A stretch of DNA of 64,000 bases from an uncultured Candidatus Cloacimonadota bacterium. Its GTDB lineage: Bacteria; Cloacimonadota; Cloacimonadia; Cloacimonadales; TCS61. The position numbers and the translations under genes are program-made. The stretch is from the NCBI GenBank assembly GCA_964433675.1, contig CAYSSJ010000004.1, positions 66,454 through 130,453 on the forward strand, in the 5' to 3' direction. Positions within the stretch are counted from its first letter, which is position 1, and each line of letters begins with the position of its first letter. This document shows, one piece after another, positions 1-64,000 of the stretch. Below the pieces are notes generated by a model. It had not been told where the DNA came from. It saw nothing but the letters and a program-made list of their open reading frames with translations, and ran no database searches.

Positions 1-142
1 AAGATAAAGAATATATTTTACAAAAAGGTAAAGAGTATGGGATATTATCATAATTTGAATTAGTGGTAGTTATAGTCGAGTAGTTCGTAATACGCAATTG
101 CAGGTATAGGTATAGCAGCGACCGTCATCCACCCCACCAACA

Positions 143-151
143 TGGTATAAT
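143..151 (+). promoter_or_regulatory. Candidate extended -10 promoter element (TGgTATAAT) upstream of the 229 gene; TTGACA also present at 165-170
   Basis: Direct sequence match to the TGnTATAAT extended -10 consensus about 80 nt upstream of the ATG. Confidence 0.35.
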
Positions 152-228
152 TTCCTAAAATTACTTGACACCCAATTTAGAATTTAAGATATTTGCATTT
201 GATAAGTTAAAATTGTCGGGAGGTCATT

Positions 229-3228
229 ATGAAACGTTTAATTTTATCATTTTGTATGGTTATATCGGTAACGGTATTATTTGCTCAGTTTGCCGGTGGT
301 AGCGGAACGGAGAATGATCCGTATCTGGTGGAGACGGCAGAGCAATTGGATAATGTGAGAGATTATCTGGACGCACATTTTCTGCAGATAGCCGATATAG
401 ACCTTAGTGCTTATGCCGGAGGTTCGGGTTGGCAGCCGATCGGAACTTATTCAGAATACAGTTCGCACCCATTTACCGGTGTGTACGATGGAGATGAATT
501 TCTTATCACGAGCATGAATATTTACAGTCCCAGTCATAGTAGCTTGGGATTATTCGGCTATATTCAAGAAGCCGAGCTTAAAAACATCGAAATAGTAGAT
601 GCCAGTGTCATGGCAGATAACAGAGTGGCTATCTTGGCAGCTTGGAGTGAAGCGAGTGAGATATCCGATGTGAGCGTAAGCGGAACGATTTCCGCTAATA
701 ATTATATTGGCGGTTTAGTTGCTATGAATGATGGGGAGATCAGAGGTAGTAGCTCCGATGTTAGTATCAGCGGTGGTTATCATATTGGCGGTTTGGTAGC
801 TATCAATGAGGGAGTTATAGAATATAGCGGTTCAGCCGGCAGTATCAATGCGGATGATTATATCGGTGGCTTGGCAGGTAAAAATGAAGCCACTATAACC
901 ACGAGCTATTCTACCATGAATATTCAGGGAATAAATGTAGTCGGTGGTTTGGTCGGTAGAAGTGATGGCGATATTTTCCAGAGTTTCTCAGCTGGAATAG
1001 TACAGGGAGAGAATATGGTCGGCGGCTTGGTCGGATTCAGTAATTTTGCCAATATCTCCGATTGCTTCACCTCGGGAGAAGTGAGTGGTATAGATAAGGT
1101 CAGTGGTATGATCGGGTATAATTGGTTTGGTGAAATTTCCAATTCATTTGCTTATGGCGAAGTTAATGCTAGCGGATCTCCGGTTGGCGGTCTCGTGGGT
1201 AGAAACCAGGAAGAACAACTCTCCGAGTTTGCCCATTTCACCCAATTTGAGAGTAGTCAAAATGATAATTTATTGAAGTTTTGGGGTCAGGATGTGATGA
1301 CCGGACCGGTGCATAGTAATGACGATATCTGGATTCAACAAGTTGGTGGTGGACCGAATAACAGTTGGCCCACCTTCTACGAGAAAGTAACCACCCATGG
1401 ATTATTCAGACATTGGCCCACAGGAATTAAACTGGAGGAATCGGGCGCGCCGATGGAGCAAATCTTTATTGGGGGATATGAACAAGGACACTATGAAGAT
1501 CTGTACAGACCGATGACCGATATAGCCCAGCAAATCAGAGACAACGGTATCCATCTGATTGATGATCCCGATACCGATATCCTCTATGTAAAAATAGACG
1601 GAGAAAATTATAGCAGTTGGAAAGCCGAGATCGTGCTCGATGAGATCAAAGAATATCCGGTTTATAGCTGGTTTCCAATGAACGCTACACAAGCGCAGGC
1701 TGCGATAGATGCCGGAGTGAATTGGTTCGAAGATGCGGACATCATCGCTATCAACGAGATTGCTATCTATGATACTATCTGGACAGAGGGACCCTCAGGC
1801 AGTTTGAACGGACAATCCGCCTGGGTGGATAGCAAGCTTTGGATAGAAGGTGTGGTGGAAGGCATGCAAACTTGGGGAGCGGCAGATACAGTTCGTATAG
1901 TTGGCGATATCACTTATGCCAATACTCCACCCGGACAAGCGCCTGATGATCCGGACGATCCCAACATTACAGATTATTTCGGACTGATTTCCGAAGAGAA
2001 GATCTTGATCGCCTATAAACATTGGGATGCGGAGCTGGAGATACGCCGCGATGACAATACAAACGATATCTATCTCTATGGTGCCTATGCAGCACTGGCT
2101 GAGGGCGATCCGCTAGTCCAAGGCGATCTCTATTACAAGCACGATGGCATCTTTACCATGGAATATCAGCATCCGCATGGCTCCACACCTTCATTCTGGG
2201 GTCCGAGCCCCTACACCGGCAACGATACTCTCTATGTCTGGCCCGATTTGCACAAATTCGTCTTCCCTGAGGATCCATCTTTACCTGCCAATATGCAAGG
2301 TTTCAATATGCATGGTGCTAATCCACCAGCGGGATATTCTGTCTGTGGTTATCCTTATGAATCACCGGAATATACAAATTCCTTCCCCAATAATGACCCG
2401 GATAATTATGTCTTTCCTTATGGTACGGACTATCCCTGGTACAATCCGGTTTGGCCCGAATCCTCTGTAGAAATAGCTTTCCAACGTGGTGATATCAATT
2501 TGTTCGGTTCACTTATCCAAAGACGCCGCGGTTATGTACATCGTTCCGGAACTGACCCACACAATCATTCTTATGAAGGAGTTTGGGATTTGGAGAATTT
2601 CATCTATGATGGTACTCATCCTAGTACCGGTTATGGCAAAAACTATCATTATGACAGCCGGCTCAAAGATATCGAGCTGGTCGATTTTCCCAAAGCGTCT
2701 GCCGGAGAAGTACTCTATAGCTATTGGGATATCGAGACTACCGGTCAGCAGCAGTCCGAAGGTGGCGAAGGCAGAAGTACGGAGGATATGACTTATCCTT
2801 ATGCTGCCAATACATATGTCGGCTGGGATTTCGAGGATATCTGGGCTGCTGATGAGGATTATACGGTCAATAACGGCTATCCCTATCTCAGAGAAATGAC
2901 TCCACCAGTATCTGCTGAGGACGATACGGTCACGCAGCCTATCGCTATCTCGGTTACAAATTATCCCAACCCATTCAATCCGGAGACGACGATCGAGTTC
3001 AGTATCGATGCGCGTGATGTAGGCGAACCGCTCTCGGTAGCGATCTATAACATCCGAGGTCAGAAGATTCGCACGCTTATCTCGGATGAAGAGGTAGAGG
3101 AGAGCAGATTCACCTTGGTATGGGACGGCAGGAATGACAATGGTAGGATTGTCTCCAGCGGGACTTATCTCATCAAGCTGGACACCGCCCGGAGCAGCAA
3201 AACGCACAAACTGATGATGCTTAAATAG
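229..3228 (+). CDS. Large secreted GLUG-motif repeat protein with T9SS (Por) C-terminal sorting domain
   Basis: Signal peptide MKRLILSFCMVISVTVLFAQ. Many GGLVG/GGLVA repeats (GLUG motif). C-terminus NYPNPFNPETTIEFSI...YNIRGQKIRTL...GTYLIKL is typical of the T9SS type A sorting domain. Confidence 0.7.
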   Translation: MKRLILSFCMVISVTVLFAQFAGGSGTENDPYLVETAEQLDNVRDYLDAHFLQIADIDLSAYAGGSGWQPIGTYSEYSSHPFTGVYDGDEFLITSMNIYSPSHSSLGLFGYIQEAELKNIEIVDASVMADNRVAILAAWSEASEISDVSVSGTISANNYIGGLVAMNDGEIRGSSSDVSISGGYHIGGLVAINEGVIEYSGSAGSINADDYIGGLAGKNEATITTSYSTMNIQGINVVGGLVGRSDGDIFQSFSAGIVQGENMVGGLVGFSNFANISDCFTSGEVSGIDKVSGMIGYNWFGEISNSFAYGEVNASGSPVGGLVGRNQEEQLSEFAHFTQFESSQNDNLLKFWGQDVMTGPVHSNDDIWIQQVGGGPNNSWPTFYEKVTTHGLFRHWPTGIKLEESGAPMEQIFIGGYEQGHYEDLYRPMTDIAQQIRDNGIHLIDDPDTDILYVKIDGENYSSWKAEIVLDEIKEYPVYSWFPMNATQAQAAIDAGVNWFEDADIIAINEIAIYDTIWTEGPSGSLNGQSAWVDSKLWIEGVVEGMQTWGAADTVRIVGDITYANTPPGQAPDDPDDPNITDYFGLISEEKILIAYKHWDAELEIRRDDNTNDIYLYGAYAALAEGDPLVQGDLYYKHDGIFTMEYQHPHGSTPSFWGPSPYTGNDTLYVWPDLHKFVFPEDPSLPANMQGFNMHGANPPAGYSVCGYPYESPEYTNSFPNNDPDNYVFPYGTDYPWYNPVWPESSVEIAFQRGDINLFGSLIQRRRGYVHRSGTDPHNHSYEGVWDLENFIYDGTHPSTGYGKNYHYDSRLKDIELVDFPKASAGEVLYSYWDIETTGQQQSEGGEGRSTEDMTYPYAANTYVGWDFEDIWAADEDYTVNNGYPYLREMTPPVSAEDDTVTQPIAISVTNYPNPFNPETTIEFSIDARDVGEPLSVAIYNIRGQKIRTLISDEEVEESRFTLVWDGRNDNGRIVSSGTYLIKLDTARSSKTHKLMMLK

Positions 3229-3240
3229 CGGATTATTAAA

Positions 3241-3270
3241 AGAGCCGGTTTTTAGCCGGCTCTTTTGTTT
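3241..3270 (+). terminator. Rho-independent terminator (agagccgg-tttt-agccggctct followed by T-run)
   Basis: Perfect hairpin followed by tttgttt, directly after the stop at 3228. Confidence 0.7.
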
Positions 3271-3308
3271 GGAATATCCAGGACAAAAAGTGCCCTTTAC
3301 TGTTTTAA

Positions 3309-4118
3309 TTACAATTGGATAAATGCCTTTTTATGATCATGCGGGAAGAAGAGGATACCCTCTCTCTGTTGCAACTCTGATAGTATACGTTTTTTGGCAT
3401 GGTAAGTATCTTTGCGGCAGACATCGTAAGCTGAGGTGACAGCCGGATGCAGATGCGGCTCCGAAGTGATGATATCACCGGCATAATAAGCTAATTCACC
3501 ATCACTTTCTATCCGGATAGATTGCATCCCTTCGGTGTGTCCACCTACCAACTCCAGTCTTACCTCATCGGTAAGCTGATGATCACCGTCTATGAGCAGG
3601 AAATTACCGCTTTCTTCCAAGAGGGTGAGATCAGCTTTGAAGTTGTAGGAAGCCATGTTTAGGCCGTCCGGATGTTTGGCTATTTCCCACTCCCGCTGCT
3701 GAATTATATGAGTGGCATTAGGGAAAGTGAGCTTATATTCACCATTTTGTGCGGAAACGATTCCACCGGCATGGTCGAAATGGAGATGAGTGAGCACCAC
3801 ATAGTCTATCTCTTCGGGTTCGATCCCTAGTTTTTTCAGATTCTCAGGCAGGCAAAACTCGCTAGGTTGATAGATCTTCTGTTGCTTAGCGGTGATCTTG
3901 TTCCCGATTCCTGTATCGATGAGGATCGTCTTAGCTGCCGTACGGATGATCAGCAGATTGAGAGCGAGCGGGATGCGGTTTTTCTCGTCCGGGGTGATCT
4001 TCTTCTGCCATATAGCTTTGGGCAATACACCCATCGAAGCACCACCGTCTCCCTTCCAGCTTCCGGCTGAGACAATATAATTATTTGTTTTTCCCAGCTT
4101 TATTCCGTTTTGGTTCAT
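3309..4118 (-). CDS. MBL-fold metallo-hydrolase
   Basis: LTHLHFDHAGG (HxHxDH) metallo-beta-lactamase motif. The 38 nt overlap with jag suggests the true start may be the internal Met at about 4034. Confidence 0.7.
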   Translation of the reverse strand: MNQNGIKLGKTNNYIVSAGSWKGDGGASMGVLPKAIWQKKITPDEKNRIPLALNLLIIRTAAKTILIDTGIGNKITAKQQKIYQPSEFCLPENLKKLGIEPEEIDYVVLTHLHFDHAGGIVSAQNGEYKLTFPNATHIIQQREWEIAKHPDGLNMASYNFKADLTLLEESGNFLLIDGDHQLTDEVRLELVGGHTEGMQSIRIESDGELAYYAGDIITSEPHLHPAVTSAYDVCRKDTYHAKKRILSELQQREGILFFPHDHKKAFIQL

Positions 4119-4782
4119 AATTCTTTTTATTAGAATTTTCAGGCAGTTTATCTGCCGGCATTATTACTATTCTTTTTTGACTACCTTCACCGATCGTCAT
4201 GGTCTTCAAATCTTTATCTTTTTCTATCTGTTTGTGTACAACGCGGCGGTGAGCGGCGTGTAGCGGTTCGAGTGTTATACTTTTGTTGCGGGTTTTCACC
4301 TTCTCAGCGATGCTTTTTACTTTGTCCACTAGAGCATCTTCCCTACGTTTGCGATAGTTATCCACATCGAGTTTAACTTTTATCGGGGCTTTTTCCGCTT
4401 TGCTTATCATTTGTGTGATCAGATATTGTAAACTATCGAGTAGTTTTGCTTCTTTTCCGATCAAAAATCCGGCATCTTCCTTGCTACTGATCTTAACTTC
4501 GTAAATACCGTTGTTCTCTTCACAGGTTACGGTTTCATAGCGTACATTCATCTTGTCCATCAAAGTTTGAGTGAAAGATTTGATCCTCTCACTGCTGTCG
4601 GGCAACGTAAATTTGATTTTCACTTTTTTGGAACCGAATAGTCCCAATACACCTTTTGATCCTTCTTCTACAACTTCAAAGGTAAAATCTTGCAAATTCA
4701 AGTTAAATTCTTTCATAAAGCTGTTTATCACAGCTGAAGTTGTTTTTCCTTCTCGTTTGATTACTTTCATAGGTTTCCTCAA
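4081..4782 (-). CDS. jag: Jag/KhpB-type RNA-binding protein (Jag_N, KH, R3H)
   Basis: Position directly downstream of yidC; KH-like GFLIGKEAKLLDSLQYL segment; conserved yidC-jag synteny. Confidence 0.7.
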   Translation of the reverse strand: MRKPMKVIKREGKTTSAVINSFMKEFNLNLQDFTFEVVEEGSKGVLGLFGSKKVKIKFTLPDSSERIKSFTQTLMDKMNVRYETVTCEENNGIYEVKISSKEDAGFLIGKEAKLLDSLQYLITQMISKAEKAPIKVKLDVDNYRKRREDALVDKVKSIAEKVKTRNKSITLEPLHAAHRRVVHKQIEKDKDLKTMTIGEGSQKRIVIMPADKLPENSNKKNYEPKRNKAGKNK

Positions 4783-6377
4783 TATAGTTTTTTCTTAATA
4801 AAATACTGTTGGAATATAGACATCACATTGAATACAGTCCAATACAATACCAATCCGGCAGGCAGGGTGCGAAAGATAAAGAATAGTACGACCGGCATGA
4901 TATAAGCCATCATTTTCTGGCTTTGATAAGCAGCTTGCTGTTTTTCATCCATCTCTTCGGATGCTTGTTTGGAGGGAGCCATCATTTTCTGCTGAACGAA
5001 CATGAAGAGAGCCATAATGATTGGCAGGATCATATAGGGATCCGGCTCGGATAGATCCGGCAGCCAGAGGAAATGCGTCTGCCTGAGCTCGATAGAATAG
5101 CGCAAAAGCGGGTAGAGGGCAAACAAGACGGGCGCCTGCAAGAGCAGTGGCAGACATCCGCCCAGCGGATTTACCTTGTGTTCTTTGTATAGATTGCGCA
5201 ATTCCGCTTGCAGCTTCTTCGGATCGTCCTTGTACTTGGTCTGGATCTCTTTCATCAGCGGATTGATCTTCTGCATCTTGGTGGTGGATTCGAAACTCTT
5301 GTGAGTGAGTGGGTAGAGTATGATCTTGAGTACGAGGGCAAAGATGATGATGCAGATACCCCAGTTTGGGATCACATTGTTCAATTTCTGCAAGAACCAC
5401 AAAAATATCTTACTGATCCACTGAATGATACCGGGTCCCAACTCCACATTGTTTTCCAATCCGATATTGTATCTGTTCAAATTATCGTACAAAAGCGGAC
5501 CCAGATACATATCATAGGAATGGCGGATACTCTCTCTCGGCACGGAGACATTCATACTAAAAGCGGGGCTTTCCTGAACAGTGGTCACCAGCACACTGTT
5601 GGTATCGATCATATCGTCCGGGATAAGACTGAGGATGAAGTACTTGGAGCGGATTACAGACCAGTCTATATTCCCTCTGAATACTTCCGGTTCACTTATG
5701 CGCGATAGTCTTTCTCTGGTGATGGAATTGTCTATCTGGGCTGCGAAATTGTATTCTCTCGATTTGTTCTTCAGATATTCTTCCGTATCAGCAATACCGG
5801 AGAGGAATGAGACATCATAATTATCTACTGCCACTATTCCCTCGGCTACGAACTGACTATGTACATTATACTCGTCGTTTAGCTCATAAGTAAGTTGGAT
5901 GCTGCCGGCATCGCTAAGGAGTGTGAAGGAGACGCGCTTGTTGTCCGGCGAAGTATCGTATTGGAAGCGAAATTCGGATAGATCAATCTCCGTACCGTCT
6001 GTAGTATGCAGAGTGATTCCAAAGAGAGCTTCATTTTCCGGGATCAGATTCACATAGGAAGTCTTATCTGCCAGATAATATTCTTTCAGGATCACCTCGT
6101 TGACCATCGCACCCTGATTTGTAAAGGTAAGCGCCATTTTATCGTTCTCTATACGGATATCATCTCGGCGGACTTCTTCTTCGTCCAGTTCTTGTAGATC
6201 TAAGGGGGTGCGACGAGTAGGTTCTTCATAAGATACTTCTTCGGTGTAAGGTTCTTCTACGATTTCGGGCCGGGGTTGTTGAACCGGTTCTTCTTCCGGT
6301 GTACGCCAGAGGATCTGGTTACTGATCCAAAAGACGATAAAGATGAGCAACAGGGTAATAATAGTTCTTTTTTCCAC
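4779..6377 (-). CDS. yidC: Membrane protein insertase YidC
   Basis: N-terminal TM then periplasmic domain; C-terminal 5-TM core with conserved YidC-like segments; synteny rnpA-yidD-yidC. Confidence 0.85.
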   Translation of the reverse strand: MEKRTIITLLLIFIVFWISNQILWRTPEEEPVQQPRPEIVEEPYTEEVSYEEPTRRTPLDLQELDEEEVRRDDIRIENDKMALTFTNQGAMVNEVILKEYYLADKTSYVNLIPENEALFGITLHTTDGTEIDLSEFRFQYDTSPDNKRVSFTLLSDAGSIQLTYELNDEYNVHSQFVAEGIVAVDNYDVSFLSGIADTEEYLKNKSREYNFAAQIDNSITRERLSRISEPEVFRGNIDWSVIRSKYFILSLIPDDMIDTNSVLVTTVQESPAFSMNVSVPRESIRHSYDMYLGPLLYDNLNRYNIGLENNVELGPGIIQWISKIFLWFLQKLNNVIPNWGICIIIFALVLKIILYPLTHKSFESTTKMQKINPLMKEIQTKYKDDPKKLQAELRNLYKEHKVNPLGGCLPLLLQAPVLFALYPLLRYSIELRQTHFLWLPDLSEPDPYMILPIIMALFMFVQQKMMAPSKQASEEMDEKQQAAYQSQKMMAYIMPVVLFFIFRTLPAGLVLYWTVFNVMSIFQQYFIKKKLY

Positions 6378-6392
6378 GATTTACTCCAATGT

Positions 6393-6611
6393 TTAAGGCA
6401 GTGGGTCTATCCCACCGGGATGAAAGGGATGACAGCGCAGGATACGAGTAACTGAGAGCCAGAATGCCTTGAAGAAAGGGTATTTTTGAAAAGCGCTACA
6501 GGCATATTCGCTGCAAGTCGGCATAAAGCGGCAAGTAGGTGGAAGCATGGGTGAGATGAACCTTTTGTAGCCTCTGATCAGAAAAAGAAAAAAACGGTTA
6601 GCGAATTTCAT
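6393..6611 (-). CDS. yidD: Membrane protein insertion efficiency factor YidD
   Basis: [19 protein letters not shown]...HPGGIDPLP is the YidD signature. Confidence 0.85.
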
Positions 6612-6931
6612 ACCACTCTCGCTAAGATGTCTTCCAAGTCGGTTCTAATACTTTCCCAACCTACCTCAACAGCTTCCGGTTTGGCTATGATGAGCATTTT
6701 CTTCTGCTCGGGCAGATTATGTTCCCACTCTCTAAGGAAAGCACGAACACGTCTTTTTATCTTATTTCGTACCACAGCACGCTTATCTACACGTTTGCTG
6801 ATGATGATAGCGACCAAGCAGGTTTGCCGGTTCTCACCATCACAGACCAGCAGATTGAAAAATCTGCCCGGATATCTTTTGTGTCTTGCATATATTTCAT
6901 CAAAATCTTTTTTTGCAGAGATATATCTCAT
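6608..6931 (-). CDS. rnpA: Ribonuclease P protein component
   Basis: RNase P protein motif [19 protein letters not shown]; overlaps rpmH stop (ATGA). Confidence 0.85.
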
Positions 6932-7071
6932 TTATCGCTAACGGTAAGGATATGTCTTCCCTTTGCGCGTCTGCGCGCTAGGATTTTTCTACCGGCTTTG
7001 GTAGCCATACGAGCACGGAAACCATGCTTGTTCCTACGCTTACGATTATGCGGTTGATATGTCCGTTTCAT
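6928..7071 (-). CDS. rpmH: 50S ribosomal protein L34 (not in ORF track, under 60 aa)
   Basis: Manual translation of minus strand gives [47 protein letters not shown], the canonical L34 sequence. Confidence 0.85.
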
Positions 7072-7180
7072 AAATCAAACTCCTTTATCTATACTATATA
7101 ACTTTTTATTTCTCAGGTTTTTACCTGAGAGAGCTACCTTGAAATCAGCGGTTTTGATGTCAAGAAATATTTGTAGATCA

Positions 7181-8437
<1,257 letters not shown>

Positions 8438-8571
8438 TTATACATTCTACTTTTCATTACTAGATAACCTAATTTATGGATGAGCATATATTGTCAAATC
8501 ATTCGACAAATTGCAAAAAAATATTGACTGTAATCGGAAATAATAAAATTTGAGGTTTTGGAGGTAAAAAT

Positions 8572-8970
8572 ATGGAAAGAAAAATTCGAGTTATGATAGC
8601 CAAGCCCGGGTTGGACGGCCATGATAGAGGAGCGAAATATATAGCCAGAGCGCTGAGAGATGCGGGTATGGAGGTGATTTATACCGGTATCCGTCAGTCT
8701 GCAGAGCAGATCGTGAACAGTGCCATCCAGGAGGATGTCGATTTTCTGGGGCTCAGTCTGCTCTCCGGTGCACATAATCATCTCTTCCCCATCATAGCAG
8801 AAATACTCAAAGAGAAAGGTGCGGATGAGATAGTTCTCTTCGGCGGCGGTGTAATCCCGGAGGATGATATCGAATTCCTCAAATCAAAAGGCTTCAAAGC
8901 TATCTTTACACCGGGAACGAAAGCAGATGAAGTGATCTCTTTTATCAAAGAAGAGATCGAAAACCATTAG
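8572..8970 (+). CDS. Cobalamin-binding domain protein (methylmalonyl-CoA mutase C-terminal domain/small subunit-like)
   Basis: [30 protein letters not shown]...GLSLLSGAH contains the DxHxxG B12-binding motif; RBS ggaggtaaaaat. Confidence 0.8.
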
Positions 8971-8972
8971 AT

Positions 8973-10109
8973 ATGCCAACCATAATCTCCGATCCGGATA
9001 AAAAACTGATCCTCGAGATCAGCGACGATAAATTTTCCGCTTATCTTACCATTAAAAATAATGATGAGATCATAGATGAGAAGGAGATCATCACCCTTCT
9101 GGAACTTGCCGATATCAAAGCGGGGTTCAAAAACGCATCTCTCTTCTGCCAAGAAAACAACATAAAGAAAGAGGTAAACAAAAAATTTCTGATCGCACTG
9201 GGAGAAAAGCCGAAGATCGAAAGTTCGATAGATATCAAAATAGACCTCTCACGCTCTTATCAAACCGACTTTGGTTTGGACGAGCTAGAAAAATGCACTT
9301 GGGTGGCAAAAGATCAGAGCTTGGCAGAAGTAAGTTTGGAAGAAAACGTAAAATCAGCTCGTAATGTACATGGTGAGACGATTTCGGCAGATAAACTGCG
9401 GGAAAGCAGCATAAAGAAATATCTGGGCGAGAATCTGTATTTCGATAGTGAAGCAAGAGTAATTCGGGCGGCGAGCTACGGTTATCCGTACCAAGATGAA
9501 AAAGGTCGCCTCCATGTAAAAAACAAGCTGAATTGGGAAGCGGATATTATCGATAAAAGCGGAGTACTCTATGCCAGTCTGAATCTAAACGGTAGACTGA
9601 TAGGCTGCCAAGAGCTGGTCATCTTCGGGGATTGTAATGTGCTGGGAGTGGAGAACTCGACGGTGATCTGCAGTGGCAAATTCAAGTACAAGCAAATGGT
9701 CGATTCTGCCACTATTATAGCGGAAAACGGCATCATCGGAGATGAGAGCAGCTCATATATAAGCGGTCATATTTTGAGCGGCGGATCGATCTGGGTGAAT
9801 ACTATGGGAACGCCACAGGATAATGTAACCAAAGCGGAGTTGTGTATCTCACCATTCTACAAATATCTGCTCCTGCCAAAAGAGACTATAAACAAGCATG
9901 TTGCTCAGATGTTACCTGCCGCTTCTGAAGATTTGGAGAGCTGTTTTGAGAAACGTTTGAACGCGACACTCGCCAACGAGCAAACCGGCTTGGAGATCAA
10001 TGTAACTCATACTCTTTTTAAAAATACATCCCTCAGAATATTGGATCATCAATATCTGGCAGAAAAAGATCGGGCGAAGATAAATTTTAGGGAAAAGAGC
10101 AAAGAATAA
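8973..10109 (+). CDS. FapA/DUF342 family protein (flagellar-assembly-protein-A-like)
   Basis: N-terminal LILEISDDKFSAYLTIKNND resembles the FapA_N signature (...S.DKM.AYLTL...); size and beta-helix-like C-terminus are compatible. Confidence 0.5.
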   Translation: MPTIISDPDKKLILEISDDKFSAYLTIKNNDEIIDEKEIITLLELADIKAGFKNASLFCQENNIKKEVNKKFLIALGEKPKIESSIDIKIDLSRSYQTDFGLDELEKCTWVAKDQSLAEVSLEENVKSARNVHGETISADKLRESSIKKYLGENLYFDSEARVIRAASYGYPYQDEKGRLHVKNKLNWEADIIDKSGVLYASLNLNGRLIGCQELVIFGDCNVLGVENSTVICSGKFKYKQMVDSATIIAENGIIGDESSSYISGHILSGGSIWVNTMGTPQDNVTKAELCISPFYKYLLLPKETINKHVAQMLPAASEDLESCFEKRLNATLANEQTGLEINVTHTLFKNTSLRILDHQYLAEKDRAKINFREKSKE

Positions 10110-10764
10110 GAGAGTGTGAGAAGATGGGAATAGTAACGAAGGATTAAGGATCAAGGACGAAGGAAAGAACCAATATAGTGGCGCAGTTTTTAGTGATGAG
10201 TGATGAGTTTACATGCGAAGAAGATAGAGGATAGAGAGTAGAGGGAAGATTGGAGGTTAGGTGGATAGGAGGATAGGTTTGGAGTGAAAGCACCAAATTT
10301 CCCCGACAAAATAGGCAAGAAGATATCAGGTGAAAAGTAAAAGGGGAGAAGGGAAAGGGAAAAGTAACAAGTGACGAGTAACGAGTGACAAGGAAATCTC
10401 AATGACCGAATGACCGTAACGACTGAACGATTGAACGACTCAACTAATTAACCAATTAACCAATCAACCTCATCTTGCTATTCTTGCACCAACTCACACT
10501 TCGATACGCTCCGGCTTACGCCGAAGCTACTCAGTGTGACAAGCTTCTGATCTCTAAACCCTCAACCCTAAACTTCATCCTTGTCCTCCGTAGCCTCGGC
10601 GAAGGAGGATTGCTTCTCTCGCACCACTTTTCACATTATTAATTCTCTTGGAAAAAACATCATTGACAAATTGCAGCTTCAAGAAAAAGTGGGAAAAAAA
10701 GTAAAAGGAAGTGCATATTGTGATACGAGGACCGATTTGGGGCGTGCAAAAGTTTATAATACGA

Positions 10765-10797
10765 AAGCATTTATCGACTGGTAAATGCTTTTTTTCT
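10765..10797 (+). terminator. Rho-independent terminator-like hairpin (agcatttatcgactggtaaatgct plus 7 T)
   Basis: 7-bp perfect stem, 8-nt loop, followed by tttttttc; lies at the end of a 700 bp repeat-rich gene-free region just upstream of the 10830 gene. Confidence 0.55.
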
Positions 10798-10829
10798 TAT
10801 ATAGAGTCTAATTTGGCAAGGAGCGTGTT

Positions 10830-11549
10830 ATGACAGAAGAACTTGAAGTATTGGTGGAGATGCAGAAGAAAGATGATAGAATCGGCAAATACGAACACCA
10901 ACTGAAGATCCTACCCGAAGAGCTGAGCAGTCTGAAGCAGACCTTGGCAGAAGCAAATGCTGCCTTGGAGGAGACGGAGAGCAATCTTACAGAGAATTTG
11001 AAGTCTCAGAAGAAGCTGGAGCTGGAGATCGAAGATAACAAGCAGAGGATTGATAAATACAAAAATCAGTTGCTCTCTATAAAGACGAACAAGGAATATA
11101 AAGCGCTCAACGGTGAGATCAATCATCTGGAAACCAAAAATTCCGATATCGATGATAAATTAATTGCATTGATGGAAGAAGAGAGTAATTTAAGAGAAGA
11201 GAAGGAGAAGAGACTGGAAGCTAAGCGGTCGGCAGAGCAGGAGTTGAAAGCGAATGAGAAGCGACTGGAAGATAAGATAGCTGCTCTGCAAAAAGAGATA
11301 GAGCGGCTCAAGGAGCAGCGCAATGAATATGGCAGGAAGCTGCCGTTCAATCTATTGCGTAAATATGCTGGTCTGATCAAGAACAAGAACCGTAAAGCGG
11401 TAGTCCATTGCAGCGGTGAAGTTTGCGGAGGATGTGGATTTTCTATTCGTCCTCAGCTTATAATAGAGCTGAAGGAAGGCAAGAGTGTGTTATATTGTGA
11501 GAATTGTGGCAGGATCATGGTATATATTCCTGCTGAAGATAAAGAGTGA
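10830..11549 (+). CDS. Coiled-coil protein with C-terminal C4 zinc ribbon (COG1579/zf-RING_7-like)
   Basis: Long heptad-rich region then CSGEVCGGCGFSI...LYCENCGR, two CxxC pairs. Confidence 0.6.
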   Translation: MTEELEVLVEMQKKDDRIGKYEHQLKILPEELSSLKQTLAEANAALEETESNLTENLKSQKKLELEIEDNKQRIDKYKNQLLSIKTNKEYKALNGEINHLETKNSDIDDKLIALMEEESNLREEKEKRLEAKRSAEQELKANEKRLEDKIAALQKEIERLKEQRNEYGRKLPFNLLRKYAGLIKNKNRKAVVHCSGEVCGGCGFSIRPQLIIELKEGKSVLYCENCGRIMVYIPAEDKE

Positions 11550-11574
11550 GGATGTTGTTGAAGAGGATTAAATG

Positions 11575-11885
11575 TCTGCTACCTGTAGAAATGGCAGGTG
11601 GAGGAAAGTCCGAACACCAGAGGGCAGGATACTTCCTAACCGGAAGCTCCGGCAACGGAGAGATAGCTCCACAGAAACAAACCGCTCCGAGTTTACTCGG
11701 AGTAAGGGTGGAATGGTGGTGTAAGAGACCACCGGATCTCGGTGTGAATCGAGATGCCAGGAAAGCCTTATCCGGTGCAATGCCAAATAGGAAAGCATGG
11801 GTTTGCCCGACCCGTTATGCTTTCGGGTAGGCAGCTACAGTCGGGCGGTGTTGCCGCTCTCGAAAAGAGAATAGCAATATCCGAC
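11575..11885 (+). ncRNA. rnpB: RNase P RNA, bacterial type A (boundaries approximate, plus or minus 25 nt)
   Basis: Conserved blocks ggaggaaagtccg, acagaaa, agggtggaa-ggtg-gtaagagaccacc and aatgccaaatagg, all typical of bacterial RNase P RNA; ORFs 11546-11830(+) and 11568-11798(-) here are spurious. Confidence 0.8.
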
Positions 11886-11980
11886 GTAGATAAATAGACA
11901 TTGGGTTGCTTGTTAGGCAACTTACAGAATTCGGCTTATTATCTTCTTCAACAACACTTCAAGTTAATATAAAGGTTGTT

Positions 11981-13699
11981 ATGGAAAAAAGATGGAAATT
12001 GATGGAAATTTTGGATGATTCAGCTCTCAGTTGGAAGCAGCAGATCGCTTCCCATTTGAAATGCCCCGATTTGATAGCTGAATTATTAGTAAGAAAAGGA
12101 TTTCAATCTGTAGAAGATATAAATAATTACTTCAAACCTTCCCTGTCCAATATCAGCAGTCCATTTATGTTCAAAGATATGGAAAAAACGGCTGATCGGA
12201 TAGTCCATGCTATCAAAGAGATGGAATATATCACCATCTACGGTGATTATGATGTGGATGGTACTACATCGGTTGCATTGCTGTATCTGGGGCTAAAAAA
12301 AATAGGTGCGTTGGTAGATTATTATATCCCGCATAGGATGATAGATGGCTACGGTCTCTCTTTCAGCGGTATAGATCAGCTCAAGGATAGAGGTACCAAC
12401 TTGATTATCAGTGTGGATTGTGGTATCAATGCAAATGAAGAAGTAGAGATGATCAACGATCTGGGGATAGACATCATCGTTACCGATCATCACAATCCCA
12501 AGAATTCTCTACCTCCCGCCTATTCGATTATCAATCCCAAACTACCCGATTGCGGCTATCCTTACAAGGAGTTAGCCGGAGTGGGAGTGGCATATCAGCT
12601 ACTGATGGCAGTGTATAGAAAGCTGAATCTGGGAACAGAAGAATTGGTGCAAAAATATGTCGATCTGGTCGCTTTGGGCACAATAGCCGATATCGTTCCT
12701 TTGACCGGTGAAAACAGGATCTTTGCTAGCATTGGTTTGGAGAGGCTTCTCAAGAAAAATAATTATGGACTCAATGCTTTGATCAAGATCGCCGGCTTAT
12801 CTCTGAAGGAACTCAATACAGCCGATATAGTTTTTGGTATAGCTCCGCGTATAAATGCAGCTGGTAGGATGGGCAGCGCCATTCGTGCCGTAGAGCTGAT
12901 GGTTTCCAACGATGTGACTACCAGCGGAGAATTGGCAGAGATAATCGAGCGGGAGAACTCGCTGCGACAGCAGATTGATCAGCAGACTTTTCAGGAAGCA
13001 TGTGAGATCATCGAGAAGAAATATAAGGATATGGACGAGACAAATATCATCGTGGTCTCATCGGATAACTGGCATCCGGGAGTGATCGGGATAGTGGCAT
13101 CCAAATTGGTAGAAAAGTACTATCGTCCCACCATACTGATAACCTTCAAAGATGGGATTGGAAGCGCTTCGGGTAGAAGTGTGGCAGATTTCGACCTATT
13201 TAAGGCAGTACTTTCTGTCGATCAGTATTTGGAGAATTTCGGCGGACACAAATATGCGGTCGGATTATCGCTCCTGCCGGAATATGTGGATATAGTCGAA
13301 AACAGATTGGGTAAATATGTAAGAGAACATATAACTACCGAACAGCTTATCCCACCCCTTACTGTAAATGCTAAGCTCGAACTGTACGAAATAAATGAGA
13401 ATTTGATGGAATGGTTGGCGAAATTTGCACCCTACGGTCCGGGCAATATGCGTCCTACCTTTTATACGGAAAAAGTGATGGTAGTCGGATTTCCCTACAA
13501 TGTCGGCAGGAATCATTTGAAATTGAAAGTGGTAAAAGATGGTTGTATGCTCGATCTGATCGGCTTCAATATGGGAGATTTTCTTCCCATGCTTCGCAAA
13601 GGCTCTTTTATAGATATTGCCTACTCGCTGGACATCAACACTTGGCAAGGTAAAACGACCATCCAAGGTAAACTGAAGGATATCCATTTTGCAAGGTAA
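11981..13699 (+). CDS. recJ: Single-stranded-DNA-specific exonuclease RecJ
   Basis: DHH family motifs (GDYDVDG, IVTDHHNP), DHHA1-type GGGH region; start placed at the Met preceded by RBS aaagg (ORF track starts at 11906). Confidence 0.85.
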   Translation: MEKRWKLMEILDDSALSWKQQIASHLKCPDLIAELLVRKGFQSVEDINNYFKPSLSNISSPFMFKDMEKTADRIVHAIKEMEYITIYGDYDVDGTTSVALLYLGLKKIGALVDYYIPHRMIDGYGLSFSGIDQLKDRGTNLIISVDCGINANEEVEMINDLGIDIIVTDHHNPKNSLPPAYSIINPKLPDCGYPYKELAGVGVAYQLLMAVYRKLNLGTEELVQKYVDLVALGTIADIVPLTGENRIFASIGLERLLKKNNYGLNALIKIAGLSLKELNTADIVFGIAPRINAAGRMGSAIRAVELMVSNDVTTSGELAEIIERENSLRQQIDQQTFQEACEIIEKKYKDMDETNIIVVSSDNWHPGVIGIVASKLVEKYYRPTILITFKDGIGSASGRSVADFDLFKAVLSVDQYLENFGGHKYAVGLSLLPEYVDIVENRLGKYVREHITTEQLIPPLTVNAKLELYEINENLMEWLAKFAPYGPGNMRPTFYTEKVMVVGFPYNVGRNHLKLKVVKDGCMLDLIGFNMGDFLPMLRKGSFIDIAYSLDINTWQGKTTIQGKLKDIHFAR

Positions 13700-14504
13700 A
13701 GTTCCGTTTGTTTTAGCATTTTTGCTCCTTATTTCCTCCTGCGCCATGATATCTACTTATGATACGCAAAGGCAACCTGAGGATATGATTATCTTAGATA
13801 GAACTTCAGTCTCTTTTCAGATAGAAAAAGCTGTTTATGCAGCCGATAGACAAACCTATTATATTTGGGAAGCTGATTCTCAGTTCATCCACATCATCCG
13901 TGCCGGCAGACGGATAAATAAGATCGGTGGAATGGGGTTTGATAAGAGCAATTTCAACAGACTCTCAGATATCTGTATCGGAGCAGACGGCAATCTATAT
14001 ACACTCGATTCATTTTCCAAGACGGTGAAGAAGTTCGATCATAACGGACAATGGCTGAGAGAATACAGTTTGGATACCTTACAAGAGCCGATTTTGATGG
14101 ATATTGGCAGAAATGAGCTGTTCTATATTTTCGATAATATCCAACGCGAGATAGTGGTGCTGGATATAGAACATGAAGAGGAGCAGTTTCGCTTTGGAAA
14201 ATTTCAGCTATCCAGACCGAAACAACTGACGAACACGAGAAACTACCTGCTCATCTGGGATGCAGAGGAGAATAGTACGATGGTGTATGACACTTTCGGT
14301 CAGCTTTTGCAGCAGAAAGAGGGTTTTTTTCAGATAGAGAGGGGAAATTTCTTTCAGCTTGGCTCTCATAAGATAAGTGATGAAGGATCGGGTAAAACTT
14401 TTTTGGCAACTCCGAAGCGGTATCATACCTTTCTTATCAAGAACAGTGTAGGAGTGCTAACTACGGAAAATGATGTTATCGTTTTCGGGATAAGCTATGA
14501 ATAA
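13689..14504 (+). CDS. Hypothetical lipoprotein, NHL/beta-propeller-like repeats
   Basis: Lipobox LLLISSC; repeated blade-like segments (IGADGNLYTLD). Confidence 0.45.
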   Translation: MQGKVPFVLAFLLLISSCAMISTYDTQRQPEDMIILDRTSVSFQIEKAVYAADRQTYYIWEADSQFIHIIRAGRRINKIGGMGFDKSNFNRLSDICIGADGNLYTLDSFSKTVKKFDHNGQWLREYSLDTLQEPILMDIGRNELFYIFDNIQREIVVLDIEHEEEQFRFGKFQLSRPKQLTNTRNYLLIWDAEENSTMVYDTFGQLLQQKEGFFQIERGNFFQLGSHKISDEGSGKTFLATPKRYHTFLIKNSVGVLTTENDVIVFGISYE

Positions 14505-16041
14505 CATCCTGAGCAGATTTTATCGTAAAAAAGAGCTGTTTTATCCGTTTCTAAGCGCGCTGCTTCTCGGTGTGAGCAGATTACCGCTGCATCTGAACTT
14601 TGTAGTCTTCATCGCTTTTGTGCCGCTGCTTATTTTCTTGCAGCGTTTCGATGATAGAAAAAAAGTCTTCCGTGCCGGATTGATCTTCGGTTTTACCTAT
14701 ACCTTGGTCTGCCTCCATTGGATTGGATTGGTAACTGTTCCCGGGCTTGCCGGTATATTTATCATAATATCTCTCTATTTTGCCATTTTGCTCTTGCTGA
14801 TCTCCAAACTAAAGACCCTGCTGCCTAAGCTGCATTTTATCATATTCATATTCTTCTGGCTTGCTTTCGAGATCATTCAGAATTATCTGGGTGAGTTCAG
14901 ATTTGCTTGGTTCAATTTGGGATATGCTTTGGCAGATTATACCGTCTTGATTCAGATCGGAGAGATCGGCGGTATATATATAGTCTCTCTGATGATACTG
15001 ATCATAAACATATTGCTCTATCGAATCATACAAACCGGCAGATACAGATGGAGAAGTTTCTTGCTACCGATGCTGATAGTCTTGGTGTGGCTCGGATTTG
15101 GAATCTATCGCTACAAAACGATAAAATTGGTAGAAACGGGTAAGAATATCGGTATAGTACAGGTAAGCATACCTCAACATCTGAAATGGGAAGAGGAGTA
15201 TGTGCAAACCACTTTGGATTTATATGAAGAATATACAAAAGCGCTAGCAGCAGAGCAACCGGATTTGATAATCTGGCCGGAGTCTGCTCTCCCTGCTTAT
15301 GTAATGCGTGAGCCGAGATTCCGATATTTTGTGGCTGATCTAGCCCAAGAGCTAAAAACCGATATTTTCTTGGGATTCCCACATTATGAATTTGCCATCG
15401 ATTATCCGCAGAGATACAAATTTTACAACGCATGCACACGTGTGAACAAGCAGGGCATTTTCGATGATCTATATTGCAAGATCATTTTAGTTCCCTTTGG
15501 AGAGAGGATGCCTCTTCTATCGGTTTTTCCGGCATTATGGGATTTGCAGTTCGGACAGGCTAATTTCGAATATGGCATCAAGCAGGTACATTATGATTTG
15601 GATGGGTACCGCTACTCACCGCTTATCTGCTTTGAGATTGTCTTTCCGAGGCTAACTACCCAAATGGCACAAGATGAGGTGGATTTTATCGTCAATATCA
15701 CCAACGATGCCTGGTTCAAAAGATCTGCCGGTACCTATCAGCATATGGTGATGGCGAAGTTCAGAGCGGTAGAGACGAGGATGCCGGTTTATAGAGCTGC
15801 CAATACGGGGTATTCTGTAATTATCTCTGCCAGGGGGGATATCCAAAAGCAAACGGAACTATACGAGAAAACTACCATTACTCACCCGCTGGAAATCTAT
15901 GATGGCAGAAGCATCTATACTCAGTATCTTAACTGGTTGCCCTATATTTTTCTTGTCGGCAGTTTGATTTTTATTATTCTGGGTTTGATAATTTTGATAA
16001 GGGATAGGATAAATGAGCAGCAAAGAGGAGAAAAGCAGTAA
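14497..16041 (+). CDS. lnt: Apolipoprotein N-acyltransferase
   Basis: Multi-TM N-terminal half plus C-terminal carbon-nitrogen hydrolase domain (IIWPESA..., CFEIVFP catalytic Cys region). Confidence 0.8.
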   Translation: MNNILSRFYRKKELFYPFLSALLLGVSRLPLHLNFVVFIAFVPLLIFLQRFDDRKKVFRAGLIFGFTYTLVCLHWIGLVTVPGLAGIFIIISLYFAILLLLISKLKTLLPKLHFIIFIFFWLAFEIIQNYLGEFRFAWFNLGYALADYTVLIQIGEIGGIYIVSLMILIINILLYRIIQTGRYRWRSFLLPMLIVLVWLGFGIYRYKTIKLVETGKNIGIVQVSIPQHLKWEEEYVQTTLDLYEEYTKALAAEQPDLIIWPESALPAYVMREPRFRYFVADLAQELKTDIFLGFPHYEFAIDYPQRYKFYNACTRVNKQGIFDDLYCKIILVPFGERMPLLSVFPALWDLQFGQANFEYGIKQVHYDLDGYRYSPLICFEIVFPRLTTQMAQDEVDFIVNITNDAWFKRSAGTYQHMVMAKFRAVETRMPVYRAANTGYSVIISARGDIQKQTELYEKTTITHPLEIYDGRSIYTQYLNWLPYIFLVGSLIFIILGLIILIRDRINEQQRGEKQ

Positions 16042-16372
16042 ATTTTATTATACTATCGGTGAAGTTTCCAATCTATTGGAGATAAAACCGCATGTATTAC
16101 GCTATTGGGAAAAGGAATTTACCCAGTTGAATCCTCAGAAGAAGTTTGGCAGGATCAGACGTTATGATCAAAAAGATATCGAAACGATTAAAAAAATAAA
16201 GTATCTCTTATATACTCAGCGTTACACTATCGAGGGAGTGAAGAAGAAACTAAAAGAAATACAGCGTCAGAAAGAGCAATTGGAATTGGATTTTTATGAT
16301 AGCAAAGATGAGATAAAACAGAGGATAATAAAAAAACTAAAACATATAAAGCATATTTTGGATACTGAATAA
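16013..16372 (+). CDS. MerR-family transcriptional regulator
   Basis: YYTIGEVSNLLEIKPHVLRYWEKEF is a MerR HTH. Confidence 0.7.
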   Translation: MSSKEEKSSKFYYTIGEVSNLLEIKPHVLRYWEKEFTQLNPQKKFGRIRRYDQKDIETIKKIKYLLYTQRYTIEGVKKKLKEIQRQKEQLELDFYDSKDEIKQRIIKKLKHIKHILDTE

Positions 16373-16375
16373 TAG

Positions 16376-16410
16376 AAAAAAACCCCGCACTCATGCGGGG
16401 TTTGGTTGTT
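16376..16410. terminator. Bidirectional rho-independent terminator (ccccgcactcatgcgggg)
   Basis: Perfect hairpin flanked by A-run and T-run between convergent genes. Confidence 0.75.
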
Positions 16411-16421
16411 AGGGGGGATAT

Positions 16422-16925
16422 TTATTTAACTTTTTGAAATCCCGGGCTATTCCCTCTTTTCCCGGTGTTCTTTTTGAAATCCCGGGACATTCTATCTTTG
16501 CCGGGAGTTCTTATGTACTGAGCTTCTTCAGCTTGTTTTTGCTGTTCGGGAGTGAGGGTTTCCCACAATTCTTTTCGCATATCGATGGAATTCTTTTCAA
16601 TCAGAGCTTGCTGATTGTTGATCTTAGTGACGATCTTTTTTGCTTCTGCATAGTTATGCTCTCTGAGTTCTTCTTTCATTTCCAATCTCCACACGTTAAT
16701 CTCCGAGCGAAGCGGAATATTTTGCTTTTGATATTTGGCACGGATGTTTCTGATCTGGTTATGTTGATCTACGCTAAGTTCTACATCCGCTAACATTCTG
16801 GCGAAAGGAGCCAGATGTGCATTCTCCTGACCGGCATAGCCATCACCATGCCCATGTGGTCCATGTGCTATTGCGAGAGAGGCAATAGCTAAGGTTGCGA
16901 TTATGAGTATGATACTCTTTTTCAT
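16422..16925 (-). CDS. Spy/CpxP-family periplasmic chaperone-like protein
   Basis: Signal peptide; LTPEQQKQ motif typical of CpxP/Spy/ZraP family. Confidence 0.6.
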   Translation of the reverse strand: MKKSIILIIATLAIASLAIAHGPHGHGDGYAGQENAHLAPFARMLADVELSVDQHNQIRNIRAKYQKQNIPLRSEINVWRLEMKEELREHNYAEAKKIVTKINNQQALIEKNSIDMRKELWETLTPEQQKQAEEAQYIRTPGKDRMSRDFKKNTGKRGNSPGFQKVK

Positions 16926-17350
16926 TTTCTCCTCCTAAGTTCATCTCTTCTTTGTTTTAAATGTGGTGCCAAGAAAAAATCTTTTGCTTCCTCGGCAGTC
17001 ATCTGGGCACGAATCTCTATCAAACGAGCGCCCATCTCTCTTTCCATCTGCATCTGATTATCTATTAGTTTATCAAGCTGAGCTTCAGCTCTTTGCCTAT
17101 CGAAATTTTCCGCTTGTAGTAGCTGCAAAAACTCGCGGCGCATTTCCAGAAATTGTCGGTGTTTGGAAATGATTTGTTCTCTGTGCTTAGATGTATATTC
17201 TTTCAGTTCCGGTTTTTCCCACACTGGTGGTCTGAAGTGGTATTCCTCTGTTTTGCTAACTATTGTGACATGATAGAGATAAGAGAGCACCACGGCAAGG
17301 TTGAACGTAAGTGAGATTATCAGTATGATCACCAAAGTTCTATTTCTCAT
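16922..17350 (-). CDS. Hypothetical membrane-anchored protein, CpxP/Spy-like helical region
   Basis: N-terminal TM; helical charged C-terminus with MTAEEAKDFF (LTxEQ-like) motif. Confidence 0.4.
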   Translation of the reverse strand: MRNRTLVIILIISLTFNLAVVLSYLYHVTIVSKTEEYHFRPPVWEKPELKEYTSKHREQIISKHRQFLEMRREFLQLLQAENFDRQRAEAQLDKLIDNQMQMEREMGARLIEIRAQMTAEEAKDFFLAPHLKQRRDELRRRK

Positions 17351-17352
17351 GT

Positions 17353-17769
17353 TTATTCTCCTTCAAAATAAAGATAAAAAGATTCTTGAGCAAAAGCCAC
17401 TTCTTCGTAATTCTGCTTTTCTCTTTGTTCGAAAATCTGTCTGCTGATCAGTGTACCACCAGCTAATGAGAGGATTATCGAAGCTGCAATTGCCAGAGAG
17501 GCAGCTTTGAGGGCAAAGCGGGGTTGTTTGGATTTGGAAGCTTCATAGTCTCGAGCATGTTTTATAATAGTAGCTTTGCAATATCCTGGCACTGGAACTT
17601 CTTCAAAAGAAGCAAGCTGAGAATTTAGTTTGCACAAAGAGTTAAGTTCTTGGGTACAATAGGTGCAGTTTTTCAGATGAGAGCGCAAAGCTTTTTGCTT
17701 TTTCTCAGAAAGCTCATCATCAAGATAAGCATTGATAAATCTGCTAAATCTACATTTCTCAACCTTCAT
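17353..17769 (-). CDS. Anti-sigma factor (zf-HC2 type) with TM segment
   Basis: HLKNCTYCTQEL matches the H-x3-C-x2-C zf-HC2 motif; directly downstream of an ECF sigma, overlapping start/stop. Confidence 0.6.
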   Translation of the reverse strand: MKVEKCRFSRFINAYLDDELSEKKQKALRSHLKNCTYCTQELNSLCKLNSQLASFEEVPVPGYCKATIIKHARDYEASKSKQPRFALKAASLAIAASIILSLAGGTLISRQIFEQREKQNYEEVAFAQESFYLYFEGE

Positions 17770-18305
17770 TTTTTTCTCCTTTCATTTATATAGACACCCT
17801 CTTTTTTCATTTCCATCATAATTTTTTCTCGGAGCTGTTTTTTTGCTCTCACTAATTTGGCATCAACGGCAGCGACAGTTGTCATCAATATGGCGGCGAT
17901 ATCTTTGTAGCTCATATTCTGATAAAACTTCATCTCGAGTATAAGTCTGTCCTTCGGTTTCAAAGTTTGCAGAGCTTTGAGGAGTATCTCATTATCAGGT
18001 TCATCCTCAGTTTTTTCTTCAATCATGTTTTCTGCATATTTCGGTTCGAGCAGGTTTGTCGGTTTTCTTTTCTGCTTTTTGATAAAATTGATCGATTTAT
18101 GGTAGGCGATACGGAAGAGATAGGTTAGGTAGTAGTTTTGCTCGACGGTTTCCATTTTTTTATAGAAGGCCAGGAAAACTTCCTGCAAGAGATCTTCGGC
18201 GTCTTCTTTATTACGCAGCGATTTCAAAAGATAATTGAAAATTTTCTTTGCGTCTCTTTCCACGATCTCTTCAAATAAATCTTTCTCCATCCTATCCCAC
18301 ATCAC
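17766..18305 (-). CDS. RNA polymerase ECF-type sigma-70 factor
   Basis: Sigma-70 region 2 ([13 protein letters not shown]) and region 4 ([31 protein letters not shown]). Confidence 0.8.
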
Positions 18306-18438
18306 CTTTTTTTATATAGACAATGTAGGAATACAAATCCTTCGAAAAAAGTCAAAAAAAATAAAATTCTTGCCAGATATAAGCTATATTTTTTCTTTGC
18401 ATTTACATAAGAATAATACAGAATTAGAGGTGGTAAAT

Positions 18439-18630
18439 ATGTCTAGAATATGTGATATTTGTGGTAAGGGACCCCAGGTTGGCAATTATAGAAGTCATGC
18501 TATGAATGCCAACAAGAGAAGATTTTATCCCAATTTGCAAAGAATGCGAGCCGAAATAGACGGTAAGATCAAAAAAGTAAAAGTGTGCACGACTTGCCTT
18601 AAGGGCAACAAAGTGAAGAAGGTAATCTAA
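18439..18630 (+). CDS. rpmB: 50S ribosomal protein L28
   Basis: [34 protein letters not shown] matches L28; RBS gaggtgg; ORF-track start at 18235 is an upstream extension. Confidence 0.85.
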
Positions 18631-18633
18631 GAA

Positions 18634-18662
18634 AGGAAAGACCGATCGGTCTTTTCTTTTTT
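18634..18662 (+). terminator. Rho-independent terminator (aaagaccgatcggtcttt plus T-run)
   Basis: Perfect palindrome followed by tctttttt after rpmB stop. Confidence 0.75.
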
Positions 18663-18711
18663 GCCTGAATCGAGAAACCGCAGTATTTTTTTGTAAAAAA
18701 GGAGTGAGCTG

Positions 18712-19194
18712 ATGGAACTGAAGATCGAACCTATTGAGATACCCGAAGGATGCAACATCATTTTTGGGATGTCTCATTTTATCAAAACTGTAGAAGACTT
18801 GTATGAGGCATTGGTAAACAGTTTCCCGGGGATAAAATTCGGTTTGGCTTTTAATGAGGCATCAGGTCCGCGTCTAATCAGGAAAGAGGGGAACGATACC
18901 GAGCTGATCGAGATCGCAGTAGAAAATCAAAAGCGAATAGGAGCCGGTCATACTTTTCTTATTATACTCAGAAATGCATTCCCGATAAGTGTGTTGCCGG
19001 CAGTCAAAGCTTGCCGTGAAGTGGTATCTATATACTGTGCCACTGCCAATCCGGTTCAGGTTGTTTATTGTCAGACTAATCAAGGTAGAGCCGTATTGGG
19101 AGTAGTGGACGGTTATTCACCCAAAGGGATCGAATTGGATACTGATATCAAACAAAGGAAGAAATTTCTACGGGATATTGGTTATAAACGCTGA
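18712..19194 (+). CDS. Hypothetical protein (possibly adenosine-specific-kinase/DUF355-like)
   Basis: Good coding continuity; no motif I can place with certainty. Confidence 0.35.
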   Translation: MELKIEPIEIPEGCNIIFGMSHFIKTVEDLYEALVNSFPGIKFGLAFNEASGPRLIRKEGNDTELIEIAVENQKRIGAGHTFLIILRNAFPISVLPAVKACREVVSIYCATANPVQVVYCQTNQGRAVLGVVDGYSPKGIELDTDIKQRKKFLRDIGYKR

Positions 19195-19751
19195 TGAGAA
19201 TATTCATTTCCTTAGAATTGCCCGAAGATTTCAAACAAGAGATACTAAAACTCTCTTCCGAGCTTCGTAGTCTCTGTCCCTATCAGATTAAGTGGGTAGA
19301 GTCGGAAAATCTGCACATCACCTTTCTCTTTATCGGCGAGACAAAATCTGAAAATGTCGAAACCGTTACCAAAATGTTGGAGGATCGTTTATCCAAACTT
19401 GATATTCAAACATTTAGCAAACCGCAGCTGGAGATCATACCCAAAAGAGATCCACGTATTCTATGGGTAGCGCTGGAAAATGAATCCGAAGCTATCCACA
19501 ACGTATGGCAGCGCATCAAAAGAGATCTAAAAAAGTATGGTTTCGAGCTCGATAAGAAACCGCTAAGATTTCATGTCACTTTGGGACGGATAAAGAAAAA
19601 ACTACCTGTTGATTTTATCAAAGAAATTTTGACCAGAGAGATCGAAAACAGAGATATTTATGTTGACAAGATAACATTATACGAGAGTGTATTGAAACCT
19701 GAGGGGCCACAGTATTATGAGTTGGCTCATTACAATTTAACAAAGGAGTGA
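19194..19751 (+). CDS. thpR: RNA 2',3'-cyclic phosphodiesterase (2H phosphoesterase, LigT/ThpR)
   Basis: Two HxT/Sx motifs: HITFLF and HVTLGR. Confidence 0.75.
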   Translation: MRIFISLELPEDFKQEILKLSSELRSLCPYQIKWVESENLHITFLFIGETKSENVETVTKMLEDRLSKLDIQTFSKPQLEIIPKRDPRILWVALENESEAIHNVWQRIKRDLKKYGFELDKKPLRFHVTLGRIKKKLPVDFIKEILTREIENRDIYVDKITLYESVLKPEGPQYYELAHYNLTKE

Positions 19752-19754
19752 ACT

Positions 19755-20810
19755 ATGGCAGATAAAAGTAAAGACTCGGCATTGAAGACGGCGATGAGCC
19801 AATTGGAGAAACAATTTGGCATCGGCACAATTATGCGTATGGGAGATAAGCCGAGGGTATCGGTAGATGTGATACCTACTGGCGCGGTTAATCTTGATGC
19901 AGCCCTTGGTATCGGTGGAGTTCCTCGTGGACGTATTACTGAGATCTATGGAGCGGAGGCTTCTGGCAAGACGACTTTGGCATTGCATGTGGTGGCGGAA
20001 GCACAGAAGAAAGGTGGCGTGGTAGCGTTTGTGGATGCTGAACATGCCTTGGATCCTGTCTATGCTCAAAGGATAGGAGTAGATACGGATAATCTGCTGC
20101 TTTCTCAGCCGGATGGCGGTGAGCAGGCACTGGAGATAGTAGAGACTCTGGTACGTAGTAACGCTATTGATCTTATCGTGGTGGATTCGGTAGCCGTATT
20201 GGTTCCCAAAGCGGAGATCGAAGGGAATATGGGCGATTCACATGTCGGTCTGCAAGCCAGACTGATGTCTCAGGCACTGAGAAAATTGACAGCCAGTATC
20301 AGCAAGTCTAATACCTCGGTTATTTTTATCAATCAGACAAGGATGAAAATCGGAGTGCCGTCATTTGTTAATCCGGAGACAACTACCGGTGGTGTAGCGC
20401 TGAAATTCTATTCCACTCTCAGAATGGAAGTGCGCCGAATTGGCTCTATCAAGCAACCTGGCGCTGATGCTGATGTCATCGGTTCCAGAACCAAAGTGAA
20501 AGTAGTGAAAAATAAATTCGCTCCACCATTCAAAATTGCAGAATTCCCGATCATATTCGGAGAGGGAATCTCACATCATGATATCGTCCTGGATGCTGCG
20601 GTAAATCACAATATTATCAAGAAAAGCGGTTCCTGGTATTCTTATGAAGATGTGAAGCTCGGACAAGGTGCCGAACGAGTAAAAGAATATTTTGCCGAAA
20701 ATCCAGAGCAATTCGAAGAGATCGAACAAAAAGTGAAAAAAGCGCTTGGCTTAATCAAAGAAGATAAAGATGAGACTGAGGGTTCAAAACCGAAGCAAAA
20801 GAACAGCTGA
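19755..20810 (+). CDS. recA: Recombinase RecA
   Basis: Canonical RecA sequence incl. Walker [13 protein letters not shown] and L1/L2 loop regions. Confidence 0.95.
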
Positions 20811-21393
20811 AGTCTCTATAGATGACATTACCCGGGGCATTTTTCCAAAGAAAATGCTCCCTTTTTTTTCTGATGATAGCTCTGCTGAAATCGAGATCTC
20901 AGAACATGAATATCAAACTCTGAAAGAAGAGATAGCTAACTTTGCCTGGCAGAAACTTCTGAACTATCTGAGCTACAGAGAACGCTCTCGACATGAATGC
21001 TACAATTATATGAAGAGAAATAAATTTCAGCCTGAACTTATCGAAAATTTGCTGATCAAGGCAGAAGAATACAATTATTTAAATAACGATAGATTTGCCG
21101 ATATGTATATAGAAGAACTGATAAATAAGGGGTATTCTGAGCTCTTCATCAAACATAAGATGCGTGAGAAGGGATTGGAGGAGAAGCAGATTACCCACCT
21201 ATTGGACGAAAAATACAAAGAAGAGGCAAAACGGGAGATTATTTACAGACAGATAAAGAAAGCCAGCGGCCGCTATTCCACTTTTCCAGAGCGGGAGAAA
21301 AGAGATAAGATTTTCAAATTTCTTTTCAGGAAAGGATTCTCTTATAGCGATATCCAATATTTTTATGAAGAATATAAAAAGGAGAAAGCATGA
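20770..21393 (+). CDS. recX: Recombination regulator RecX (true start probably internal Met near 20854)
   Basis: Position after recA; three-helix repeat architecture; [13 protein letters not shown]... region. Confidence 0.65.
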
Positions 21394-22484
21394 TAACGAT
21401 AAAAGAGCTAACAGAATATATAGGTAAAACAGTATCACCGAAATTAGCGTATAAATGGGATAATTCCGGCTTATTGATCGGCGAGCCCGATATGCCGATA
21501 GAGCGTATCCTCATCACACTCGATATCACAGCTGAAGTGGTGGATCATGCCATAGAAAAAGATATAGATTTGATCTTCTCACATCATCCGCTCTTTATCA
21601 AACCCATCACCAAGCTGAATAACCCGCTTATATTGAAGCTGATAAGACACAATATCTCCGTTTACTCTGCCCATACTAATATGGACATTTATTCCAACGG
21701 TGTAAACAGAGCATTAGCTGATGTTTTGGGCGTACAAAACTGCTCATTTTTGAGTCAGGAGACAGACGTTGTTTTGTATCATATCGCTGTTTATATACCT
21801 CCGGGAAATGTCGAAAAAGTAAGCGAAGCCATATTCGAAGCTGGTGGTGGTAAGATCGGTAATTATAGTCATTGCGGAAATACTTATCAAGTACAGGGAC
21901 AGTTCAAACCACTAAGCGGGAGCGATCCAACCATAGGTTCTGTGGACAAATTGGAAAAGGTTGATGAGCTTAAGCTGGAGTTCTTTGCCGATTCTACCAA
22001 TCTGGACAGAGTAATAAAAGCGATGGTAGAAGCTCATCCTTATGAGACTCCTGCTTATGCTGTTTATGAGCAGCATAAAAAAGATGAGAATTATGGTCTC
22101 GGGCTCATCGGAGAAATGGATAAGCCAGCCAAGATATCCGACTTTGCCTCTATCGTGAAAAAAGGGCTGAACATTCCCAAACTGAGTTTATGGTTAGCAG
22201 ACAAAGATATTGATGATGAGATTCGGAAAGTAGCGCTATGTGGCGGTGGTGGATCTTCGCTGATCAAGACTGCTCGAGCGAAAGGAGCAGAGATATTTGT
22301 AACTGCGGATATCGGTTATCATCATTATTTGGAGAGTGATATCCCGCTTATAGATGCAGGGCATTATTACACCGAGTATCCGTTTGTAAATAAGGTGGGT
22401 AAACTGCTAAAAGATCTATCGGTAGAACTGGAGATCTATCCTTTCCACAAACACAGGTATGTTCGTAATTTTCTGATCTTGTAA
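21390..22484 (+). CDS. Nif3-family dinuclear metal center protein (YqfO/GTP cyclohydrolase 1 type 2 homolog)
   Basis: N-terminus DNSGLLIGEP...DLIFSHHPLFIKP is NIF3-diagnostic; about 360 aa with inserted PII-like domain. Confidence 0.8.
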   Translation: MITIKELTEYIGKTVSPKLAYKWDNSGLLIGEPDMPIERILITLDITAEVVDHAIEKDIDLIFSHHPLFIKPITKLNNPLILKLIRHNISVYSAHTNMDIYSNGVNRALADVLGVQNCSFLSQETDVVLYHIAVYIPPGNVEKVSEAIFEAGGGKIGNYSHCGNTYQVQGQFKPLSGSDPTIGSVDKLEKVDELKLEFFADSTNLDRVIKAMVEAHPYETPAYAVYEQHKKDENYGLGLIGEMDKPAKISDFASIVKKGLNIPKLSLWLADKDIDDEIRKVALCGGGGSSLIKTARAKGAEIFVTADIGYHHYLESDIPLIDAGHYYTEYPFVNKVGKLLKDLSVELEIYPFHKHRYVRNFLIL

Positions 22485-22485
22485 T

Positions 22486-22520
22486 AAAAAAAGCCTCCCA
22501 AACAAGATTGGGAGGCTAAC
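22486..22520. terminator. Bidirectional rho-independent terminator (gcctcccaaacaagattgggaggc)
   Basis: 9-bp perfect stem flanked by A-run and T-rich sequence between convergent genes. Confidence 0.75.
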
Positions 22521-22532
22521 TAAATTAGTTTA

Positions 22533-22748
22533 CTATTCTTTCGTACAGATCAGTTTGCTTGCGATAGCCAACAAAAAGAAGCTGGATGCTAAATGGAAAT
22601 AATTCACGACACTAGCGGTTAGGATTTTTCCGGGAATCAGAAAATTCAATATTCCCAATACCATCAAGATCACACCAATGAGGATAAGAATCTTGTTGAT
22701 GATCTTCATCTCTCCCCCCTTTACTTTTTTTATGATGCATGGCATCAT
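22533..22748 (-). CDS. Small hypothetical membrane protein (2 TM)
   Basis: Two hydrophobic segments; overlaps stop of upstream peroxiredoxin gene. Confidence 0.3.
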   Translation of the reverse strand: MMPCIIKKVKGGEMKIINKILILIGVILMVLGILNFLIPGKILTASVVNYFHLASSFFLLAIASKLICTKE

Positions 22749-23206
22749 TTATGTTTATCTAGAAAATCCAAAATCTCCTTGATGTCAGGCAATTCTGATA
22801 TTTGATAGATCTTTTTGAATACAATTTTCCCATTTTCATCGATGATAATATTCGCACGCTGGGAAAATCCTTCCTCTTCTCTAAATAGGTCATACAATTT
22901 CGCTACCTTACCGTGAGGCCAGAAATCAGCTAGGATTCTAAGGTTTTTTAGTCCCAGTTTCTTTGCCCAGGCATGTTTGGTAGGCACATGATCTATACTG
23001 AGCCCAACAGGGATAGTATTAAGTGAGAGAAAAGTATCGTATTCTTTTTCCAACGCTTTCATTTGTTTGGCACAAATTTTCGTCCAAGCGAGAGGATGAA
23101 AAGAGAGTAGTATTCTTTTCCCCTTATGCTTAGAGAGCACAAAATCTTCATTATGCTGGTCTTTCAATTTGAAATCCGGTGCTAATTTGTTTAGTTTTGA
23201 TTCCAT
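22745..23206 (-). CDS. Peroxiredoxin (AhpC/TSA-Bcp family)
   Basis: PLAWTKIC matches the PxxxTxxC peroxidatic-cysteine motif; thioredoxin-fold size. Confidence 0.65.
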   Translation of the reverse strand: MESKLNKLAPDFKLKDQHNEDFVLSKHKGKRILLSFHPLAWTKICAKQMKALEKEYDTFLSLNTIPVGLSIDHVPTKHAWAKKLGLKNLRILADFWPHGKVAKLYDLFREEEGFSQRANIIIDENGKIVFKKIYQISELPDIKEILDFLDKHK

Positions 23207-23273
23207 AATTCATCTCCTTCCTAATAGAGATAATTTAGTGAAAAATTGAATATTGCCAAATCATAATATTTTC

Positions 23274-24251
23274 CTATTCTTTCAAACCACTGGAAGCAAA
23301 GCTAGAGATGATCTGCCTTTGAGCTATCAAAAAGAGAATGATAAGCGGCATGATACTGAAGGTGGAAGCTGCCATCAGGAGGGTAGTTTCGGTAGAAGCC
23401 TCCTGCGAGAAATAGCTCAAACCGACTTGGAGTACGCGAATGTGCGGACTGTCTGTCATCACCAGAGGCCACATAAAGCTATTCCAACTCCCGATGAAAC
23501 CGAAAATTGCCGCAGTAGCGATCACTGATTTTGACAATGGCAGGACAATACGCCACAAAATGCCGAATCTGCTACACCCATCTATGGATGCGGCATCGAA
23601 TAGCTCTTGGGGTATAGTTTTGAATTGTTGTCTCAACAGGAAGATCGTGAATATATTTGCCATCCAAGGAATAATGAGCGCCTGATATGTATCGAGCCAG
23701 CCGATATTATCGAGCAGAATATAGGAGGAGATCAAATATACCGGTTGCGGGACCATCATCATACTGATAAAAAGGTAAAAGAGAAATTCGTTGCCAAAAA
23801 ACTTCATCCGCGCAAAAGCATAAGCTGCCAAAGAACCACTCACTATGACGCCCAGTACTACCGAAAAAGAGACAAAAATAGTATTCATAAAATATCGGGC
23901 AAACGGAACTTTTTTAAACGCTTCCACATAGTTCTGCCAGCGGAAAGTTAATCTCCTTCGGGATTCTATCTCATCGTTTGATACTCTATAAAAAGAGCGA
24001 ATAATCCTACCGTCCGGGTCGAAAAGGTTCACATAGGAACTATCGGCATCGGTACGAACAATGCTGATCCTATATTCTTCGTCATTTTCCGTATAAGATA
24101 GATATTCTTCTATCGGCAGGAATCCGACATTACCTCTGTTAACTTCGAATTGTGGTTTTATAGAAGTGGTAAGCATCCACAAGAAGGGGATCACCATGGA
24201 AATGCCGCAAAAACCCAAGATAAGATAGATTATTGTTTTTTTGAAATCCAT
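23274..24251 (-). CDS. Carbohydrate ABC transporter permease (MalG-like) with a long periplasmic loop insertion
   Basis: EAA loop EAASIDGCSRFGILWRIVLPL; 6 TM helices. Confidence 0.75.
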   Translation of the reverse strand: MDFKKTIIYLILGFCGISMVIPFLWMLTTSIKPQFEVNRGNVGFLPIEEYLSYTENDEEYRISIVRTDADSSYVNLFDPDGRIIRSFYRVSNDEIESRRRLTFRWQNYVEAFKKVPFARYFMNTIFVSFSVVLGVIVSGSLAAYAFARMKFFGNEFLFYLFISMMMVPQPVYLISSYILLDNIGWLDTYQALIIPWMANIFTIFLLRQQFKTIPQELFDAASIDGCSRFGILWRIVLPLSKSVIATAAIFGFIGSWNSFMWPLVMTDSPHIRVLQVGLSYFSQEASTETTLLMAASTFSIMPLIILFLIAQRQIISSFASSGLKE

Positions 24252-24263
24252 AACATCACACCT

Positions 24264-25205
24264 TTAGTAGTGTACTTTCTTTTCCAAACGTTTTTGGAGT
24301 AATGTAAGCGAGAGGATGATAATGAAAAGAACCAGAGCTATGGCGCTGGCATAGCTGAGATTGTTTGTCTCGCCAAATCCTTGTTCATATAAATAATAGA
24401 CGATAACTTTGGTAGTGCCCAGAGGACCTCCGATCGGCGGTCCGGTCATCAAATAGATCTGAGCGAAGACTTGGAAAGTGACGATTGTGGTCATCATCAG
24501 CACATAGTAGGTTGTGGGTGAGATAAGTGGAACCGTAATCTTAAAAAACTGTTTGATCTTGCCTGCCCCATCAATATCAGCAGCTTCATAATATACTTCG
24601 GGGATATTTTGTAGCCCGGCAAGATAGATGATCGTATTGTATCCCAAACCTTTCCAGATCGTCATGATAATGATAGAAAACAGAGCCAAGGAAGGTCCAC
24701 CTAGAAAACTGGGGATCTGAATGCCGAGGTTGGCAAACATAAGCTCGAAGATTCCGGTACTTTCGGCTAACCAGCCCATTGGATCCAGTCCTATCTGAGT
24801 GAGCAGGTAATTTGCCAGACCAGATTGTTGATTGTAAATGATCTTCCAGACGATCGAAACGGCAACCATGGAAGTTACAGTAGGGATAAAATAGACCGAG
24901 CGAAAGAAACTTCTTAGCGCTTTTATATTGTTCAAAAGATTAGCAAAGAAAAGTGAAAGTACAACACTGATGGGAACGACGAAAATAACCAGATAAAATG
25001 TATTTTCCATAGATTGCCAAAAATCCCTATCCTGCAAGAGATATATATAATTCTCGAAACCGATGAAATCTCCTACCCCTCTTATATCCCAATCAAAAAA
25101 GCTGACAATGAAAGAAAGCACTATGGGGATCAATCGGAAAGTAAAAATGATCAGCGCTGCCGGTATCAAATACAGATATGGACCCAAATCATATTTCTTT
25201 TTCAT
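24264..25205 (-). CDS. Carbohydrate ABC transporter permease (MalF-like)
   Basis: EAADIDGAGKIKQFFKITVPL EAA loop; start chosen at Met preceded by aggagaaaa RBS (ORF track extends to 25355). Confidence 0.75.
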   Translation of the reverse strand: MKKKYDLGPYLYLIPAALIIFTFRLIPIVLSFIVSFFDWDIRGVGDFIGFENYIYLLQDRDFWQSMENTFYLVIFVVPISVVLSLFFANLLNNIKALRSFFRSVYFIPTVTSMVAVSIVWKIIYNQQSGLANYLLTQIGLDPMGWLAESTGIFELMFANLGIQIPSFLGGPSLALFSIIIMTIWKGLGYNTIIYLAGLQNIPEVYYEAADIDGAGKIKQFFKITVPLISPTTYYVLMMTTIVTFQVFAQIYLMTGPPIGGPLGTTKVIVYYLYEQGFGETNNLSYASAIALVLFIIILSLTLLQKRLEKKVHY

Positions 25206-25353
25206 TAGACCATTTTTCTCCTTATTATCTGTCACAAATAAATGTAAAAACCTATTTTGTGTCAATCCAAATTTTTGCACAAATGAAGAAAATGTTGACA
25301 ATGAGTGTCGTTTTTGTTCAGTAGTAACATCATATAGAGCGAGGAGAAAAATC

Positions 25354-25860
25354 ATGATCCAGGTTTATACGGGAGAAGGTAAGGGTAAAACAACCGCAGC
25401 TCTGGGATTGATCGTGCGGGCATTGGGACATGACAGAAAAGCTGCACTTATCCAATTCATGAAGAAAAATTTCGAATATGGTGAGATCAGATTTCTATCG
25501 GCTCAAAAGCAGGTGGATATCTTCCAGTTTGGTACCGATAAATTGATAGACCCGAATAATCCCGCTAAAATTGACAAAGAAGAAGCCGAAAAAGCATATC
25601 GGAAATGTAAAGAAATCATTTCTTCCCATGAATATGACTTGATTGTGATAGATGAGATTAATGTGGCAGTGAGGTGGAATTTACTTGCTTTGGAAAAACA
25701 ACTGGAGCTGATGGAAATGAAAACTGAGGCAGAAATCGTAATGACCGGTAGATATGCTGAAGAGAAAGTAATAGAGAAAGCGGATTTGGCAACAGAAATG
25801 AAAGAGATCAAACATTATTTCCGCAATGGTATGCAAGCAAGGAAAGGAGTGGAATACTGA
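25354..25860 (+). CDS. cobA: Cob(I)yrinic acid a,c-diamide / cob(I)alamin adenosyltransferase (CobA/CobO/BtuR)
   Basis: MIQVYTGEGKGKTTAALGLIVRALGH P-loop typical of BtuR/CobA; RBS gaggagaaaa. Confidence 0.8.
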   Translation: MIQVYTGEGKGKTTAALGLIVRALGHDRKAALIQFMKKNFEYGEIRFLSAQKQVDIFQFGTDKLIDPNNPAKIDKEEAEKAYRKCKEIISSHEYDLIVIDEINVAVRWNLLALEKQLELMEMKTEAEIVMTGRYAEEKVIEKADLATEMKEIKHYFRNGMQARKGVEY

Positions 25861-26384
25861 TGATACATTCAATATCCATATCACTCTCAATTTTGTTGAT
25901 TATATTCTCTGCCGTTTCTCTTAGCGCCCAAACGGGAGAGTCTATAGAAGTAGGGAATACGCAATCATATCAGAAGTATGTGGCGATAAGTCCGCTGATA
26001 GCTCCCCGACTATGTCTGGGGATTATGAAGCCCCATTTGCGCCAAGAGAATCGTTATTTTGAATCTATTTATTACATACATGGGTTCGATACTTTCAGTA
26101 AGGAAAAAATATATGGTATCAGCTATCGGTTGAATGCTTTTGTAAAGAGGGATACAAGATTAGGCTTATACTTGCTATCCAATCTGGGTGTGGATTACAT
26201 ACAGGCAAGACTAATAACTCCATTCGGTTTAGCCGATGATGAAACTAAAAGCAGATTGTTTATTAATGCAGCTGCCGGTCTTGGTTATAGTTTCGAGTTC
26301 AAGGATGATTCATATTTACGTTTTGAGCTTGATGTCGGCTGGAAGTTGATATTTTCTAATTTCTATATCACCTATATCTGGTAA
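25860..26384 (+). CDS. Hypothetical secreted protein
   Basis: Signal peptide; no recognizable motif. Confidence 0.4.
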   Translation: MIHSISISLSILLIIFSAVSLSAQTGESIEVGNTQSYQKYVAISPLIAPRLCLGIMKPHLRQENRYFESIYYIHGFDTFSKEKIYGISYRLNAFVKRDTRLGLYLLSNLGVDYIQARLITPFGLADDETKSRLFINAAAGLGYSFEFKDDSYLRFELDVGWKLIFSNFYITYIW

Positions 26385-26387
26385 TAA

Positions 26388-27407
26388 ATGCAAAAATTCA
26401 TCGAAAATCATCTCTACAACCGTAGCATTATTTCATATCTGCTTTTACCTTTTGGCATCCTGAATGCTCTGATACAGGTAATCAGGAGATGGATTTTCGA
26501 GAACTTTCATTTTTTAAGATATAAGCCCGCAGTTAAAATAATTAGTGTAGGAAACATTGTCAGCGGTGGAAGTGGCAAGACACCGGTGACCATATGGATA
26601 GCTAAAAAAATGAATAAACAGGGCTATAATGTGGCGGTATCACACAGAGGATATAAAGGAAAATTTGAAAAAGAAGTACAAATAATATCCGACCAATATC
26701 AAATTGATAAAAAAGCAGCACAAGCAGGAGACGAGGCTTTTATGTTAACTCAAAAACTATCCGGAATTCCGATTGTAGTAGGGAAAAATAGAAGAAAAGC
26801 GATAAAATTGCTGCTGTCCACCTTTCCGGAGCTGGATTATATTATTCTGGACGATTCCTTCCAGCATTTGAAAGTAGAGCACGATATCGATATTTTGGTA
26901 TTTAATACAGTAGGTGGCATTGGTAATGGTTTTGTGTTACCAGCCGGGATATTGCGTGAACCTATTAACTCTGTAAAAAAAGCAGACTATTTAGTTATTA
27001 ATGGAGGAGGGAGGATAGCGGTTTTGGATGATTTCAACATTCCGCAAATCTCAGCGAGGTACGAAATAGAAAAATTTATAACTCCGTTTGGAGAAGAGAT
27101 ATCTGCCCATCAGCTGAGGACAAGTAAAATTGCATTGCTTTCTGCTATCGGTTTACCTGCTTCTTTTGAAAGCACGATAAAAGCAAGTGAGTTAGATTTT
27201 TTATATCACTTAGCGCTGCCGGATCATTTCAATTATGATAACAACTGGGAGAGAATAAAAACAGCTCTAAGCGGTTATGATTATGTGCTTACAACCGAAA
27301 AAGATTATGCTAAATTACAATTTATTCCTCATAATCTGCCACTGGTAATCGTTCAAACAAAATTACGAATGAGCCAAGAGTTATCTTTTCCTGTTAAAAA
27401 AACCTAG
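26388..27407 (+). CDS. lpxK: Tetraacyldisaccharide 4'-kinase
   Basis: VGNIVSGGSGKTPV P-loop and DDSFQH motif of LpxK. Confidence 0.8.
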   Translation: MQKFIENHLYNRSIISYLLLPFGILNALIQVIRRWIFENFHFLRYKPAVKIISVGNIVSGGSGKTPVTIWIAKKMNKQGYNVAVSHRGYKGKFEKEVQIISDQYQIDKKAAQAGDEAFMLTQKLSGIPIVVGKNRRKAIKLLLSTFPELDYIILDDSFQHLKVEHDIDILVFNTVGGIGNGFVLPAGILREPINSVKKADYLVINGGGRIAVLDDFNIPQISARYEIEKFITPFGEEISAHQLRTSKIALLSAIGLPASFESTIKASELDFLYHLALPDHFNYDNNWERIKTALSGYDYVLTTEKDYAKLQFIPHNLPLVIVQTKLRMSQELSFPVKKT

Positions 27408-27929
27408 AATAATTCCTAACACAACACTCCAAAGAGCTGCTAATCCCACCTGAAAATCGGTCGGCAAAATAAAAGTAATGGTATGTGCTGGAATCCAGAA
27501 CCAGAGCATAGAGAGAATTCCTTTATCCAAATTATTCCAGTTCTTTTCTTTCAGAGGGAGATTGTCCAAGAAGCGATGAAATAGAACCAGAAAAAAACCA
27601 AATTGTAAATTTGTAGCTACTGATTTTGAGAATGCATACAAAAAAGTACTGGAATAAAAAGATTGGGGAAGCAGCTGGTGTTGTAGCAATGCGTCCATAA
27701 ATCCGCTCATACCAGTAAAGGCATATTTTATCGCAACACCAAGAATAGACCAAACAATCATTTTCCAGATTGTCTGTCTCAGATCGAAAGGCCAATTGAT
27801 TTTTTTGTTTATTACCCATTTCGATACAGCTTCACCCAATGTGCCTAAAATAGCAAACTGAATTAATGCCGTCAATATCGGATGAGTTTGAACAATCGTA
27901 ATATACCAATACATTCTTACAACTCCCAA
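27381..27929 (-). CDS. Hypothetical polytopic membrane protein
   Basis: 4-6 predicted TM helices; convergent overlap with lpxK 3' end. Confidence 0.4.
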   Translation of the reverse strand: MGVVRMYWYITIVQTHPILTALIQFAILGTLGEAVSKWVINKKINWPFDLRQTIWKMIVWSILGVAIKYAFTGMSGFMDALLQHQLLPQSFYSSTFLYAFSKSVATNLQFGFFLVLFHRFLDNLPLKEKNWNNLDKGILSMLWFWIPAHTITFILPTDFQVGLAALWSVVLGIILGFFNRKR

Positions 27930-27966
27930 AGAATACCCTGCAACATATGGTCACAGGGTTAGTAAT

Positions 27967-29172
27967 TTATTTATAATTTAGTAATCGCATGGTTTCCATA
28001 GCGATCATAAGCTCTTCGTTTGTGGGTATTTTCAAAATCTTCACTCGGGAGCTTTCCGTGTGTAATTCCAAGATTCCGGAAGTGAACTGATCGTTCGTTT
28101 TGCTATCCAGCTCGATACCGAAGAAATCCATGTCTTCACAGACCAATTCACGCAAGATAGGCATATTCTCACCTACTCCACCGGTAAATACAAGCATATC
28201 CAACCCATTTAATGCTGCCGTATATGACCCTATATATTTTTTGATTCGATAGGCATAGACTTCGTGTGCTTGAATGGCATTTTTGTTTTTGTTTTCTAAA
28301 ATCTCCTGCTCGATCTCACGCATATCATTGCTGATGGCAGAAAGCCCGAGCATGCCACTCTTTTTGTTCATAATAGTATTAACTTCATCGAGCGAGAAAT
28401 CCTTATGCCGCATCAGATAGAGTGGGATAGCAGGGTCTATATCGCCGCAGCGAGTTCCCATCACCAATCCTTCCAGTGGAGTAAATCCCATCGAAGTATC
28501 GATAGATTCACCACCCTTTATCGCTGTCATCGAAGCTCCATTACCAATATGACATGTAATTATCTTCAAATCTTTGATGTCTTTATTCAAATGATCTGCT
28601 GCTAATTGACTGACAAATTTATGCGAAGTTCCATGGAAACCATATCTTCGGATTTGGTAATCAGTATAGAATTCGAGTGGTAGTGCATACAGATAAGCCT
28701 TTGGAGGCATAGTCTGATGAAATGCGGTATCGAAAACTCCACATTGTGGGATTTTCGGCAGCAGATGCAGCATGGCTTCCACACCTTTCAGATTAGCTGG
28801 ATTGTGTAGTGGTGCCAGCATCGAACACTCTTCCATCACACGAATGACATCATCGTCTATTTTTACCGAGCCGGAATAATGTTCGCCGGCATGGACCAAA
28901 CGGTGGCCGACTGCGTTTATTTCCGATTTGGATTTGATAACCCCATGCTCTTTGTCGAGCAGATGTTCGATTATCATTGCAATCGCATTTTCATGATCAG
29001 ACAACTTCACTTCTGCTTTTTTCTTTGTGTATCCATCACTTTTGTAAGTAAACAGCGAAACAGATTCACCAATTCTTTCTGCGATACCTTCTGCTAATAC
29101 TTTGGTAGTTTCCATATTGATGAATTGATATTTAACAGATGAACTGCCACTATTTAAAACTAAGATTTGCAT
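27967..29172 (-). CDS. ackA: Acetate kinase
   Basis: MQILVLNSGSSSVKYQ N-terminus and overall ASKHA fold blocks. Confidence 0.9.
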   Translation of the reverse strand: MQILVLNSGSSSVKYQFINMETTKVLAEGIAERIGESVSLFTYKSDGYTKKKAEVKLSDHENAIAMIIEHLLDKEHGVIKSKSEINAVGHRLVHAGEHYSGSVKIDDDVIRVMEECSMLAPLHNPANLKGVEAMLHLLPKIPQCGVFDTAFHQTMPPKAYLYALPLEFYTDYQIRRYGFHGTSHKFVSQLAADHLNKDIKDLKIITCHIGNGASMTAIKGGESIDTSMGFTPLEGLVMGTRCGDIDPAIPLYLMRHKDFSLDEVNTIMNKKSGMLGLSAISNDMREIEQEILENKNKNAIQAHEVYAYRIKKYIGSYTAALNGLDMLVFTGGVGENMPILRELVCEDMDFFGIELDSKTNDQFTSGILELHTESSRVKILKIPTNEELMIAMETMRLLNYK

Positions 29173-29190
29173 ATTTACTCCGTATTTATT

Positions 29191-29601
29191 TTATTTTCTA
29201 AAGATTATCTCTATTTCTCTGCGGGCATGATCGACCGAATCGGCAGCATGAACTGCATTGTGGGTCATATTGTCATGATCTCCGTAGAGATATCTCAATG
29301 TGCCAGGCTTTGCCTTTTTAGGTTCGGTATTACCAACCAGTTCACGCAATTTTTCCACGGCATTATCTCGTGCTAACACTGCAGCTACAGTTTTACCGGA
29401 AGTCATAAAAGCGAGTAATTTCTCAAAAAAACTTTTTGAGGTATGTTCTGCATAAAATTCTTTTGCCAAACTCCTCTCCATAGTAAACATTTTTAGAGCT
29501 TCGATAGTAAAACCGTTTCTCTCGACGCTGTTTAGGATAGCTCCGATCTTATGTTTGGCCGTGGCGTTCGGTTTGATTAAAAAAAGTGTCTGTTCCTGCA
29601 T
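29191..29601 (-). CDS. ndk: Nucleoside diphosphate kinase
   Basis: TLFLIKPNA, GTLRYLYG and NAVHAADS (active-site His) motifs; start set at internal Met to avoid overlap (ORF track 29661). Confidence 0.8.
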   Translation of the reverse strand: MQEQTLFLIKPNATAKHKIGAILNSVERNGFTIEALKMFTMERSLAKEFYAEHTSKSFFEKLLAFMTSGKTVAAVLARDNAVEKLRELVGNTEPKKAKPGTLRYLYGDHDNMTHNAVHAADSVDHARREIEIIFRK

Positions 29602-29611
29602 CCGCACGGTT

Positions 29612-29941
29612 TTATTCGTCAGATTCCAAATAGTCGAGAGCAGCAACTTTGATGGAGACATCGCGTTTCATCATTGAACTCATCTTCAGTTTGTGTTTCA
29701 AAATTTCAGTCCAAAGGGTGTAGATATTGTTGTCTCCGACCTCTTTACCTAAATAATGCTTCAACATATCCTGATAGAAGCTTTCACGATCACGATCTAC
29801 TCTGACGATCACCAGTTTGAAAGGTTCGGCGGTAATATCATAATCACGGCACCTTACATCGATCACACCATAACCTTGCTTCAGCAGAAGGTCATAATTG
29901 ATCTGCAAATTCTCAATTACATCTACCATAAAACACTCCAT
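29612..29941 (-). CDS. Hypothetical protein
   Basis: ORF with coding-like composition between ndk and gpsA. Confidence 0.35.
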   Translation of the reverse strand: MECFMVDVIENLQINYDLLLKQGYGVIDVRCRDYDITAEPFKLVIVRVDRDRESFYQDMLKHYLGKEVGDNNIYTLWTEILKHKLKMSSMMKRDVSIKVAALDYLESDE

Positions 29942-29993
29942 TCAGTAATATTTTTTCCAAAAAATAACAGTATGATATTTTGACAACCACTTT

Positions 29994-30971
29994 CTATCCC
30001 GAAATTGAATTTACTGTCTCAATCAGTTCATGGCGGATATCTTCCACATCATCAAAGATAATTCTGGTGATGCAGGAGATGAGAGGGATGGAGAGATTGA
30101 ATTTTGCCAGTTTTTGCACTGTTTTTGCCATCGAGACCCCTTCGACTACCATTCCGACTTTGTTCAGTGCCTCATCACGTGAATATCCCTGAGCTAAAAG
30201 CACACCGAACTGCCGGTTTCTACTATGTGGAGACATGCAGGTAGTGATGAGATCTCCCAAACCGGCGATTCCATATACCGTAGCTGCTGGTACTCCCAAG
30301 AAGTCCATCACGATCTTATATTCTCGCAATCCATATGTCATGATCAAACCGAAAAAATTGGATTTGAATCCCAATCCATCTGATAAACCCACTGCTATAG
30401 CGATCAGTCCTTTTAGAGATGCTGCCAGCTCCACACCTTTCACATCTCTGCTAAAATCGAATTTCAAGACATCATTCTGGATGATGTTTTGCAGGTGAAA
30501 TAGCAGCGCTACATTTCGTGATGCCAAAATTGCCTTTGCCGGCAATCCTTCTGCTACTTCGCGGGCTATCGTCGGTCCGGACAAGGTAGCGAATCTTACC
30601 TTCGGCATTCTATGTTTCACCAATTCGCCGACTGTACGCAATGACTTATGCTCTACCCCTTTGGATGCGTTGACCATGGTAAAAGAGGTATAATGATTTT
30701 CGATAAATTCATCTATCAGAGAGCCGATGAAACGAGAGGGGATGGCAATTACCACTATGTCATCTTCCTCGATTGGGGAGGAGAATTTTTCTTCGATAGT
30801 AATAGTTTCCGGTATGGAGACATTAGGTAGAAAGTAGAGATTCTCGCGGTTGCTGTTTAGTTTCTCAGCTTCTCTACTGTCGATAGTCCATAGATGAACT
30901 TTGTTCGACCGGCAGAACAGCAAAGCTAGGGAAGTACCCCAATTTCCAGCTCCGATTACTACTATTTTCAT
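29994..30971 (-). CDS. gpsA: NAD(P)H-dependent glycerol-3-phosphate dehydrogenase
   Basis: MKIVVIGAGNWGTSLA Rossmann N-terminus; start at Met 8 of the ORF-track model. Confidence 0.85.
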   Translation of the reverse strand: MKIVVIGAGNWGTSLALLFCRSNKVHLWTIDSREAEKLNSNRENLYFLPNVSIPETITIEEKFSSPIEEDDIVVIAIPSRFIGSLIDEFIENHYTSFTMVNASKGVEHKSLRTVGELVKHRMPKVRFATLSGPTIAREVAEGLPAKAILASRNVALLFHLQNIIQNDVLKFDFSRDVKGVELAASLKGLIAIAVGLSDGLGFKSNFFGLIMTYGLREYKIVMDFLGVPAATVYGIAGLGDLITTCMSPHSRNRQFGVLLAQGYSRDEALNKVGMVVEGVSMAKTVQKLAKFNLSIPLISCITRIIFDDVEDIRHELIETVNSISG

Positions 30972-30998
30972 TCCAAACCTCCAACACCACATAAATCA

Positions 30999-31075
30999 TG
31001 GTGGGTGATACTAGATTCGAACTAGTGACCTCTACGATGTCAACGTAGCACTCTAACCAACTGAGCTAATCACCC
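30999..31075 (-). tRNA. tRNA-Val (anticodon GAC), CCA encoded
   Basis: Minus strand GGGTGATTAGCTCAGTTGGTTAGAGTGCTACGTTGACATCGTAGAGGTCACTAGTTCGAATCTAGTATCACCCACCA has a 7-bp acceptor stem, anticodon loop TTGACAT and a T-arm GTTCGAATC. Confidence 0.9.
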
Positions 31076-31155
31076 ACGTTTGTGAACCAGATATTTTCTC
31101 CGACTCAGATGTCAAGTAAATTCAGCTTAGATAGTATGAAGCAGATATATTAACT

Positions 31156-31185
31156 TTGATAGGTTCAATATAAATGTTGCATAAT
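31156..31185 (+). promoter_or_regulatory. Candidate sigma70 promoter for encapsulin operon (TTGATA-18-CATAAT)
   Basis: Direct sequence; about 55 nt upstream of encFtn ATG, RBS aaaggagaaa. Confidence 0.4.
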
Positions 31186-31241
31186 TAGCAAGAAAGATTA
31201 AAATATTAAATATTAAAAGAATTTAACGAAAGGAGAAAGTT

Positions 31242-31586
31242 ATGGCGAACTATCATGAACCCGCAGAGGAATTGTCGGTAAAAGACAGAGATCTATCCAG
31301 AGCTTTGAATAGTCTGAAAGAAGAGGTAGAGGCAATAGACTGGTATCAGCAACGCGTTGCTACTGCCGGAGATGAAGATCTGAAGAAGATATTAGCGCAT
31401 AATCGAGATGAGGAGATCGAGCATGCCGTGATGACCTTGGAATGGTTGAGACGCAATATGCCGGCTTGGGACGAAGAGATGCGAACTTATCTCTTTACCG
31501 AAAAACCGATCACCGAACTGGAAGACGATGAAGAAGAAGGCGATGCAGGTGGAACCAGCCTTGGCATCGGCTCACTAAAAGAATAA
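31242..31586 (+). CDS. Encapsulated ferritin-like cargo protein (EncFtn) with C-terminal encapsulin targeting peptide
   Basis: ExxH iron-binding motif (EEIEHA) in a short four-helix-like protein; C-terminal GGTSLGIGSLKE matches the family 1 encapsulin cargo-loading peptide consensus (SLGIGSLK). Confidence 0.75.
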   Translation: MANYHEPAEELSVKDRDLSRALNSLKEEVEAIDWYQQRVATAGDEDLKKILAHNRDEEIEHAVMTLEWLRRNMPAWDEEMRTYLFTEKPITELEDDEEEGDAGGTSLGIGSLKE

Positions 31587-31601
31587 AGAAAGGAGATAAT
31601 T

Positions 31602-32399
31602 ATGGATTTTTTAAAGAAACATTTAGCACCCATATCTGAAGAAGCTTGGGAAGAAATAGAAGAACAAGCTAAGATCAGCCTAAAAGCTCATCTTTCTGGC
31701 CGAAAATTTGTGGATATCGATGGACCCAAGGGATGGGATTTTCCCGGTAAGGCTTTGGGTAGGTTAAATTTGGCAAATACCAAAAAAGAAGATGTAAATT
31801 ATGGAGTTCGTTCATTTTTGCCCACGATCGAGGCAAGAGTTCCCTTCACACTGAAAATCTGGGAATTGGATAATGCTACCAGAGGTGCGGAAGATGTAGA
31901 TCTGGAGAATTTGGAAGTTGCTGCCAAAAGGATAGCTACTTTCGAAGATTCTGTTATCTACAACGGACTTAACAAAGCAAATATTGATGGGATATTCAAA
32001 ACTGCTCCCCATAAAATCAAGTTAGCCGCTGATTCGATGCAATGGCTGGAACAGATATCCGAGGGGATAGAAATCTTTTCGGATAATGCTATCGAAGGAC
32101 CTTTTGCCTTGGTTTTGAATCCCAAATCTTGGCGTGCTCTGGATAAATATTCCAAAGGATATCCGCTCAGAAGACAGGTAAAAGATCTGATCGGTGGTCC
32201 TATTATTATGGCAAATTATCTAAAGAAAGACGGTGTTCTTGTTTCGATCAGAGATGATGATCTGAAACTTACAATCGGACAAGACTTTTCTATAGGGTAT
32301 GAACAGCATGATAGCGAGAATGTGAAACTATTCATCACAGAAACTTTTACTTTCCAAATCAACGAACCAAACGCTATCATCAATCTGAAAACGGAATAA
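31602..32399 (+). CDS. Encapsulin nanocompartment shell protein (family 1, HK97 fold)
   Basis: Strong similarity to characterized encapsulins, e.g. GRKFVDIDGPKGWDF, TFTLKIWELDN, GQDFSIGYEQHDSENVKLFITETFTFQ. Confidence 0.85.
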   Translation: MDFLKKHLAPISEEAWEEIEEQAKISLKAHLSGRKFVDIDGPKGWDFPGKALGRLNLANTKKEDVNYGVRSFLPTIEARVPFTLKIWELDNATRGAEDVDLENLEVAAKRIATFEDSVIYNGLNKANIDGIFKTAPHKIKLAADSMQWLEQISEGIEIFSDNAIEGPFALVLNPKSWRALDKYSKGYPLRRQVKDLIGGPIIMANYLKKDGVLVSIRDDDLKLTIGQDFSIGYEQHDSENVKLFITETFTFQINEPNAIINLKTE

Positions 32400-32413
32400 T
32401 AAAATCCACATAG

Positions 32414-32444
32414 AGGGGATGCTTTCGGGCATCCCTTTATTTAT
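32414..32444. terminator. Rho-independent terminator (ggggatgctttcgggcatccc plus T-run)
   Basis: Perfect 8-bp stem followed by tttatttatt after encapsulin stop. Confidence 0.7.
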
Positions 32445-33085
32445 TGCCGATCGAAATCGATATGAGCGAATTTGTGCTCTAAATAGCCGGTGGACAGAGT
32501 TATATCCTCATCGTAAGCATAGGTGCTGATAGTCTCTTGCTCAAGATTTACATGCCAGATAAGTGGTTCGAAATTACGGTGCTTGTGAATATCGTGAATA
32601 CACAAAAAGACTAAGTTTTCACTATCCAACCAAAATCCGTCTTCCACATAGATAGCCGGACCGGCAAAGTAAATCCGAATTCTCTGCTCGTCGGTTGAGT
32701 CTATCAATGCCACTTCTGTATCTACATTGAATCCACCCCAATATTCATCATTTTTTCCTATCTCAAGTTTGTAGCTATATAGATCGAGATAGAGCGGTTT
32801 TTGCGGATTGCGGAGATATTTGTACAACTCAGCTTTTTCCGGATCGAATTGATATTCACCCGTTTGTATCTGTAGGTTTGCTTCGGATTCTAATTCAAAC
32901 TTATCGAGCTCAAGTTTGTGTTCATCATCTGAATGAAATGCCAGCCATTGCGGGCAGTTTTCTGCTATGCCAGCTATGATGGTTTGCTCGATGGATGGTT
33001 CCCTGAGGGTATGTCTGATATAGACAAAAAGCATAATTATGATAAGAAGAGCTATAGCGATGAGCAAACCGGTACGATATTTCAT
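32441..33085 (-). CDS. Hypothetical membrane-anchored protein
   Basis: N-terminal TM helix; downstream of DUF58 gene. Confidence 0.4.
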   Translation of the reverse strand: MKYRTGLLIAIALLIIIMLFVYIRHTLREPSIEQTIIAGIAENCPQWLAFHSDDEHKLELDKFELESEANLQIQTGEYQFDPEKAELYKYLRNPQKPLYLDLYSYKLEIGKNDEYWGGFNVDTEVALIDSTDEQRIRIYFAGPAIYVEDGFWLDSENLVFLCIHDIHKHRNFEPLIWHVNLEQETISTYAYDEDITLSTGYLEHKFAHIDFDRQ

Positions 33086-33087
33086 GT

Positions 33088-33975
33088 TTAATACAACCTG
33101 GAACGCTTGATCAGGTAATGCAGCAGATTTTGTTCGAAAGGAGTTTCTGTACTGATCGGATTGTATTCTATATGCGATTCATGACATTTGGTTTTAAAGT
33201 ATTTGATAGTATCGGCGTAGTTTTTTTGATAATCAGCTTTGATCTGCCAGGGGTTGACGGTGATCTTCTCATCAGTTTCGGAATCGACGAATTCGGTTTC
33301 ACCACGAAATCCAAAATCCACTTCTTGCGGATCTTGAATATGAAATAATATCACTTCATGTTTCTGATGCCTGAAATGCTGTAAACCGAGCAGCAGCTTT
33401 TCCGGGTCATCTATCATATCGGAGATCAGAATGATCAGACTACGTTTCTTGATCTTTTCGGCAAGCTCATGCAAGACATCGGCAGTATTAGTAGTTTCGG
33501 CAGCTTTTAGATGAAAGAGTCTCTTGAGGATAAAATTCAGATAAGATGTCATCGATCGTGCCGGAATAAACTGAGTTGTTTTGTTTGTATAAGTAAGCAG
33601 CCCGACGGCATCTTGTTGGGAAAGCATCAGATAGGCAAGAGCAGATGAGAAAGCTTTGGCATATTCCAGTTTTGTCCATTTTCCGGAACTATATCCCATC
33701 GAATTACTATGATCGAGCAAGATATACGAGCGCAGATTGGTCTCTTCCTCATACCTTCTGATATAGTATCTATTCGTTTTGGCATATACTTTCCAATCTA
33801 TATTCCTGATCGAATCTCCCGGGATGTACTGACGATGGTCGGAAAATTCTACACTAAAACCATGATATGGTGATTTGTGCAAACCGGTGATAAAACCTTC
33901 GACGATCAAGCGTGCCCGCAGGTTGAAGCGATTCATCGTCGCCATGTATTCCGGTGAAAGTAGGTTAGGTTTCAT
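33088..33975 (-). CDS. DUF58 domain protein (vWA-like, MoxR-associated family)
   Basis: HKSPYHGFSVEFSDHRQYIPGDSIRNIDWKVYAKT is the DUF58 signature block. Confidence 0.75.
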   Translation of the reverse strand: MKPNLLSPEYMATMNRFNLRARLIVEGFITGLHKSPYHGFSVEFSDHRQYIPGDSIRNIDWKVYAKTNRYYIRRYEEETNLRSYILLDHSNSMGYSSGKWTKLEYAKAFSSALAYLMLSQQDAVGLLTYTNKTTQFIPARSMTSYLNFILKRLFHLKAAETTNTADVLHELAEKIKKRSLIILISDMIDDPEKLLLGLQHFRHQKHEVILFHIQDPQEVDFGFRGETEFVDSETDEKITVNPWQIKADYQKNYADTIKYFKTKCHESHIEYNPISTETPFEQNLLHYLIKRSRLY

Positions 33976-34151
33976 TTTTTCTTGCGAACTCCTGACATGA
34001 TTGCTGCCGGGAACAGAGCTCCGTATGCTATGACCAGCAGTATGGGAGAGATCGTCTTGTCGCCGGTTCCCAAGATGATATAACCTACCACACTTACGAT
34101 GATTGCCAAGATAAGCAAGGCAACATTCACTTTCGAGAAAACGAATTTCAT
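33972..34151 (-). CDS. Small hypothetical membrane protein, 59 aa (not in ORF track)
   Basis: Manual translation MKFVFSKVNVALLILAIIVSVVGYIILGTGDKTISPILLVIAYGALFPAAIMSGVRKKK; stop overlaps DUF58 start (ATGA), suggesting translational coupling. Confidence 0.3.
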   Translation of the reverse strand: MKFVFSKVNVALLILAIIVSVVGYIILGTGDKTISPILLVIAYGALFPAAIMSGVRKKK

Positions 34152-34153
34152 AT

Positions 34154-36058
34154 TTACTCCTCTTGTTTGATTTTGTTTAGCAACTCTTTTGATTTTTCTA
34201 CCGAACGGTCATGGTTCTCCAACTGAACAGCTAAGCGGAGATAATGGATTGCCTGATCGGTATCTTCCAACTGGTAATAAATCGCACCCAAATGGTATGC
34301 CATTTCACTATTGTCTATCTCATTTTCCATAGGTAATTTCATGGCTTCCAGTGCTTTGGCGTATTCTCCTTTTCGATAGAAGAGCCAAGCTAAACTATCC
34401 CAATACATTATATTCTCAGGATCCATCTCCAGAGCTTGGTTCAGCAGTTTCTCGGCTGTTTCGTATCTCTCGTCAAGTTCATAGTCGGCGATTAGATAAG
34501 CATAAGTGTTGAGAAGATCGGCATTTTCGGGATAATAACTCACAGCACTTTCCAAAAGTGGAAAGATATCCTCAACCTGACCGATTTTATCCGCAGAGAT
34601 GGTAGCCAAAATATACACATTTGCCGCTGCCGGTTCACTTTCTTCTATCTCTTTTTTCAGATAATGATAAGCAAGGGAGTCTGCTCTACTATTGAAGAAA
34701 TAGACTCCGGCTATCTCATAGAATGTCGGTGAGTGCTCTTCTCGATGCTCTAAGAGCTTTTGTGCTTTTTCCACATCTTGAGCTGCAGAGAGATATGTCA
34801 AAGCAGCTGTCTGTAAAAGTTGATTTTCTCTGAGAAATTCGAGAGAAACATTGTCTAAAAAACGGCGTACTTCTTCGTTCATATCCAAAAGATCATAGGT
34901 ATAAGCACAGATAAAATTAGTTAGATCCGAATCGGTACTTTCCAACTTCTGCAAGGTCTGTAATAATTTATCTTCTATTGTCTGGTCATCAGATTGGGCA
35001 AATTGATTGAAAAGTGGCAACAGAGATTGGATCGAATCTGAGAGGAGAAAATATTTCGCAGCATTCTCAATGTCAGCTTCTCTAAAATATGCTTCTCCGA
35101 GATAGCTATAGAAATTCGGCAGTAGGTCTTTGGGCAGATCATCATTTTGCAAGATAGCGTCACCAGCTTCGATAACGACAGCATATCTTTCTTTTCGCAA
35201 AGCGGAGAAAAAGAGAAAGCGGAGTGCGTCGGTATTGTTCAACTGCAAGCACAACTCTCTATTATCCAATATTTTGTCGAATTGATTGTCAAAATAGTAC
35301 TGCCCGAGAAGAAAGACTTTGAATTGATCGCGCATAGAATGCTGAGAGTGGAGCCGTTCTTCCAATAGCTGGATTATCTTGTCCTTTTCGCCCAGTGAGT
35401 CATAAAGGCGCAGCAATCGTTGTAAGATATATTCATCATACCATTTGTTGTACGCTCTTTCGAAATAACTTATAGCAGCTTTAGGGTCATGATCGGCAAG
35501 TAATTCTATACTTCGTATTACCAGTGTTCTTCTTTCCCACTCCAAGTCCAAGGCTTTTTGCAATAGTTCAAATTCGGTGGGCAAATTTTGCTCTTTTTGG
35601 AAGAGAAAAAAGGCGTAGTAATGTTCCATAGTAGGATCATATTCCAAAGCTTCCCGATAGAAAAATTCAGCTCGCTCGATATTTCCGATCCGATTATAGG
35701 CTTGGGCAATAAAGAACAAAATTGCACTATTATAGCTATCATCTTCCCAATACTGTTCACCCAAGCTGATGATCTGGTGGTTTAAATCTTCGTTTGTAAT
35801 AGCCAAATAAGAGAGCAGTTCGATTAGCTTTTCTTTGATAAGAATATTGCGCGGATTGTGTTTTTCTGCCATTCTAAGATACTGAATGGCAGTGGTATAA
35901 TCTTCTATCTGCATAGCAGTTTGAGCCATCGAATAATACATCAGCGACAGGTTTAGTTCTCGCTGATCGAGAGGCTCCCGCTCTTTGCTGCTCTCAGAAA
36001 TAGTGGCACAGCCACCGAGCAAAAGCAAGCTGAGTAGTAAGAGTGCTGTTCGTTTCAT
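34154..36058 (-). CDS. TPR-repeat lipoprotein
   Basis: Lipobox LLLGGC; multiple TPR-like repeats (AxxYxxLG.. patterns). Confidence 0.6.
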   Translation of the reverse strand: MKRTALLLLSLLLLGGCATISESSKEREPLDQRELNLSLMYYSMAQTAMQIEDYTTAIQYLRMAEKHNPRNILIKEKLIELLSYLAITNEDLNHQIISLGEQYWEDDSYNSAILFFIAQAYNRIGNIERAEFFYREALEYDPTMEHYYAFFLFQKEQNLPTEFELLQKALDLEWERRTLVIRSIELLADHDPKAAISYFERAYNKWYDEYILQRLLRLYDSLGEKDKIIQLLEERLHSQHSMRDQFKVFLLGQYYFDNQFDKILDNRELCLQLNNTDALRFLFFSALRKERYAVVIEAGDAILQNDDLPKDLLPNFYSYLGEAYFREADIENAAKYFLLSDSIQSLLPLFNQFAQSDDQTIEDKLLQTLQKLESTDSDLTNFICAYTYDLLDMNEEVRRFLDNVSLEFLRENQLLQTAALTYLSAAQDVEKAQKLLEHREEHSPTFYEIAGVYFFNSRADSLAYHYLKKEIEESEPAAANVYILATISADKIGQVEDIFPLLESAVSYYPENADLLNTYAYLIADYELDERYETAEKLLNQALEMDPENIMYWDSLAWLFYRKGEYAKALEAMKLPMENEIDNSEMAYHLGAIYYQLEDTDQAIHYLRLAVQLENHDRSVEKSKELLNKIKQEE

Positions 36059-36070
36059 TATCTCCTTTTT

Positions 36071-36832
36071 TTAAAATGTCATGTTGTATATTATAGTAAG
36101 GGTTCTATCGCTGCCATGTGTATCGGATCTCTTCTGTAGCAGGTCATAAAAGGATAACTTTACGGAAAGGTATTCGGTAAAGTAAACAGCGATACCTGCA
36201 TTCAGAAAACCACGCTTCAAATTCTCGATATGTTCATCAGCAGTTTGTTTCAACCAATCTGCACGATCATTGAAAGCGAAATCGTATTCAGCCATCACTA
36301 CAACCACATCGCCGACGGTTTTATCCACTCCGGCAAACAGGTTGGGAGTCTTGTCTTCATCACCGGTTTCTAAGCTGAAATTTGTTCCTGCATGCACTCC
36401 GAGATTTCCCAAAAAGAAGTAGTTTTTACTGGCGACCAGATAAAAACCGCGCGATTTGATATCATATCGATCCACACTTTCATGGAATACGCCATGCCCT
36501 TGAGAATCGTATCCCACGGCTACTGCGGGATATTGGGCAGATTCATCGAGCAGACGAAATTTGGCATTGAATTCCACTTTGTCCTGCCATTCCGGCTTCA
36601 GATTTCCGACTAATTGCTCACCACCAAAGGATACACCGAACATAAATCGGGGGAACAAGCCGACCCTGGTTCCCAGCATCACGCCATTGTTTCTGAACAA
36701 TTTGGTAGTGATCTCGGCTTCACCACGCTGCAATATGCCTGCAGTCGGCGATTCGATCAGAGTATTCATCTCATAGGCAGATAAAACACCGACCAGACAC
36801 AATAGCACCAAACATAAGCTGATCTTTTTCAT
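36071..36832 (-). CDS. Hypothetical outer-membrane beta-barrel-like protein
   Basis: Signal peptide; alternating hydrophobic beta-strand pattern, C-terminal aromatic residue (F). Confidence 0.4.
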   Translation of the reverse strand: MKKISLCLVLLCLVGVLSAYEMNTLIESPTAGILQRGEAEITTKLFRNNGVMLGTRVGLFPRFMFGVSFGGEQLVGNLKPEWQDKVEFNAKFRLLDESAQYPAVAVGYDSQGHGVFHESVDRYDIKSRGFYLVASKNYFFLGNLGVHAGTNFSLETGDEDKTPNLFAGVDKTVGDVVVVMAEYDFAFNDRADWLKQTADEHIENLKRGFLNAGIAVYFTEYLSVKLSFYDLLQKRSDTHGSDRTLTIIYNMTF

Positions 36833-37884
36833 TAAAAACCTCCCTCTTGTTTTTTTATTTCAAATGTTCTGCTGATAACTTCAAGCTCCAATAGAGCATC
36901 CAATTTCTCACCCTGTGGATAATAAACACTATTATCTATCAAAATTGCCAATTGGCTATCTTCATCATAAAAAGCGAAACTCTGGAAAGCACCACCGACC
37001 ATGTATTTCTGATTCTGCCATCTGCCGGAAAGTCTGAAACCATCATAACCGGCAATAGAATAAAATCGCGAGCTTACATCTTCATCTCTAAACTCGTCTT
37101 CATCATAATAATCCCAAGCCAGTCGGGCACGGGTTTCCTTTAACCAATTCCTGTCAACTTCGTCGGTTTCCATATTTTCATAATAGACTGCAAAATAGCG
37201 ATCCGGTTGCTCCCGCCTTCTTGCCAGATAAGAGATGAAGTTATTTTCCCTATCTTCAGCGTAAACCACATAATACTGTGGTATATCAGCCATCCAAGGA
37301 AGATGAGCAAATGCACCAGGGGAATAATTGGCATCACGATATACTTTGCGCGCTATCCTTTGGAAGAGCTTATCATAAAAATGGTCAAAGATCACATCCG
37401 CTTGCAATATATTCAGTCGCAAAAGAGTCTCTTCGTTGTCTGCCAACAAAAAGAGCACCAATTGGTCATTTGCCCAAAGGTTATCTACCGGATAAATTGC
37501 CATATTGTTTTGCTCTACTTCATTACGAGCACTTTCACCCAGAATATTCTTTACATGAGCCGAGATCTGCTCATCAGAATCATAATGAGCGAAAAAAATC
37601 AAATTATTGAATTTATAGAATTCTTCTATAGCATTTGATGAAGCTCTGCGCACTTCGAAATAGGATTCGTTTTCAGTAGTGAAGCGGTAGCGTGCCAAAT
37701 TTTGTTTCAAATAGGGATAGGCATGTTTCCACACATTATCATCAGCGAACACATATATTACTCGCGGTTGACCCCAAGACATCGGTTTGCGCATATCTCG
37801 CCCGTCAGCTCTCTCACTAAGCTGAACATCGCCACATGCAGCGAGTAATCCGATTACGAATATTAGCGCTATTATTTTTTTCAT
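36832..37884 (-). CDS. Hypothetical lipoprotein
   Basis: Lipobox LLAAC; acidic, Tyr/Trp-rich. Confidence 0.4.
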   Translation of the reverse strand: MKKIIALIFVIGLLAACGDVQLSERADGRDMRKPMSWGQPRVIYVFADDNVWKHAYPYLKQNLARYRFTTENESYFEVRRASSNAIEEFYKFNNLIFFAHYDSDEQISAHVKNILGESARNEVEQNNMAIYPVDNLWANDQLVLFLLADNEETLLRLNILQADVIFDHFYDKLFQRIARKVYRDANYSPGAFAHLPWMADIPQYYVVYAEDRENNFISYLARRREQPDRYFAVYYENMETDEVDRNWLKETRARLAWDYYDEDEFRDEDVSSRFYSIAGYDGFRLSGRWQNQKYMVGGAFQSFAFYDEDSQLAILIDNSVYYPQGEKLDALLELEVISRTFEIKKQEGGF

Positions 37885-37894
37885 ATTATATATA

Positions 37895-38452
37895 CTACTG
37901 TTTTTTTAGAAAAATCGAAAAATAATTCACACCGGAGAGGATTGTCAGGAGAGCTACAACCCAGAAATAGATGTTTATTACCGAGATGATCCCCGGATCA
38001 TATTCATAAAATTTGGTATAAGTATAAAACAAGAGGGTAAAGATCAAGCCGATGATCTGCGTTAAAGTTTTTAGTTTACCATAGATATTGGCAGCTATGT
38101 AGATTCTCCTCTTTTTGAAGTATTCTCGCAAGATAGAGACGGCAATTTCTCTGAAAGCTATGATAATGAAGATAACGATGCTGATATAACCTATCTTTGT
38201 TGCAAAAGCGAGTAGCGCGGTGAGTACCAAGATTTTATCTGCCAGTGGATCCATAATTTTACCAAAGTCGGAAATTACTTGGAAGCGTCTTGCCAAAAGC
38301 CCATCAAAATAGTCTGTGATAGCAGCTACGATGAAGACGATAGTAGCCCAGAGAGCACCTTGAGGAGTAGTGGTGAAGAATATCAGCACCAAAAATACCG
38401 GAACTAGTAGAATGCGGAACATCGTCAGTATATTCGGTATGTTTTTTTTCAT
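37895..38452 (-). CDS. pgsA: CDP-diacylglycerol--glycerol-3-phosphate 3-phosphatidyltransferase
   Basis: CDP-alcohol phosphatidyltransferase motif DYFDGLLARRF...GKIMDPLADKI; start at internal Met MKKNIPNILT (ORF track 38551). Confidence 0.75.
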   Translation of the reverse strand: MKKNIPNILTMFRILLVPVFLVLIFFTTTPQGALWATIVFIVAAITDYFDGLLARRFQVISDFGKIMDPLADKILVLTALLAFATKIGYISIVIFIIIAFREIAVSILREYFKKRRIYIAANIYGKLKTLTQIIGLIFTLLFYTYTKFYEYDPGIISVINIYFWVVALLTILSGVNYFSIFLKKQ

Positions 38453-39234
38453 ATCGATCCTCTCCTCAAAAATAATCTGGAAAGTAAAATAGCTAACAAA
38501 AGCGTCAAGAATTTTCCAATGAAATAGCGATGATCTATAGATTGATCCCAAATATAATAATACTTGCTTAGATAGTAGATAGCGCTAACCAAACCGACAG
38601 GGATGATACAAAGAATAGCCGAATCTAATACAAATTGTCTGCCCCAACTCCGATGAAATCCACCGGCACGGGAATATACACGCCAAAAATCTTTGGAACG
38701 ATGCTCATAGTGAATACGCATGAATATGGCTACAATCAGCAGCAACAATCCCAAAAGCGCATTCGCCAGAAAGTAAGAGTTATCCAATAGATCCTTTCTG
38801 TTTATGTAACGACGATAGTAATTGGAGTTATATAAAGTAGAGATATCGGTGTCGGATAGTTCGCCGATTAGAAAATCGAGTGTATTGAAATTCTCTTCAT
38901 TTAGTAAACTGCCCTCTATTCTGAGTTGGATAAGATGAGGGAGAGCACCGTTTGATACGACGGATTCCACTCCTTCCAGATCGTAAGTTCTGACCAGCTC
39001 AGCCAAAACATCACTGTCTTGTTTGAATACCGCTTCCGAGACAAAGTGGAGCTGTTCAAACTGTCGCTGCTCATCTCTGAGCAAATCTTCATCCCAAGAG
39101 AAGAGAAAAATCGGGCGATCAGAGATTATCTCATCTATCCTGTTTTCGAGAATTTGATCCGCCACATGCAATGCTGACCAGACTGCTACTAACAAGGTGA
39201 GCACAATAATTTGCGTGAAAATTCCTCGTTTCAT
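38449..39234 (-). CDS. FtsX-like permease family protein
   Basis: N-terminal TM, periplasmic domain, C-terminal 3 TM; follows an ABC ATPase-like gene with overlapping stop/start. Confidence 0.45.
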   Translation of the reverse strand: MKRGIFTQIIVLTLLVAVWSALHVADQILENRIDEIISDRPIFLFSWDEDLLRDEQRQFEQLHFVSEAVFKQDSDVLAELVRTYDLEGVESVVSNGALPHLIQLRIEGSLLNEENFNTLDFLIGELSDTDISTLYNSNYYRRYINRKDLLDNSYFLANALLGLLLLIVAIFMRIHYEHRSKDFWRVYSRAGGFHRSWGRQFVLDSAILCIIPVGLVSAIYYLSKYYYIWDQSIDHRYFIGKFLTLLLAILLSRLFLRRGSI

Positions 39235-39857
39235 AATAATTCCATTTCTTTATTATGTATCCGATAAACTTCATCGAAACCGTTCAGTTTGGATTTGGAA
39301 GTGGCTAAGACAGTAGAACCGCTGTTTGTCGCAAATCTGAGTATCTCAACCGCCTGCATGTAGTGAATTTCATCGAAATAGCAATCAAAATCGTCGATGC
39401 AGATGAGCTGGGGAGCCTGCACAGTAGTTCGGATCAGCTCGACGAATTTTTTGGCAGAAAAGGGAAGCTTATATATTTTTTGAGATATCTTGTCGTGAAT
39501 GCCTACATTTTGGCACATTTCCTGCAACTTATGTTTTTGATATGGAGTTAGTTTGGGAAAGGGAAGAGTGAGATTTTTCCAAACGGATTCATTATCTAAC
39601 AAACTCGGAATCAGTTCCATATAGATAGATTGACGTTGTTTTTTCTTTTTCGGTTTGAGGATAGAGGAAGGAGTGGTGAAGTGGATAGTTCCTGCATATT
39701 GATTATAGTCACCATGAAGCGTTTTTAGCAATAGAGTTTTCCCAATTCCATTATTGCCCCATACCAATATCTTTTTCCCAGTGTCGAATCTGGTATTGGG
39801 CAAGCTTAGCAGCGGCTCTTTGTCCGCTTCAAGCCGGAAGTTTTCGAACTCTATCAT
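39231..39857 (-). CDS. ABC-type ATPase-like protein (FtsE-like, degenerate motifs)
   Basis: Walker A GNNGIGKT; Walker B-like ICIDDFD; short (208 aa). Confidence 0.5.
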   Translation of the reverse strand: MIEFENFRLEADKEPLLSLPNTRFDTGKKILVWGNNGIGKTLLLKTLHGDYNQYAGTIHFTTPSSILKPKKKKQRQSIYMELIPSLLDNESVWKNLTLPFPKLTPYQKHKLQEMCQNVGIHDKISQKIYKLPFSAKKFVELIRTTVQAPQLICIDDFDCYFDEIHYMQAVEILRFATNSGSTVLATSKSKLNGFDEVYRIHNKEMELL

Positions 39858-40474
39858 ACTTTATTCTCCTTTTTCAACTTAAATATCACTAACCCTTTTT
39901 TTATTTTATTGGAAATAATTTGTTCTGTGATAATTAGGTCAACCTTTTTTATGTTTTGGACAAAATCACTACTTCTGGTTGATGGATACAAAAGGTAGGC
40001 AATGCCTGAATCAGATAACGCTTTTGAGGTGGTGGCAAGCACATCTTTCATGCTGCACATAATCTCATGATGAGCCAGAGCACGCTCCTTATCGGGCGAT
40101 GTTCTCCCCGAACAGACAGGAAAGTAGGGTGGATTGGAGACCACCAGATTATATGATTTATCTTCAGGTGCAAATGTTTTGATGTCGGCGTGGTGAAATT
40201 CGGCTTTCACTTCTGCAAGTGCAGAATTCTGGCGGGCAAGTTTTACCAAGTGTTTTTGGATTTCTATACCGACACAATTCCATCTTGGCCTATAATGAGC
40301 CAACATAATACTAACTATCCCGTTTCCGCTACCCAATTCCAAAACTCCGAAATTTCCATTTTCATGATTTGATAGGATAGTATCAATCAAGAAGGCAGTA
40401 TCGGAAGATATGGAACTGGAAGATTGGTAGATAGTTTTCCCAAATGGGAGCAGGACAGATTTGAGTTCGCTCAT
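39854..40474 (-). CDS. SAM-dependent N6-adenine methyltransferase (tRNA m6A37 TrmN6/YfiC-like)
   Basis: VLELGSGNG SAM motif and NPPY catalytic motif (VVSNPPYF); start at internal Met to avoid overlapping dut (ORF track 40624). Confidence 0.65.
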   Translation of the reverse strand: MSELKSVLLPFGKTIYQSSSSISSDTAFLIDTILSNHENGNFGVLELGSGNGIVSIMLAHYRPRWNCVGIEIQKHLVKLARQNSALAEVKAEFHHADIKTFAPEDKSYNLVVSNPPYFPVCSGRTSPDKERALAHHEIMCSMKDVLATTSKALSDSGIAYLLYPSTRSSDFVQNIKKVDLIITEQIISNKIKKGLVIFKLKKENKV

Positions 40475-40478
40475 CTTC

Positions 40479-40916
40479 TCATGAGTCTGTATGTCCGAAT
40501 CCCCCATCATTTCTTTGGGTACTTTCCAACACATCGGTTTCGATGAATTCGATTGCTTCGAATTTATGGATAAGCATCTGTGCAATACGTTTATGTGGTT
40601 CGATGACAAAATCCTCTTTCCCATGGTTAATGAGAATTACTTTGATCTCACCACGATAGTCCGGGTCGATAGTTCCCGGCGAGTTTAGCACAGTTACTCG
40701 ATTTCGGGCGGCTAATCCGCTGCGTGGGCGTATCTGTGCTTCAAATCCATCCGGTAGATGGATAGCTATCCCAGTTGGCACGATCACACTTTCACCTACT
40801 TTGCAGATCAGCTTCTCTTTGTTGGCAGAAAAGAGATCATAACCGGCAGAGTGAGATGTCATCCGTTTAGGAACTTGGGCGTTCGGAGCCAATTTCTTGA
40901 TTTTAAGAGAGATCAT
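40479..40916 (-). CDS. dut: dUTP diphosphatase
   Basis: AGYDL, RSGLA, GTIDPDYRGEI motifs of trimeric dUTPase. Confidence 0.85.
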   Translation of the reverse strand: MISLKIKKLAPNAQVPKRMTSHSAGYDLFSANKEKLICKVGESVIVPTGIAIHLPDGFEAQIRPRSGLAARNRVTVLNSPGTIDPDYRGEIKVILINHGKEDFVIEPHKRIAQMLIHKFEAIEFIETDVLESTQRNDGGFGHTDS

Positions 40917-40925
40917 TATGTATTG

Positions 40926-41819
40926 TTAAAATCTACGAGTAAGGATAAAATCGGATAGTAGTCGCAAAGACTCAGCTTTTTCACCATAAGGTTTCAAAAG
41001 AGCTTTTGCTTCCTCTATCAGTTTTTCCGCCATTTGCTTCGATTTTTCCAAGCCATAGATAGCTGGGAAAGTAGCTTTGTTCATTTTAGAATCTTTGCCG
41101 ATACTTTTTCCCAGAGTCTTTTCATTTCCTTCGATATCAAGTATATCATCAACGATCTGAAAAGCCAGACCGATCTTCTCTCCAAAGTTGTGCATCCGCT
41201 TCCTATCAGCTTCGGGCACATTTGCCAGATAACAACCGAATCTGATGCATAGATTAATCAGCCGGGCGGTTTTATTATTATGAATGTATTTGAGCGTCTT
41301 TTCCGATATCTCTTTACCTTCGTTTTTGATATCTTCCATCTGTCCGGCGATCAAGCCTTTGTGACCGGCTTCAATAGCCAGTTCGCGAATCATTTGAAGC
41401 TTTAGTTTATCTTCTAAATCCGTAGCACAGATAGATTCGAAAGCGCTGGTAAGCAGAGCATCTCCGGCAAGTAGGGCAATGGCATCGCCATAAACTATAT
41501 GACAAGCTTTCCTGCCACGTCGGTAGTCGTCGTTATCTATCTCGGGAAGGTCATCGTGGATCAAAGTATATGTGTGCAACATTTCGATGGCTGCACCAAT
41601 TCTCAATGTTTTTTCTATATCCTCGGCAAAGAGTTGGTAAGTATTGATAAGCAGATAGGGTCTGAGACGTTTGCCGCCGGCAAACAGAGTGTGCCGTATA
41701 GCCTTGTGGATCTGCTTGGGATATTCATCTTTTCTCGGTAAAAATCTGTCTATTTCTATATTGACCAGTTCACGTTTTTCACGAATATCTCTTTTTAAAA
41801 ATAATCTTTGAGAAGACAT
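40926..41819 (-). CDS. ispA: Polyprenyl diphosphate synthase (farnesyl/geranylgeranyl diphosphate synthase)
   Basis: Both DDxxD motifs (LIHDDLPEIDNDD and FQIVDDILD). Confidence 0.85.
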   Translation of the reverse strand: MSSQRLFLKRDIREKRELVNIEIDRFLPRKDEYPKQIHKAIRHTLFAGGKRLRPYLLINTYQLFAEDIEKTLRIGAAIEMLHTYTLIHDDLPEIDNDDYRRGRKACHIVYGDAIALLAGDALLTSAFESICATDLEDKLKLQMIRELAIEAGHKGLIAGQMEDIKNEGKEISEKTLKYIHNNKTARLINLCIRFGCYLANVPEADRKRMHNFGEKIGLAFQIVDDILDIEGNEKTLGKSIGKDSKMNKATFPAIYGLEKSKQMAEKLIEEAKALLKPYGEKAESLRLLSDFILTRRF

Positions 41820-42056
41820 TTATTCCTCATCACTTTCTTTAGCAGTCTCTTTCGATAAAGTTTCTATTTTGTTCTCTACGGCATGCAATTTTTCGCTACA
41901 ATAATCTACCAATTTGCTACCTTCTTCATACAGTGCAACTGTTTTTTCCAGATCTTCAATGCCTGTTTCCAGCTTATAGACTATCTCTTCCAATCTCTTA
42001 ATTGCCTGTTCGAAACTCAAATTTTCATTCATAATATCAACTCTCTTTTCGATCAA
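41820..42056 (-). CDS. xseB: Exodeoxyribonuclease VII small subunit
   Basis: SFEQAIKRLEEIVYKLETG...LEKTVALYEEGSKL matches XseB. Confidence 0.75.
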   Translation of the reverse strand: MIEKRVDIMNENLSFEQAIKRLEEIVYKLETGIEDLEKTVALYEEGSKLVDYCSEKLHAVENKIETLSKETAKESDEE

Positions 42057-43054
42057 TCTGACAAGACGATCTCATTCTCGAATTTATTGAGAAACTCATA
42101 AGGGTTACGATGCCTGCCATAACGCCAAACTTCGTAGTGAAGATGAGGACCGGTAGTCCTACCGGAATTACCGAGAGTAGCGATAATCTGTCCTCTTTTC
42201 ACTTCATCGCCCGGCTCTACGAATAGTTTATTCAGATGGGCATATTTTGTTTGATATCCGAACTTATGAGAGATAGTGATATGTCTGCCAAACAGTGATA
42301 AATAGCCGCTTTCAGCGATTACACCATCGGCTGTGGCATAAACCGGTGTACCGATCTCATTGGAAATATCCAGACCACGATGAAAACTTCTTTGTTTGGT
42401 AAGCGGGTGAGTACGCCATCCGTAGCCTTCCGATATTCTACCGTAAGTCGGGTAGATAGAGGGGGTGTTTTGGTAGAGTAGCTCGCGTAATTCTACCTTT
42501 TCATGCAGATCTTTGTGAGTTTCATAGTTGAACTCCACCTTAGCTTGCAATTGCGCCAAGTTGGTCATTGTGTCATAAAGATGACGATTAAAGCCGTCAC
42601 TTAATGAAAACTTTGTAGTATCTATGGGCGGATAACCACCAATACCCATCTCACGGATCTCTTTGTTTATAGCCTCCAGATTTTTCTCTGCCCGGATATC
42701 GTCTTCCCACCTTTCCATCAGCTTTATCCTTACCAAGATGGAATCTATTTCTGTGGAGATAGCCAAAAGTTTCTCTTTGAGAATTTGATTCTCTTCCATC
42801 ACATGCTGGGCTTCGATGATCTCTGCCTGATTTTTTAGTACAAATACCAAAGAAGCAATGAATAGCAAGATAAGAATAGATAGAAAACTGATGACGGCAA
42901 TACCGACTTTTTTTGATAGTGCAAAGCTGCGCAAAGTCTGAGCATCAGTGCTCGTCAGCGATATATACCATCTTTTACTAACAGCCATATTTCTCCTTAA
43001 AATACTTTTAGGCATAATTATATGATTATTATATAATGTCAAGCAATTTTGCAC
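42053..43054 (-). CDS. M23-family metallopeptidase (LytM domain) with coiled-coil region
   Basis: HRGLDI...GTPVYATADG...HLHYEV zinc-binding motifs. Confidence 0.8.
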   Translation of the reverse strand: MQNCLTLYNNHIIMPKSILRRNMAVSKRWYISLTSTDAQTLRSFALSKKVGIAVISFLSILILLFIASLVFVLKNQAEIIEAQHVMEENQILKEKLLAISTEIDSILVRIKLMERWEDDIRAEKNLEAINKEIREMGIGGYPPIDTTKFSLSDGFNRHLYDTMTNLAQLQAKVEFNYETHKDLHEKVELRELLYQNTPSIYPTYGRISEGYGWRTHPLTKQRSFHRGLDISNEIGTPVYATADGVIAESGYLSLFGRHITISHKFGYQTKYAHLNKLFVEPGDEVKRGQIIATLGNSGRTTGPHLHYEVWRYGRHRNPYEFLNKFENEIVLSD

Positions 43055-43193
43055 TTGTATTGGAATATTGTGATTTTAGGAGCAACTATGTACAGTGTGG
43101 AAAGGAGCTGCATAAAAAGAAAAGACTTGACCAAAAAACCATATTTCAGGTGTAAAGAAAATATAAAAAACAGATCAAAAGTAGGAGGATAAG

Positions 43194-44090
43194 ATGTTGA
43201 AGTCTTTTGACGAACTTACCCAGAAGGTAAAGAATATGGAGAACAAAAATGTAGTGATAGCTGCAGCCCACACCGATACTGCTTTGGAAGCCGCTTTGAT
43301 AGTGAAGCGAGAAGGATTGGCAAATTGCGTTTTGGTTGGCGATAAAGCTTATATCTCAGAATATTTGGATAAAAACGCTCCCGAGCTCAGGGGAGATTTT
43401 CAGATAGTGGATACCGGAAAAGACCTTGCAGAGGCAGCAAAGGTATCTGTAGCTTTGGTAAAGCAAGGTGAAGGTGATCTGATTTTGAAAGGTAAATGTG
43501 ATACCGGCACTTTGTTGAAAGCGGTTTTAGACAAAGAGAAAGGACTGCGTACCGGTAGTATCATGAGCGATGTATTGGTATATGAAACTCCCGAAAAATT
43601 AGTATTGATGGGAGATGGAGGATTTATCCCTCTACCGGATATCAAAGAGAAGATATCTATCATCAAAAATTGTGTCTCTGTGGCACATTCACTCGACAAT
43701 CCAAATCCAAAAGTTGCTCTTCTTACCCATAGTGAAAAAGTGAGCGAAAAGATCCCCTCCACAGTAGATGCTGCCTTGATCACCAGGATGAATGCCCGTG
43801 GGCAGATAACCGGATGTACGATTGATGGACCGCTTGCATTTGATAATGCGGTTTCCAAACATGCTGCCGAACTGAAAGGGATTATTTCTGATGTAGCAGG
43901 TGATGCCGATATTCTGATAGTACCCAATATCGAAGCAGGCAACATTTTTGGCAAAGCGCTCACATATTATTGTCACTATAGAGTAGCCCATGTGATTATG
44001 GGAGCTCAGGTACCTATCCTCATCGCTTCCAGAGCAGATGATGCCGAAACCAAAATGCTCTCTATTGTTTTGGGTATAATAAGCGCTTAA
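43194..44090 (+). CDS. Phosphate acyltransferase of the PTA/PTB family (phosphate butyryl/acetyltransferase)
   Basis: About 300 aa PTA_PTB fold; RBS aggagga. Confidence 0.7.
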   Translation: MLKSFDELTQKVKNMENKNVVIAAAHTDTALEAALIVKREGLANCVLVGDKAYISEYLDKNAPELRGDFQIVDTGKDLAEAAKVSVALVKQGEGDLILKGKCDTGTLLKAVLDKEKGLRTGSIMSDVLVYETPEKLVLMGDGGFIPLPDIKEKISIIKNCVSVAHSLDNPNPKVALLTHSEKVSEKIPSTVDAALITRMNARGQITGCTIDGPLAFDNAVSKHAAELKGIISDVAGDADILIVPNIEAGNIFGKALTYYCHYRVAHVIMGAQVPILIASRADDAETKMLSIVLGIISA

Positions 44091-44555
44091 ATGAGCATCA
44101 CGATCATCGCTGTTGGGAAAACGAAGCAGAGTTTCATCTCCCAAGGTATCTTAGAATATCAAAAAAGATTGAGACCATATGCTGAAGTAAATATGATTAT
44201 AGTTCCCGATGTAAAGCTAACCAAAACCAACACGATAGAAATAGTAAAAGAGAAAGAAGCAGTAACGCTGGAAAAGAAACTGCCCAAAGGCGATCATATT
44301 TGCTTGTTAGATGAATCCGGTAAAGAATACACCTCGGTAGGTTTTGCCAATTGGTTGCGAGAAATTTCCAACCAAAGATCTCTCACTTTTGTTATCGGGG
44401 GAGTGTATGGTACAGCAGAGCGGATAAAACAGCGAGCAGATTCGGTGTTGCGGCTATCTTCTATGACTTTTACTCATCAAATGACAAGATTGTTTTTGTA
44501 TGAACAGCTGTATCGGGCATATACTATTTTGCAAAACAAAAAGTATCATTATTAA
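44091..44555 (+). CDS. rlmH: 23S rRNA (pseudouridine1915-N3)-methyltransferase
   Basis: SPOUT family RlmH N-terminus MSITIIAVGK...EYQKRL. Confidence 0.8.
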   Translation: MSITIIAVGKTKQSFISQGILEYQKRLRPYAEVNMIIVPDVKLTKTNTIEIVKEKEAVTLEKKLPKGDHICLLDESGKEYTSVGFANWLREISNQRSLTFVIGGVYGTAERIKQRADSVLRLSSMTFTHQMTRLFLYEQLYRAYTILQNKKYHY

Positions 44556-44565
44556 TATAACAGAG

Positions 44566-44949
44566 GAGATGGTTATGGTAGAAGATATGATAAAACTGGC
44601 AAAAGAGGCTGCTTCCCGAGCGTATGCGCCTTATTCCGGTTTTAAAGTAGGAGCTGTCTTAGTGGCAAAATCGGGAAATATCTATACCGGCTGCAATGTG
44701 GAAAACTCATCTTATGGACTAACTATTTGCGCCGAGCGAACTGCTCTCTTCAAGGCGATCTCCGAAGGGGATAGAGAATTTGAACATTTAATTATTTACA
44801 ATGATTCCGAAAAAGTCTTTTATCCTTGTGGCGCCTGCCGACAAACATTGGTTGAATTTAGCCCCGAAATGAAAATTACGATTGTAAATAATGATGAGAT
44901 GGTTGAAAAGAAGCTAAGTGAGCTTCTGCCGGAACATTTTAAAATATAG
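44566..44949 (+). CDS. cdd: Cytidine deaminase
   Basis: CAER and PCGACRQ zinc-binding motifs; RBS agaggag; ORF-track start 44500 is an extension. Confidence 0.85.
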   Translation, partial: EMVMVEDMIKLAKEAASRAYAPYSGFKVGAVLVAKSGNIYTGCNVENSSYGLTICAERTALFKAISEGDREFEHLIIYNDSEKVFYPCGACRQTLVEFSPEMKITIVNNDEMVEKKLSELLPEHFKI

Positions 44950-44958
44950 ATTTGGGAG

Positions 44959-45894
44959 GTGAATATGAAGTATGATATCGCTATAATCGGTGGAGGACCT
45001 GCCGGGCTAAGTGCAGCTATTTATGCTGCCAGAGGAGGGCTTTCGACTATACTGTTCGAAAAAGCCTTGCTTGGTGGTCAGATTGTGGTTACGAACGAAG
45101 TAGAGAATTATCCCGGTTTCGAAGAGACTCTCACCGGCTTTGAGCTGATCGAAAAAATGAAGAAACAAGCGGAGAAATTTTCTGCTCAGATCACTTTGGA
45201 AAATGTGAAAGCAATCGGGATGGAAGGATTGTGCAAGATCGTGGAGACAGAGAAAGGGCAATATCGTGCCAAATCGGTAGTTATAGCTACAGGTGCACAT
45301 CCGCGCAAACTTGCCGTTCCCGGCGAAGAAGGATTCAGCGGTCGTGGAGTCTCTTATTGCGCTACTTGCGATGGTGCATTGTACAGAGATAAGGTTGTGG
45401 CAGTCGTTGGTGGCGGAGATTCTGCTTTGGAGGAAGCTCTGTTCCTTACCAAATTCGCAAAAAAAGTGTATATAATCCATCGAAGAGATAAATTGCGGGC
45501 AGTGAAAGTAGTGCAAGAACGTGCCCAAGAAAATCCAAAGATAGAATTTGTATTAAGTACAGTGGTTCAGGGTATAACCGGCGACAAGGTAGTGGAAAAA
45601 TTGCATTTATATAATCGAGAAAAGCAGGATTACACTACACTGGCAGTCGATGGAGTATTTATCTATGTCGGCATAATCCCGAATAATGGATTAGTGGAAT
45701 CCAGGGTAGAATTAGATGCACAGGGATTCATCCTCACCGATGAGACCATGCATACCAATATCCCGGGGATATATGCAGCGGGAGATATCCGAGCCAAAGT
45801 GTTGCGCCAAGTTGTCACCGCTGCTTCCGATGGCGCTACTGCCGCCTTCTCAGCTGAAAAATGGGTAGAAGAGAATATTCATAAATTTGAATAA
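44959..45894 (+). CDS. trxB: Thioredoxin-disulfide reductase
   Basis: GGGPAG FAD motif, redox CATCDG, NADPH GGGDSA motif. Confidence 0.9.
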   Translation: MNMKYDIAIIGGGPAGLSAAIYAARGGLSTILFEKALLGGQIVVTNEVENYPGFEETLTGFELIEKMKKQAEKFSAQITLENVKAIGMEGLCKIVETEKGQYRAKSVVIATGAHPRKLAVPGEEGFSGRGVSYCATCDGALYRDKVVAVVGGGDSALEEALFLTKFAKKVYIIHRRDKLRAVKVVQERAQENPKIEFVLSTVVQGITGDKVVEKLHLYNREKQDYTTLAVDGVFIYVGIIPNNGLVESRVELDAQGFILTDETMHTNIPGIYAAGDIRAKVLRQVVTAASDGATAAFSAEKWVEENIHKFE

Positions 45895-45902
45895 AAATGT
45901 AA

Positions 45903-45930
45903 CAGGAGGGGCTATTCCCCTCCTTAATTA
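45903..45930. terminator. Bidirectional terminator hairpin (aggaggggctattcccctcct)
   Basis: Perfect 8-bp stem between convergent trxB and the 45933 gene. Confidence 0.65.
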
Positions 45931-45932
45931 TA

Positions 45933-46205
45933 CTAACTTGATGACACTGTGTAATCGGTGACTTTTTCACCTTTAACATAAAGCAATTTCGGATTTTGAG
46001 GAGAGCCACCCTTTTTTATCTTGTCGGTATCCTTTTCTTCTTCCAGACGCCAAATCTCCCAAGAGTCTCCTTCGCCATCTACGCAGAAGGTTATCCCTTT
46101 ATCGATAAAATCGTCTATTATAAACTGGATGGCCTTGAGCGGTTCTGCCTTTGTAACCGGGATAGAGAATTTTTCCGGTTCATACACATATTTCTTTTTC
46201 TTCAT
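45933..46205 (-). CDS. Hypothetical small protein
   Basis: ORF upstream of rodA; no recognizable motif. Confidence 0.35.
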   Translation of the reverse strand: MKKKKYVYEPEKFSIPVTKAEPLKAIQFIIDDFIDKGITFCVDGEGDSWEIWRLEEEKDTDKIKKGGSPQNPKLLYVKGEKVTDYTVSSS

Positions 46206-46243
46206 AAAAAAACCTCCATCTGAACTGTTTTTTTTTGATATTT

Positions 46244-47464
46244 TTACTCGAAAACACTTCGCTCTTTCATGAATTTCTGGATCAGAGCAATAGCGACAAT
46301 ATTTATCAGCAAATTGGAACCACCATAGCTAATAAAAGGTAGAGGGATACCAGTGGTTGGCACTATTCCCATGTTCATGCCGATATTTACGAAGATCTGA
46401 AAAGTTAGAAAAGACGCTATTCCGACGACGATAAGATAAGTTTGTGGCTGCTTCAATTTGTTCATTACTCGCATGATCCTATATAGCAACAAGAAAAATA
46501 GTACGATGAGCAGGGAAGAGCCGATAAAGCCAAATTCTTCACCTACGACTGAGAAGATAAAATCGGTATGATGTTCCGGCAAAAACTCCAGATTTTTCTG
46601 TGTACCCATCAGAAAACCTTTGCCAAAAGTTCCACCCGAGCCGATAGCAATACGGGACTGAATGATCTGATAACCGGCTCCCAAGGGATCTCGCAGAGGA
46701 TCGATAAAAGAGAGTATCCGATTCTGTTGATAAGTTTTCAGACTATTCCAGATTAGTGGTGATACGGCAAAAATGAACGTGTTTATCACCACTGTGAATC
46801 CCATAATAATATAGGATATTCTCATTTTATAGAGTACAAAGATAATCAAAAGCATCATCAGGATGAACAGAAAGAGCGAAACAGAAGTAACGACACTAAG
46901 TAAAGGTGTGAGTAGTAGAACCAAGTAGAATTTTGGCAGATCGGAAGCTAACAATATGACAAATGCGCTCGCTACTACAGCTACGGCAGTACCCAGATCG
47001 GGTTGGATGAGTATCAGAGAAAATGGAATAATCGTGATGATAAAAGTTCTGCTAAGTATATGCCAGTCGTTTATATGTCTTTTTGATAAGATTTTTGCCA
47101 GAACCAGCACTGTAGCGAGCTTTGCCAATTCGGAAGGTTGGAAGTTGAACAATCCGAAAGAGAGCCATCTATGAGAACCTTTTACTCCCGGAGTAAATAA
47201 TACGGCGATCAGCATCAGGATAGAGAGGATATAGATAGGATAAATAAGCGAATCTATAATAGAATACGGTAATTTGATAACTAAGATAAAAATAGTCAAT
47301 GAGATTAAAATCCAGGCTATCTGTTTGATAAAATAGTTGCTGGTATAGATCTCATCACCTACTTTCGTTGTGGAAGCTGTGTAAACGATGACCACCCCGT
47401 AGATCAGGATGAGAAGCATCAGTATAAACAGGCTCCAATCGATATTTCGTAGTGACCTGATCAT
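46244..47464 (-). CDS. rodA: Peptidoglycan glycosyltransferase RodA (SEDS family)
   Basis: 10-TM SEDS protein; context with mrdA/mreBCD. Confidence 0.85.
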   Translation of the reverse strand: MIRSLRNIDWSLFILMLLILIYGVVIVYTASTTKVGDEIYTSNYFIKQIAWILISLTIFILVIKLPYSIIDSLIYPIYILSILMLIAVLFTPGVKGSHRWLSFGLFNFQPSELAKLATVLVLAKILSKRHINDWHILSRTFIITIIPFSLILIQPDLGTAVAVVASAFVILLASDLPKFYLVLLLTPLLSVVTSVSLFLFILMMLLIIFVLYKMRISYIIMGFTVVINTFIFAVSPLIWNSLKTYQQNRILSFIDPLRDPLGAGYQIIQSRIAIGSGGTFGKGFLMGTQKNLEFLPEHHTDFIFSVVGEEFGFIGSSLLIVLFFLLLYRIMRVMNKLKQPQTYLIVVGIASFLTFQIFVNIGMNMGIVPTTGIPLPFISYGGSNLLINIVAIALIQKFMKERSVFE

Positions 47465-47465
47465 C

Positions 47466-49226
47466 TCATTGCTCCCTTATCTCATTGTAGTAACCGATAA
47501 TGCGACGGGCGATAGGTGCTGCTACGCTTCCGCCACCTCCGGCATTTTCCAAAAAGACTACAAAAGCAATCTCCGGTTCGGAATCCCATTTGGCGTATCC
47601 GGCAAACCAAGCATGAGTCTCCGATCCCATGTGATTCTCTGCCGAACCGGTCTTGCCATACACATCCACACCAGGGTAACGAGCAGCCATTCCGGTGCCG
47701 TATCTTTCATTCACGGTAGCATACAATGAATGTTGAATAGCCTCGATATTTTCCTTTGCATATGGAAGAGGCTCTATCTCCGGATCTACTACACGTACTA
47801 TATCTTTATCTACTATCCTATCCAACAAATGTGGTTTGATCCAATTGCCATTATTGGCAATGGCGTTGTAATAAGCACAAACTTGTAACGGAGTTATCAG
47901 CATTTCCCCCTGACCGATGGATAAATTCACTTTCTGTCCGGTAATACTGATATTTCTGCCATAATTCTCAATATACCAGCGACGATTGGGGAAAAATCCA
48001 CGTCTTTCACCGGGAATATCTATGCCGGTATGAACGGTAAAATGATTCTCCTTAGTTTTCTGCTCCAGAACTTCAAGAGAGAGCAATAGGGAAAGATCAT
48101 AAAAATACACATCGCAGGAATGTTTCATTGCATCTATAAGACTGAGTTTGCCATGTCCATCTTCATACCAGCAGTTAAAGAAGCGATCACCTATCTGCAT
48201 ACCGCCGGTACATTCGGCAAACTCGGTCTCCAGATCCAACAACCCTTCGTCCCAACCTATAGAGGCGATGATCGGTTTATAAACCGAGGCTGGTGGATAA
48301 GTGGCATGGATAACCCTGTCTAACATTGGTCGGCGCTGATCAGTCATAAGGCTTTCCCAGTCCAAAGATGAGATACGTACCGAAAACATATTCAAGTCAT
48401 ATTCCGGCTGGCTAACATAAGCCAATATCCCACCGGTAGATACATCCATCACAACGACTGCGGAATTATGTTCCTCAGGGAGAATAGACGTAATATAGTT
48501 TTGCAGACGGTTATCTATGCTCAGGACTAAAGTCTTACCATGCTCGGCAGGTTTATAGAGATTGTGCTTGAATAGATTTAAGCTACGTCCGCGTGCATCT
48601 ACCTGCATAATCTCATATCCATTTTCTCCTCGCAAGAGCTGCTCGTACTGACGCTCTAATCCAGATTTGCCGATCACCGAATTTATCGTGTATCCGCTAT
48701 CTGATAGCCTGGCGTATTCTTGGTCATTAATTCTGCCTACATAGCCGGTAAAATGGTTTGGATATTGATATTCCCGGATAGTTTCCGATTTGAAGGTAAG
48801 TGAGGGGAAATAATTCAGATGCTCGGAAGTTTTAATAACAGTCTCAAAACCTATATTTTGTGCTAAGATCAGCTCATGATGATGACGAAATCTGTTTTTG
48901 TACAAAAAATCTTTAAATTCATCTAAACTGATCTTGAAATTTGCAGATAAGAATGAGACAAGATTATCTTTGTTTTCTATACTGGCGGGGGTGATATAAA
49001 GATTATAGGATGAGCGGTTTAGCACTATCGGCTGAAACTCTCGATCGTAGAGTTCACCGCGGATCGGTGCGATATTTCTCAGGCGGACATAGTTTTTCTC
49101 AGAAATGCCTTTGAATCTCTCCGAGTTGAGAATCTGGAGGTTAAATAGATAAACCAACAATAGAGCAAACAAGCCTGCTGTTATATAAATGTAATAACGG
49201 GGGAAATTATTGTTAGTTTCCAACAT
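47466..49226 (-). CDS. mrdA: Penicillin-binding protein 2 (transpeptidase)
   Basis: SxxK (STGG?-region), SxN and KTGS/KTG(T) motifs (KTGSAE); N-terminal TM plus dimerization domain. Confidence 0.85.
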   Translation of the reverse strand: MLETNNNFPRYYIYITAGLFALLLVYLFNLQILNSERFKGISEKNYVRLRNIAPIRGELYDREFQPIVLNRSSYNLYITPASIENKDNLVSFLSANFKISLDEFKDFLYKNRFRHHHELILAQNIGFETVIKTSEHLNYFPSLTFKSETIREYQYPNHFTGYVGRINDQEYARLSDSGYTINSVIGKSGLERQYEQLLRGENGYEIMQVDARGRSLNLFKHNLYKPAEHGKTLVLSIDNRLQNYITSILPEEHNSAVVVMDVSTGGILAYVSQPEYDLNMFSVRISSLDWESLMTDQRRPMLDRVIHATYPPASVYKPIIASIGWDEGLLDLETEFAECTGGMQIGDRFFNCWYEDGHGKLSLIDAMKHSCDVYFYDLSLLLSLEVLEQKTKENHFTVHTGIDIPGERRGFFPNRRWYIENYGRNISITGQKVNLSIGQGEMLITPLQVCAYYNAIANNGNWIKPHLLDRIVDKDIVRVVDPEIEPLPYAKENIEAIQHSLYATVNERYGTGMAARYPGVDVYGKTGSAENHMGSETHAWFAGYAKWDSEPEIAFVVFLENAGGGGSVAAPIARRIIGYYNEIREQ

Positions 49227-49704
49227 AAATTCTGACTTTTTCCAGCAAAACGAAGAAATAGATTACTATAAGTGTGATGATCGTGTTGTAAACAGCAGCC
49301 CAGAGCAAACCGGAGAACAAAGATGCTAATACACCCATATCCATCGCTCTGAATATTACAATTATAAGCCAATAGATGATATTAATAATGAACAAACTGA
49401 ACAAGACGGCAACAATCCGTTCTTTATTTATACTTTGATGCGTTTTGGAAACTATAAGGCAAATAAGCAGAAATAGCATGGTATTCAAACCGAGAGTGGA
49501 GGGATACATCAGATCATAAGCGAGACCGGTAAAGAAACTGATCGTGAGGGCAAGGTTAATATTGCTGTATAAGGCAAGAAAGATGACGAAACCGATGATA
49601 ATGTTGGGGATTGCCGATGCAATAGCTAGATGGGGCATTAGCAAGATCTGAATATAGATCAAAACGATGGCGAAGAAGATGAATTTGATCGTTCTAAGCA
49701 TCAC
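49213..49704 (-). CDS. mreD: Rod shape-determining protein MreD
   Basis: Small polytopic membrane protein in mre operon position. Confidence 0.6.
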   Translation of the reverse strand: MMLRTIKFIFFAIVLIYIQILLMPHLAIASAIPNIIIGFVIFLALYSNINLALTISFFTGLAYDLMYPSTLGLNTMLFLLICLIVSKTHQSINKERIVAVLFSLFIINIIYWLIIVIFRAMDMGVLASLFSGLLWAAVYNTIITLIVIYFFVLLEKVRIYVGN

Positions 49705-50368
49705 TTTCCCTCACAATACAAATCGGAGTAAGCTCATCAGCCTGACCTTGGGGATTGTCTTTCATCACCGCTTCCAGCAAATGCGGATCAACCGAGATAC
49801 TTCTGCCGATAACCCAACTGCCACCGATATCGTTTATATCCATGATAACGGTTTCGCAACCACAGACATCACAAATCTGCTGAGCTATTTTGTCGGGATC
49901 TTTCGGACCTTTGATAACACATCTGTTATAGGGAGGTACAGGGGAGGTGTTGGCTGCATCTATTAGAGCCGCCTGTTTACCGGCTATGCGATAAAACCAT
50001 CCCTTTTTACCGACTATTTTTCCCCAACCACCACCGAGCGCTGCCAGCAAGATGCGCAGATGACCGACCTCATCTATTGCACACTGCATACTGGTCGGCT
50101 CACGCAATCCGATGCCGTAAGGAACTTTGGCTACAAAACGCCACAGTATTTTGGCAAGCAAACCTACCTTGATTTGCTCTTGTGCTATAGCTCTACCTTG
50201 TGTAATTGCAAGTGGACTTTCGCTGATTACGATATAATCTCGGGGTTGTAAAATATCTTTTGTGTATTTTTGGACTACTTTCACCATATCATCATCTGAT
50301 GTGAGGATGTGTGTTTTTATAGGAATGCGCAAATAAGATTTATTATCGTATGATATGGTCGAATTCAT
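49694..50368 (-). CDS. F420-0:gamma-glutamyl ligase-like (CofE-fold) protein embedded in mre operon
   Basis: DYIVISESPLAITQGR, AALIDAAN and VIMDINDIGGSWVIG blocks parallel CofE blocks (D.VV.S.V.SKAEGR / N.G.DASN / ITDTNGR...G). Confidence 0.5.
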   Translation of the reverse strand: MNSTISYDNKSYLRIPIKTHILTSDDDMVKVVQKYTKDILQPRDYIVISESPLAITQGRAIAQEQIKVGLLAKILWRFVAKVPYGIGLREPTSMQCAIDEVGHLRILLAALGGGWGKIVGKKGWFYRIAGKQAALIDAANTSPVPPYNRCVIKGPKDPDKIAQQICDVCGCETVIMDINDIGGSWVIGRSISVDPHLLEAVMKDNPQGQADELTPICIVRESDA

Positions 50369-51137
50369 CTTGATAACCTCTATCTTCTTCGTGTTGCAAC
50401 ACGATAACTTTGTTTAGAGCTCCCAGATCCACAAAGGGTTCAATTTTTGCTTTCATATTTACTCTATCGGGTGATTCTATCAATTGTGTAACCACGCCTA
50501 CTTTGTAACCTTTTGGGAAAACAGAAGAGATAGGAGAGGTGATGATGGTATCTCCCAAACTGATCTCTGCTCCTACTCGGATCAAACTTATATACAAATT
50601 CCCATCGAAATCGGATTCTAATAAACCTTGTAATTCAGATTGTTGAGACATGACGCTTAATTTGAAAGAAGAGTTGCTATAAGGTAGCAGGATGGAATAG
50701 TTTGGTGAGACGGAAATTATTTTGCCAACCACACCCTCCGGGGTGATAACGGGGTAGTCTCTTTGCAGTTTATCTATGCTGCCTTTGTTTAGAATGAATT
50801 GTAGTTCATCCAACATACCTGTGTAGCCGATAATATCGGCGATGACAAAATTATTTGTTTCTTCGGACTCGAAAGTGATAGTAGCATTGATATCGCGGAT
50901 TTTTTCCTGTAGTTCGGTTACTTGGATCGTCTTATGAGCCAAAAGTTGTTCAAGCTCCTGATTTCTGGCGCGAACGCTCATCATTTCTTCTATAGAATGA
51001 ATAGAACTGGCAAACGGCAGATAGAGAGAATTTGCCAAAAAATTCGCTTTTGTGATTCTCTGCGATTCATTCCCCCACAACAATATCAAAGCTAATAACA
51101 GATAGATTATGAGTAGAAGATTATTTCTCACCATCAA
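50343..51137 (-). CDS. mreC: Rod shape-determining protein MreC
   Basis: N-terminal TM, coiled coil, beta-rich C-terminal domain; follows mreB. Confidence 0.75.
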   Translation of the reverse strand: MMVRNNLLLIIYLLLALILLWGNESQRITKANFLANSLYLPFASSIHSIEEMMSVRARNQELEQLLAHKTIQVTELQEKIRDINATITFESEETNNFVIADIIGYTGMLDELQFILNKGSIDKLQRDYPVITPEGVVGKIISVSPNYSILLPYSNSSFKLSVMSQQSELQGLLESDFDGNLYISLIRVGAEISLGDTIITSPISSVFPKGYKVGVVTQLIESPDRVNMKAKIEPFVDLGALNKVIVLQHEEDRGYQDEFDHIIR

Positions 51138-52171
51138 TCATTAATGTCTTTGATCAATACATCTTTGAAAGTTTCCAGATTATCCAAGACCATTCCGCTT
51201 CCTTTGAGCACACATGTAAGAGGGTCGGAGATCAGGTGTGCCGGCAGATCGACAGTCTCTTGGATCTTCCTGTCCAGCCCTTTCAGTTGTGAACCTCCGC
51301 CAGTAAGTATGATGCCACGCTCGGCTATATCAGCTGCCAATTCCGGAGCTGTTTTTTCAAATAGCCGTTTGACTGCATCGATCATTAGGTTGACCGTTTC
51401 TGCCAGAGCTTCGCGGATATCCTCGGAGCTAACTTCGACAGTGATTGGATAACCGGTGATAATATCCCTACCTCTTACTTCCATTTTGATCTCTTTTTCC
51501 AATGGGAAAGCAGATCCTATCTTTATCTTTATCCGCTCGGCAGTTTGGATGCCGACGTAGATGTTGTTCTTCTTACGAAGATAGTTTACGATTGCATTAT
51601 CCATCTTATCACCACCGACACGGATAGAAGTATGTACCACGATATGAGAGAGGGAGATAATTGCGATTTCTGTAGTACCGCCACCTATATCCATGATCAG
51701 GTTTCCCTGCGGCTTATGGATCGGTAGATTCGCACCGATGGCTGCAGCAACAGGTTCGGATACCAAAAATACTTCCCGTGACCCGGCATGAAGAGCACTA
51801 TCGCGCACAGCACGTTTCTCTACTTCAGTGATACCGGATGGCACACAGACAAGCACACGCGGTTTAATCAGAAGCCGCCGCTTCTGTGCTCGTAATATCA
51901 AGTTTCTCAACATCAATTCAGTAACCTGAAAATCAGCTATTACGCCGTCTTGTAATGGCTTGATAATTATTACTTCTTGCGGATTCTTACCCAGCATCTC
52001 CTTGGCAGATTCGCCGATGGCTATTATCCGCTTTTTGTCGCTCGAGATAGCTACTACTGAGGGTTCATCAATAACTATTCCGAAGCCCTTTCTATATACC
52101 AACGTATTTGCCGTGCCAAGATCAATGGCAATATCGTTGTTAAACATTTCCGATATATTTCTAAACCACAT
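51134..52171 (-). CDS. mreB: Rod shape-determining protein MreB
   Basis: Actin-fold motifs IDLGTANT, DIGGGTTE. Confidence 0.9.
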   Translation of the reverse strand: MWFRNISEMFNNDIAIDLGTANTLVYRKGFGIVIDEPSVVAISSDKKRIIAIGESAKEMLGKNPQEVIIIKPLQDGVIADFQVTELMLRNLILRAQKRRLLIKPRVLVCVPSGITEVEKRAVRDSALHAGSREVFLVSEPVAAAIGANLPIHKPQGNLIMDIGGGTTEIAIISLSHIVVHTSIRVGGDKMDNAIVNYLRKKNNIYVGIQTAERIKIKIGSAFPLEKEIKMEVRGRDIITGYPITVEVSSEDIREALAETVNLMIDAVKRLFEKTAPELAADIAERGIILTGGGSQLKGLDRKIQETVDLPAHLISDPLTCVLKGSGMVLDNLETFKDVLIKDIND

Positions 52172-52275
52172 ATAGCCCCCAAAAAGGTTTGGAGAATCTT
52201 ATTCGAAACGGCTTGACATCTGTCAAGTGGTTTTATTTGTTTTTTTGAAATAATTTCTGTTTCGGAAGTGATCGA

Positions 52276-54354
52276 TCAGTAATCGAACAGCTTTTCCTGA
52301 GAATGGTAACGAGTAAAAAAAGTCTGATGTAAAGCCTTGTTCTTGTCTTTCTCCAGCTCAAAATCTTCGTCTATGATAGAAAAAGCCCAGTATCTCGCCT
52401 CAGTAAGAATCTGTTGATCACGCACGATATTGGCTAACTTGAAGAGTGGGAAACCACTTTGCTCGGTACCGAAGAAATTTCCCGGTCCGCGCAAATCCAT
52501 ATCTTTCTCTGCTATCTTGAAGCCGTCATTGGTCTCTATCATGATATTCAGCCGTTCTTTTGCCTCTTTGCTCATGGGTGGATAGGCAATAAGATAACAA
52601 TAAGACTGTGCTGCACCTCTACCTACCCGTCCGCGCAGTTGATGTAGCTGACTCAATCCGAATCTTTCAGCATGCTCTATCACCATTATGGAAGCATTGG
52701 GTACATCTATGCCAACTTCGATAACTGTGGTGGCTATCAATACAGATATACGATTGTCGTTAAAATCCCGCATAATAGCATCTTTATCTTTCTGCTTCAT
52801 CTTTCCGTGTAATAGAGCGCAATGATGATCCTTATAGATTTCAGTGCTGAGTGTTTTAAACAGAGATTGGGCTGCCAGGAGATCACTTTTTTCAGATTCC
52901 TCTACCAACGGACAGACGATATATACCTGCCTACCTTTGGCAATATTTCCCCGCAGTTTTTTGTACAAATCCTCTCGTTTACCTGCACCGATCCATTTAG
53001 TTCTCACCGGTTTTCTGTTCGGTGGCAGCTCATCTATCACACTTACATCAAGATCACCATACACCGTAAGAGCAAGGGAACGGGGGATAGGAGTGGCAGA
53101 AAGGTGCAATATGTCCGGATGCTTACCCGATTGTGAAAGGAAAGCACGCTGCTTTACTCCAAAACGATGCTGCTCATCTATGGCAACGAAACCGACATTA
53201 TGATAGCGCATATCTTTTTGGATAAGTGCGTGTGTACCTATGATGATATTTATCTTCCCTTCCGCTATTGTTTCTTTAGCTGTTTTTTTTGCCTTGTTCT
53301 CACCGCCGGTGATCAATACGATGCTGAGCTCCGGTTGATTTTTTAAAAGGGAGGAGACATTTTTGAAGTGTTGCTCTGCCAGAATCTCTGTGGGAGCCAT
53401 CATCACAGCTTGAAATCCGTTTTCGATAGCGATCAACATAGCAAAGACGGTAACGATCGTCTTACCTGAGCCAACATCACCTTGAAGCAATCTATTCATC
53501 TGTCTCTTGGCGGTCATATCGGTTACTATCTCTCGGATCACTCTCTTCTGAGCACCCGTAAGAGCGAATGGTAGAGATTCTTTCAAAGCGGTAGAGTATG
53601 TCTTTTTCAGACTAAATTTGTTGCCCTCTTTTTCGATATGATGTCTTTTCTTAGTACGAGCCAACATCAATTGATGATAAAACAGCTCTTCGAAGATAAA
53701 TCTCTTTTTTGCAGTTTGAATAGCCTGAGGATGGGCAGAAAAATGAATATCATGAACCGCATCCTGCCGGGAGGGAAATTTATACTTTTGCAGAAGATAA
53801 TCAGGTAGCGTTTCCTCCAGATATTTACCATACAAACGGTAGGCATTATACACCAAGTCCCGCATTAGATTCATGCCGATCTTTTCGGTGAGAGGATAAA
53901 CCGGCAAAAAGGTTTTATCCAACCAATAACTGCTTTTATTTGGATTAGTCAATATCTCAAAATCCGGGTGCACTAACTGCATTTTACCCATAAATTCTGT
54001 CACCACACCACTCAACCAAATCGTCTCACCTTCTTTGAACTGAGCCAAAAACCAAGCACTAAACCGAAACCAAACACAATCGATAAAAGCTTTCCCGTCG
54101 GTGATGATGAGATGTAACTGTTTTCTACCCTGTTTATCCATCCGTTTATGTACGGAATGGATCTCGCCTATCAGTGAACAGCGTTCTCCTACTCTGAGGT
54201 CTCGAATAGATTGGCAAGCATGGCGATTGATATAATCACGCGGGAAATGAAAGAGCAGATCCTCGATCGTTTGAATATCGAGTTTTTTGAGAAGGCGAGC
54301 TCGAAACTCACCCACTCCTTTCAAATACTGTACACTATTCTTTAACGGATCCAT
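52276..54354 (-). CDS. recG: ATP-dependent DNA helicase RecG
   Basis: Wedge domain plus SF2 helicase motifs (GDVGSGKT, DEQHRFG). Confidence 0.9.
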   Translation of the reverse strand: MDPLKNSVQYLKGVGEFRARLLKKLDIQTIEDLLFHFPRDYINRHACQSIRDLRVGERCSLIGEIHSVHKRMDKQGRKQLHLIITDGKAFIDCVWFRFSAWFLAQFKEGETIWLSGVVTEFMGKMQLVHPDFEILTNPNKSSYWLDKTFLPVYPLTEKIGMNLMRDLVYNAYRLYGKYLEETLPDYLLQKYKFPSRQDAVHDIHFSAHPQAIQTAKKRFIFEELFYHQLMLARTKKRHHIEKEGNKFSLKKTYSTALKESLPFALTGAQKRVIREIVTDMTAKRQMNRLLQGDVGSGKTIVTVFAMLIAIENGFQAVMMAPTEILAEQHFKNVSSLLKNQPELSIVLITGGENKAKKTAKETIAEGKINIIIGTHALIQKDMRYHNVGFVAIDEQHRFGVKQRAFLSQSGKHPDILHLSATPIPRSLALTVYGDLDVSVIDELPPNRKPVRTKWIGAGKREDLYKKLRGNIAKGRQVYIVCPLVEESEKSDLLAAQSLFKTLSTEIYKDHHCALLHGKMKQKDKDAIMRDFNDNRISVLIATTVIEVGIDVPNASIMVIEHAERFGLSQLHQLRGRVGRGAAQSYCYLIAYPPMSKEAKERLNIMIETNDGFKIAEKDMDLRGPGNFFGTEQSGFPLFKLANIVRDQQILTEARYWAFSIIDEDFELEKDKNKALHQTFFTRYHSQEKLFDY

Positions 54355-54578
54355 ATTGATATTTATTTCGTATCTGCTTGTTTCCAGTCAAGAAAAAGAT
54401 TTGACTGCAGTGGAACAGATAGGCTCCACATGGCAGGCAGGGCAGGCAAAGAAATCCCAAATTCCAAGCACCAAATACCCCCCAGTGAAATATTTCTGAC
54501 GAAATTTCACTGGGCAGGCAAATAAATCTCAAATCCCAAACTACAATGACCAAAACGAAAACCTGCATTTACTAAGTT

Positions 54579-54621
54579 CACACTTCGATACGCTCCGGCT
54601 TCGCCGAAGCTACTCAGTGTG
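54579..54621. repeat. Core imperfect hairpin of interspersed mosaic repeat (copy 2 of 4)
   Basis: cacact-tcgatacgctccg-gcttcg-c-cgaagc-tactc-agtgtg; near-identical copies at 10495-10538, 61515-61554, 61836-61879. Confidence 0.8.
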
Positions 54622-54819
54622 ACAAGCTTATGACCGTTGATCTCTAAACTATCACTCTAAACTGCATATTGCATTATTCATTATACATTGTTCATTTACT
54701 TACATTCTCACCTTCTCCAATCTGCTTACTGCCTACTGCTTACTGTATTCCAATCTTCCTATCTTCCTATCCTCCTAACCTCCTAACCTCCTATCTACTA
54801 CCTTCCACCGTCTATCACC

Positions 54820-57147
54820 TTACTTCAACAGAACCACCCGATGTGTCTGTGTCTCACTACCATTTCTCAGCTTCGCCAGATATATCCCCGAAGCTACCAC
54901 TCTGCCACGATTATCTCTGCCATCCCAGGTGATATGAGTTACAGAATCTTCCGATGGTGACACTTCCAATTTTCGCACTAACTGTCCTTTGATGTTGTAG
55001 AGTTCGATGACGGCATCTTCGTCTATCTGGGGCAGATTAATAGCGAAGGTGGTCTCAGTATTGAACGGATTGGGGAAGTTAGCGAAAGTTACCTCCGGTG
55101 GTAAGATAGCGGGCTCATCGGCGGAGATGGGAGTGATATTAAGTTCGTAGAGGGAGAGGTGGTCTCTATTAACACTGAAAGCATAAACTTCTGGTCCGGT
55201 TTCGAGAAAATGCATATTATTTGTTCCATGTAAGGTCTCATGTCCAAATATGAAACTATCAATTATTCCGTTTGGAGAATCTCCAATATCATAAAGCAAT
55301 TGTATCGGGCGGACAGCTGATGTAGTTATAAACAAAATTCCATCATAATAATCAACGGTATAAGGAGTAATACTTAAACCTGTCTGAATCGAAAACTGTA
55401 CTGTTGGTTCAGTAGGATTTTCTAATGAATAAAAATTATCTATTATTGTATTATAATCTCTATGAAAGAGATAATCATTTACTATCGTTGGAGATGCATG
55501 TGCATGATTAACAAAATTCATATGAGAATTTGCAATAGAAGGATCATTCTCGAACAAACCATCTATTATATAGAGGTTTTGAGTGTTTTGTGGTTCATTT
55601 CGTTCATACAAATAACCATAACCATTATGTATCAAAATCGTATATCCGACCGGATGTTCGAATTCGAATAGCAATTCGGGATTTCGAGGATCACTGATAT
55701 CATATTTTCTTAATATCGAATTTGGGTAATGCCTGTAAATATAAATCGTGTCATCTTCATATTCATCTATACGAATCTTACTATGAACAATCGGTTCTGT
55801 AGATATTTCGGCTAAAAGTTCTACTTCCGGCAAGTTTGATATATCATAAATCTCGACCAATGATTCTGCCATCACAGATAGTATTAGTAAATCATGCTTT
55901 ATGTTTATATGATAATATTCATTTTCATATAATTCGTTATAAATAATTTGAGGATTATGAGGATCCTGTATATCATAAAAATAGACGCCGGCACTTCCAA
56001 AGGTAGTATAATACCAATCAGAATTTATTACAAGATAATGATCATAAAACTTACTGGTACTGGCTAAGGTAGTTGGGTAGTCAAAATGTATTTCTCTAAA
56101 TTCGATTTGCATTTCATCCCTATTCAATTCAAAAACATGGATATAGTCGGTTAAGGTAGCATAGATAATATCTTCATGTACTGTGGGTTGTCTGGGAACT
56201 GGCACATATATGTTAATATGGTCAAGAACTTGTGGATTATAAATATCACTAATATCCAATAATTCTAATCCATTTTGCTTCATTAAGATCAATAAATGAT
56301 CGTCTATATAACTATATTTTCTATAATTGACAGAAAGCGGAAAATCAAATTCATAATGTGTTATATATTGCCAATCTACCGGATCGGTTATATCCCAAAA
56401 TGAGATAGCAAATTGGTTATTTACCATAACAACATCTTCTGAATATCTGGTAAAATAGGTAATGGAAGATGTTGTCGGGTTATGAATATCGGACATATCT
56501 ATCTCATTGAGGTATTGAATATTGTTTATATCGGAAAATTCATAAAAATATAATGTGTTGTTTGGCATACTAATATGTATCGCAATTTCATCGGTTAATT
56601 CGTGTAGTGTCAGGTAGTAAGGTGGTAGCGGCGACTGAGGAAGTGTGGCAACATATTCCAAATCCGGTAAGGTATATAGCTCACTTCCTTCCAGAACATT
56701 ATAGACTTGTAGATAATTTCCGATTTTATAACCGCCAACACCAGTTGATTCAGAGTAACTAAGTTGAATTGCATTTTCGATTATCGGAGTTGAAGGATTA
56801 GATACATTTACTTGATATATAGTACTTGGTTCGGTGACAAAATCAAATTCGGGGTAACTAGGTCCAAATGTGATGATATATAAATAATCCCCGTGTTTCA
56901 CAAATGAATTTGGCACCTTGAAAGGTAAGATTGATAAACATTCCAATGTCCCATTTTCCTGGATTTCGAATATCTGCATAGAACATCTGGTTATTGTGTA
57001 CAAATATGGCTCATCGATTATTATGTGATCATGACTTGAAAAATAAGACTGAGAATAACCGTAGTGATCGATAAGCTCTAACGAAGCTTCTGTAGCTAAC
57101 ACAGGAAGTACTATTATAGTTAGAATTAATATAATAATATTTTTCAT
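54820..57147 (-). CDS. LVIVD-repeat beta-propeller protein with T9SS C-terminal sorting domain (paralog A)
   Basis: Signal peptide; repeated LxIxDISDPxNP-type LVIVD blades; C-terminal FANFPNPFNTETTF...YNIKGQLVRKL...GIYLAKL T9SS CTD. Confidence 0.7.
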   Translation of the reverse strand: MKNIIILILTIIVLPVLATEASLELIDHYGYSQSYFSSHDHIIIDEPYLYTITRCSMQIFEIQENGTLECLSILPFKVPNSFVKHGDYLYIITFGPSYPEFDFVTEPSTIYQVNVSNPSTPIIENAIQLSYSESTGVGGYKIGNYLQVYNVLEGSELYTLPDLEYVATLPQSPLPPYYLTLHELTDEIAIHISMPNNTLYFYEFSDINNIQYLNEIDMSDIHNPTTSSITYFTRYSEDVVMVNNQFAISFWDITDPVDWQYITHYEFDFPLSVNYRKYSYIDDHLLILMKQNGLELLDISDIYNPQVLDHINIYVPVPRQPTVHEDIIYATLTDYIHVFELNRDEMQIEFREIHFDYPTTLASTSKFYDHYLVINSDWYYTTFGSAGVYFYDIQDPHNPQIIYNELYENEYYHINIKHDLLILSVMAESLVEIYDISNLPEVELLAEISTEPIVHSKIRIDEYEDDTIYIYRHYPNSILRKYDISDPRNPELLFEFEHPVGYTILIHNGYGYLYERNEPQNTQNLYIIDGLFENDPSIANSHMNFVNHAHASPTIVNDYLFHRDYNTIIDNFYSLENPTEPTVQFSIQTGLSITPYTVDYYDGILFITTSAVRPIQLLYDIGDSPNGIIDSFIFGHETLHGTNNMHFLETGPEVYAFSVNRDHLSLYELNITPISADEPAILPPEVTFANFPNPFNTETTFAINLPQIDEDAVIELYNIKGQLVRKLEVSPSEDSVTHITWDGRDNRGRVVASGIYLAKLRNGSETQTHRVVLLK

Positions 57148-57219
57148 ATTAAACTCCTTCTTTTTAGTTTTTTCAATTAAGGAGCAGCACTGATGCTGCT
57201 CCTTATATTTATTATTTCA

Positions 57220-57600
57220 TTATGGTATTTGAGGAGTAGTACCACCACCATGTTGATTAGACGGCCAATAAATATCAAGCTCAATAGTAGATGGATGAAC
57301 TTCTCCAACTGTATAACTATCGTATTTATCTAAAATTAAAATACTCTGATGTGTACTTTTCATTTTAATCTCTGTACCAGGTTCAAGGCTTTCAGCAATT
57401 CTAGTCTCAGTCTCTCTCTCTCCGGGTACTAAAATAAACAATAACTCATTTTCTTCGTCTGGTCTTATTTCCCAAAAAAAGTATTCACCTGAATGAGCAT
57501 CTTCATGTACTTCACCAGTATACTTTATTGTTACTTCTGCCCACAACATTCCGATAGCAAAAAATATCATCAGGACCGTGATTATTATTATCTTTTTCAT
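57220..57600 (-). CDS. Small secreted protein (cassette A partner)
   Basis: Signal peptide MKKIIIITVLMIFFAIGMLWA; C-terminal IYWP..GGG resembles the 60575 paralog. Confidence 0.5.
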   Translation of the reverse strand: MKKIIIITVLMIFFAIGMLWAEVTIKYTGEVHEDAHSGEYFFWEIRPDEENELLFILVPGERETETRIAESLEPGTEIKMKSTHQSILILDKYDSYTVGEVHPSTIELDIYWPSNQHGGGTTPQIP

Positions 57601-57834
57601 TTTCTTTTCCTCCAGTTATTTTTATTTGTGCTCCCTATCTCATCCATTTTATTAGATTTGGAAAAGATAGTACTCCACCTCTCCCCGCGCCGGAGCATTA
57701 CGTAGGGAGAAAGAGCCGGATGTATTTGTTGCGACAGCAGAAATAGAGTCTTCGGAGGAAACTTGCTTTGATGATAATTGTTTCATATCTGACAGCCTTT
57801 CTATTTAAAGGACATATTTCTAAGGACAGAGAGA

Positions 57835-57847
57835 GGGGGGGGGGGGG
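57835..57847. repeat. Homopolymeric G13/C13 tract in conserved upstream region of cassette A
   Basis: 13 consecutive G followed by taaaat, about 235 nt upstream of the 57600 start codon. Confidence 0.9.
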
Positions 57848-58190
57848 TAAAATATTGTTTTACATAGAGATAGCGAATCTGACGCTAATTCTCTTTGCAA
57901 AACAAAAAGTTTGTGAGCAAATCTCAGGATCATCATGCCTCCTTACGATCCTAAAAACTACCCTTTACCTCACGCTCCTTAGCTACGATATTGACATTTT
58001 TCCTTGCGAAATTATAGCATTAATTTTCTAAAACACTTATCTACCTGTCAAGAAAAATCTTATCTTCCAACAAATTCCTATAAATTCCTGCCAATACCTT
58101 GTTTCTAAACCTCTCCCTTGTCCTCCGTAGCCTGTAAGGTGAAGGGGGCTTGCTTCTTCTTCCACCCTCCACTCTCCTCCTTCTATCATC

Positions 58191-60506
58191 TTACTTCAAC
58201 AGCACCACCCGATGTGTCTGTGTCTCACTACCATTTCTCAGTTTCGCCAGATATATCCCCGAAGCTACCACTCTGCCTTTACTATCTCTGCCATCCCAGG
58301 TGATATGTGTTACAGAATCTTCCGATGGTGGAACTTCCAGCTTACGGATCAATTGTCCTTTGATATTATAGAGTTCGATTACGGCATCGTCTTCTATATC
58401 CGGAAGATTGATAGCGAAGGTGGTTTCGGTGTTGAACGGATTGGGGAAGTTGGCGAAAGCCATATCCGGCGGGATTATAGCGGGATCATCGGCGGAGATG
58501 GGAGTGATATTGAGTTCGTAGAGGGAGAGGTGGGAGCGTCCGATATTATACATATAAGTAGTAGAATTAGTTTCGTAGATAAATGAGTAGTTTTGAGAAT
58601 ATTCCTCAAAATAAGTTTCATGTGTAATTGTACCGGTAACTTCACCCGATATGTCATATAAGAAAGTGACACGTGATCCAAGCATTAATGGAGAGGCAAA
58701 TATGATATCTTCATAATACAAATACATATTCAGTGGGTATTCGAGTTGAAAGACGAATTCTGGATTATGGGGGTCTGTTTGTATTTCATATAAGTGCGAT
58801 TCATGATTTGGAGAAAACAAGACTAAGTGGTCCAGGTAGTTGTTCGTGTACAAGTAAACAGTATCATCATAATTACTGAAGCCTGGGATAGCATTTGCCA
58901 GATAAGGCTGATTATCATGCAAACCACCTACTACATGCAGATCTTGGGTTGCTGCATGCTGATGATTGGTTAAGATATAACCATATCCATCGTTTACTAC
59001 AAATCTCGGAGCTGTAAATCCGTCCTCATAAAATAACAGTTCTACAGAATTAGACTCTATTTGGTATTTTCTAATAATTGAATCCGGATAGCGCGTATGC
59101 ACATAAAATACATCATCCACATAAGGATCTGTAACTACTTGTGAAAATATAAAATCCCAAACATCATAAAAGACAATTTGATCGATTAATCCGGGCATGG
59201 TGGGAACTGTGATATCATATATATTTAGATAGAATTCATCCTGATTAAGATCTCCATCTACTTTAGCAATCAGATAGTTATCAAGTATTTTGGGTTGAGA
59301 TAAATCTTTGAATGCTTCTATTTCTATAATAGATGGATTGAGTGGATCAGAGAGATCATACATATAAATACCATAGTAGTCCGAATCAAGAAATATTAAA
59401 TCCATATATTGTCCGGCAAGGCTAGAATTAACAGGGTAAGAAAGATATTCGCCAATGTATTCGAATTCCATAGTACTTTCATTCAGATAAACCTGTAAGA
59501 TACCTTCATCATCATCGGAAGGTATATAAATAGTATTATTAGACTCATTAAATACCCCGCAATTTATGTTCTTATAAAAAAGATCATGATGATCCAGTAT
59601 GACAGGGTCATAGATGTCGGTTATATCGACCAGGTATAGTCCATCTTGGGCATATACTATCATCAGCCAGTTTTCTATTATATCATGCACAGCCCGCCAT
59701 ATCATATCAGAATCCAAAGAAAAACTGCTGAGATAAGTCCAATCTTCGGTATCTGATATATCCCAAAAGGAAAGACAAGTCTGTCCTGCCATCATCAGCA
59801 ATGTATCTCTGATTACGGTGAATTTCCCGGGTAAATGATCACCATGAATGTCCCAGACATCGATGGTGCTTATGAGTTCTAGATTTTCGATATCGGAGTA
59901 ATCATATATATCGATATTGCCATAACCTGGGCTTTGATCAACTGCTATATTATCGGAGATTTCATGTAACTTTACATGATAACCCGGTAGAACAGAAGGT
60001 GGCAGGGAAGTAATATATTCCAGATCGGGTATGGTGTATATATCGCTGGCAAACTGATAACTGCCGGCTTGTAGATATTCGCCTACTATGTTGATAGAAC
60101 GATTGTTCTCAATACTATCATATTCAATGCTATTGATAATTTGCGGATTATGCTTATCAGAGACATCTATCTGATGTAAAGTTAAAGGCGTGGTATATGG
60201 TTTCAAATATGAGCCAACAAAATTGCTGGTAAGCAGATAGATATAATCATCCGCTTTGGTAAAGTATGCAGCACTAACGATAGGTAAGTGCGATAATTTG
60301 GTCAGTTCATCATCGTTACCAATTTCAAAGATAGCAAGCCCTGATACTGTAACAGCATATAAATATGGGTGTTCTACTATCAACCTGTCGTGTGTAGCAC
60401 CAAAGGCTTCTCCAAAATTAATGGATTTGATATGTTCGATATCTATTTCTACGGATACTAAATTGTATGTAAATATTATTAGTATAATTATCCCTATATT
60501 TTTCAT
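58191..60506 (-). CDS. LVIVD-repeat beta-propeller protein with T9SS C-terminal sorting domain (paralog B)
   Basis: Same architecture as paralog A; last 330 nt nearly identical to paralog A at DNA level. Confidence 0.7.
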   Translation of the reverse strand: MKNIGIIILIIFTYNLVSVEIDIEHIKSINFGEAFGATHDRLIVEHPYLYAVTVSGLAIFEIGNDDELTKLSHLPIVSAAYFTKADDYIYLLTSNFVGSYLKPYTTPLTLHQIDVSDKHNPQIINSIEYDSIENNRSINIVGEYLQAGSYQFASDIYTIPDLEYITSLPPSVLPGYHVKLHEISDNIAVDQSPGYGNIDIYDYSDIENLELISTIDVWDIHGDHLPGKFTVIRDTLLMMAGQTCLSFWDISDTEDWTYLSSFSLDSDMIWRAVHDIIENWLMIVYAQDGLYLVDITDIYDPVILDHHDLFYKNINCGVFNESNNTIYIPSDDDEGILQVYLNESTMEFEYIGEYLSYPVNSSLAGQYMDLIFLDSDYYGIYMYDLSDPLNPSIIEIEAFKDLSQPKILDNYLIAKVDGDLNQDEFYLNIYDITVPTMPGLIDQIVFYDVWDFIFSQVVTDPYVDDVFYVHTRYPDSIIRKYQIESNSVELLFYEDGFTAPRFVVNDGYGYILTNHQHAATQDLHVVGGLHDNQPYLANAIPGFSNYDDTVYLYTNNYLDHLVLFSPNHESHLYEIQTDPHNPEFVFQLEYPLNMYLYYEDIIFASPLMLGSRVTFLYDISGEVTGTITHETYFEEYSQNYSFIYETNSTTYMYNIGRSHLSLYELNITPISADDPAIIPPDMAFANFPNPFNTETTFAINLPDIEDDAVIELYNIKGQLIRKLEVPPSEDSVTHITWDGRDSKGRVVASGIYLAKLRNGSETQTHRVVLLK

Positions 60507-60574
60507 AAATTCCTCCTAAAATTTTTTATTAAGTAGGGGAAGCAGCAAGGAGCTGCTTCCCTCTTTTTTCTTAC

Positions 60575-60991
60575 TCATTCAGGTTCCGGTATAGTTGGAT
60601 CATACTCCTCTGGAGGTTCTCCACCACCACCACCGGGCCAATAGATAACGATCGGATTGCCACTGAAGCCAGGCGGAACATCTTTTGTCCTTAGTATTGT
60701 TTCACCACTTGATGTTGTTGATTCGACTCCTGCACAGGCAGGATATTGAGTAGAGCTGGTTATGTATGTAGTATATGTTCTTGTATCTGGTGCTTGTACA
60801 TCTCCATAAGAACTAGATCGATAGAATGAAAATGGTGGACAAGGTTCTCTATCATATCCAATTTCAACATCATAAGCATTTTGAGTAAAGTGAACTTCTA
60901 CTATTAATTCGAGTGGATATTCAGTATCTGCTTGTAGCATGCCAACAGTACCCATTAGTAAGAGTACTGCGAGAATTATTATCTTTTTCAT
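60575..60991 (-). CDS. Small secreted protein (cassette B partner)
   Basis: Signal peptide MKKIIILAVLLLMGTVGMLQA; Ser/Thr/Tyr-rich; C-terminal IVIYWPGGGGG. Confidence 0.5.
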   Translation of the reverse strand: MKKIIILAVLLLMGTVGMLQADTEYPLELIVEVHFTQNAYDVEIGYDREPCPPFSFYRSSSYGDVQAPDTRTYTTYITSSTQYPACAGVESTTSSGETILRTKDVPPGFSGNPIVIYWPGGGGGEPPEEYDPTIPEPE

Positions 60992-61244
60992 TTTTTATTC
61001 CTCCTAATTTTTTTTTCACCCGTTATTTAATTTTACTCTCACCACAGGCAGGGTGAGAGGATTCCCCCTCGACTTGCGCCGGTAGTGGCAAATCAAATCC
61101 CTCTCTATGCGGGGAATCTTTTCATAGAGAGGTGCGCTCAGGTGAACTTGTTCTTCCCGATATAGAAGATATAATATTTTTTGGAGCGAGTATAGTTTTC
61201 TTGCTTTACTTTGCATCTTTTTATCTGTTTGGCATAGAAGTTGC

Positions 61245-61253
61245 GGGGGGGGG
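61245..61253. repeat. Homopolymeric G9/C9 tract in conserved upstream region of cassette B
   Basis: 9 consecutive G followed by taaaat, about 255 nt upstream of the 60991 start codon. Confidence 0.9.
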
Positions 61254-61974
61254 TAAAATGCCTATAATATAATGAGATAGAGTGAGAGCGCAGACTGCTT
61301 TGGAATATCCATAAATTCGACTAAAGCAACTCAGGAGCATCGTCACCTCCTTGTTTTTCCGCTCCTAAAAACTCTCTTTCTCATTCCCTTAGTTTCGATA
61401 TTGAACTTTTTTCTCATTTATATTATCGAAGCAAGTCTCTATATCTAACTAATATGTGTCAAGAAAAAAACTTTTTTCACCGGAATTTCTTCCTGCTACT
61501 CTTTCGCTATTTCCACTTCGATACGCTCCGGCTTCGCCGAAGCTACTCAGTGTGACAAGCTTATGACCGTTGATCTCTAAACTATCACTCTAAACTGCAT
61601 ATTACTTCTCTTCCAATAAAATTCCATGAGCGATGCGAATAAATTTCTCAATTCATTTCTTGATATTTTTTCGAAAACAAGATGACATCTTGTCCTACGT
61701 TCCATGCTCTTTGCAATAAATTCCGTGAGCGCAGCGAACAAATTCCTACATATTCCTATCAATACCTTCTTCCTAAACTTTCAACCAATTAACCAGTCAA
61801 CTAATCAACTTCATCCTGCTATTCTTGCACCAACTCACACTTCGATACGCTCCGGCTTGCGCCGAAACTACTCAGTGTGACAAGCTTATGACAGTTGATC
61901 TCTAAACTATCACTCTAAACTGCTTCTTACATTGTTCATTATACATTATTCATTCTCAACAGAATCTCTTCCTG

Positions 61975-62070
61975 CTTTTTCTTCCACCTTCCACCTTCTA
62001 TCATCTTATTTCAACATCACCACCCTATGTGTCAGCGTCTCCTTGCCATTTTTCAGTTTCGCCAGATATA
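61975..62070 (-). pseudogene. Degenerate remnant of an LVIVD/T9SS gene 3' end (CTD-encoding fragment only)
   Basis: About 90 percent identity to 58150-58260 over about 95 nt, then abrupt loss of similarity 25 nt before the comM stop codon. Confidence 0.6.
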
Positions 62071-62095
62071 CTCTCTAACCTAACGTCACACGCCT

Positions 62096-63634
62096 CTATT
62101 CCCAAAATTTCTTATCCAGACTGCGATATTGAACTGCTTCACTCAGATGAGAGGTGCGGATATTTTCACTGCCGTCCAGATCGGCAACTGTACGGGCAAC
62201 TTTTAGTATCCTATCATAAGCGCGGGCAGAAAGTCCCATCCTATCCATCGCCATTTTCAGAAGATTCTTCCCATCTGAATCCAGCTTGCAGTAACGGCGG
62301 ATCTGTTTGGGATTCATCTGCGAATTTCCATAGATATTTTCATTTTGGAAGCGTTCTAATTGTATCTTTCGGCATCTATTCACGCGTTTACGAATATCTT
62401 TGGATTTTTCACCGGTCGGCAGGCTGGCAAGTTCGTCGTATTTCACTGCCGGCACTTCCACATGTATATCTATCCTGTCCAGAAGCGGACCGGAAATGCG
62501 GGAACGGTAACGTTGGATATTAGTGATAGTACACTGGCAGGAATGCCCTTCGATATTGCTACCGAAATACCCGCAAGGGCAGGGATTCATCGAAGCAACC
62601 ATCATGAATTTTGCCGGAAATTCCAAGCTCTGGGAGGCCCGTGAAATGGTTACGATCTCATCTTCGAGCGGCTGTCTGAGTACTTCCAAGACAGTTTTTT
62701 TGAATTCGGGTAATTCATCGAGAAATAGCACACCATTATGAGACAGAGACACTTCTCCCGGTTTAGGATAGCTACCCCCGCCGATTAGAGCTACATCACT
62801 GATAGTATGATGAGGTGAGCGAAAGGGTCTGGTAGTGATGATCCCCTTTTCTTTGTTGGTAAGACCGGCGACAGAGTGTATTTTGGTAGTCTCCAGCGCT
62901 TCTTCTAAAGAGAGATCCGGCATGATCGTCGGCAATCTGCGCGCCAGCATAGTCTTTCCGGAGCCGGGTGGACCGAGCATAAGAATATTGTGTCCACCGG
63001 AAGCTGCTACTTCCAAAGCTCGTTTTACATGAAATTGTCCCTTCACATCGAACATATCGATCATATCTTCGTTCAAAGAAGCGAATATCTTCTGCTGGTC
63101 AACCTTATGCGGTTTGATCTCCAGTTTATTCTCCAAAAACATGATCGCTTCTTTCAGTGAGGTAACGGGATAAACCGATATTTCATCTATGATAGCGGCT
63201 TCTTTAGCATTTTCGGTGGGGAGGATCAGTCCATCGAGCTTATCCTTCCACACGGATATAGCGATAGGCAACACACCTTTGATCGGCCTCAGCTCACCAT
63301 CCAGCGACAGTTCACCTACAAGTGCATAGCGCTCGATATCGTTGCATTTGATCTGTCTCATCCCATAAAGCAAGGCAATGGCAATGGGCAGATCGAGCGC
63401 TACTCCCTCTTTCTTTATATCTGCCGGCGCCAGATTTACAGTGTAGTTGTAATTAACGAATTTGTAGCCGGAATTCTTTATGGCTGCAGAAACGCGATCG
63501 CGACTCTCTTTTACAGTGTTGGAAGGTAAGCCTACGATTGTAAACTTGAAAAGCCCACCTTTGATATCAGCTTCGATAGTAACTTGCTGAGCGTCTATCC
63601 CCTGAATAGCATAAGAAAGAGTTCTTCCATACAT
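62096..63634 (-). CDS. comM: YifB/ComM-family AAA+ ATPase (Mg-chelatase-like)
   Basis: N-terminal Lon-protease-like domain, Walker A GPPGSGKT, Mg-chelatase ChlI-like C-terminus. Confidence 0.85.
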   Translation of the reverse strand: MYGRTLSYAIQGIDAQQVTIEADIKGGLFKFTIVGLPSNTVKESRDRVSAAIKNSGYKFVNYNYTVNLAPADIKKEGVALDLPIAIALLYGMRQIKCNDIERYALVGELSLDGELRPIKGVLPIAISVWKDKLDGLILPTENAKEAAIIDEISVYPVTSLKEAIMFLENKLEIKPHKVDQQKIFASLNEDMIDMFDVKGQFHVKRALEVAASGGHNILMLGPPGSGKTMLARRLPTIMPDLSLEEALETTKIHSVAGLTNKEKGIITTRPFRSPHHTISDVALIGGGSYPKPGEVSLSHNGVLFLDELPEFKKTVLEVLRQPLEDEIVTISRASQSLEFPAKFMMVASMNPCPCGYFGSNIEGHSCQCTITNIQRYRSRISGPLLDRIDIHVEVPAVKYDELASLPTGEKSKDIRKRVNRCRKIQLERFQNENIYGNSQMNPKQIRRYCKLDSDGKNLLKMAMDRMGLSARAYDRILKVARTVADLDGSENIRTSHLSEAVQYRSLDKKFWE

Positions 63635-63647
63635 AAAATTTCTCCTT

Positions 63648-64000
63648 TCACCTGGCGATAACCACCGTCTCGCGTTCGGTATATACTTTTTCTGATTCTT
63701 GAGAAGTGGCTTCCAGATTTATGATATACACTCCTACCGGCAATCTACGTCCATCTTCCGAATAGCCGTTCCAGACGAAATCGCCAGAATAAGCCTGTAA
63801 TACTTGATTTGCCAGTTTTCGTACTAGCCTGCCTTTGATATCGAATATTCTCACCGTTACTCTACTGATGACCTCCGGTAAGGAAAAACTGATGATGGTA
63901 TATTCACCTCTGCGTGGTGCGAATGGATTTGGATTGGCAGTGATACTTGCTTGCGTGGGCAAATAGACTACATAGATACTGTTTTGCCTGCCCGGTGTCG
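63648..64000 (-). CDS. T9SS C-terminal sorting domain protein, 3' part only (gene continues beyond window end)
   Basis: ANPNPFAP...RIFDIKGRLVRKL...GVYIINL CTD motif; reading frame stays open upstream to position 64000 (tool start is a TTG). Confidence 0.6.
   Translation of the reverse strand, partial: TPGRQNSIYVVYLPTQASITANPNPFAPRRGEYTIISFSLPEVISRVTVRIFDIKGRLVRKLANQVLQAYSGDFVWNGYSEDGRRLPVGVYIINLEATSQESEKVYTERETVVIAR

Follow-up and report, generated by a model that had tools for sequence, protein, structure and literature searches.

A conserved candidate attenuator leader and a repeat insertion in the spacer ahead of the CT398-like and RNase P RNA genes of Cloacimonadota

Introduction

The ampC attenuator of Escherichia coli, which is shared with the frd terminator, was reportedly described by Jaurin et al. 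in 1981 and by Bergstrom et al. in 1983 (both cited in PMC9241650). In ampC, the loading of ribosomes on the leader relieves termination, resulting in growth-rate-dependent control. The nucleotide-sensitive pause sites, by which polymerase and ribosome are coupled, are specific to the pyrBI operon. The terminator of E. coli pyrBI is blocked by a ribosome closely following on the leader ORF (pyrL), and no antiterminator hairpin is needed (PMC4824070). Bringing a stop codon closer to a terminator in E. coli, from a distance of 28 nt to one of 5 nt, reduced the termination from ~90% to <10%, and a terminating ribosome located 2-14 nt from the hairpin is in the range where termination is suppressed (PMC4824070).

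The present analysis concerned a spacer of 720 bases (10110-10829) within a window, i.e., the whole analysed stretch, of 64,000 nucleotides from an uncultured Candidatus Cloacimonadota bacterium. The spacer lies between a FapA_N-like ORF (8973-10109) and a CT398/Zn-ribbon ORF (10830-11549). Members of the Cloacimonadota abound as uncultured fermenters in anaerobic digesters. In the papers searched, no description of a nadC or RNase P leader was found, and a literature search on Cloacimonadota repeats or non-coding RNAs gave nothing relevant.

It was concluded that the gap of 720 bases is a composite of two unrelated parts, 10110-10662 and 10663-10833. The overall reading, in which the former is a repeat insertion and the latter is the leader of a translation-coupled transcription attenuator, was considered fairly probable.

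Results and Discussion

The leader and the downstream genes

A candidate promoter composed of TTGACA (10663-10668), 17 nt and AAAGTG (10686-10691) was located on the plus strand by the leader alignment and a table of hexamers. The TTGACA box was invariant in this alignment, and the second hexamer of the relatives, found at the same spacing, usually ended in TG (TTTTTG, ATCATG, TTTATG). As the window carries AAAGTG versus the mostly T-rich, TG-ending hexamer of the relatives, the promoter of the window may be weak. The promoter pattern of the leader was also seen at other genes of the window.

A Shine-Dalgarno-like AAGGAAG (10705-10711, plus strand) was found 8 nt ahead of an upstream ORF (uORF) of 37 codons with a GTG start (10720-10833, plus strand), which crosses a terminator hairpin and ends in a TGA that shares bases with the ATG start codon of the following gene (ATGA, 10830-10833). 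In the relatives, a purine-rich box stood 5-10 nt ahead of the conserved GTG. In many leaders of the nadC type, the clearest purine box was located 14-17 nt ahead of an ATG, a long distance for a ribosome-binding site. The leader is A-rich, and no obvious U-rich cluster was seen upstream of the hairpin.

An intrinsic terminator, a putative attenuator, was confirmed on the plus strand at 10763-10795, as originally predicted. Its stem of 13 bp (10763-10775 paired with 10780-10792) is capped by a GACU loop, 7 T follow up to 10795, and the z is -4.7. The terminator lies 34 nt ahead of the next gene, and 133 nt separate the upstream TTGACA from the last base of the T run. The original prediction had considered the spacer to be free of credible ORFs and the terminator to have no upstream gene. 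Both statements held for long ORFs only, as the uORF of 37 codons and the promoter box lie directly upstream of or across the terminator. The only two spacer ORFs of at least 60 aa (10190-10402 on the minus and 10581-10784 on the plus strand) showed no Pfam match, and both lie over repeats. No Rfam 15 family matched the region at the gathering score. At E values of up to 10, three chance-level matches (E above 1) were obtained over 9900-11000, none of them on the plus strand of the region.

The first gene after the leader (10830-11549, plus strand) encodes a CT398-like protein with a coiled coil and a C4 zinc ribbon (Pfam PF24481 and PF02591). The rnpB gene for a class A RNase P RNA (11560-11953, plus strand; Rfam RF00010, 256.7 bits) is found 11 nt past the stop of the CT398-like gene, and the two are probably co-transcribed. 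This gene order was kept in 8 of the 12 relatives tested. No TTGAC[AT] box was detected on the plus strand from the leader box at 10663 to 19663. The neighbours of the spacer are the FapA-like, CT398-like, rnpB and recJ genes. The leader precedes the gene of an essential ribozyme, the transcriptional control of which is poorly understood in most bacteria.

Conservation of the leader and the attenuator reading

By using nhmmer and a regular expression, the leader was found in 76 Cloacimonadota loci including the window, once per locus and at the same position; the expression demanded TTGAC, so it is by itself no proof of TTGAC conservation over the 76 loci. The leader comprises TTGACA and, after 17 nt, a hexamer that in most cases ends in TG, then a ribosome-binding site, a uORF starting with GTG or ATG and an intrinsic terminator. 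It is followed by nadC (where present), the CT398-like gene and rnpB, and nadC is the first gene in most other lineages. The median distances were 52.5 nt from TTGACA to the uORF start, 57.5 nt from the uORF start to the hairpin and 15 nt between the T run and the start codon that follows (9 to 73 nt over all loci). The latter median leaves no room for a further promoter.

As the uORF, we chose the longest of the ATG/GTG frames within a 27-nt interval, and the same rule was applied to the shuffles; among the 76 loci, which are phylogenetically related, the uORF reached the hairpin (a stop at most 16 nt before it) in all 76 versus 14.6 expected, and it read through the terminator in 42 versus 5.9 in the shuffles. 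A stop farther than 16 nt ahead of the hairpin was present in 130 of 152 cases for the other two frames, as compared with 0/76 for the uORF frame. The length of the uORF varied between 15 and 53 codons; in 21 loci, it was limited to 15-19 codons with the stop 2-14 nt before the hairpin. Despite the variable distance after the T run, an exact ATGA/GTGA overlap with the downstream start was recorded for 18 of the 41 read-through uORFs having an assigned downstream start, the window included. The peptide sequence was not conserved, and neither a shared run of regulatory codons nor a pause site was found.

The stem of the terminator covaried in 36 aligned species, with 97.5% of cells paired and 28 double changes versus 9.2 in shuffles. 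Six base pairs of the stem, corresponding to the GCATTT arm, were invariant in 36/36, while the top of the stem covaried and the loop length ranged from 2 to 10 nt. The terminator helix was the sole conserved structure found by RNAalifold, which showed no antiterminator or other helix in the whole leader.

From the anatomy, conservation, covariation and reading-frame statistics, we infer that the leader functions as an attenuator. Two defining features of such an element were found, namely an intrinsic terminator (a hairpin with a U tract) located after the promoter and ahead of the first structural gene, and a short ORF with a ribosome-binding site, ending within ribosome reach of the hairpin or running across it. 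The mutually exclusive hairpins and the regulatory codon run of trp/his-type attenuators were not found in the leader. Judging from the sequence, the promoter is expected to fire, the uORF to be translated and the read-through to depend on this translation. RNA polymerase would start from TTGACA-N17-AAAGTG, and a ribosome loaded at AAGGAAG and GTG would translate the short uORF into or through the terminator hairpin. A ribosome staying close behind the polymerase would block the formation of the hairpin, so that transcription would proceed to the CT398-like gene and rnpB, or first to nadC in most other lineages, and the ATGA overlap of stop and start would hand the ribosome over to the first gene. 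When translation of the uORF is absent or lagging, the hairpin would form and a short RNA would end at ~10795. Its length is expected to be ~100 nt, as estimated from the position of the promoter.

A small RNA ending at about 10797 had been suggested for this region. The TTGACA box upstream supported a short transcript of this kind; however, the conserved uORF and the position of the terminator, where the 34 nt left ahead of the following gene cannot accommodate another promoter, fit a leader with an attenuator better than a free-standing small RNA. In a related proposal, the 3' module would stand alone as a small gene for a micro-protein or a small RNA, the downstream operon would be transcribed from elsewhere and read-through of the hairpin would be a side effect. 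The promoter, ribosome-binding site, start codon and terminator do make a complete unit, the ORF of the 21 loci mentioned above ends before the hairpin, and the substitutions in the 17-codon ORF of close relatives appeared synonymous or conservative by eye. This proposal was nevertheless considered unlikely, as the peptides could not be aligned over the phylum, the hairpin was crossed in two different frames among the leaders, the short stretch between the T run and the following start offers no space for a promoter, and no TTGAC[AT] box was present ahead of rnpB within the CT398-like gene. Further, the exact ATGA/GTGA overlaps were enriched, which is sensible only if translation runs on into the next gene.

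The invariant GCATTT base pairs are not explained by a mechanism that involves the ribosome only, and they count against the attenuator model as given above. They would fit a hairpin serving mainly as a sequence-specific target of a protein or an RNase, such as an autoregulatory site of the CT398-like protein or a processing or stability element. Alternatively, the hairpin would just be the terminator of the upstream operon; in either case the uORF would be secondary. The H. pylori protein HP0958, a CT398-like homologue, is said to bind RNA, and this was counted in favour of a protein target. In addition, since the upstream gene of the relatives extends into the promoter, the hairpin must stop the transcripts of that gene as well. 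We judged these explanations very unlikely, because they leave the fixed geometry of the uORF and the frame statistics without a cause, and the variable loop argues against a DNA operator. Moreover, there is nothing exotic about the sequence, as hairpins of the AAAGCATTT...AAATGCTTTTTT kind are found as common terminators across many unrelated metagenomes. The pattern of the leader hairpin, AAGCATTT-N8-24-RATGCTTTTTT, was found at at least 120 loci, representing generic terminators from unrelated habitats, and neither nadC nor a CT398-like gene was present at any of these loci among the metagenome matches listed.

An extension of the attenuator model, in which the leader would be a ribosome-sensing switch common to the Cloacimonadota and would link the synthesis of RNase P RNA, and in most lineages also that of the NAD-pathway enzyme NadC, to the translation activity of the cell, was regarded as quite doubtful. 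In this extension, the invariant GCAUUU stem would further be recognised by a dedicated factor, which might be the CT398-like protein encoded directly downstream. If true, the resulting loop would be autoregulatory, and no loop of this type has been described for genes of RNase P RNA.

By analogy with the pyrBI, pyrE and ampC systems of E. coli, the leader is best read as a translation-coupled attenuator of one of these types. It resembles pyrBI in that a short leader ORF would be translated through an intrinsic terminator just ahead of the first structural gene. Unlike pyrBI with its pyrL, the Cloacimonadota leader precedes the CT398-like gene and rnpB (after nadC in most lineages) rather than pyrimidine genes, it has no evident U-rich pause cluster, its uORF often overlaps the next start, and no sequence homology is shared. 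The 21 loci with a stop 2-14 nt before the hairpin are similar to the E. coli rph-pyrE attenuator, whereas the ORF upstream of their hairpin is a dedicated uORF of 15-19 codons with its own promoter and not a full-length gene. As in ampC, the promoter lies within the last part of the upstream gene, and one hairpin would act both as the upstream terminator and as the downstream attenuator. In contrast to the minimal start-stop ORF of ampC, which occurs in a few enterobacteria, the uORF comprises 15-53 codons, appears translationally coupled to the next gene and belongs to a leader conserved across all Cloacimonadota loci examined.

The leader is a clear candidate for a cis-regulatory element in Cloacimonadota, where none has been described in the papers searched. 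Its ~75 natural variants, having two classes of uORF end points, variable loops and fixed spacings, make a ready mutagenesis series.

The repeat-filled part of the spacer

The preceding part of the spacer (10110-10662), about 550 bases long, was found to be a mosaic of tandem blocks with 7-8 bp units, the strands of which differ strongly in composition, and dispersed hairpin repeats. A GA-rich and C-poor tandem block (10110-10300, plus strand) begins immediately past the stop codon of the FapA_N-like gene and was resolved by TRF into units of 7-8 bp (AAGGATC, AGTGATG, AGAGGAT, GATAGGAG). This block, noticed earlier, proved to be real: C accounted for 9 of 181 bases (5%) in 10110-10290, and the TRF units were found at 10136-10278. 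The inverted copy expected near a paralogue was also recovered at 54766-54796, with 90% complementarity, just downstream of the paralogue ending at 54820.

The GGA trinucleotide occurred 16 times in the GA-rich block versus 4.5 expected, and five sites differed from AGGAGG by at most one mismatch. Based on these counts, the block (10110-10340) might be a functional element of the 3'-UTR, namely a GGA/AGGAGG sponge for CsrA-type proteins or 30S subunits after selected stop codons. The purine-rich strand is indeed the transcribed one right after the stop, both here and after the paralogue ending at 54820, and similar purine-rich tails follow 58191 and 62082. Such a function was considered highly improbable, given that the block is missing from all syntenic relatives and has neither a promoter nor a terminator of its own. 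Its RNA was unstructured on folding (z = +1.3), whereas Csr/Rsm RNAs show GGA in hairpin loops; of the marks of a Csr/Rsm-type sponge RNA, the block thus had the GGA enrichment and lacked structure and conservation.

Successive short tandem blocks follow at 10362-10469 on the plus strand, as found by TRF and in the sequence itself. These are AAGTAAC/AGTGACG (4.4 copies), AATGACCG (2 copies), AACGACTG (3.4 copies) and AACCAATT (3.5 copies). The degenerate tandem units anticipated for this region were real at 10362-10469 and 10554-10573, but they measured 7-8 bp (also 14/16) instead of 9-10 bp. Three spacers contained 21 of the 37 TRF rows of the whole window, with periods of 7-8 at 10136-10573, 54667-54796 and 61738-61998. 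Comparable mosaics of 7-8 bp blocks were present in spacers of other Cloacimonadota (7168-7700 of locus L069 and 4750-5000 of locus L039). A possible duplication of the 5' part of the leader within the mosaic (10316-10344 versus 10680-10708) was rejected as not significant, 35 of 500 shuffles scoring as high.

The repeat search and an alignment of four copies delimited a dispersed module at 10440-10575 (plus strand), which consists of the AACCAATT block, a first hairpin and a CTAAACC block. The hairpin, already suspected to be a repeat, was confirmed at 10494-10539 (-18.9 kcal/mol, z = -3.0), and three further copies were found in the window at 54581, 61514 and 61839. The core of the module, ~90 nt long, is common to three other spacers and occurs in four copies in 64 kb, only between genes; 111 nt of the module were 92% identical to 61781-61891. 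The flanks of the four copies, as aligned within the window, diverge without recognisable ends. The first hairpin gave 0 matches in viral contigs and was absent from 80 loci of other species. A second hairpin (GUCCUCC...GGAGGAU; 10583-10610, plus strand; -16.9 kcal/mol, z = -2.1) carries on its 5' side a second copy of the sequence at 58105-58133. Altogether, the three remaining long spacers of the window also contained modules of the mosaic (54581-54800, 58105-58133 and 61514-61928).

Cyanobacterial STRR sequences are tandem units of 7 nt, which are intergenic and dispersed at many genomic sites. The heptamer and octamer units of the mosaic are likewise arranged in tandem between genes at several genomic sites. 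They differ from STRR in the units themselves (AAGGATC, GATAGGAG, AACCAATT), in a Cloacimonadota instead of a heterocystous cyanobacterial host, and in the succession of many different units, each in 2-7 copies, mixed with hairpin repeats. The module shares with REP/BIME or MITE elements a multi-copy extragenic core with a stable imperfect hairpin. Neither terminal inverted repeats nor target duplications were recognised at the copies of the window and, unlike REP or MITE elements, these copies are embedded in low-complexity blocks. The closest analogues of the mosaic are the STRR heptamer arrays together with REP-like elements.

The FapA-like stop and TTGACA were -41 to +43 nt apart in 16 syntenic Cloacimonadota, where the upstream gene ended at or within the promoter box, as compared with 553 nt in the window. 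A comparison with related genomes had been advised to see whether the spacer is conserved; the answer was split, with the repeat part missing from all syntenic relatives and the 3' leader conserved. Within the species, the spacer was 100% identical in three other long contigs. Two further contigs were identical over their 240 nt and start inside the spacer, as expected of a multi-copy repeat.

No DnaA boxes, iteron-like repeats, skew turn or RNA structure were found in 10110-10662. This part of the spacer is a lineage-specific non-coding insertion made of the same material as the other long spacers of the genome. It is most likely without a sequence-specific function here, where the absence of function is a default and not a result, and is probably filler. 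Such filler may be selfish or generated by slippage, and at most it may insulate the upstream operon from the leader. As STRR-like and REP-like filler builds up in this lineage, assemblies of the species will be fragmented by it. For annotation, the 'empty' spacer of 720 bp, the spurious ORF calls in rnpB and the local contig breaks are all accounted for.

The question of a replication origin

The region had also been proposed as an array of iterons or as origin-proximal sequence, and the direct repeats and the nearby rpmH-rnpA-yidC-jag cluster are the only points in favour of a replication origin or an initiator-binding iteron array. Neither idea was supported by the comparison with such elements, which have a cluster of DnaA boxes or iterons of 17-22 bp, an AT-rich unwinding element, an adjacent initiator gene and a skew switch. 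Allowing one mismatch, zero DnaA boxes were found in 10110-10830. The cumulative GC skew had no turn at 10 kb, and a local skew peak was due to the C-poor repeat block. The units are too short (7-8 bp, each repeated 2-7 times) and too heterogeneous for iterons, the entire repeat part is missing in the syntenic relatives, and neither dnaA nor a rep or other replication gene lies nearby. An origin or iteron array at this place is accordingly regarded as extremely improbable. The cluster of rpmH, rnpA, yidD, yidC and jag without dnaA was located as predicted (4081-7071, minus strand), and purA adjoins it instead.

Other long gaps of the crude gene call were considered as further repeat spacers and rejected, as both were judged by eye to be genes: 18306-18711 reads as rpmB, and 37885-38448 is apparently a coding gene on the minus strand.

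Genomic setting of the spacer

The spacer at 10110-10829 lay between a FapA_N-like ORF (8973-10109, plus strand) and an ORF for a CT398-like coiled-coil and zinc-ribbon protein (10830-11549, plus strand). In collections with one genome per species, the closest matches to the flanking protein came from Cloacimonadota MAGs and were at most 58% identical. The gene of class A RNase P RNA (rnpB, 11560-11953, plus strand; Rfam match, 256.7 bits) began 11 nt after the CT398-like stop codon and was followed by recJ. All spacer features listed in the original prediction were present, and its observations were largely right. The comparison with relatives that it had called for gave a divided result, as the 3' 170 nt of the spacer were conserved and the 5' 553 nt were lineage-specific.

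The RNase P subunit genes were less than 5 kb apart on opposite strands, rnpA being at 6608-6931 (minus). Spurious protein calls of 90-94 aa were found in public assemblies wholly inside the RNase P RNA gene (11546-11830 in the window; 3723-4001, 3729-4001 and 963-1241 in the loci L081, L082 and L084 of other sequences).

The conserved leader and its terminator

The leader (10663-10833) was found by aligning the last 330 nt upstream of the CT398-like start in syntenic relatives, and the search was widened by an HMM of this alignment and then by a regular expression anchored on the hairpin and TTGAC. It was recovered from 76 sequences including the window, once per locus and on the gene strand every time; the few loci without a match to the expression were truncated contigs or had variant stems. 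In the alignment, TTGACA was invariant. Downstream of it came, after 17-19 nt, a hexamer that was rich in T and in most cases ended in TG, then a purine-rich site for ribosome binding with a conserved GTG 5-10 nt past it, and, beyond some 55 nt that were not conserved, the hairpin AAGCATTT..C-loop-G..AAATGC with 7-10 T. The -10 position of the window leader was AAAGTG, in which the terminal TG was kept and the T-rich consensus was lost, so the strength of this putative promoter is uncertain.

In most lineages nadC, encoding quinolinate phosphoribosyltransferase, was directly downstream of the leader and the CT398-like gene came after it, with rnpB next in order in 8 of 12 loci tested. The clade of the window had no nadC at this position, and the leader directly preceded the CT398-like gene. 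In two contigs labelled Armatimonadota (L015 and L027), the leader and the CT398-like gene were almost the same as in L012 and L013, which are Cloacimonadota contigs; the Armatimonadota labels probably reflect mis-binning.

The predicted rho-independent terminator was confirmed as a stem at 10763-10792 with 7 T, which was detected by a consensus scan and folded with z = -4.7. The terminator helix was the sole structure predicted by RNAalifold on the leader alignment. Among 36 species, 97.5% of the stem cells were paired, compared with 35-55% in slid controls, and 28 double-sided changes were observed against 9.2 in shuffles, none of 500 shuffles being as high. Covariation was restricted to the top three pairs of the stem, and GCATTT of its 5' arm was invariant.

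The upstream ORF

The original prediction held that the spacer contained no credible ORF. This was true of its two ORFs of at least 60 aa, neither of which had a Pfam match, but not of a conserved upstream ORF (uORF) of 37 codons at 10720-10833 on the plus strand, the TGA of which overlapped the ATG at 10830. The uORF started with GTG in 31 loci and ATG in 45, and in none of the 76 did its frame close more than 16 nt before the hairpin. Its stop codon was 2-14 nt ahead of the hairpin in 21 loci and past the T run in 42; in the other 13 it fell within the hairpin or the T run. In the other two frames, 130 of 152 cases had an early stop. When the identical selection rule was applied to sequences shuffled between promoter and hairpin, only 14.6 loci were expected to reach the hairpin and 5.9 to read through.

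A downstream start was assigned for 41 of the read-through uORFs. Of these, 18 overlapped that start codon by four bases (ATGA or GTGA), and most of the others stopped within 16 nt of it. The endings followed this pattern although the spacing between T run and next start ranged over 9-73 nt in the full set of loci. The peptide sequence was not conserved, and the hairpin was crossed by the uORF in two frames depending on lineage (KHLP... or KAFA...). Judged by this comparison, the conserved feature would be the act of translating the uORF and the place where translation ends, not the peptide.

Proposed attenuation mechanism

The T run and the next start codon were separated by a median of 15 nt, and by 34 nt in the window. 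Since this stretch was short and held the ribosome-binding site of the next gene, it left no space for another promoter, and operon transcripts must therefore cross the terminator. Intrinsic termination is known to be suppressed when a ribosome translates across the hairpin or comes to a stop within a few nucleotides of it (PMC4824070). In E. coli, termination falls from about 90% with the stop codon 28 nt before the terminator to below 10% with it at 5 nt, and full termination requires more than about 27 nt between them (PMC4824070). Based on the uORF geometry together with this suppression, we infer that the leader acts as a translation-coupled attenuator.

It was proposed that tight coupling of ribosome and polymerase would lead to read-through of the terminator, after which the ATGA overlap would hand the ribosome on to the first gene. 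Without coupling, termination would leave a short leader RNA, estimated at roughly 100 nt. The small RNA originally suggested to end at the terminator would thus survive as a short transcript, modified into the leader RNA of an attenuator. No TTGAC[AT] box was found on the plus strand from 10663 to 19663, and rnpB was only 11 nt downstream of the CT398-like gene; RNase P RNA is therefore probably made from the same transcript as the leader and this gene. No codon runs, antiterminator or evident pause cluster were found in the leader.

The same logic is found in E. coli in the pyrBI leader, whose ORF runs through the attenuator, and in the rph-pyrE attenuator, whose ORF stops just before the hairpin. 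The layout is also similar to that of the ampC attenuator, for which references are given in PMC9241650. There, the promoter is within the end of the upstream gene and a single hairpin serves as the terminator of the upstream operon and the attenuator of the downstream gene. None of the three is homologous to the Cloacimonadota leader, and the controlled genes differ. The leader was not in Rfam, and literature searches on Cloacimonadota repeats, non-coding RNAs and nadC or RNase P leaders returned no description of it. The comparative sequence evidence thus points to a strongly conserved and previously undescribed attenuator, built around a leader ORF, that precedes the (nadC)-CT398-like-rnpB operon in Cloacimonadota. 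The valuable part of the spacer was its plain-looking terminator and not the eye-catching repeats.

The repeat mosaic

The 5' part of the spacer (10110-10662) was compared with 80 loci of other species around the CT398-like gene, in which neighbour genes were placed by tblastn. In the 16 loci that kept the FapA-like gene upstream, its stop codon ranged in position from 41 nt inside the TTGACA box to 43 nt ahead of it, and in four of them the TGA within TTGACA was this stop codon. The same distance was 553 nt in the window, so all of the repeat material was extra. As judged by its hairpin repeat, the mosaic was absent from the loci of other species and from the viral contigs searched. Three further long contigs from this species had an identical spacer. 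Two short-read assemblies began within the spacer, which would be expected of a multi-copy repeat, and matched it fully over the 240 nt that they contained. The insertion itself is particular to the lineage of the window. In other Cloacimonadota, mosaics of 7-8 bp blocks were also present but were made up of different units (e.g., locus L069, 7168-7700, and locus L039, 4750-5000), hence the phenomenon extends beyond this species. Both of these spacers also held GC-rich hairpins, and the L069 mosaic directly followed rnpB.

Tandem Repeats Finder (TRF) gave 12 rows in 10136-10573 with periods of 7, 8, 14 and 16, and the units were corrected from the predicted 9-10 bp to 7-8 bp. Three spacers (10136-10573, 54667-54796 and 61738-61998) held 21 of the 37 TRF rows of the window, and mosaic modules were common to the three other truly non-coding long spacers; the remaining long gaps of the crude gene call contained genes and were not counted. 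A separate 40-bp tandem repeat (16430-16512; 2.1 copies, 83% identical) overlapped a minus-strand ORF at 16422-16925. The predicted hairpin repeat was recovered at 10494-10539 (-18.9 kcal/mol, z = -3.0), and its core of about 90 nt occurred four times in the window. The copies, at 10494, 54581, 61514 and 61839, were all in plus orientation, with flanking genes on the plus strand in one case and on the minus strand in three, and were too few for a test of orientation bias.

C was nearly absent from the first 180 nt of the spacer (9 of 181 bases). The predicted inverted copy of the GA-rich block was verified, the GGATAGG block being 90% complementary to 54766-54796. As a minor alternative, this block could be a 3'-UTR element, which would agree with its GGA enrichment and with the purine-rich strand being the transcribed strand directly past the stop codons, both here and after the T9SS-tail paralogues. 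The GA-rich part had no RNA structure (folding z = +1.3), and no Rfam match was obtained for the repeat region.

An iteron array, as originally suggested, was not supported, given the 7-8 bp units and the lack of the repeat material in loci of other species. The suggestion of origin-proximal sequence was not supported either, since 10110-10830 contained no DnaA box even with one mismatch allowed and cumulative GC skew did not turn at the spacer. The rpmH-rnpA-yidD-yidC-jag cluster (4081-7071, minus strand) did lack dnaA, as had been stated, and was adjoined by purA instead. The repeats were comparable to cyanobacterial STRR arrays and REP-like elements only in their general type, and nothing found spoke for a specific function of the 553-nt mosaic.

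Other observations in the window

Many genes of the window were preceded by TTGACA/T and, 14-19 nt on, a T-rich element ending in TG, such as ATATTTG, AAATTTG or TTATTTG (e.g., at 165, 8524, 52213 and, on the minus strand, 25265 and 43042). The pattern reads as a mix of the sigma-70 -35 box and the Bacteroidota-like -7 motif TAnnTTTG.

Homopolymer G runs were observed on the plus strand, of about 13 G at 57825-57850 and about 9 G at 61233-61246. Two paralogous minus-strand operons carried one run each in a long leader, after the TTTTTCTTGACA promoter box (at 58051 and 61462, respectively) and before the first ORF (57220-57600 and 60575-60991, respectively). These runs may be tracts for slipped-strand phase variation.

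Two paralogous proteins of about 773 aa (54820-57147 and 58191-60506) had a common 3' end, and the first of them was confirmed to carry FlgD_ig and Por_Secre_tail domains. An orphaned third copy of this end, 81% identical, was located at 61980-62082 in a 1.1-kb ORF-free spacer and looked like a gene remnant among repeats.

Follow-up and report, generated by a model that had tools for sequence, protein, structure and literature searches.

A probable Family 1 encapsulin operon with ferritin-like cargo in an uncultured Cloacimonadota bacterium

The defining layout of Family 1 encapsulin operons is a cargo gene positioned upstream of the gene for the shell protein (PMC8346489). In T. maritima, an anaerobic hyperthermophile, the gene of the T = 1-type encapsulin (maritimacin, structures 3DKT and 7KQ5) is directly preceded by that of a ferritin-like cargo with a C-terminal targeting peptide. 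A flavin stacks on Trp87 of the T. maritima shell (PMC8086157); the same residue is numbered W90 in PMC8610991. The encapsulin:EncFtn system of H. ochraceum (7ODW, 7OE2, and 5N5F) follows the same two-gene logic. Homologous EncFtn proteins form metal-dependent decamers that have ferroxidase activity without iron storage of their own (PMC5012862, PMC8346489), and the decamers dock at the fivefold axes of the shell (PMC8610991). The reference for the mechanism is the EncFtn of R. rubrum (Rru_A0973, 5DA5), in which the roles of residues in the ferroxidase centre, entry site, and outer site have been described (He et al. 2016, PMC5012862). The shells of M. xanthus EncA, which is accompanied by EncB, EncC, and EncD, and of the Q. 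thermotolerans IMEF system likewise belong to Family 1 and serve iron storage, but they are longer proteins that form T = 3 or T = 4 assemblies.

The window, which is the whole 64-kb stretch of DNA that was analysed, contains two adjacent genes on the forward strand, both with ATG starts. The upstream gene (31242–31586) encodes a 114-residue cargo identified as EncFtn, an encapsulated ferritin-like protein, from its open reading frame and profile matches. The downstream gene (31602–32399) encodes a 265-residue Family 1 encapsulin shell protein, identified from its open reading frame, profile matches, and an AlphaFold2 model, and predicted to form a T = 1 particle. An earlier reading of this DNA, made from the sequence only, had placed both open reading frames at exactly these coordinates. 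The dedicated cargo gene ends 15 nucleotides upstream of the shell gene and encodes the targeting peptide GGTSLGIGSLKE. The pair very probably forms a two-gene operon by which an uncultured Cloacimonadota bacterium encodes an encapsulin nanocompartment of the classical type, Family 1. Profile matches, solved structures, catalytic residues, and the targeting peptide agree with each other, which bears out the claim of the sequence-only reading that the operon is complete and carries an EncFtn-type cargo. None of the tests run gave a result that contradicts the Family 1 assignment. The system is of a well-known kind and ordinary, and neither its shell nor its cargo protein is new to public databases. 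Both occur in identical form in assemblies from NCBI, JGI, ENA, and Logan, where the contigs reach 298 kb; the JGI contigs are from digesters (3300033163, 3300037528, and 3300033171).

The shell protein reported here is approximately 43% identical to that of T. maritima over its full 265 residues, with TM-scores of 0.92–0.93. The two systems share the ferritin-like cargo gene directly 5' of the shell gene, the C-terminal targeting peptide, the anaerobic host, and Trp87. They differ in that T. maritima is a hyperthermophile, whereas the host of the operon reported here is a mesophilic member of the Cloacimonadota, and flavin binding and shell assembly are ascribed to it by homology. The shell of H. 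ochraceum is 39–41% identical to that of the window, with TM-scores of 0.90–0.92. The difference from the H. ochraceum system is in the length and sequence of the linker and tail of the cargo; the deposited H. ochraceum cargo chain has 131 residues, compared with 114 here. All the ferroxidase, entry-site, and outer-site ligands of R. rubrum EncFtn are common to the cargo from the window; the functional data are those of the R. rubrum protein. The shell protein does not have the extra length of the EncA- and IMEF-type shells.

Cargo, targeting peptide, and shell

The 114-residue cargo matches the NCBIfam model TIGR04535 (encapsulin-associated ferritin-like protein) with a score of 161.2 bits (cut-off 125, E-value 8e-48) and the Pfam family PF22277 (EncFtn-like) with 141.2 bits (cut-off 27) over all 85 profile positions (1–85). 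Its best match among solved structures is the EncFtn of H. ochraceum (7oe2), with an E-value of 1e-32 over residues 4–102. With the EncFtn of R. rubrum (5da5, E-value 4e-29), the cargo forms an ungapped alignment of 91 residues, in which residues 4–94 of the query correspond to residues 8–98 of the chain, and the match to the structure of N. europaea EncFtn lies within the range from 1e-32 to 4e-29. The ExxH motif, which the sequence-only reading had noted, is formed by E58-I-E-H61. The cargo retains the ferroxidase-centre residues E28, E58, H61, and Y35 (E32, E62, H65, and Y39 in R. rubrum), the entry-site residues E27 and E30 (E31 and E34), and the outer-site residues H53, E57, and E60 (H57, E61, and E64). 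The locus has a counterpart, L023, in a sister species with approximately 85% nucleotide identity across 9 kb, and the operon is at the same place in both. The dN/dS ratio of the cargo gene between the two species is 0.04, which indicates strong purifying selection. As read from its residues, the cargo is an EncFtn in which both the di-iron ferroxidase centre and the entry site are intact. By analogy with its homologs, it would form a metal-dependent decamer and have ferroxidase activity without intrinsic iron storage.

The C-terminal targeting (cargo-loading) peptide GGTSLGIGSLKE is encoded by nucleotides 31548–31583 of the forward strand and has been identified from its match to the consensus and from its conservation beside homologous shells. 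The acidic linker ELEDDEEEGDA, which comprises residues 92–102 of the cargo, connects the catalytic domain to the tail SLGIGSLKE. The SLGIGSLK segment of the tail has the same residues as the core of the consensus for targeting peptides of Family 1, SDGSLGIGSLKRS (PMC8346489), as had been proposed for this tail from the sequence, and it includes GSLK, a motif to which He et al. refer (PMC5012862). The tail is the same in the species of the window and in its sister species. Cargos encoded beside homologous shells end in SLGIGSLKE (L023), SLNIGSLK (L025), and GLGIGNL (L002), and the DyP-type cargos of the actinobacterial loci L003–L005 end in GSLAIGSLKG. The tail of the cargo thus reads as a canonical targeting peptide, attached at the C-terminus through a flexible acidic linker, and by homology it would direct loading into the shell.

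The 265-residue shell protein matches the NCBIfam equivalog NF041155 (family 1 encapsulin nanocompartment shell protein) with 280.7 bits (cut-off 100) over positions 1–261 of 261 and the Pfam family PF04454 (Linocin_M18) with 278.3 bits (cut-off 24.3) over positions 1–253 of 253, and it reaches an E-value of 1e-83 against curated models. The search with family 1 encapsulin and EncFtn profiles that had been suggested as a check on the sequence-only reading gave scores above the cut-offs for NF041155 and TIGR04535. The full-length similarity to characterized shells that the same reading had reported is also evident in the structure database, in which the T. maritima encapsulin (3dkt) is matched over residues 1–263 with an E-value of 6e-68, and the H. 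ochraceum shell (7odw), the second-best structure match, over residues 1–263 with an E-value of 8.5e-61. The dN/dS ratio of 0.05 in the comparison with the sister species indicates strong purifying selection on the shell gene.

Structure prediction of the shell protomer, the second suggested check, likewise agrees with an encapsulin. The AlphaFold2 model, calculated with an input of 29 diverse homologs, has a pLDDT of 88.1 and a pTM of 0.85. Superposition with Foldseek onto the T = 1 encapsulins 7KQ5, 3DKT, 7OE2, 8U50, and 9BKX, which include the protomers of T. maritima, H. ochraceum, K. pneumoniae, and M. tuberculosis, results in TM-scores of 0.92–0.94 and root mean square deviations of approximately 2 Å. 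By contrast, the TM-scores to the T = 3 and T = 4 shells of M. xanthus EncA and Q. thermotolerans are 0.72–0.82, with 21–23% sequence identity. The model indicates that the shell protein has an HK97-type encapsulin fold of the T. maritima and H. ochraceum subgroup. A T = 1 architecture is predicted solely from the fact that the protein resembles shells of this type more closely than those with T = 3 or T = 4.

Membership in the T = 3/T = 4 subtype of EncA and IMEF systems has been considered and rejected on the grounds of this lower structural similarity, the 21–23% identity, and the score against the NCBIfam model EncB_fam, which at 69 bits is below the cut-off of 90. EncC is a weak match to the cargo, with an E-value of 2e-5.

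The shell contains Trp87 in the sequence context WELDN, and the residue is present in 26 of 29 close homologs. Its conservation suggests that the shell may bind flavin in the manner of the T. maritima encapsulin.

Translation and transcription signals

Shine–Dalgarno sequences AAGGAG, as read from the DNA, are located at nucleotides 31230–31235 and 31590–31595 of the forward strand, each six nucleotides 5' of the start codon of the EncFtn and shell genes, respectively. The 22-nucleotide-long translation-initiation regions of the two genes are 86% identical (repeat families D3 and D4).

A weak candidate for a sigma-70-like promoter, TTGATA-18-CATAAT, is located at 31156–31185 of the forward strand and matches in 10 of 12 positions. 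The two hexamers named in the sequence-only reading are present and remain unchanged in the sister species; however, they are no better than expected by chance, with five promoter-like sites observed in the 2-kb region and 5.1 expected from shuffled sequences. The conservation of the hexamers is not specific to an encapsulin promoter because the 166-nucleotide spacer must also house the promoter of the divergent tRNA-Val gene. The alternative Bacteroidota-type −7 motif TAACTTTG at 31151–31158 of the forward strand overlaps the proposed promoter, and equally good matches to TAnnTTTG occur in 218 of 1000 shuffles. Because matches to both the sigma-70-like and the −7 motifs are found at chance frequency, the promoter of the encapsulin operon is a candidate only.

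The proposed terminator fared better. An 11-base-pair GC-rich hairpin followed by TTTATTTATT is located at 32413–32448 of the forward strand and has been identified as an intrinsic terminator by a terminator scan, folding, and conservation; in the scan, the hairpin and T-run span 32413–32438. The hairpin has a folding energy of −16.8 kcal/mol (z = −3.4), which was equalled by one of 200 shuffles, and its stem and T-run are retained in the sister species despite the diverged flanks. The terminator is positioned between the shell gene and a convergent gene for a 214-residue protein and may serve both of them.

The best matches to Fur and PerR boxes upstream of the operon are equalled in more than half of the shuffled sequences, and a search of the 64-kb window detected no Fur homolog (best tblastn E-value 3.2). 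In a relative with a 62% identical shell, a Fur-family gene is located directly 3' of the shell gene. The 166-nucleotide leader contains no riboswitch or other RNA detectable at the Rfam gathering threshold, at which the tRNA and, at a distance, an RNase P RNA were the sole matches.

Genomic setting and history of the operon

The operon is surrounded by housekeeping genes. The 10 kb on one side include those encoding NIF3, AhpC, ABC permeases, LpxK, acetate kinase, NDK, and GpsA, and the 10 kb on the other side those encoding a DUF58/VWA protein, a TPR protein, a CDP-alcohol phosphatidyltransferase, dUTPase, and XseB. The adjacent GpsA has named homologs only from Candidatus Cloacimonadota (Cloacimonetes), which are 64–69% identical to it.

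Two other readings of the gene pair have been weighed against the Family 1 operon. The 265-residue protein could stem from a degraded HK97-type prophage as its major capsid protein, with the small gene upstream of it an unrelated phage gene, since encapsulins and phage capsids have the HK97 fold in common, and a few close shell homologs carry a precomputed match to Phage_capsid (PF05065) beside that to PF04454. However, in Pfam the shell from the window matches only Linocin_M18, in addition to the NCBIfam encapsulin equivalog, and the product of the upstream gene is a genuine EncFtn that carries a targeting peptide. The shell, the cargo, and three small neighbours have no match among PHROG families at E ≤ 0.01, and gene calls over 10 kb on each side gave no terminase, portal, protease, integrase, or other phage or mobile-element gene. 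The combination of a phage capsid family with phage neighbours, which the sequence-only reading had named as the result that speaks against an encapsulin, has therefore not appeared. The identity of the protein as a phage capsid is effectively refuted by the absence of PHROG and Phage_capsid matches and of phage neighbours, and the probability left to a prophage is close to negligible. It is also highly unlikely, if less so than a prophage, that the shell is a general-purpose compartment with its main cargo, such as a DyP peroxidase or a second ferritin-like protein, encoded elsewhere and with EncFtn in a minor part. Some Family 1 systems do have secondary cargos outside the operon (PMC8346489), and the 64 kb inspected are a part of the genome. 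Nevertheless, no other open reading frame of at least 50 residues in the window ends in a motif similar to a targeting peptide, the T. maritima and H. ochraceum systems, which are the closest solved relatives, are dedicated to EncFtn/Flp, and the order of cargo and then shell is kept in all the relatives from the clade that were examined.

The position of the operon raises the question of its origin. The gene of tRNA-Val(GAC) is located at 30999–31075 on the reverse strand, and the operon abuts its 5' end. The adjacency pointed out in the sequence-only reading is thus correct, whereas the accompanying remark that horizontally acquired DNA typically lands at such a tRNA gene is unsupported here: there is no integrase, no att repeat, and the composition is typical. 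A recent horizontal insertion of the operon with tRNA-Val as the integration site would fit with its absence from this position in three relatives (L034, L035, and L038) with approximately 70% identical GpsA, in which tRNA-Val is beside gpsA and is followed by other genes, including those of FTCD in L034 and a beta-CASP nuclease in L038. It would also fit with the presence of the same cargo–shell pair in other genomic contexts in relatives with 62% and 54% identical shells, and with the spread of Family 1 operon types across phyla, which is consistent with frequent transfer (PMC8346489). In the three relatives, tRNA-Val(GAC) is immediately upstream of gpsA, oriented as in the window in L034 and L035 but inverted in L038; therefore, the tRNA–gpsA pair is ancestral. 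The other contexts of the cargo–shell pair, together with the lack of an encapsulin beyond tRNA-Val in these three relatives, show that the position of the operon is unstable in the lineage. The absence from the site is compatible with rearrangement, loss, or gain. Against an insertion at the tRNA, there is no integrase or mobile-element gene within 10 kb on each side, and no direct repeat in the region 30900–33200 involves nucleotides 30999–31075; the repeats found around the operon are the two matched ribosome-binding regions and short chance matches. The operon is at the 5' side of the tRNA gene, whereas it is usually the 3' end that serves integrative elements as a target. The GC content of the operon is 0.40–0.41, compared to 0.41 for the window, and the codon-usage distances of its two genes rank 29th and 31st of 64, in the middle of the distribution. 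In the sister species, with dS values of approximately 0.4–0.8, this site is already occupied by the operon. The shell belongs to a clade with those of L023, L025, L026, P0009, and a homolog named Cloacimonetes, which was recovered in 100 of 100 bootstraps of a neighbour-joining tree, separate from the sequences of Bipolaricaulota, Bacteroidota, Zixibacteria, Desulfobacteraceae, and Firmicutes. A recent insertion is therefore quite unlikely, and a role for tRNA-Val as a landing site of the operon is not supported. The shell clade and the shared site provisionally favour long residence and inheritance within the phylum, with reshuffling of the operon position.

Comparison with the sister species revealed an uneven divergence of the locus. 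The dS values, which were calculated by NG86 from two genomes and are noisy at such divergence, are 1.66 for the shell gene (2.2 in its first half) and 1.38 for the convergent 214-residue gene, the product of which is membrane-anchored and has no assigned family. By contrast, seven other genes of the locus have dS values of 0.37–0.81, including 0.55 for the cargo gene and 0.47 for the DUF58 gene. Thus, synonymous divergence is two to four times as high in the shell and 214-residue genes as in the neighbouring genes. The nucleotide identity to L023 falls sharply near position 31,660 and recovers near 33,140, which delimits a block of approximately 1.5 kb. L023 as a strain with a hypervariable shell has been rejected, because the profile of the whole locus is that of a sister species. 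The simplest reading, which is a lead rather than a finding, is that a recombination tract of approximately 1.5 kb gave the shell, but not the cargo, a more divergent allele. A wider proposal, which we consider doubtful, is that shells are swapped by homologous recombination independently of the cargo, also between members of one genus, and that the two stay compatible because the targeting peptide does not vary. A further possibility, equally doubtful, is that the 214-residue protein, replaced together with the shell, is functionally tied to it.

Proposed function and significance

By analogy with the described systems, approximately 60 shell protomers would self-assemble into a T = 1 icosahedron with a diameter of approximately 24 nm. 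EncFtn would form decamers with D5 symmetry, the tails of which would dock into luminal pockets around the fivefold vertices. Ferrous ions would enter through pores in the shell and be oxidized at ferroxidase centres formed across the interfaces of EncFtn dimers, and the resulting ferric mineral would be retained inside the compartment. The shell is expected to hold the mineral because EncFtn alone cannot store iron (PMC5012862, PMC8346489). In a strict anaerobe, the likely role of such a compartment would be to sequester Fe2+ and to consume O2 and H2O2 during oxidative stress, in addition to providing an iron reserve. A variant of the doubtful reading on shell exchange is that the Cloacimonadota clade of Trp87-bearing shells may constitute a flavin-dependent iron-release system of strict anaerobes.

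A full-text search of the literature found no paper linking encapsulins with Cloacimonetes. In the source metagenomes, the shell is labelled as an 'uncharacterized linocin/CFP29 family protein' and the cargo as a 'hypothetical protein', and the correct names can be transferred to both. Outside annotation the importance of the operon is slight, and it makes no open question newly testable. The shell, if it is T = 1 as predicted, is a possible further mesophilic T = 1 shell for engineering. The Cloacimonadota, which are abundant syntrophic anaerobes of digesters, join the lineages that have EncFtn encapsulins, and the presence of such an operon in them fits with the idea that these compartments shield strict anaerobes from the chemistry of Fe2+ and O2.

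Divergence of the shell gene and its convergent neighbour between sister species

The Family 1 encapsulin shell gene (31602-32399, +) and the 214-residue-long protein gene convergent with it (32441-33085, −) differ from their counterparts in the sister species, represented by contig L023, with synonymous divergences of 1.66 and 1.38, respectively. The values for the seven other compared genes of the locus are 0.37-0.81 (cargo gene, 0.55). The nucleotide identity between the window and L023 changes sharply at either end of the block 31660-33140. In the sister species, the 214-residue protein is 72% identical, whereas the product of the adjoining DUF58 gene is 99% identical. The 214-residue protein has a hydrophobic helix at its N-terminus and no family match in Pfam, NCBIfam, or PHROG. 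Judged from the sequence comparison, the block looks like an allelic-replacement tract, which would have parted the shell from the cargo.

The tRNA-Val boundary

The tRNA-Val gene (30999-31075, −) is a synteny breakpoint, because related Cloacimonadota retain the adjacency of tRNA-Val and gpsA, while the gene content past the tRNA varies. Four independent metagenomic contigs bearing the operon (L023, L024, L032, and L033) start within tRNA-Val, which is probably a place where assemblies break too. The longest open reading frame of gpsA (29994-30992, −) encodes 332 residues and starts 6 nucleotides from the tRNA. In some public gene calls, the start is placed seven codons further downstream, giving 325 residues (protein entry P0127 versus P0126). 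The translation start of gpsA is ambiguous.

Regulatory elements

In L025, a contig from a relative with a 62%-identical shell, a gene for a Fur-family regulator (7655-8110, +) is located immediately 3' of the shell gene. A Fur homolog is absent from the window, and the sequence upstream of the operon has no match to a Fur or PerR box that exceeds chance. The sequence TAACTTTG at 31151-31158 (+) conforms to TAnnTTTG, the −7 promoter motif of the Bacteroidota type. It shares bases with the TTGATA hexamer of the promoter proposed in the sequence-only reading (TTGATA-18-CATAAT, 31156-31185). The TAnnTTTG match is at chance level, being equalled by 218 of 1000 shuffles.

Other genes in the window

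Directly downstream, on the opposite strand, are genes for a DUF58/VWA protein, a 59-residue protein, and a 634-residue TPR protein (33088-36058, −). This set may be similar to the Bat/MoxR-type aerotolerance clusters of Bacteroides. A full-length RNase P RNA of bacterial class A (256.7 bits) is encoded at 11560-11953 (+). Approximately 8 kb 5' of the encapsulin operon lies a gene for an AhpC/TSA-family peroxiredoxin (22745-23206, −; position transferred onto the window from 1144-1605 of metagenome contig L029), a further oxidative-stress gene, besides the operon itself, in an anaerobe.

What the first reader, a model, noticed from the sequence alone, without database searches (positions are those of the whole stretch)
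54571..61260. Two tandem paralogous cassettes encoding small secreted protein plus LVIVD/T9SS surface protein, with near-identical 3' ends
Cassette A spans 54820-57600 and cassette B spans 58191-60991, both on the minus strand. Each encodes a roughly 130-aa signal-peptide protein ending IYWP..GGG, followed by a roughly 770-aa LVIVD beta-propeller protein with a T9SS sorting domain. The N-terminal and propeller parts are strongly diverged, at about 35 percent protein identity by eye. The last 330 nt of the two large genes and about 150 nt of 3' flank are near-identical at the DNA level. This pattern is what gene conversion or recent recombination confined to the 3' end would produce, as in concerted evolution of the secretion signal or a cassette-exchange mechanism. 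A third T9SS gene lies upstream at 63648 onward, and a 3' remnant lies at 61975-62070. Together they point to a variable surface-protein locus.
Basis: seen in the sequence. Interest (0 to 1): 0.75.

Follow-up and report, generated by a model that had tools for sequence, protein, structure and literature searches.

The report
Paralogous secreted-protein operons with shared ends
Two neighbouring operons of an uncultured Cloacimonadota bacterium, each coding for a small secreted protein and a large surface propeller protein, are anciently diverged in the middle but are kept alike at both ends by gene conversion, and each starts with a run of C bases that probably acts as an on/off switch.

Summary
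Two minus-strand cassettes each encode a 126/138-aa signal-peptide protein and a 775/771-aa protein. The large proteins are 32% identical up to codon 662/658. They then share a 359-nt block at 88% identity: the type IX secretion (T9SS) sorting domain (CTD) plus 16 nt of flank, not near-identical and not 150 nt of flank. Synonymous divergence is 2.9 in the body and 0.38 in the block, so the block has a much younger common ancestor.

A third copy, C, lies on another contig and shares the block. A 157-nt tract of A's 5' leader matches C but not the orthologous leader of a 96%-identical strain. This pattern fits gene conversion acting at both ends. Other Cloacimonadota genomes repeat the pattern.

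New here:
- Every cassette starts with a poly-C run (13, 9 and 9 bases). These are the only G/C runs of 7 or more in the window, they recur in five distant relatives, and the run differs between strains (7 versus 13).
- There is also a conserved leader box with a hairpin, and an intercistronic hairpin.

The large proteins are modelled as a double beta-propeller plus sorting domain. Pfam LVIVD is not detected in A or B. The closest analogue is the KLIKK-peptidase/potempin system. Phase variation and the small protein's role are inferred, not shown.

The parts
61245..61253 (-). Poly-C tract (C9) heading cassette B, 254 nt upstream of the small B ATG
   Evidence: One of only two G/C runs of 7 or more in the 64-kb window. 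Runs of nine C expected by chance: 0.06.
61100..61158 (-). Leader box GGGAAGAACAAGTTCACC (61158-61141) followed by a stable hairpin (61132-61100) in the leader of cassette B
   Evidence: The box plus a sequence-variable hairpin recurs in about 12 of 14 family loci.
60575..60991 (-). Small gene B: 138-aa protein with a signal peptide and the tail IYWPGGGGGEPPEEYDPTIPEPE
   Evidence: No Pfam or NCBIfam hit.
60536..60562 (-). GC-rich intercistronic hairpin of cassette B
   Evidence: dG -22.7, z -4.6.
58191..60506 (-). Large gene B: 771 aa, made of a signal peptide, a propeller body homologous to A's modelled double beta-propeller, and a T9SS type A sorting domain
58175..58533 (-). Shared 3' block of B: last propeller strand, linker, sorting domain and 16 nt of flank, 88% identical to the block of A
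57835..57847 (-). Poly-C tract (C13) heading cassette A, 235 nt upstream of the small A ATG. The tract is C7 in the 96%-identical strain L026.
57670..57826 (-). Gene-conversion tract in the leader of A. It contains the leader box (57732-57718) and hairpin (57716-57672).
   Evidence: There are 16 sites where A matches C but not L026, against 1 site where A matches L026 but not C. Both flanks show the opposite pattern. Box and hairpin.
57220..57600 (-). Small gene A: 126-aa protein with a signal peptide and the tail IYWPSNQHGGGTTPQIP
   Evidence: The AF2 model is unusable (pLDDT 37).
57178..57205 (-). GC-rich intercistronic hairpin of cassette A
   Evidence: dG -20.6, z -6.2.
54820..57147 (-). 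Large gene A: 775 aa, made of a signal peptide, a tandem beta-propeller, a linker and a T9SS type A sorting domain
54804..55162 (-). Shared 3' block of A
61980..62082 (-). Pseudogene remnant of a sorting-domain 3' end (last ~29 codons with an internal stop, plus flank), starting 13 nt after the comM-like stop codon
   Evidence: The spacer upstream of B is colinear with the spacer upstream of A (repeats D7, D13, D14).
54578..54696 (.). Dispersed palindromic repeat bordering the array. Other copies are at 61511-61603, 61835-61954 and 10440-10550.

Best explanation
A and B belong to a Cloacimonadota-specific two-gene operon family. A third copy, C, lies on another contig that very probably belongs to the same genome. 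Each operon reads: poly-C tract, then a leader with a conserved box and hairpin, then a small Sec-exported protein, then a GC-rich hairpin, then a large protein made of a double beta-propeller and a type IX secretion sorting domain.

The propeller bodies and small genes are ancient paralogues. B split from A/C at least as early as the split from homologues in other lineages.

The two ends of the operons are repeatedly overwritten between copies by short-tract gene conversion. At the 3' end this covers the last propeller strand, the linker, the sorting domain and a few flanking bases. At the 5' end it covers the leader. All copies therefore keep the same sorting domain and similar control regions.

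Three steps are inferred and not shown:
- The large proteins are exported by the T9SS and displayed on the cell surface.
- The small protein is a cognate partner of its downstream propeller.
- The poly-C tract changes length by slipped-strand mispairing and switches each operon independently (about 0.45 probability).
For: Sharp breakpoint and dS contrast:
- A/B: dS 2.89 in the body and 0.38 in the block.
- A/C: 1.86 and 0.50.
- B/C: 2.28 and 0.46.
- Homology continues past the stop codon.

The block belongs to this genome's copies only:
- Among 1.84 billion cluster representatives, only A's cluster and B carry this sorting domain at more than 50% identity.
- The body tree puts B as far from A (31%) as from other genomes' members (33%). 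The sorting-domain tree makes A, B and C a tight clade.
- Differences within the block are star-like (20/21/22) and clustered in patches that pair A=B, A=C and B=C in turn.

Direct incongruence test at the 5' end:
- In window 57826-57670, 16 sites have A matching C but not strain L026, against 1 site the other way.
- The flanks show 52:5 and 16:1 in the opposite direction.

The pattern recurs elsewhere:
- L006a/b: 84% in the block and 49% in the body.
- L019/L021: 93% and 69%.
- L009 versus L006b: body dS 0.076 but sorting-domain dS 2.0, with the breakpoint at codon 668.
- L013: an unrelated 1402-aa cargo gene and the neighbouring family gene share 353 nt at 94%.

Poly-C tract:
- The only G/C runs of 7 or more in the window and in L004 are those heading A, B and C (runs of nine C expected by chance 0.06).
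- C10-C12 tracts head the cassettes in L006, L009, L012, L015 and L021, genomes of 30-35% GC.
- Length is 13 in the window and 7 in a 96%-identical strain.

Operon architecture:
- A small ORF precedes the large gene in most loci, 52-140 nt upstream.
- All 14 cassettes examined have the intercistronic hairpin.
- The sorting domain passes TIGR04183.
- The fold is a double propeller plus sorting domain.
Against: - It is not proven that C sits in the same genome as A and B. The case rests on co-occurrence in sample 3300037528, a shared 57-nt dispersed repeat at 98% and the conversion tract.
- 88% identity means no very recent event in the sorting-domain block. The direction of transfer is unknown.
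- Replacement of the cassette centres between conserved arms would produce the same pattern.
- No poly-C length heterogeneity was seen within one strain. Three assemblies give 13 for A, and six give 9 for B.
- The position of the tract relative to the promoter or transcription start is unknown.
- L010, L013, L017, L018, L020 and L023 lack a tract of 7 or more.
- The small proteins of A and B are not demonstrably homologous beyond the signal peptide and tail, and their structure could not be modelled.
- T9SS machinery genes were not looked for in this genome.
Confidence: 0.8

Rival explanations
1. There is no recombination. The two genes are old duplicates, and the sorting domain simply evolves more slowly because the secretion machinery constrains it.
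For: Sorting domains are functionally constrained. dN/dS in the block is low at about 0.19.
Against: Synonymous divergence drops from 2.9 to 0.38 at a sharp point. Third-position identity is 0.73 in the block and 0.39 in the body. Homology extends into non-coding flank. Other sorting domains in the same window are only 28-45% identical. Near-identical orthologues L009 and L006b have diverged sorting domains.
Confidence: 0.03
2. Cassette-centre replacement. The leader and the sorting-domain block are resident homology arms. The divergent small-gene and propeller bodies were imported between them by homologous recombination, for example from other strains or species.
For: Conserved blocks lie at both ends of each cassette. 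The bodies are as diverged as inter-lineage homologues. The A/C bodies are mosaic, with patches at 83-91% nt on a background of about 62%.
Against: No donor lineage carrying A-, B- or C-like bodies with other ends was found. The demonstrated tract is a short end-tract overwrite, not a centre swap. Between strains the A body is stable, with dS 0.045.
Confidence: 0.12
3. A recent tandem duplication was followed by very fast, positively selected divergence of the propeller body as a surface antigen, with the sorting domain left behind.
For: Tandem arrangement, surface-protein character, and partly homologous spacers.
Against: Body dS is saturated (2.9) and body dN/dS is about 0.25, so there is no excess of replacements. 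B's body is equidistant from homologues in other genomes. dN/dS between strains is 0.17.
Confidence: 0.03
4. The poly-C run is a fixed regulatory or structural signal, such as a protein-binding site or a start-site element, and not a mutable switch.
For: It is conserved in position and strand across distant genomes and has the same length in all assemblies of one strain.
Against: Length differs between every set of related copies (7, 9, 9, 10, 11, 11, 11, 12, 13). These include 13 versus 7 between 96%-identical strains, and 12 versus 10 between L015 and L021, which have similar flanks. Such lengths are in the range known to slip in Neisseria (PMC5084427) and Campylobacter (own knowledge).
Confidence: 0.35

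Closest known systems
KLIKK-peptidase/potempin system of Tannerella forsythia (PMC4404884, PMC9890683)
   Same: Clustered T9SS cargo genes share a nearly identical C-terminal sorting domain while the rest of each protein differs. Each is immediately preceded by, and co-transcribed with, a small ORF (98-132 residues) encoding an exported protein. These small proteins show no mutual sequence similarity.
   Different: Here the cargo is a non-catalytic double beta-propeller, not a peptidase. The small proteins have a signal peptide but no lipobox cysteine after it. No inhibitor role can be inferred. The phylum is Cloacimonadota. Poly-C tracts, a leader box and an intercistronic hairpin are present. 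No such poly-C tract, leader box or intercistronic hairpin is mentioned in the sections of the KLIKK papers read here.
Domain rearrangement and allelic exchange in Porphyromonas gingivalis gingipain/HagA surface proteins (PMC5266723)
   Same: These are T9SS cargo paralogues with a conserved sorting domain and modular regions exchanged by homologous recombination or gene conversion.
   Different: There the exchanged modules are adhesin domains and alleles moving between strains. Here the exchanged parts are the sorting-domain block and the leader, moving between paralogues, and the bodies are stable.
Simple-sequence contingency loci, such as Neisseria homopolymeric tracts in or upstream of promoters of surface-protein genes (PMC5084427, PMC2791445)
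   Same: A G/C homopolymer of 9-13 bases sits upstream of surface-protein operons. It is improbable by composition and its length differs between strains and paralogues.
   Different: No within-population switching or expression effect has been shown. The tract lies about 235-255 nt upstream of the first ATG in A, B and C, and 190-450 nt upstream in relatives. The organism is an uncultured, probably free-living anaerobe and not a host-adapted pathogen.
PorZ (PDB 5m11), a T9SS surface component of P. gingivalis
   Same: Same overall architecture: two beta-propellers followed by a sorting-domain beta-sandwich. It is the best Foldseek PDB hit (E 2e-19).

Membership tests
T9SS type A sorting-domain cargo (TIGR04183 / PF18962) | C-terminal domain of about 80 aa matching the family model above its curated cut-off | tested here: met
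   TIGR04183 scores 40.1 bits (A) and 39.4 bits (B) against a cut-off of 23. Pfam PF18962 scores 26.9 and 21.4 against 27, and FlgD_ig 37.6 and 39.4 against 27.
T9SS type A sorting-domain cargo (TIGR04183 / PF18962) | N-terminal Sec signal peptide | tested here: inconclusive
   A hydrophobic N-terminus (MKNIIILILTIIVLPVLA / MKNIGIIILIIFTYNLVS) is seen in the sequence, and the AF2 model has a helix at residues 2-13. No signal-peptide predictor was available.
T9SS type A sorting-domain cargo (TIGR04183 / PF18962) | T9SS machinery (SprA/Sov, PorU, PorV, PorK-N) encoded in the same genome | not tested
   Only a 64-kb window was available. The literature lists Cloacimonadota among phyla that may have a T9SS (PMC11285876).
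LVIVD-repeat beta-propeller (PF08309) | Significant match to the LVIVD repeat model | tested here: not met
   No PF08309 hit in A or B at E<=10. Nine of 13 family members match weakly, best E 3.9e-4. LVIVD-like strings such as GLELLDISDIYNP are visible by eye.
LVIVD-repeat beta-propeller (PF08309) | Beta-propeller fold | tested here: met
PorZ (NF052228) | Equivalog model score at or above the cut-off over the full length | tested here: not met
   29.9 and 31.7 bits against a cut-off of 260, matching the sorting-domain region only.
KLIKK-peptidase/potempin-type cassette | Paralogous T9SS cargo genes with a nearly identical sorting domain, each preceded by a small exported-protein ORF | tested here: met
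   The sorting domain is 82-89% aa identical among A, B and C. Small ORFs of 125-138 aa lie 64-72 nt upstream.
KLIKK-peptidase/potempin-type cassette | The cargo is a peptidase and the small protein is a lipoprotein inhibitor | tested here: not met
   No peptidase domain was found. There is no cysteine at the end of the signal peptide of either small protein. Inhibitor function cannot be tested with these tools.
Concerted evolution by gene conversion | A sharp breakpoint with much lower synonymous divergence inside the tract | tested here: met
   chi2 192 with 0 of 200 permutations reaching it. dS is 0.38 inside the tract and 2.89 outside.
Concerted evolution by gene conversion | Paralogues within a genome more alike than orthologues, shown as phylogenetic incongruence | tested here: met
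   Leader tract: 16 sites against 1, with reversed flanks. Sorting-domain tree versus body tree. L009/L006b sorting-domain swap.
Simple-sequence contingency locus (phase variation) | A homopolymer of about 8 or more bases associated with the gene, beyond chance | tested here: met
   C13 and C9 are the only such runs in 64 kb, against 0.06 runs of nine C expected by chance. Tracts also head 8 cassettes in 6 genomes.
Simple-sequence contingency locus (phase variation) | Tract length polymorphism between close relatives | tested here: met
   13 versus 7 between 96%-identical strains. 12 versus 10 between L015 and L021.
Simple-sequence contingency locus (phase variation) | Reversible length changes within a population that alter expression | not testable with these tools
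   This needs sequencing reads and transcript data. Consensus assemblies of the same strain all agree.

The most novel reading that the evidence does not exclude
A family of contingency operons conserved across Cloacimonadota. Each paralogue would be switched stochastically by its own poly-C tract, so that single cells of a free-living anaerobe display different PorZ-like double-propeller proteins, each with a matched small partner protein. Gene conversion would keep the sorting domain and leader interchangeable. This would be the first simple-sequence phase variation tied to type IX secretion cargo, in an uncultured phylum, plausibly driven by phage or predator pressure and not by host immunity.
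Probability: 0.3. Interest if true: 0.7.

Novelty: new variant of a known kind. Interest (0 to 1): 0.5.

Why it matters
Concerted evolution of the sorting domain among neighbouring T9SS cargo genes appears to recur in Cloacimonadota (L006, L013, L019/L021, L009). It affects how such domains should be used for orthology or phylogeny. It also suggests that the sorting domain co-evolves with each genome's own secretion machinery.

The conserved operon layout defines an undescribed gene family in a phylum with no cultured, genetically tractable member. The layout is poly-C tract, leader box, small secreted protein, hairpin, then double propeller with sorting domain. It offers a concrete, testable candidate for stochastic surface variation in environmental anaerobes. 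The parallel with the KLIKK/potempin system suggests that pairing a small cognate partner with a T9SS cargo may be a more general design.

Tried and rejected
- A word-index homologue search with the sorting domain alone returned only two weak hits. The search with A did not even list B, so those lists are incomplete. The exhaustive representative search replaced them.
- The metagenome DNA-pattern scan for the block found only one contig, a copy of the C locus. It gave no recombinant junctions and no copy-number variants.
- The genome-collection scan did not return this organism's own genome, so co-residence of C could not be read directly.
- The small-protein homologue search found only a 97% strain variant. 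AF2 on the small protein failed with pLDDT 37, so no fold search was made.
- The afdb50 library was unavailable.
- Rfam found nothing in the locus at gathering thresholds.
- The promoter/terminator scan was not above its shuffled background (27 sites against 33 expected). It gave no consistent promoter relative to the poly-C tract.
- More contigs were checked for poly-C variation upstream of B. All were 100% identical with C9.
- I considered the 66-aa ORF in B's leader (61016-61216) and the 87-aa plus-strand ORF over A's poly-G (57768-58031) as genes and rejected both. Neither is conserved between cassettes.
- I considered PorZ orthology and rejected it.
- I considered purifying selection alone, and fast divergence after a recent duplication, and rejected both on the dS data.

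Full report
**What is there**

The window comes from an uncultured Candidatus Cloacimonadota bacterium. Homologues of the large proteins occur only in Cloacimonadota MAGs. The same 100%-identical locus is present on at least 10 metagenome contigs from JGI, ENA and Logan.

Two cassettes lie head to tail on the minus strand, between a comM-like gene (62096-63634) and recG (52276-54354):
- Cassette B: small gene 60575-60991 (138 aa), large gene 58191-60506 (771 aa).
- Cassette A: small gene 57220-57600 (126 aa), large gene 54820-57147 (775 aa).

**Check of the observation**

The two large proteins are 32% identical (48% nt) over the first ~660 codons, and 89% aa / 88% nt identical over the last 110 codons. 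blastn gives one 359-nt match at 88% identity, 54804-55162 against 58175-58533. A maximum chi-square scan puts the breakpoint at codon 662 of A and 658 of B, with chi2 192 and 0 of 200 permutations as extreme.

The block starts 29 codons before the sorting-domain model begins. It covers the last predicted propeller strand, a disordered linker and the sorting domain. It ends 16 nt after the stop codon.

The sorting domain passes TIGR04183, with 40.1 and 39.4 bits against a cut-off of 23. Pfam LVIVD is not detected in A or B even at E<=10, although 9 of 13 relatives hit it weakly. The small proteins align by BLASTP only over the signal peptide. They do share the IYWP motif with a G/P-rich tail, and B's tail DPTIPEPE is identical to that of copy C. 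The remnant at 61980-62082 is real and contains an internal stop.

**The shared 3' end has a younger ancestor than the rest**

| Pair | dS, body | dS, block |
|---|---|---|
| A/B | 2.89 | 0.38 |
| A/C | 1.86 | 0.50 |
| B/C | 2.28 | 0.46 |

dN/dS in the block is about 0.2.

Copy C (P0002, 776 aa, 64% identical to A) lies on another contig between alaS and a ZIP transporter gene. That contig co-occurs with the A/B contig in sample 3300037528. C has its own 125-aa small gene.

B's body is as far from A (31%) as from homologues in other genomes (33%). Yet the A, B and C sorting domains form a tight clade that is only 27-39% identical to any other family member's. In an exhaustive search of 1.84 billion cluster representatives, only A's cluster and B carry this sorting domain at more than 50% identity. 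Other sorting domains in the same window are 28-45% identical. Within the block the three copies differ in a star-like way (20/21/22 private sites). These differences fall in clustered patches that pair A=B, A=C and B=C in turn. That pattern is what repeated short conversion tracts produce.

**Direct evidence for conversion, at the 5' end**

The 263 nt upstream of small A are 92% identical to the region upstream of small C. Contig L026 (SRR7802691) is a strain variant, 96% identical to window 55105-58078. I aligned three leaders: A from the window, A from L026, and C.
- Window 57826-57670: 16 sites where window A matches C but not L026, against 1 site where it matches L026 but not C.
- Upstream flank: 5 against 52.
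- Downstream flank: 1 against 16.

A tract of about 157 nt was therefore copied between the A and C leaders after the two strains split. This also argues that C resides in the same genome. The A/C bodies carry further patches at 83-91% nt on a background of about 62%. The spacer upstream of B is colinear with the spacer upstream of A but is interrupted by two copies of a dispersed repeat. The remnant thus occupies the position that B's sorting domain occupies relative to A. It most simply marks a lost upstream cassette, which is an inference.

**The pattern recurs in other Cloacimonadota**

- Within-genome paralogues have more similar sorting domains than bodies. L006a/b show 84% against 49% nt, and L019/L021 show 93% against 69%.
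- Near-identical orthologues have swapped sorting domains. L009 against L006b has body dS 0.076 and sorting-domain dS 2.0, with the breakpoint at codon 668.
- In L013 an unrelated 1402-aa cargo gene and the adjacent family gene share 353 nt at 94%.

The sorting-domain block behaves as a recombination module with a recurrent boundary.

**New features of the cassette**

1. *Poly-C tract.* Each cassette is headed by a poly-C run on the coding strand: C13 at 57835-57847, C9 at 61245-61253, and C9 at L004 9321-9329. These are the only G/C runs of 7 or more in the window and in L004. Only 0.06 runs of nine C are expected by chance. C10-C12 tracts head family cassettes in L006, L009, L012, L015 and L021, genomes of 30-35% GC. 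The tract is C7 in strain L026 against C13 in the window, within otherwise alignable sequence.
2. *Leader box and hairpin.* A leader box (consensus GGAAAAACAAATTCAT) followed by a stable hairpin of variable sequence recurs in about 12 of 14 loci.
3. *Intercistronic hairpin.* All 14 cassettes examined have a GC-rich hairpin between the small and large genes. Its dG is -19 to -28 for the single stem-loops, and the stem sequences differ between cassettes.

**What the proteins are**

**Most likely mechanism**

Shown:
- The cassettes are ancient paralogous operons whose 3' sorting-domain block and 5' leader are homogenised by short-tract gene conversion.
- The poly-C tracts are family-specific and polymorphic in length.

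Inferred:
- The large proteins are exported by the Sec pathway and then the T9SS, and are displayed on the cell surface.
- The small protein is a cognate partner, by analogy with potempins.
- The poly-C tract provides slipped-strand switching of each operon.
- The intercistronic hairpin sets the ratio of small to large protein.

**Comparison with known systems**

The closest architectural analogue is the KLIKK-peptidase/potempin system of Tannerella forsythia. It has clustered T9SS cargo genes with a nearly identical sorting domain. Each is preceded by a small ORF encoding a 98-132 residue exported protein, and these small proteins are dissimilar to one another (PMC4404884, PMC9890683). The differences here are that the cargo is not a peptidase and the small proteins lack a lipobox. 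No such poly-C tract, leader box or intercistronic hairpin is mentioned in the sections of those papers read here.

Recombinational shuffling of T9SS surface proteins is known in P. gingivalis (PMC5266723). Homopolymer-based phase variation is known in Neisseria and other bacteria (PMC5084427, PMC2791445). No paper in the searchable library links Cloacimonas to phase variation, or homopolymeric tracts to T9SS.

**Verdict**

This is a real feature with an ordinary core mechanism: concerted evolution of paralogue ends. It sits within a previously undescribed, conserved operon family that has a plausible simple-sequence switch. Interest is moderate.

Noticed in passing
window 57835-57847 and 61245-61253; L004 9321-9329; L006 1564-1574; L009 2579-2589; L012 5195-5205; L015 2238-2249; L021 1613-1622; L026 251-257: Poly-C tracts of 7-13 bases on the coding strand head the cassettes of this family in six genomes. 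They are the only long G/C runs in the window. Length differs between strains (13 versus 7) and between related copies (12 versus 10).
   Followed up: yes
window 57672-57732 and 61100-61158; L006 1677-1766; L009 2673-2762; L012 5310-5399; L015 2563-2652; L013 7027-7116 and others: A conserved leader box (about GGAAAAACAAATTCAT) is followed within 10-20 nt by a stable hairpin whose sequence differs between loci. It lies about 70-150 nt upstream of the first gene. The box loosely resembles an ECF-type -35 element (GGAAC/GAAAC). Its function is unknown.
   Followed up: partly
window 54578-54696, 61511-61603, 61835-61954, 10440-10550; L004 8899-8955: A dispersed intergenic repeat of about 55-120 nt with nested palindromes (CACACT...GCTTCGCCGAAGC...AGTGTG), 89-99% identical between copies. 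Copies border the cassette array and interrupt the spacer upstream of B. It looks like a REP- or MITE-like element.
   Followed up: partly
window 57178-57205 and 60536-60562; 12 further family loci: Every cassette has a GC-rich hairpin of roughly 10-13 bp right after the small gene's stop codon, many with a GGCAG...CTGCC core. It is followed by A-rich sequence, not T-rich, so it is not a canonical intrinsic terminator.
   Followed up: partly
L009 3242-5488 versus L006 2243-4492: Two orthologues are 97% identical at the nucleotide level in the body (dS 0.076) but only about 68% identical from codon 668 onward (dS 2.0). The sorting domain was replaced in one lineage. The donor was not identified.
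   Followed up: partly
L013 2095-6303 and 7162-9393, with 3' flanks: An unrelated 1402-aa T9SS cargo gene and the neighbouring family gene share a 353-nt sorting-domain block at 94%. Both are followed by tandem repeats of about 38 nt (TCCTTCGTAATTTCATG.GACAGGTCCT.ATGAAATAG).
   Followed up: partly
L015 2335-2532 and L021 1708-1905 (approximate): In these relatives an extra 65-aa ORF with a signal peptide (MKKLL.SILLCL...) lies between the poly-C tract and the leader box. There the tract heads a three-gene unit.
   Followed up: no
window 54440-54551: Two 40-nt direct repeats (80% identical) flank a palindrome (CCCAGTGAAAT...ATTTCACTGGG) in the spacer between recG and the dispersed repeat.
   Followed up: no
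window 54700-54803, 58100-58174 and 10220-10280: Low-complexity oligopyrimidine stretches (CTTCCTATC / CCTAAC / CTTACTGC motifs) lie directly downstream of the large genes. A related stretch occurs on the opposite strand near 10250.
   Followed up: no
window 11560-11953 and 30999-31075: RNase P RNA (class A, 256.7 bits) and tRNA-Val(GAC). These are the only Rfam or ARAGORN hits in the window.
   Followed up: no

Follow-up and report, generated by a model that had tools for sequence, protein, structure and literature searches.

Hairpin repeats of a multi-phylum family in a Cloacimonadota genome and their association with small GIY-YIG nuclease genes

Four copies of a short hairpin repeat are present in a 64,000-nt stretch of DNA from an uncultured Candidatus Cloacimonadota bacterium (contig CAYSSJ010000004.1), the whole of which is referred to here as the window. 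Its JGI counterpart is contig Ga0334899_1000046. The copies are housed in unusually long intergenic regions (10110-10829, 54355-54819 and 60992-62095), beside a FapA-like gene, a CT398-like gene, recG, two paralogous genes for type IX secretion system (T9SS) cargo proteins (FlgD_ig and Por_Secre_tail) and a ComM/ChlI-like gene. The copy at 10492-10542 lies between the plus-strand FapA-like (8973-10109) and CT398-like (10830-11549) genes and is therefore antisense to its neighbours. The copy at 54576-54625 is located 194 nt past the stop codon of a T9SS-cargo gene (54820-57147, minus strand) and upstream of recG (52276-54354, minus strand). Three of the four copies are codirectional with the adjoining genes, the 10.5-kb copy being the antisense one. 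A scan of 54300-54900 gave no promoter-like or terminator-like site around the 54.6-kb copy, and no T-run follows any of the window copies. The window also contains a class A RNase P RNA (11560-11953, plus strand, 256.7 bits) and one tRNA gene (31002-31075, minus strand), both of them ordinary. ORFs of 126-138 aa without a Pfam or PADLOC match precede each T9SS-cargo paralog (57220-57600 and 60575-60991, minus strand). Two 40-nt tandem units with 83 % identity (CTTTTTGAAATCCCGGG...) occur at 16430-16512, over ORFs 16422-16925 (minus) and 16434-16793 (plus).

The sequence-only reading of this DNA had reported four repeat copies at these places, and all four were recovered by reading of the sequences, a repeat search and a covariance model. 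With filters off, the model gave exactly four matches in the whole 64 kb (41.9-56.9 bits), all on the minus strand; the fifth-ranked match scored only 10.5 bits (E = 1.7). The copies at 10492-10542 (54.9 bits, also read in the sequence), 54576-54625 (55.8 bits) and 61833-61883 (56.9 bits) are core hairpins of the subfamily designated M1, with GUAA, GAA and GCAA loops, respectively. The sole stem change in the last of these is C to U on the minus strand, by which a G-C pair becomes G.U and pairing is kept. The copy at 61510-61558 (41.9 bits) is decayed and its outer pair is broken. Its outer-stem 3' strand has been lost and replaced by GAAGUG-GAAA, and its hairpin and 5' flank are identical to those of the 54.6-kb copy, with which it shares repeat D3 (90 nt, 100 % identity, 54581-54670 versus 61514-61603). 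Repeat D4 (111 nt, 92 % identity) relates 10440-10550 to 61781-61891. A 46-nt core pattern matches exactly at 54584-54629 and 61517-61562 (expectation from shuffles 0.00), whereas the copies at 10492-10542 and 61833-61883 have a 1-nt loop insertion relative to this pattern and were recovered by the repeat search. The hairpin core described earlier is real; for its inner stem, given there as GCTTCG-c-CGAAGC, the minus strand offers a better reading, GCUUCGGC-(GAA/GUAA/GCAA)-GCCGGAGC.

In an alignment of the four sites, homology between sites begins and ends at or near the edges of the core, so that the flanks are mosaic. The module 5' of the core, GTTTAGAG-TGATA-GTTTAGAG-ATCAACGGTCATAAGCTT in the sense reading, is found at 54626-54665 (minus strand; four-site alignment and D3), 61559-61600 and 61884-61925; a shortened version of it occupies 10543-10575. 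The module 3' of the core, GTTGGTGCAAGAATAGCAAGATGAGGTTGATTGGTTAATTGG... in the sense reading, is common to 10440-10491 (minus strand; alignment and D4, 92 %) and 61781-61832 and is absent at the 54.6-kb and 61.5-kb sites. The 5' module is thus common to the 54.6-kb and 61.5-kb sites and the 3' module to the 10.5-kb and 61.8-kb sites. The 54.6-kb and 61.8-kb sites have in common, further upstream, a duplicated 3' end of the T9SS-cargo gene, and for this reason not all copies are independent insertions. The segment 61928-62082 (minus strand) consists of 7-nt tandem modules and, after them, what is left of a T9SS C-terminal sorting domain (D2, 81-89 %; alignment; Pfam Por_Secre_tail in the intact paralogs). 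The remnant (61980-62082) corresponds to the last ~25 codons of the domain and is homologous to 54794-54896 and 58165-58267. It lies just beyond the stop codon of the ComM/ChlI-like gene; the intact paralogs are at 54820-57147 and 58191-60506. An inverted match between 10853-10881 and the T9SS gene ends (I4, I5) was set aside as probably due to chance in purine-rich sequence, since it falls inside a real gene.

Nearly all of the 7-8-nt tandem repeats that Tandem Repeats Finder reported in the window are inside the copy-bearing intergenic regions. The modules AAGGATC, GATAGGAG, AAGTAAC, AATGACCG, AACGACTG and AACCAATT occupy 10136-10470 (also match I1), and part of this run is an inverted copy of the CT-rich run at 54748-54796. 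The modules TATTCAT, CTGCTTA and TTCCTATC fill 54667-54796, from the core to the stop codon of the T9SS gene. The three flanking modules proposed from the sequence alone are all present: the CT-rich run is indeed inverted (10247-10277 versus 54766-54796, 90 % over 31 nt), the third module, ccttgtcctccgtagcct, occurs at 10568-10596 and 58105-58133 with 90 % identity (D16), and ttcattatacatt... makes up the 7-nt tandem arrays located at 54667-54696 and 61928-61954. Across 10136-10470, 54667-54796 and 61738-61998 many differing 7-8-nt arrays are found, e.g., GTTTAGGG (a plant-telomere-like TTTAGGG unit), TAATGNA, GTTGATTG/GTTAATTG, CAGTAAG and GATAGGAG, and sister contigs contain these units again, but shuffled. 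A second hairpin module that recurs, AATCCTCCTTCGCC..GGCTACGGAGGACAAGG, with CCTCC/GGAGG arms resembling an anti-SD/SD pair and a loop of variable length, is present at 10579-10612 (minus-strand reading) and 58115-58132; it often adjoins the core and has many copies in loci L005-L036. A third, CCAGTGAAAT...ATTTCACTGG, preceded by GCCTGCC, is located at 54480-54519 and also downstream of cores in several sister contigs (c23, c33, c36 and c40).

Only one strand of the element, a hairpin of 30-90 nt, folds well. The element is composed of a 7-bp outer stem (GUCAYNC/GNRUGAC), an asymmetric internal loop (5' strand UGAGU, 3' strand GUAUCGAA) and an inner hairpin that varies freely from absent to 60 nt, being absent in a minimal form of 28-30 nt. 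The hairpin claimed in the sequence-only reading is upheld by compensatory changes, which are abundant in both stems. The outer-stem pair left unconstrained by the search pattern is paired in 123 of 124 distinct instances and shows all four Watson-Crick types (C-G 93, G-C 11, A-U 9, U-A 6, with 4 wobbles), and at the Y-R pair of the same stem C.A is never formed. In a 53-sequence alignment, 85 % of the positions of the two-helix structure are paired versus 71 % in shuffles, and none of 500 shuffles reached 85 %. Controls in which the structure was slid along the alignment gave 37-49 %, and double changes were found in 7/7 inner pairs. The invariance of the internal loop in the sampled copies is partly imposed by the search pattern and the model; matches that fail the strict pattern still keep the internal-loop nucleotides.

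The sense strand gives the better fold in 133/144 distinct instances. The same holds for the inner hairpin alone (sense better in 103 versus 28, p = 1e-7), and the sense reading contains 80 G.U pairs versus 24 A.C pairs. GNRA tetraloops number 15 on the sense strand versus 2 on the antisense strand, and GNA loops make up 35 of 67 triloops.

Confinement of the core to the window would have counted as a refutation in the sequence-only reading, but searches of sister metagenomes and, with a general pattern, of GTDB genomes located it far outside the window. A pattern specific for M1 matched ~60 times at 36 loci of the sister metagenomes Ga0334895-901 and gave no match in GTDB genomes. The M1 loops in the sister metagenomes, read on the minus strand, are GUAA (43), GCAA (9), GAA (3), GUAU (2), GUGA (1) and ACAA (1). 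The loci in these metagenomes contain further hairpins with the same unpaired nucleotides and other stems, and four subfamilies have been distinguished. M1 is the type of the window copies, and M2 has the inner stem GAUUCCGA/UCGGAAUU and is usually located 30-36 nt from M1 and facing it, whereas the third subfamily has a 47-nt inner hairpin and the fourth an inner hairpin of 58-60 nt, the terminal loop of which is found in both orientations. In this fourth subfamily (L015, L026, L029, L036 and others) the terminal loop flips between the inverted stem arms, TTTTTCTTAGTTGGTATAACCGG versus CCAGCTATACCGACTAAGAAAAAA, and the remaining motif keeps its direction. In many M2 copies an additional hairpin of ~30 nt is inserted exactly at the CTG/AGT junction in the conserved 5' loop (L002 8905-8985; also L003, L004, L005, L024, L027 and others). 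Another small hairpin may have become nested here by insertion, which would point to a preferred target.

The window copies all belong to a single subfamily. The general scaffold reads GUCAYNC-UGAGU-[variable hairpin]-GUAUCGAA-GNRUGAC and was searched for as GTCA[CT]N-CTGAGT-[hairpin]-GTATCGAAG-N[AG]TGA. With one genome per species, the general pattern was found at no fewer than 95 loci in GTDB. Among the matches listed, it is carried by Bacteroidota (Chitinophagaceae, Flavobacteriales, Schleiferiaceae, Owenweeksia and Bacteroidales), Cloacimonadota, Chloroflexota, Desulfobacterales, Margulisiibacteriota and Peribacteria. The scaffold also occurs in Ignavibacteria in its minimal form (28-30 nt, GTCACCC-TGAGC-NN-GTCGAA-GGGTGAC). 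The covariance model gave 222 matches in 650 kb of GTDB loci and 106 in the loci of the window's own lineage. No Rfam family was found at the core in the window and six other loci, either at the gathering thresholds or at E up to 10. Viral contigs lack the expanded motif, and the minimal motif was found in only 12 stretches of them, none with a GIY gene.

The copies are mostly intergenic, are often arranged in dense arrays and are near-identical within one genome. Among neighbouring pairs less than 150 nt apart, 85/109 are in opposite orientation in the GTDB and own-lineage loci, as in BIMEs, and inverted doublets (M1> <M2) are present; no parent IS or DDE transposase was found among 136 flanking ORFs. 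Orientation relative to the adjoining genes follows no single rule, either between lineages or within the window. In GTDB genomes, cores lie more often in convergent than in divergent intergenic regions (24 vs 5). Short-read assemblies terminate at the repeat, in line with a high copy number. In exact-protein look-ups of recG and the CT398-like gene, all long contigs showed the same arrangement and none offered an empty site from which ends or target-site duplications could be defined. The closest recG relatives, too distant to serve as a close species for comparison, are at most 63 % identical, and those that carry names are Candidatus Cloacimonadota.

Blind clustering of the ORFs within 1.5 kb of cores identified a ~95-aa GIY-YIG protein (PF01541, E = 8e-20) as the top recurrent family. 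Its closest solved structures are 1ZG2 and 1YWL, both UPF0213. GIY-YIG was also the top Pfam family (8 members) among the 136 ORFs within 400 nt of a core, and no transposase (Y1, DDE) or integrase family was among the top 25 Pfam families of these ORFs. In other genomes, the cores tightly bracket these small Slx1-like/UPF0213 nuclease genes. Over all fetched loci, 26 of 28 GIY-YIG ORFs have a core at a distance of 0-42 nt, usually on both sides and with the two cores mutually inverted. The converse sampling, started from the protein, gave flanking cores at 6/6 homolog loci, which include an Ignavibacteriales MAG, a Cloacimonetes MAG and the isolate Stygiobacter electus. The window's lineage has two near-identical GIY genes, each flanked by M1 and M2, and the lineage GIY protein was found in the same samples as the window contig. 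The gene is absent within the fetched 8 kb at ~90 % of the motif loci. No GIY-YIG gene of this family lies within the 64-kb window, and the four window copies, arranged singly or in tandem, are therefore solo members of subfamily M1 of this multi-phylum repeat family.

The protein consists of the catalytic domain only (95 aa), without a C-terminal DNA-binding module, and scored 16.5 bits against the group I intron endonuclease model, far under the cut-off of 56. The nuclease had no match in PADLOC and one weak endonuclease match in PHROGs. It corresponds to the 'Slx1, non-eukaryote' group of PMC1564403. Both cores flanking the gene are intact, and a gene interrupting a core was never seen. The core upstream of the gene is in the motif-sense direction at L090, L085, L061, L132, L136 and L144 and in the motif-antisense direction at L002, L045, L078 and L052; since the gene occurs in both settings, the ends of the unit are undefined. 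At L002, two 156-aa ORFs without matches (10423-10893 and 10946-11416) lie between GIY-YIG units. At L137/L138 (ENA contigs), a GIY-YIG gene with its flanking cores separates the two BPD_transp_1 permease ORFs in an ABC transporter operon, into which the unit may have been inserted. The literature searched, with most subscription journals outside the search, contained no link between GIY-YIG genes and repeats, no description of Cloacimonadota repeats, and no repeat association or mobile behaviour for bacterial Slx1/UPF0213 members. No repeat association is reported in the GIY-YIG phylogenomics paper, and searches by sequence string returned unrelated primer matches only.

In its behaviour the element resembles the REP/BIME/REPIN-RAYT repeats of Enterobacteria and Pseudomonas, as the sequence-only reading had suggested. 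Both are short, high-copy, intergenic imperfect palindromes with a strand-specific hairpin, form alternating-orientation clusters and inverted doublets with mosaic spacers, and have an associated nuclease gene that is itself bracketed by copies. Membership of REP/RAYT or of the IS-derived MITEs was not supported. Of the two features that define REP/RAYT, the GTAG head is not conserved and the Y1 transposase does not recur: the head position reads GAGTAG in M1 and GTGA, GTGC, GTGT, GTTT or GTAA across the family, and the recurrent neighbour among the 136 ORFs is GIY-YIG, not a Y1 or DDE enzyme. The partner here is a hydrolytic Slx1-like GIY-YIG protein, whereas RAYT is TnpA-REP, a Y1 HUH tyrosine transposase. 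The present element, unlike REP, has two helices and a conserved asymmetric 5 x 8 internal loop, and its loop sequence is common across phyla, whereas REP sequences are lineage-specific.

Some other known elements share single features with the repeat. In attC sites and the subterminal hairpins of IS200/IS605 (IS608), as here, one strand folds better and unpaired nucleotides give strand identity, and attC also has a terminal part of variable length (the variable terminal structure). In contrast to these elements, no integrase, TnpA or TnpB is nearby and R'/R'' boxes are absent; the outer stem is GTCAYNC/GNRTGAC and, unlike attC, copies stand back to back without cassette ORFs. Cyanobacterial mosaic intergenic repeats consist of heptamer STRR arrays and small dispersed repeats in shuffled order. 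They are comparable to the present regions in that both are long and combine 7-8-nt tandem arrays with small hairpin repeats, but the phylum, the sequences and the nuclease association differ.

With about even confidence, the repeats are considered to be REP/BIME-like non-autonomous hairpins that would be spread and shuffled by nuclease-triggered gene conversion. The associated nuclease would recognise the folded sense-strand hairpin, as single-stranded DNA or as an extruded hairpin, via the conserved loop and the GUCA/UGAC ends, and would nick it. Repair of the nick from another copy would then spread the hairpin together with adjoining sequence, yielding both amplification and mosaic flanks with homology breaks at the edges of the core. 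Nicking and repair are inferred from the combination of a strand-specific hairpin, a structure-specific nuclease family and homology breaks at the core. As a GIY-YIG protein made up of that domain only, the associated protein belongs to the Slx1/UPF0213 (YhbQ-like) group, and eukaryotic Slx1 cuts branched and stem-loop DNA. The window itself lacks the nuclease gene; its copies would therefore be non-autonomous passengers that depend in trans on a GIY-YIG gene at another place in the genome. GIY-YIG enzymes are hydrolytic and none is known to transpose DNA, which counts against this reading. The G.U asymmetry, the GNRA loops and the possible K-turn writing of the internal loop also count against it, as they fit RNA at least equally well. 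Further points against it are the ~90 % of motif loci without the gene, the lack of the gene in the window, its occurrence in both settings relative to the cores, the uniform arrangement in closely related assemblies, and the part that search pattern and model have in the invariance of the loop. A wider formulation, to which we give somewhat less than even confidence, is that an undescribed selfish or domesticated system exists in at least six phyla, composed of a ~400-bp unit, in which strand-specific hairpins bracket a bare Slx1-like GIY-YIG nuclease gene, and of nuclease-less hairpins. It would act through a hydrolytic nuclease and gene conversion, without a transposase, as a functional analogue of REP/RAYT, and a universally conserved K-turn-like loop would be its recognition element. 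The nuclease-less hairpins of such a system may number tens to hundreds of copies per genome.

A less probable alternative, still of some weight, is that the motif is a structured RNA, either a K-turn/K-loop protein-binding module or an RNA-processing or stability signal, and that the conserved loop reflects RNA tertiary structure. Judged from the nucleotides, the loop could be written as a K-turn with CUGAGU as the non-bulged and GU-[AUC]-GAAG as the bulged strand, and the minimal form as a K-loop. In this writing C-U-G-A-G-U is like the CUGA of box D and G-U-[A-U-C]-G-A-A-G like the xx-GA-xG of box C; the loop would have tandem sheared G.A/A.G pairs and a 3-nt bulge, the outer stem would be the non-canonical helix and the inner hairpin the canonical one. 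The likeness is to K-turns and K-loops of the box C/D type and Kt-7, in which CUGA stands opposite xxGA(A)G with a 3-nt bulge, and it is a resemblance of sequence only. The conserved nucleotides do not fit the hammerhead, hairpin, twister, pistol, loop E/sarcin-ricin or 11-nt tetraloop receptor motifs when compared by eye; only the K-turn reading fits. A structured RNA would also account for the covariation of both stems, the strand-specific fold with its G.U pairs, the enrichment of GNRA loops on the sense strand and the codirectionality of three window copies with surrounding genes, and an inner hairpin of free length (absent to 60 nt) beside fixed loop nucleotides is typical of RNA motifs. 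However, K-turns rarely have U.G and G.U as their -1 and -2 pairs, as this one would, the nucleotides of the bulge do not vary here, and in the genome the motif behaves as a repeat and not as a single functional RNA. Alternating orientation in arrays would make half of the copies in any transcript antisense and, with the multi-copy spread, argues against an sRNA or riboswitch of the conventional kind. Copies have no consistent orientation relative to genes, whether lineages are compared or the window alone is considered, and near-identical copies in each genome fit recent amplification, not independent conserved genes. The lack of an Rfam match and of a flanking promoter-like or terminator-like site at the 54.6-kb copy weighs against RNA as well, and C-G-closed GNA triloops are classic stable DNA mini-hairpins.

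The dependence may also run the other way, with the repeats as a host feature with a role of their own (mRNA 3'-end protection, nucleoid or supercoiling sites, or simple selfish palindromes) and the GIY-YIG gene as a free-standing, homing-endonuclease-like parasite that targets the repeats, settles between copies and does not spread them; this appears rather unlikely. The gene is found between cores in either setting, as if it had landed in pre-existing alternating arrays, it is not near most cores, and the excess of convergent over divergent intergenic regions in GTDB genomes would suit a host role. Yet the gene was never seen to interrupt a core, the flanking cores being intact, and the protein, a nuclease domain of 95 aa and nothing more, lacks the C-terminal DNA-binding modules of GIY-YIG homing endonucleases. 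The type of motif, moreover, tracks the lineage of the GIY protein (minimal in Ignavibacteria, expanded in Cloacimonadota), which suggests long co-residence. The ordinary classes (REP/RAYT, IS-derived MITEs, integron attC, intrinsic terminators or segmental duplication of a gene 3' end) are mostly excluded by tests, and an origin in any of them is very improbable. M1 does combine GTAG with a palindrome, as REPs do, but GTAG is not family-wide (GTGA, GTGC and GTTT are common), Y1, DDE and integrase families are not recurrent near cores, the GTTRRRY/RYYYAAC box is absent, and the lack of a T-run after the hairpin and an empty terminator scan speak against terminators. Duplication is visible in the T9SS gene end common to the 54.6-kb and 61.8-kb sites, but it leaves unexplained the 10.5-kb copy and the ~60 copies on other contigs with unrelated flanks.

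Of the persistent repeat populations known in bacteria, REP/RAYT alone is well described as being linked to a nuclease of its own. If nuclease-triggered spread of the hairpins is true, a second, unrelated enzyme class would play this part across several phyla, and the nuclease-linked repeat lifestyle would have evolved more than once. It would also explain the assembly breaks at intergenic regions in these lineages and the source of many spurious short ORFs. The compact conserved motif and the 95-aa protein form a jointly testable pair, for which a cultured carrier, Stygiobacter electus, exists. The association with these repeats would also provide the first functional handle on the widespread UPF0213/YhbQ-like GIY-YIG proteins, the structures of which have been solved.
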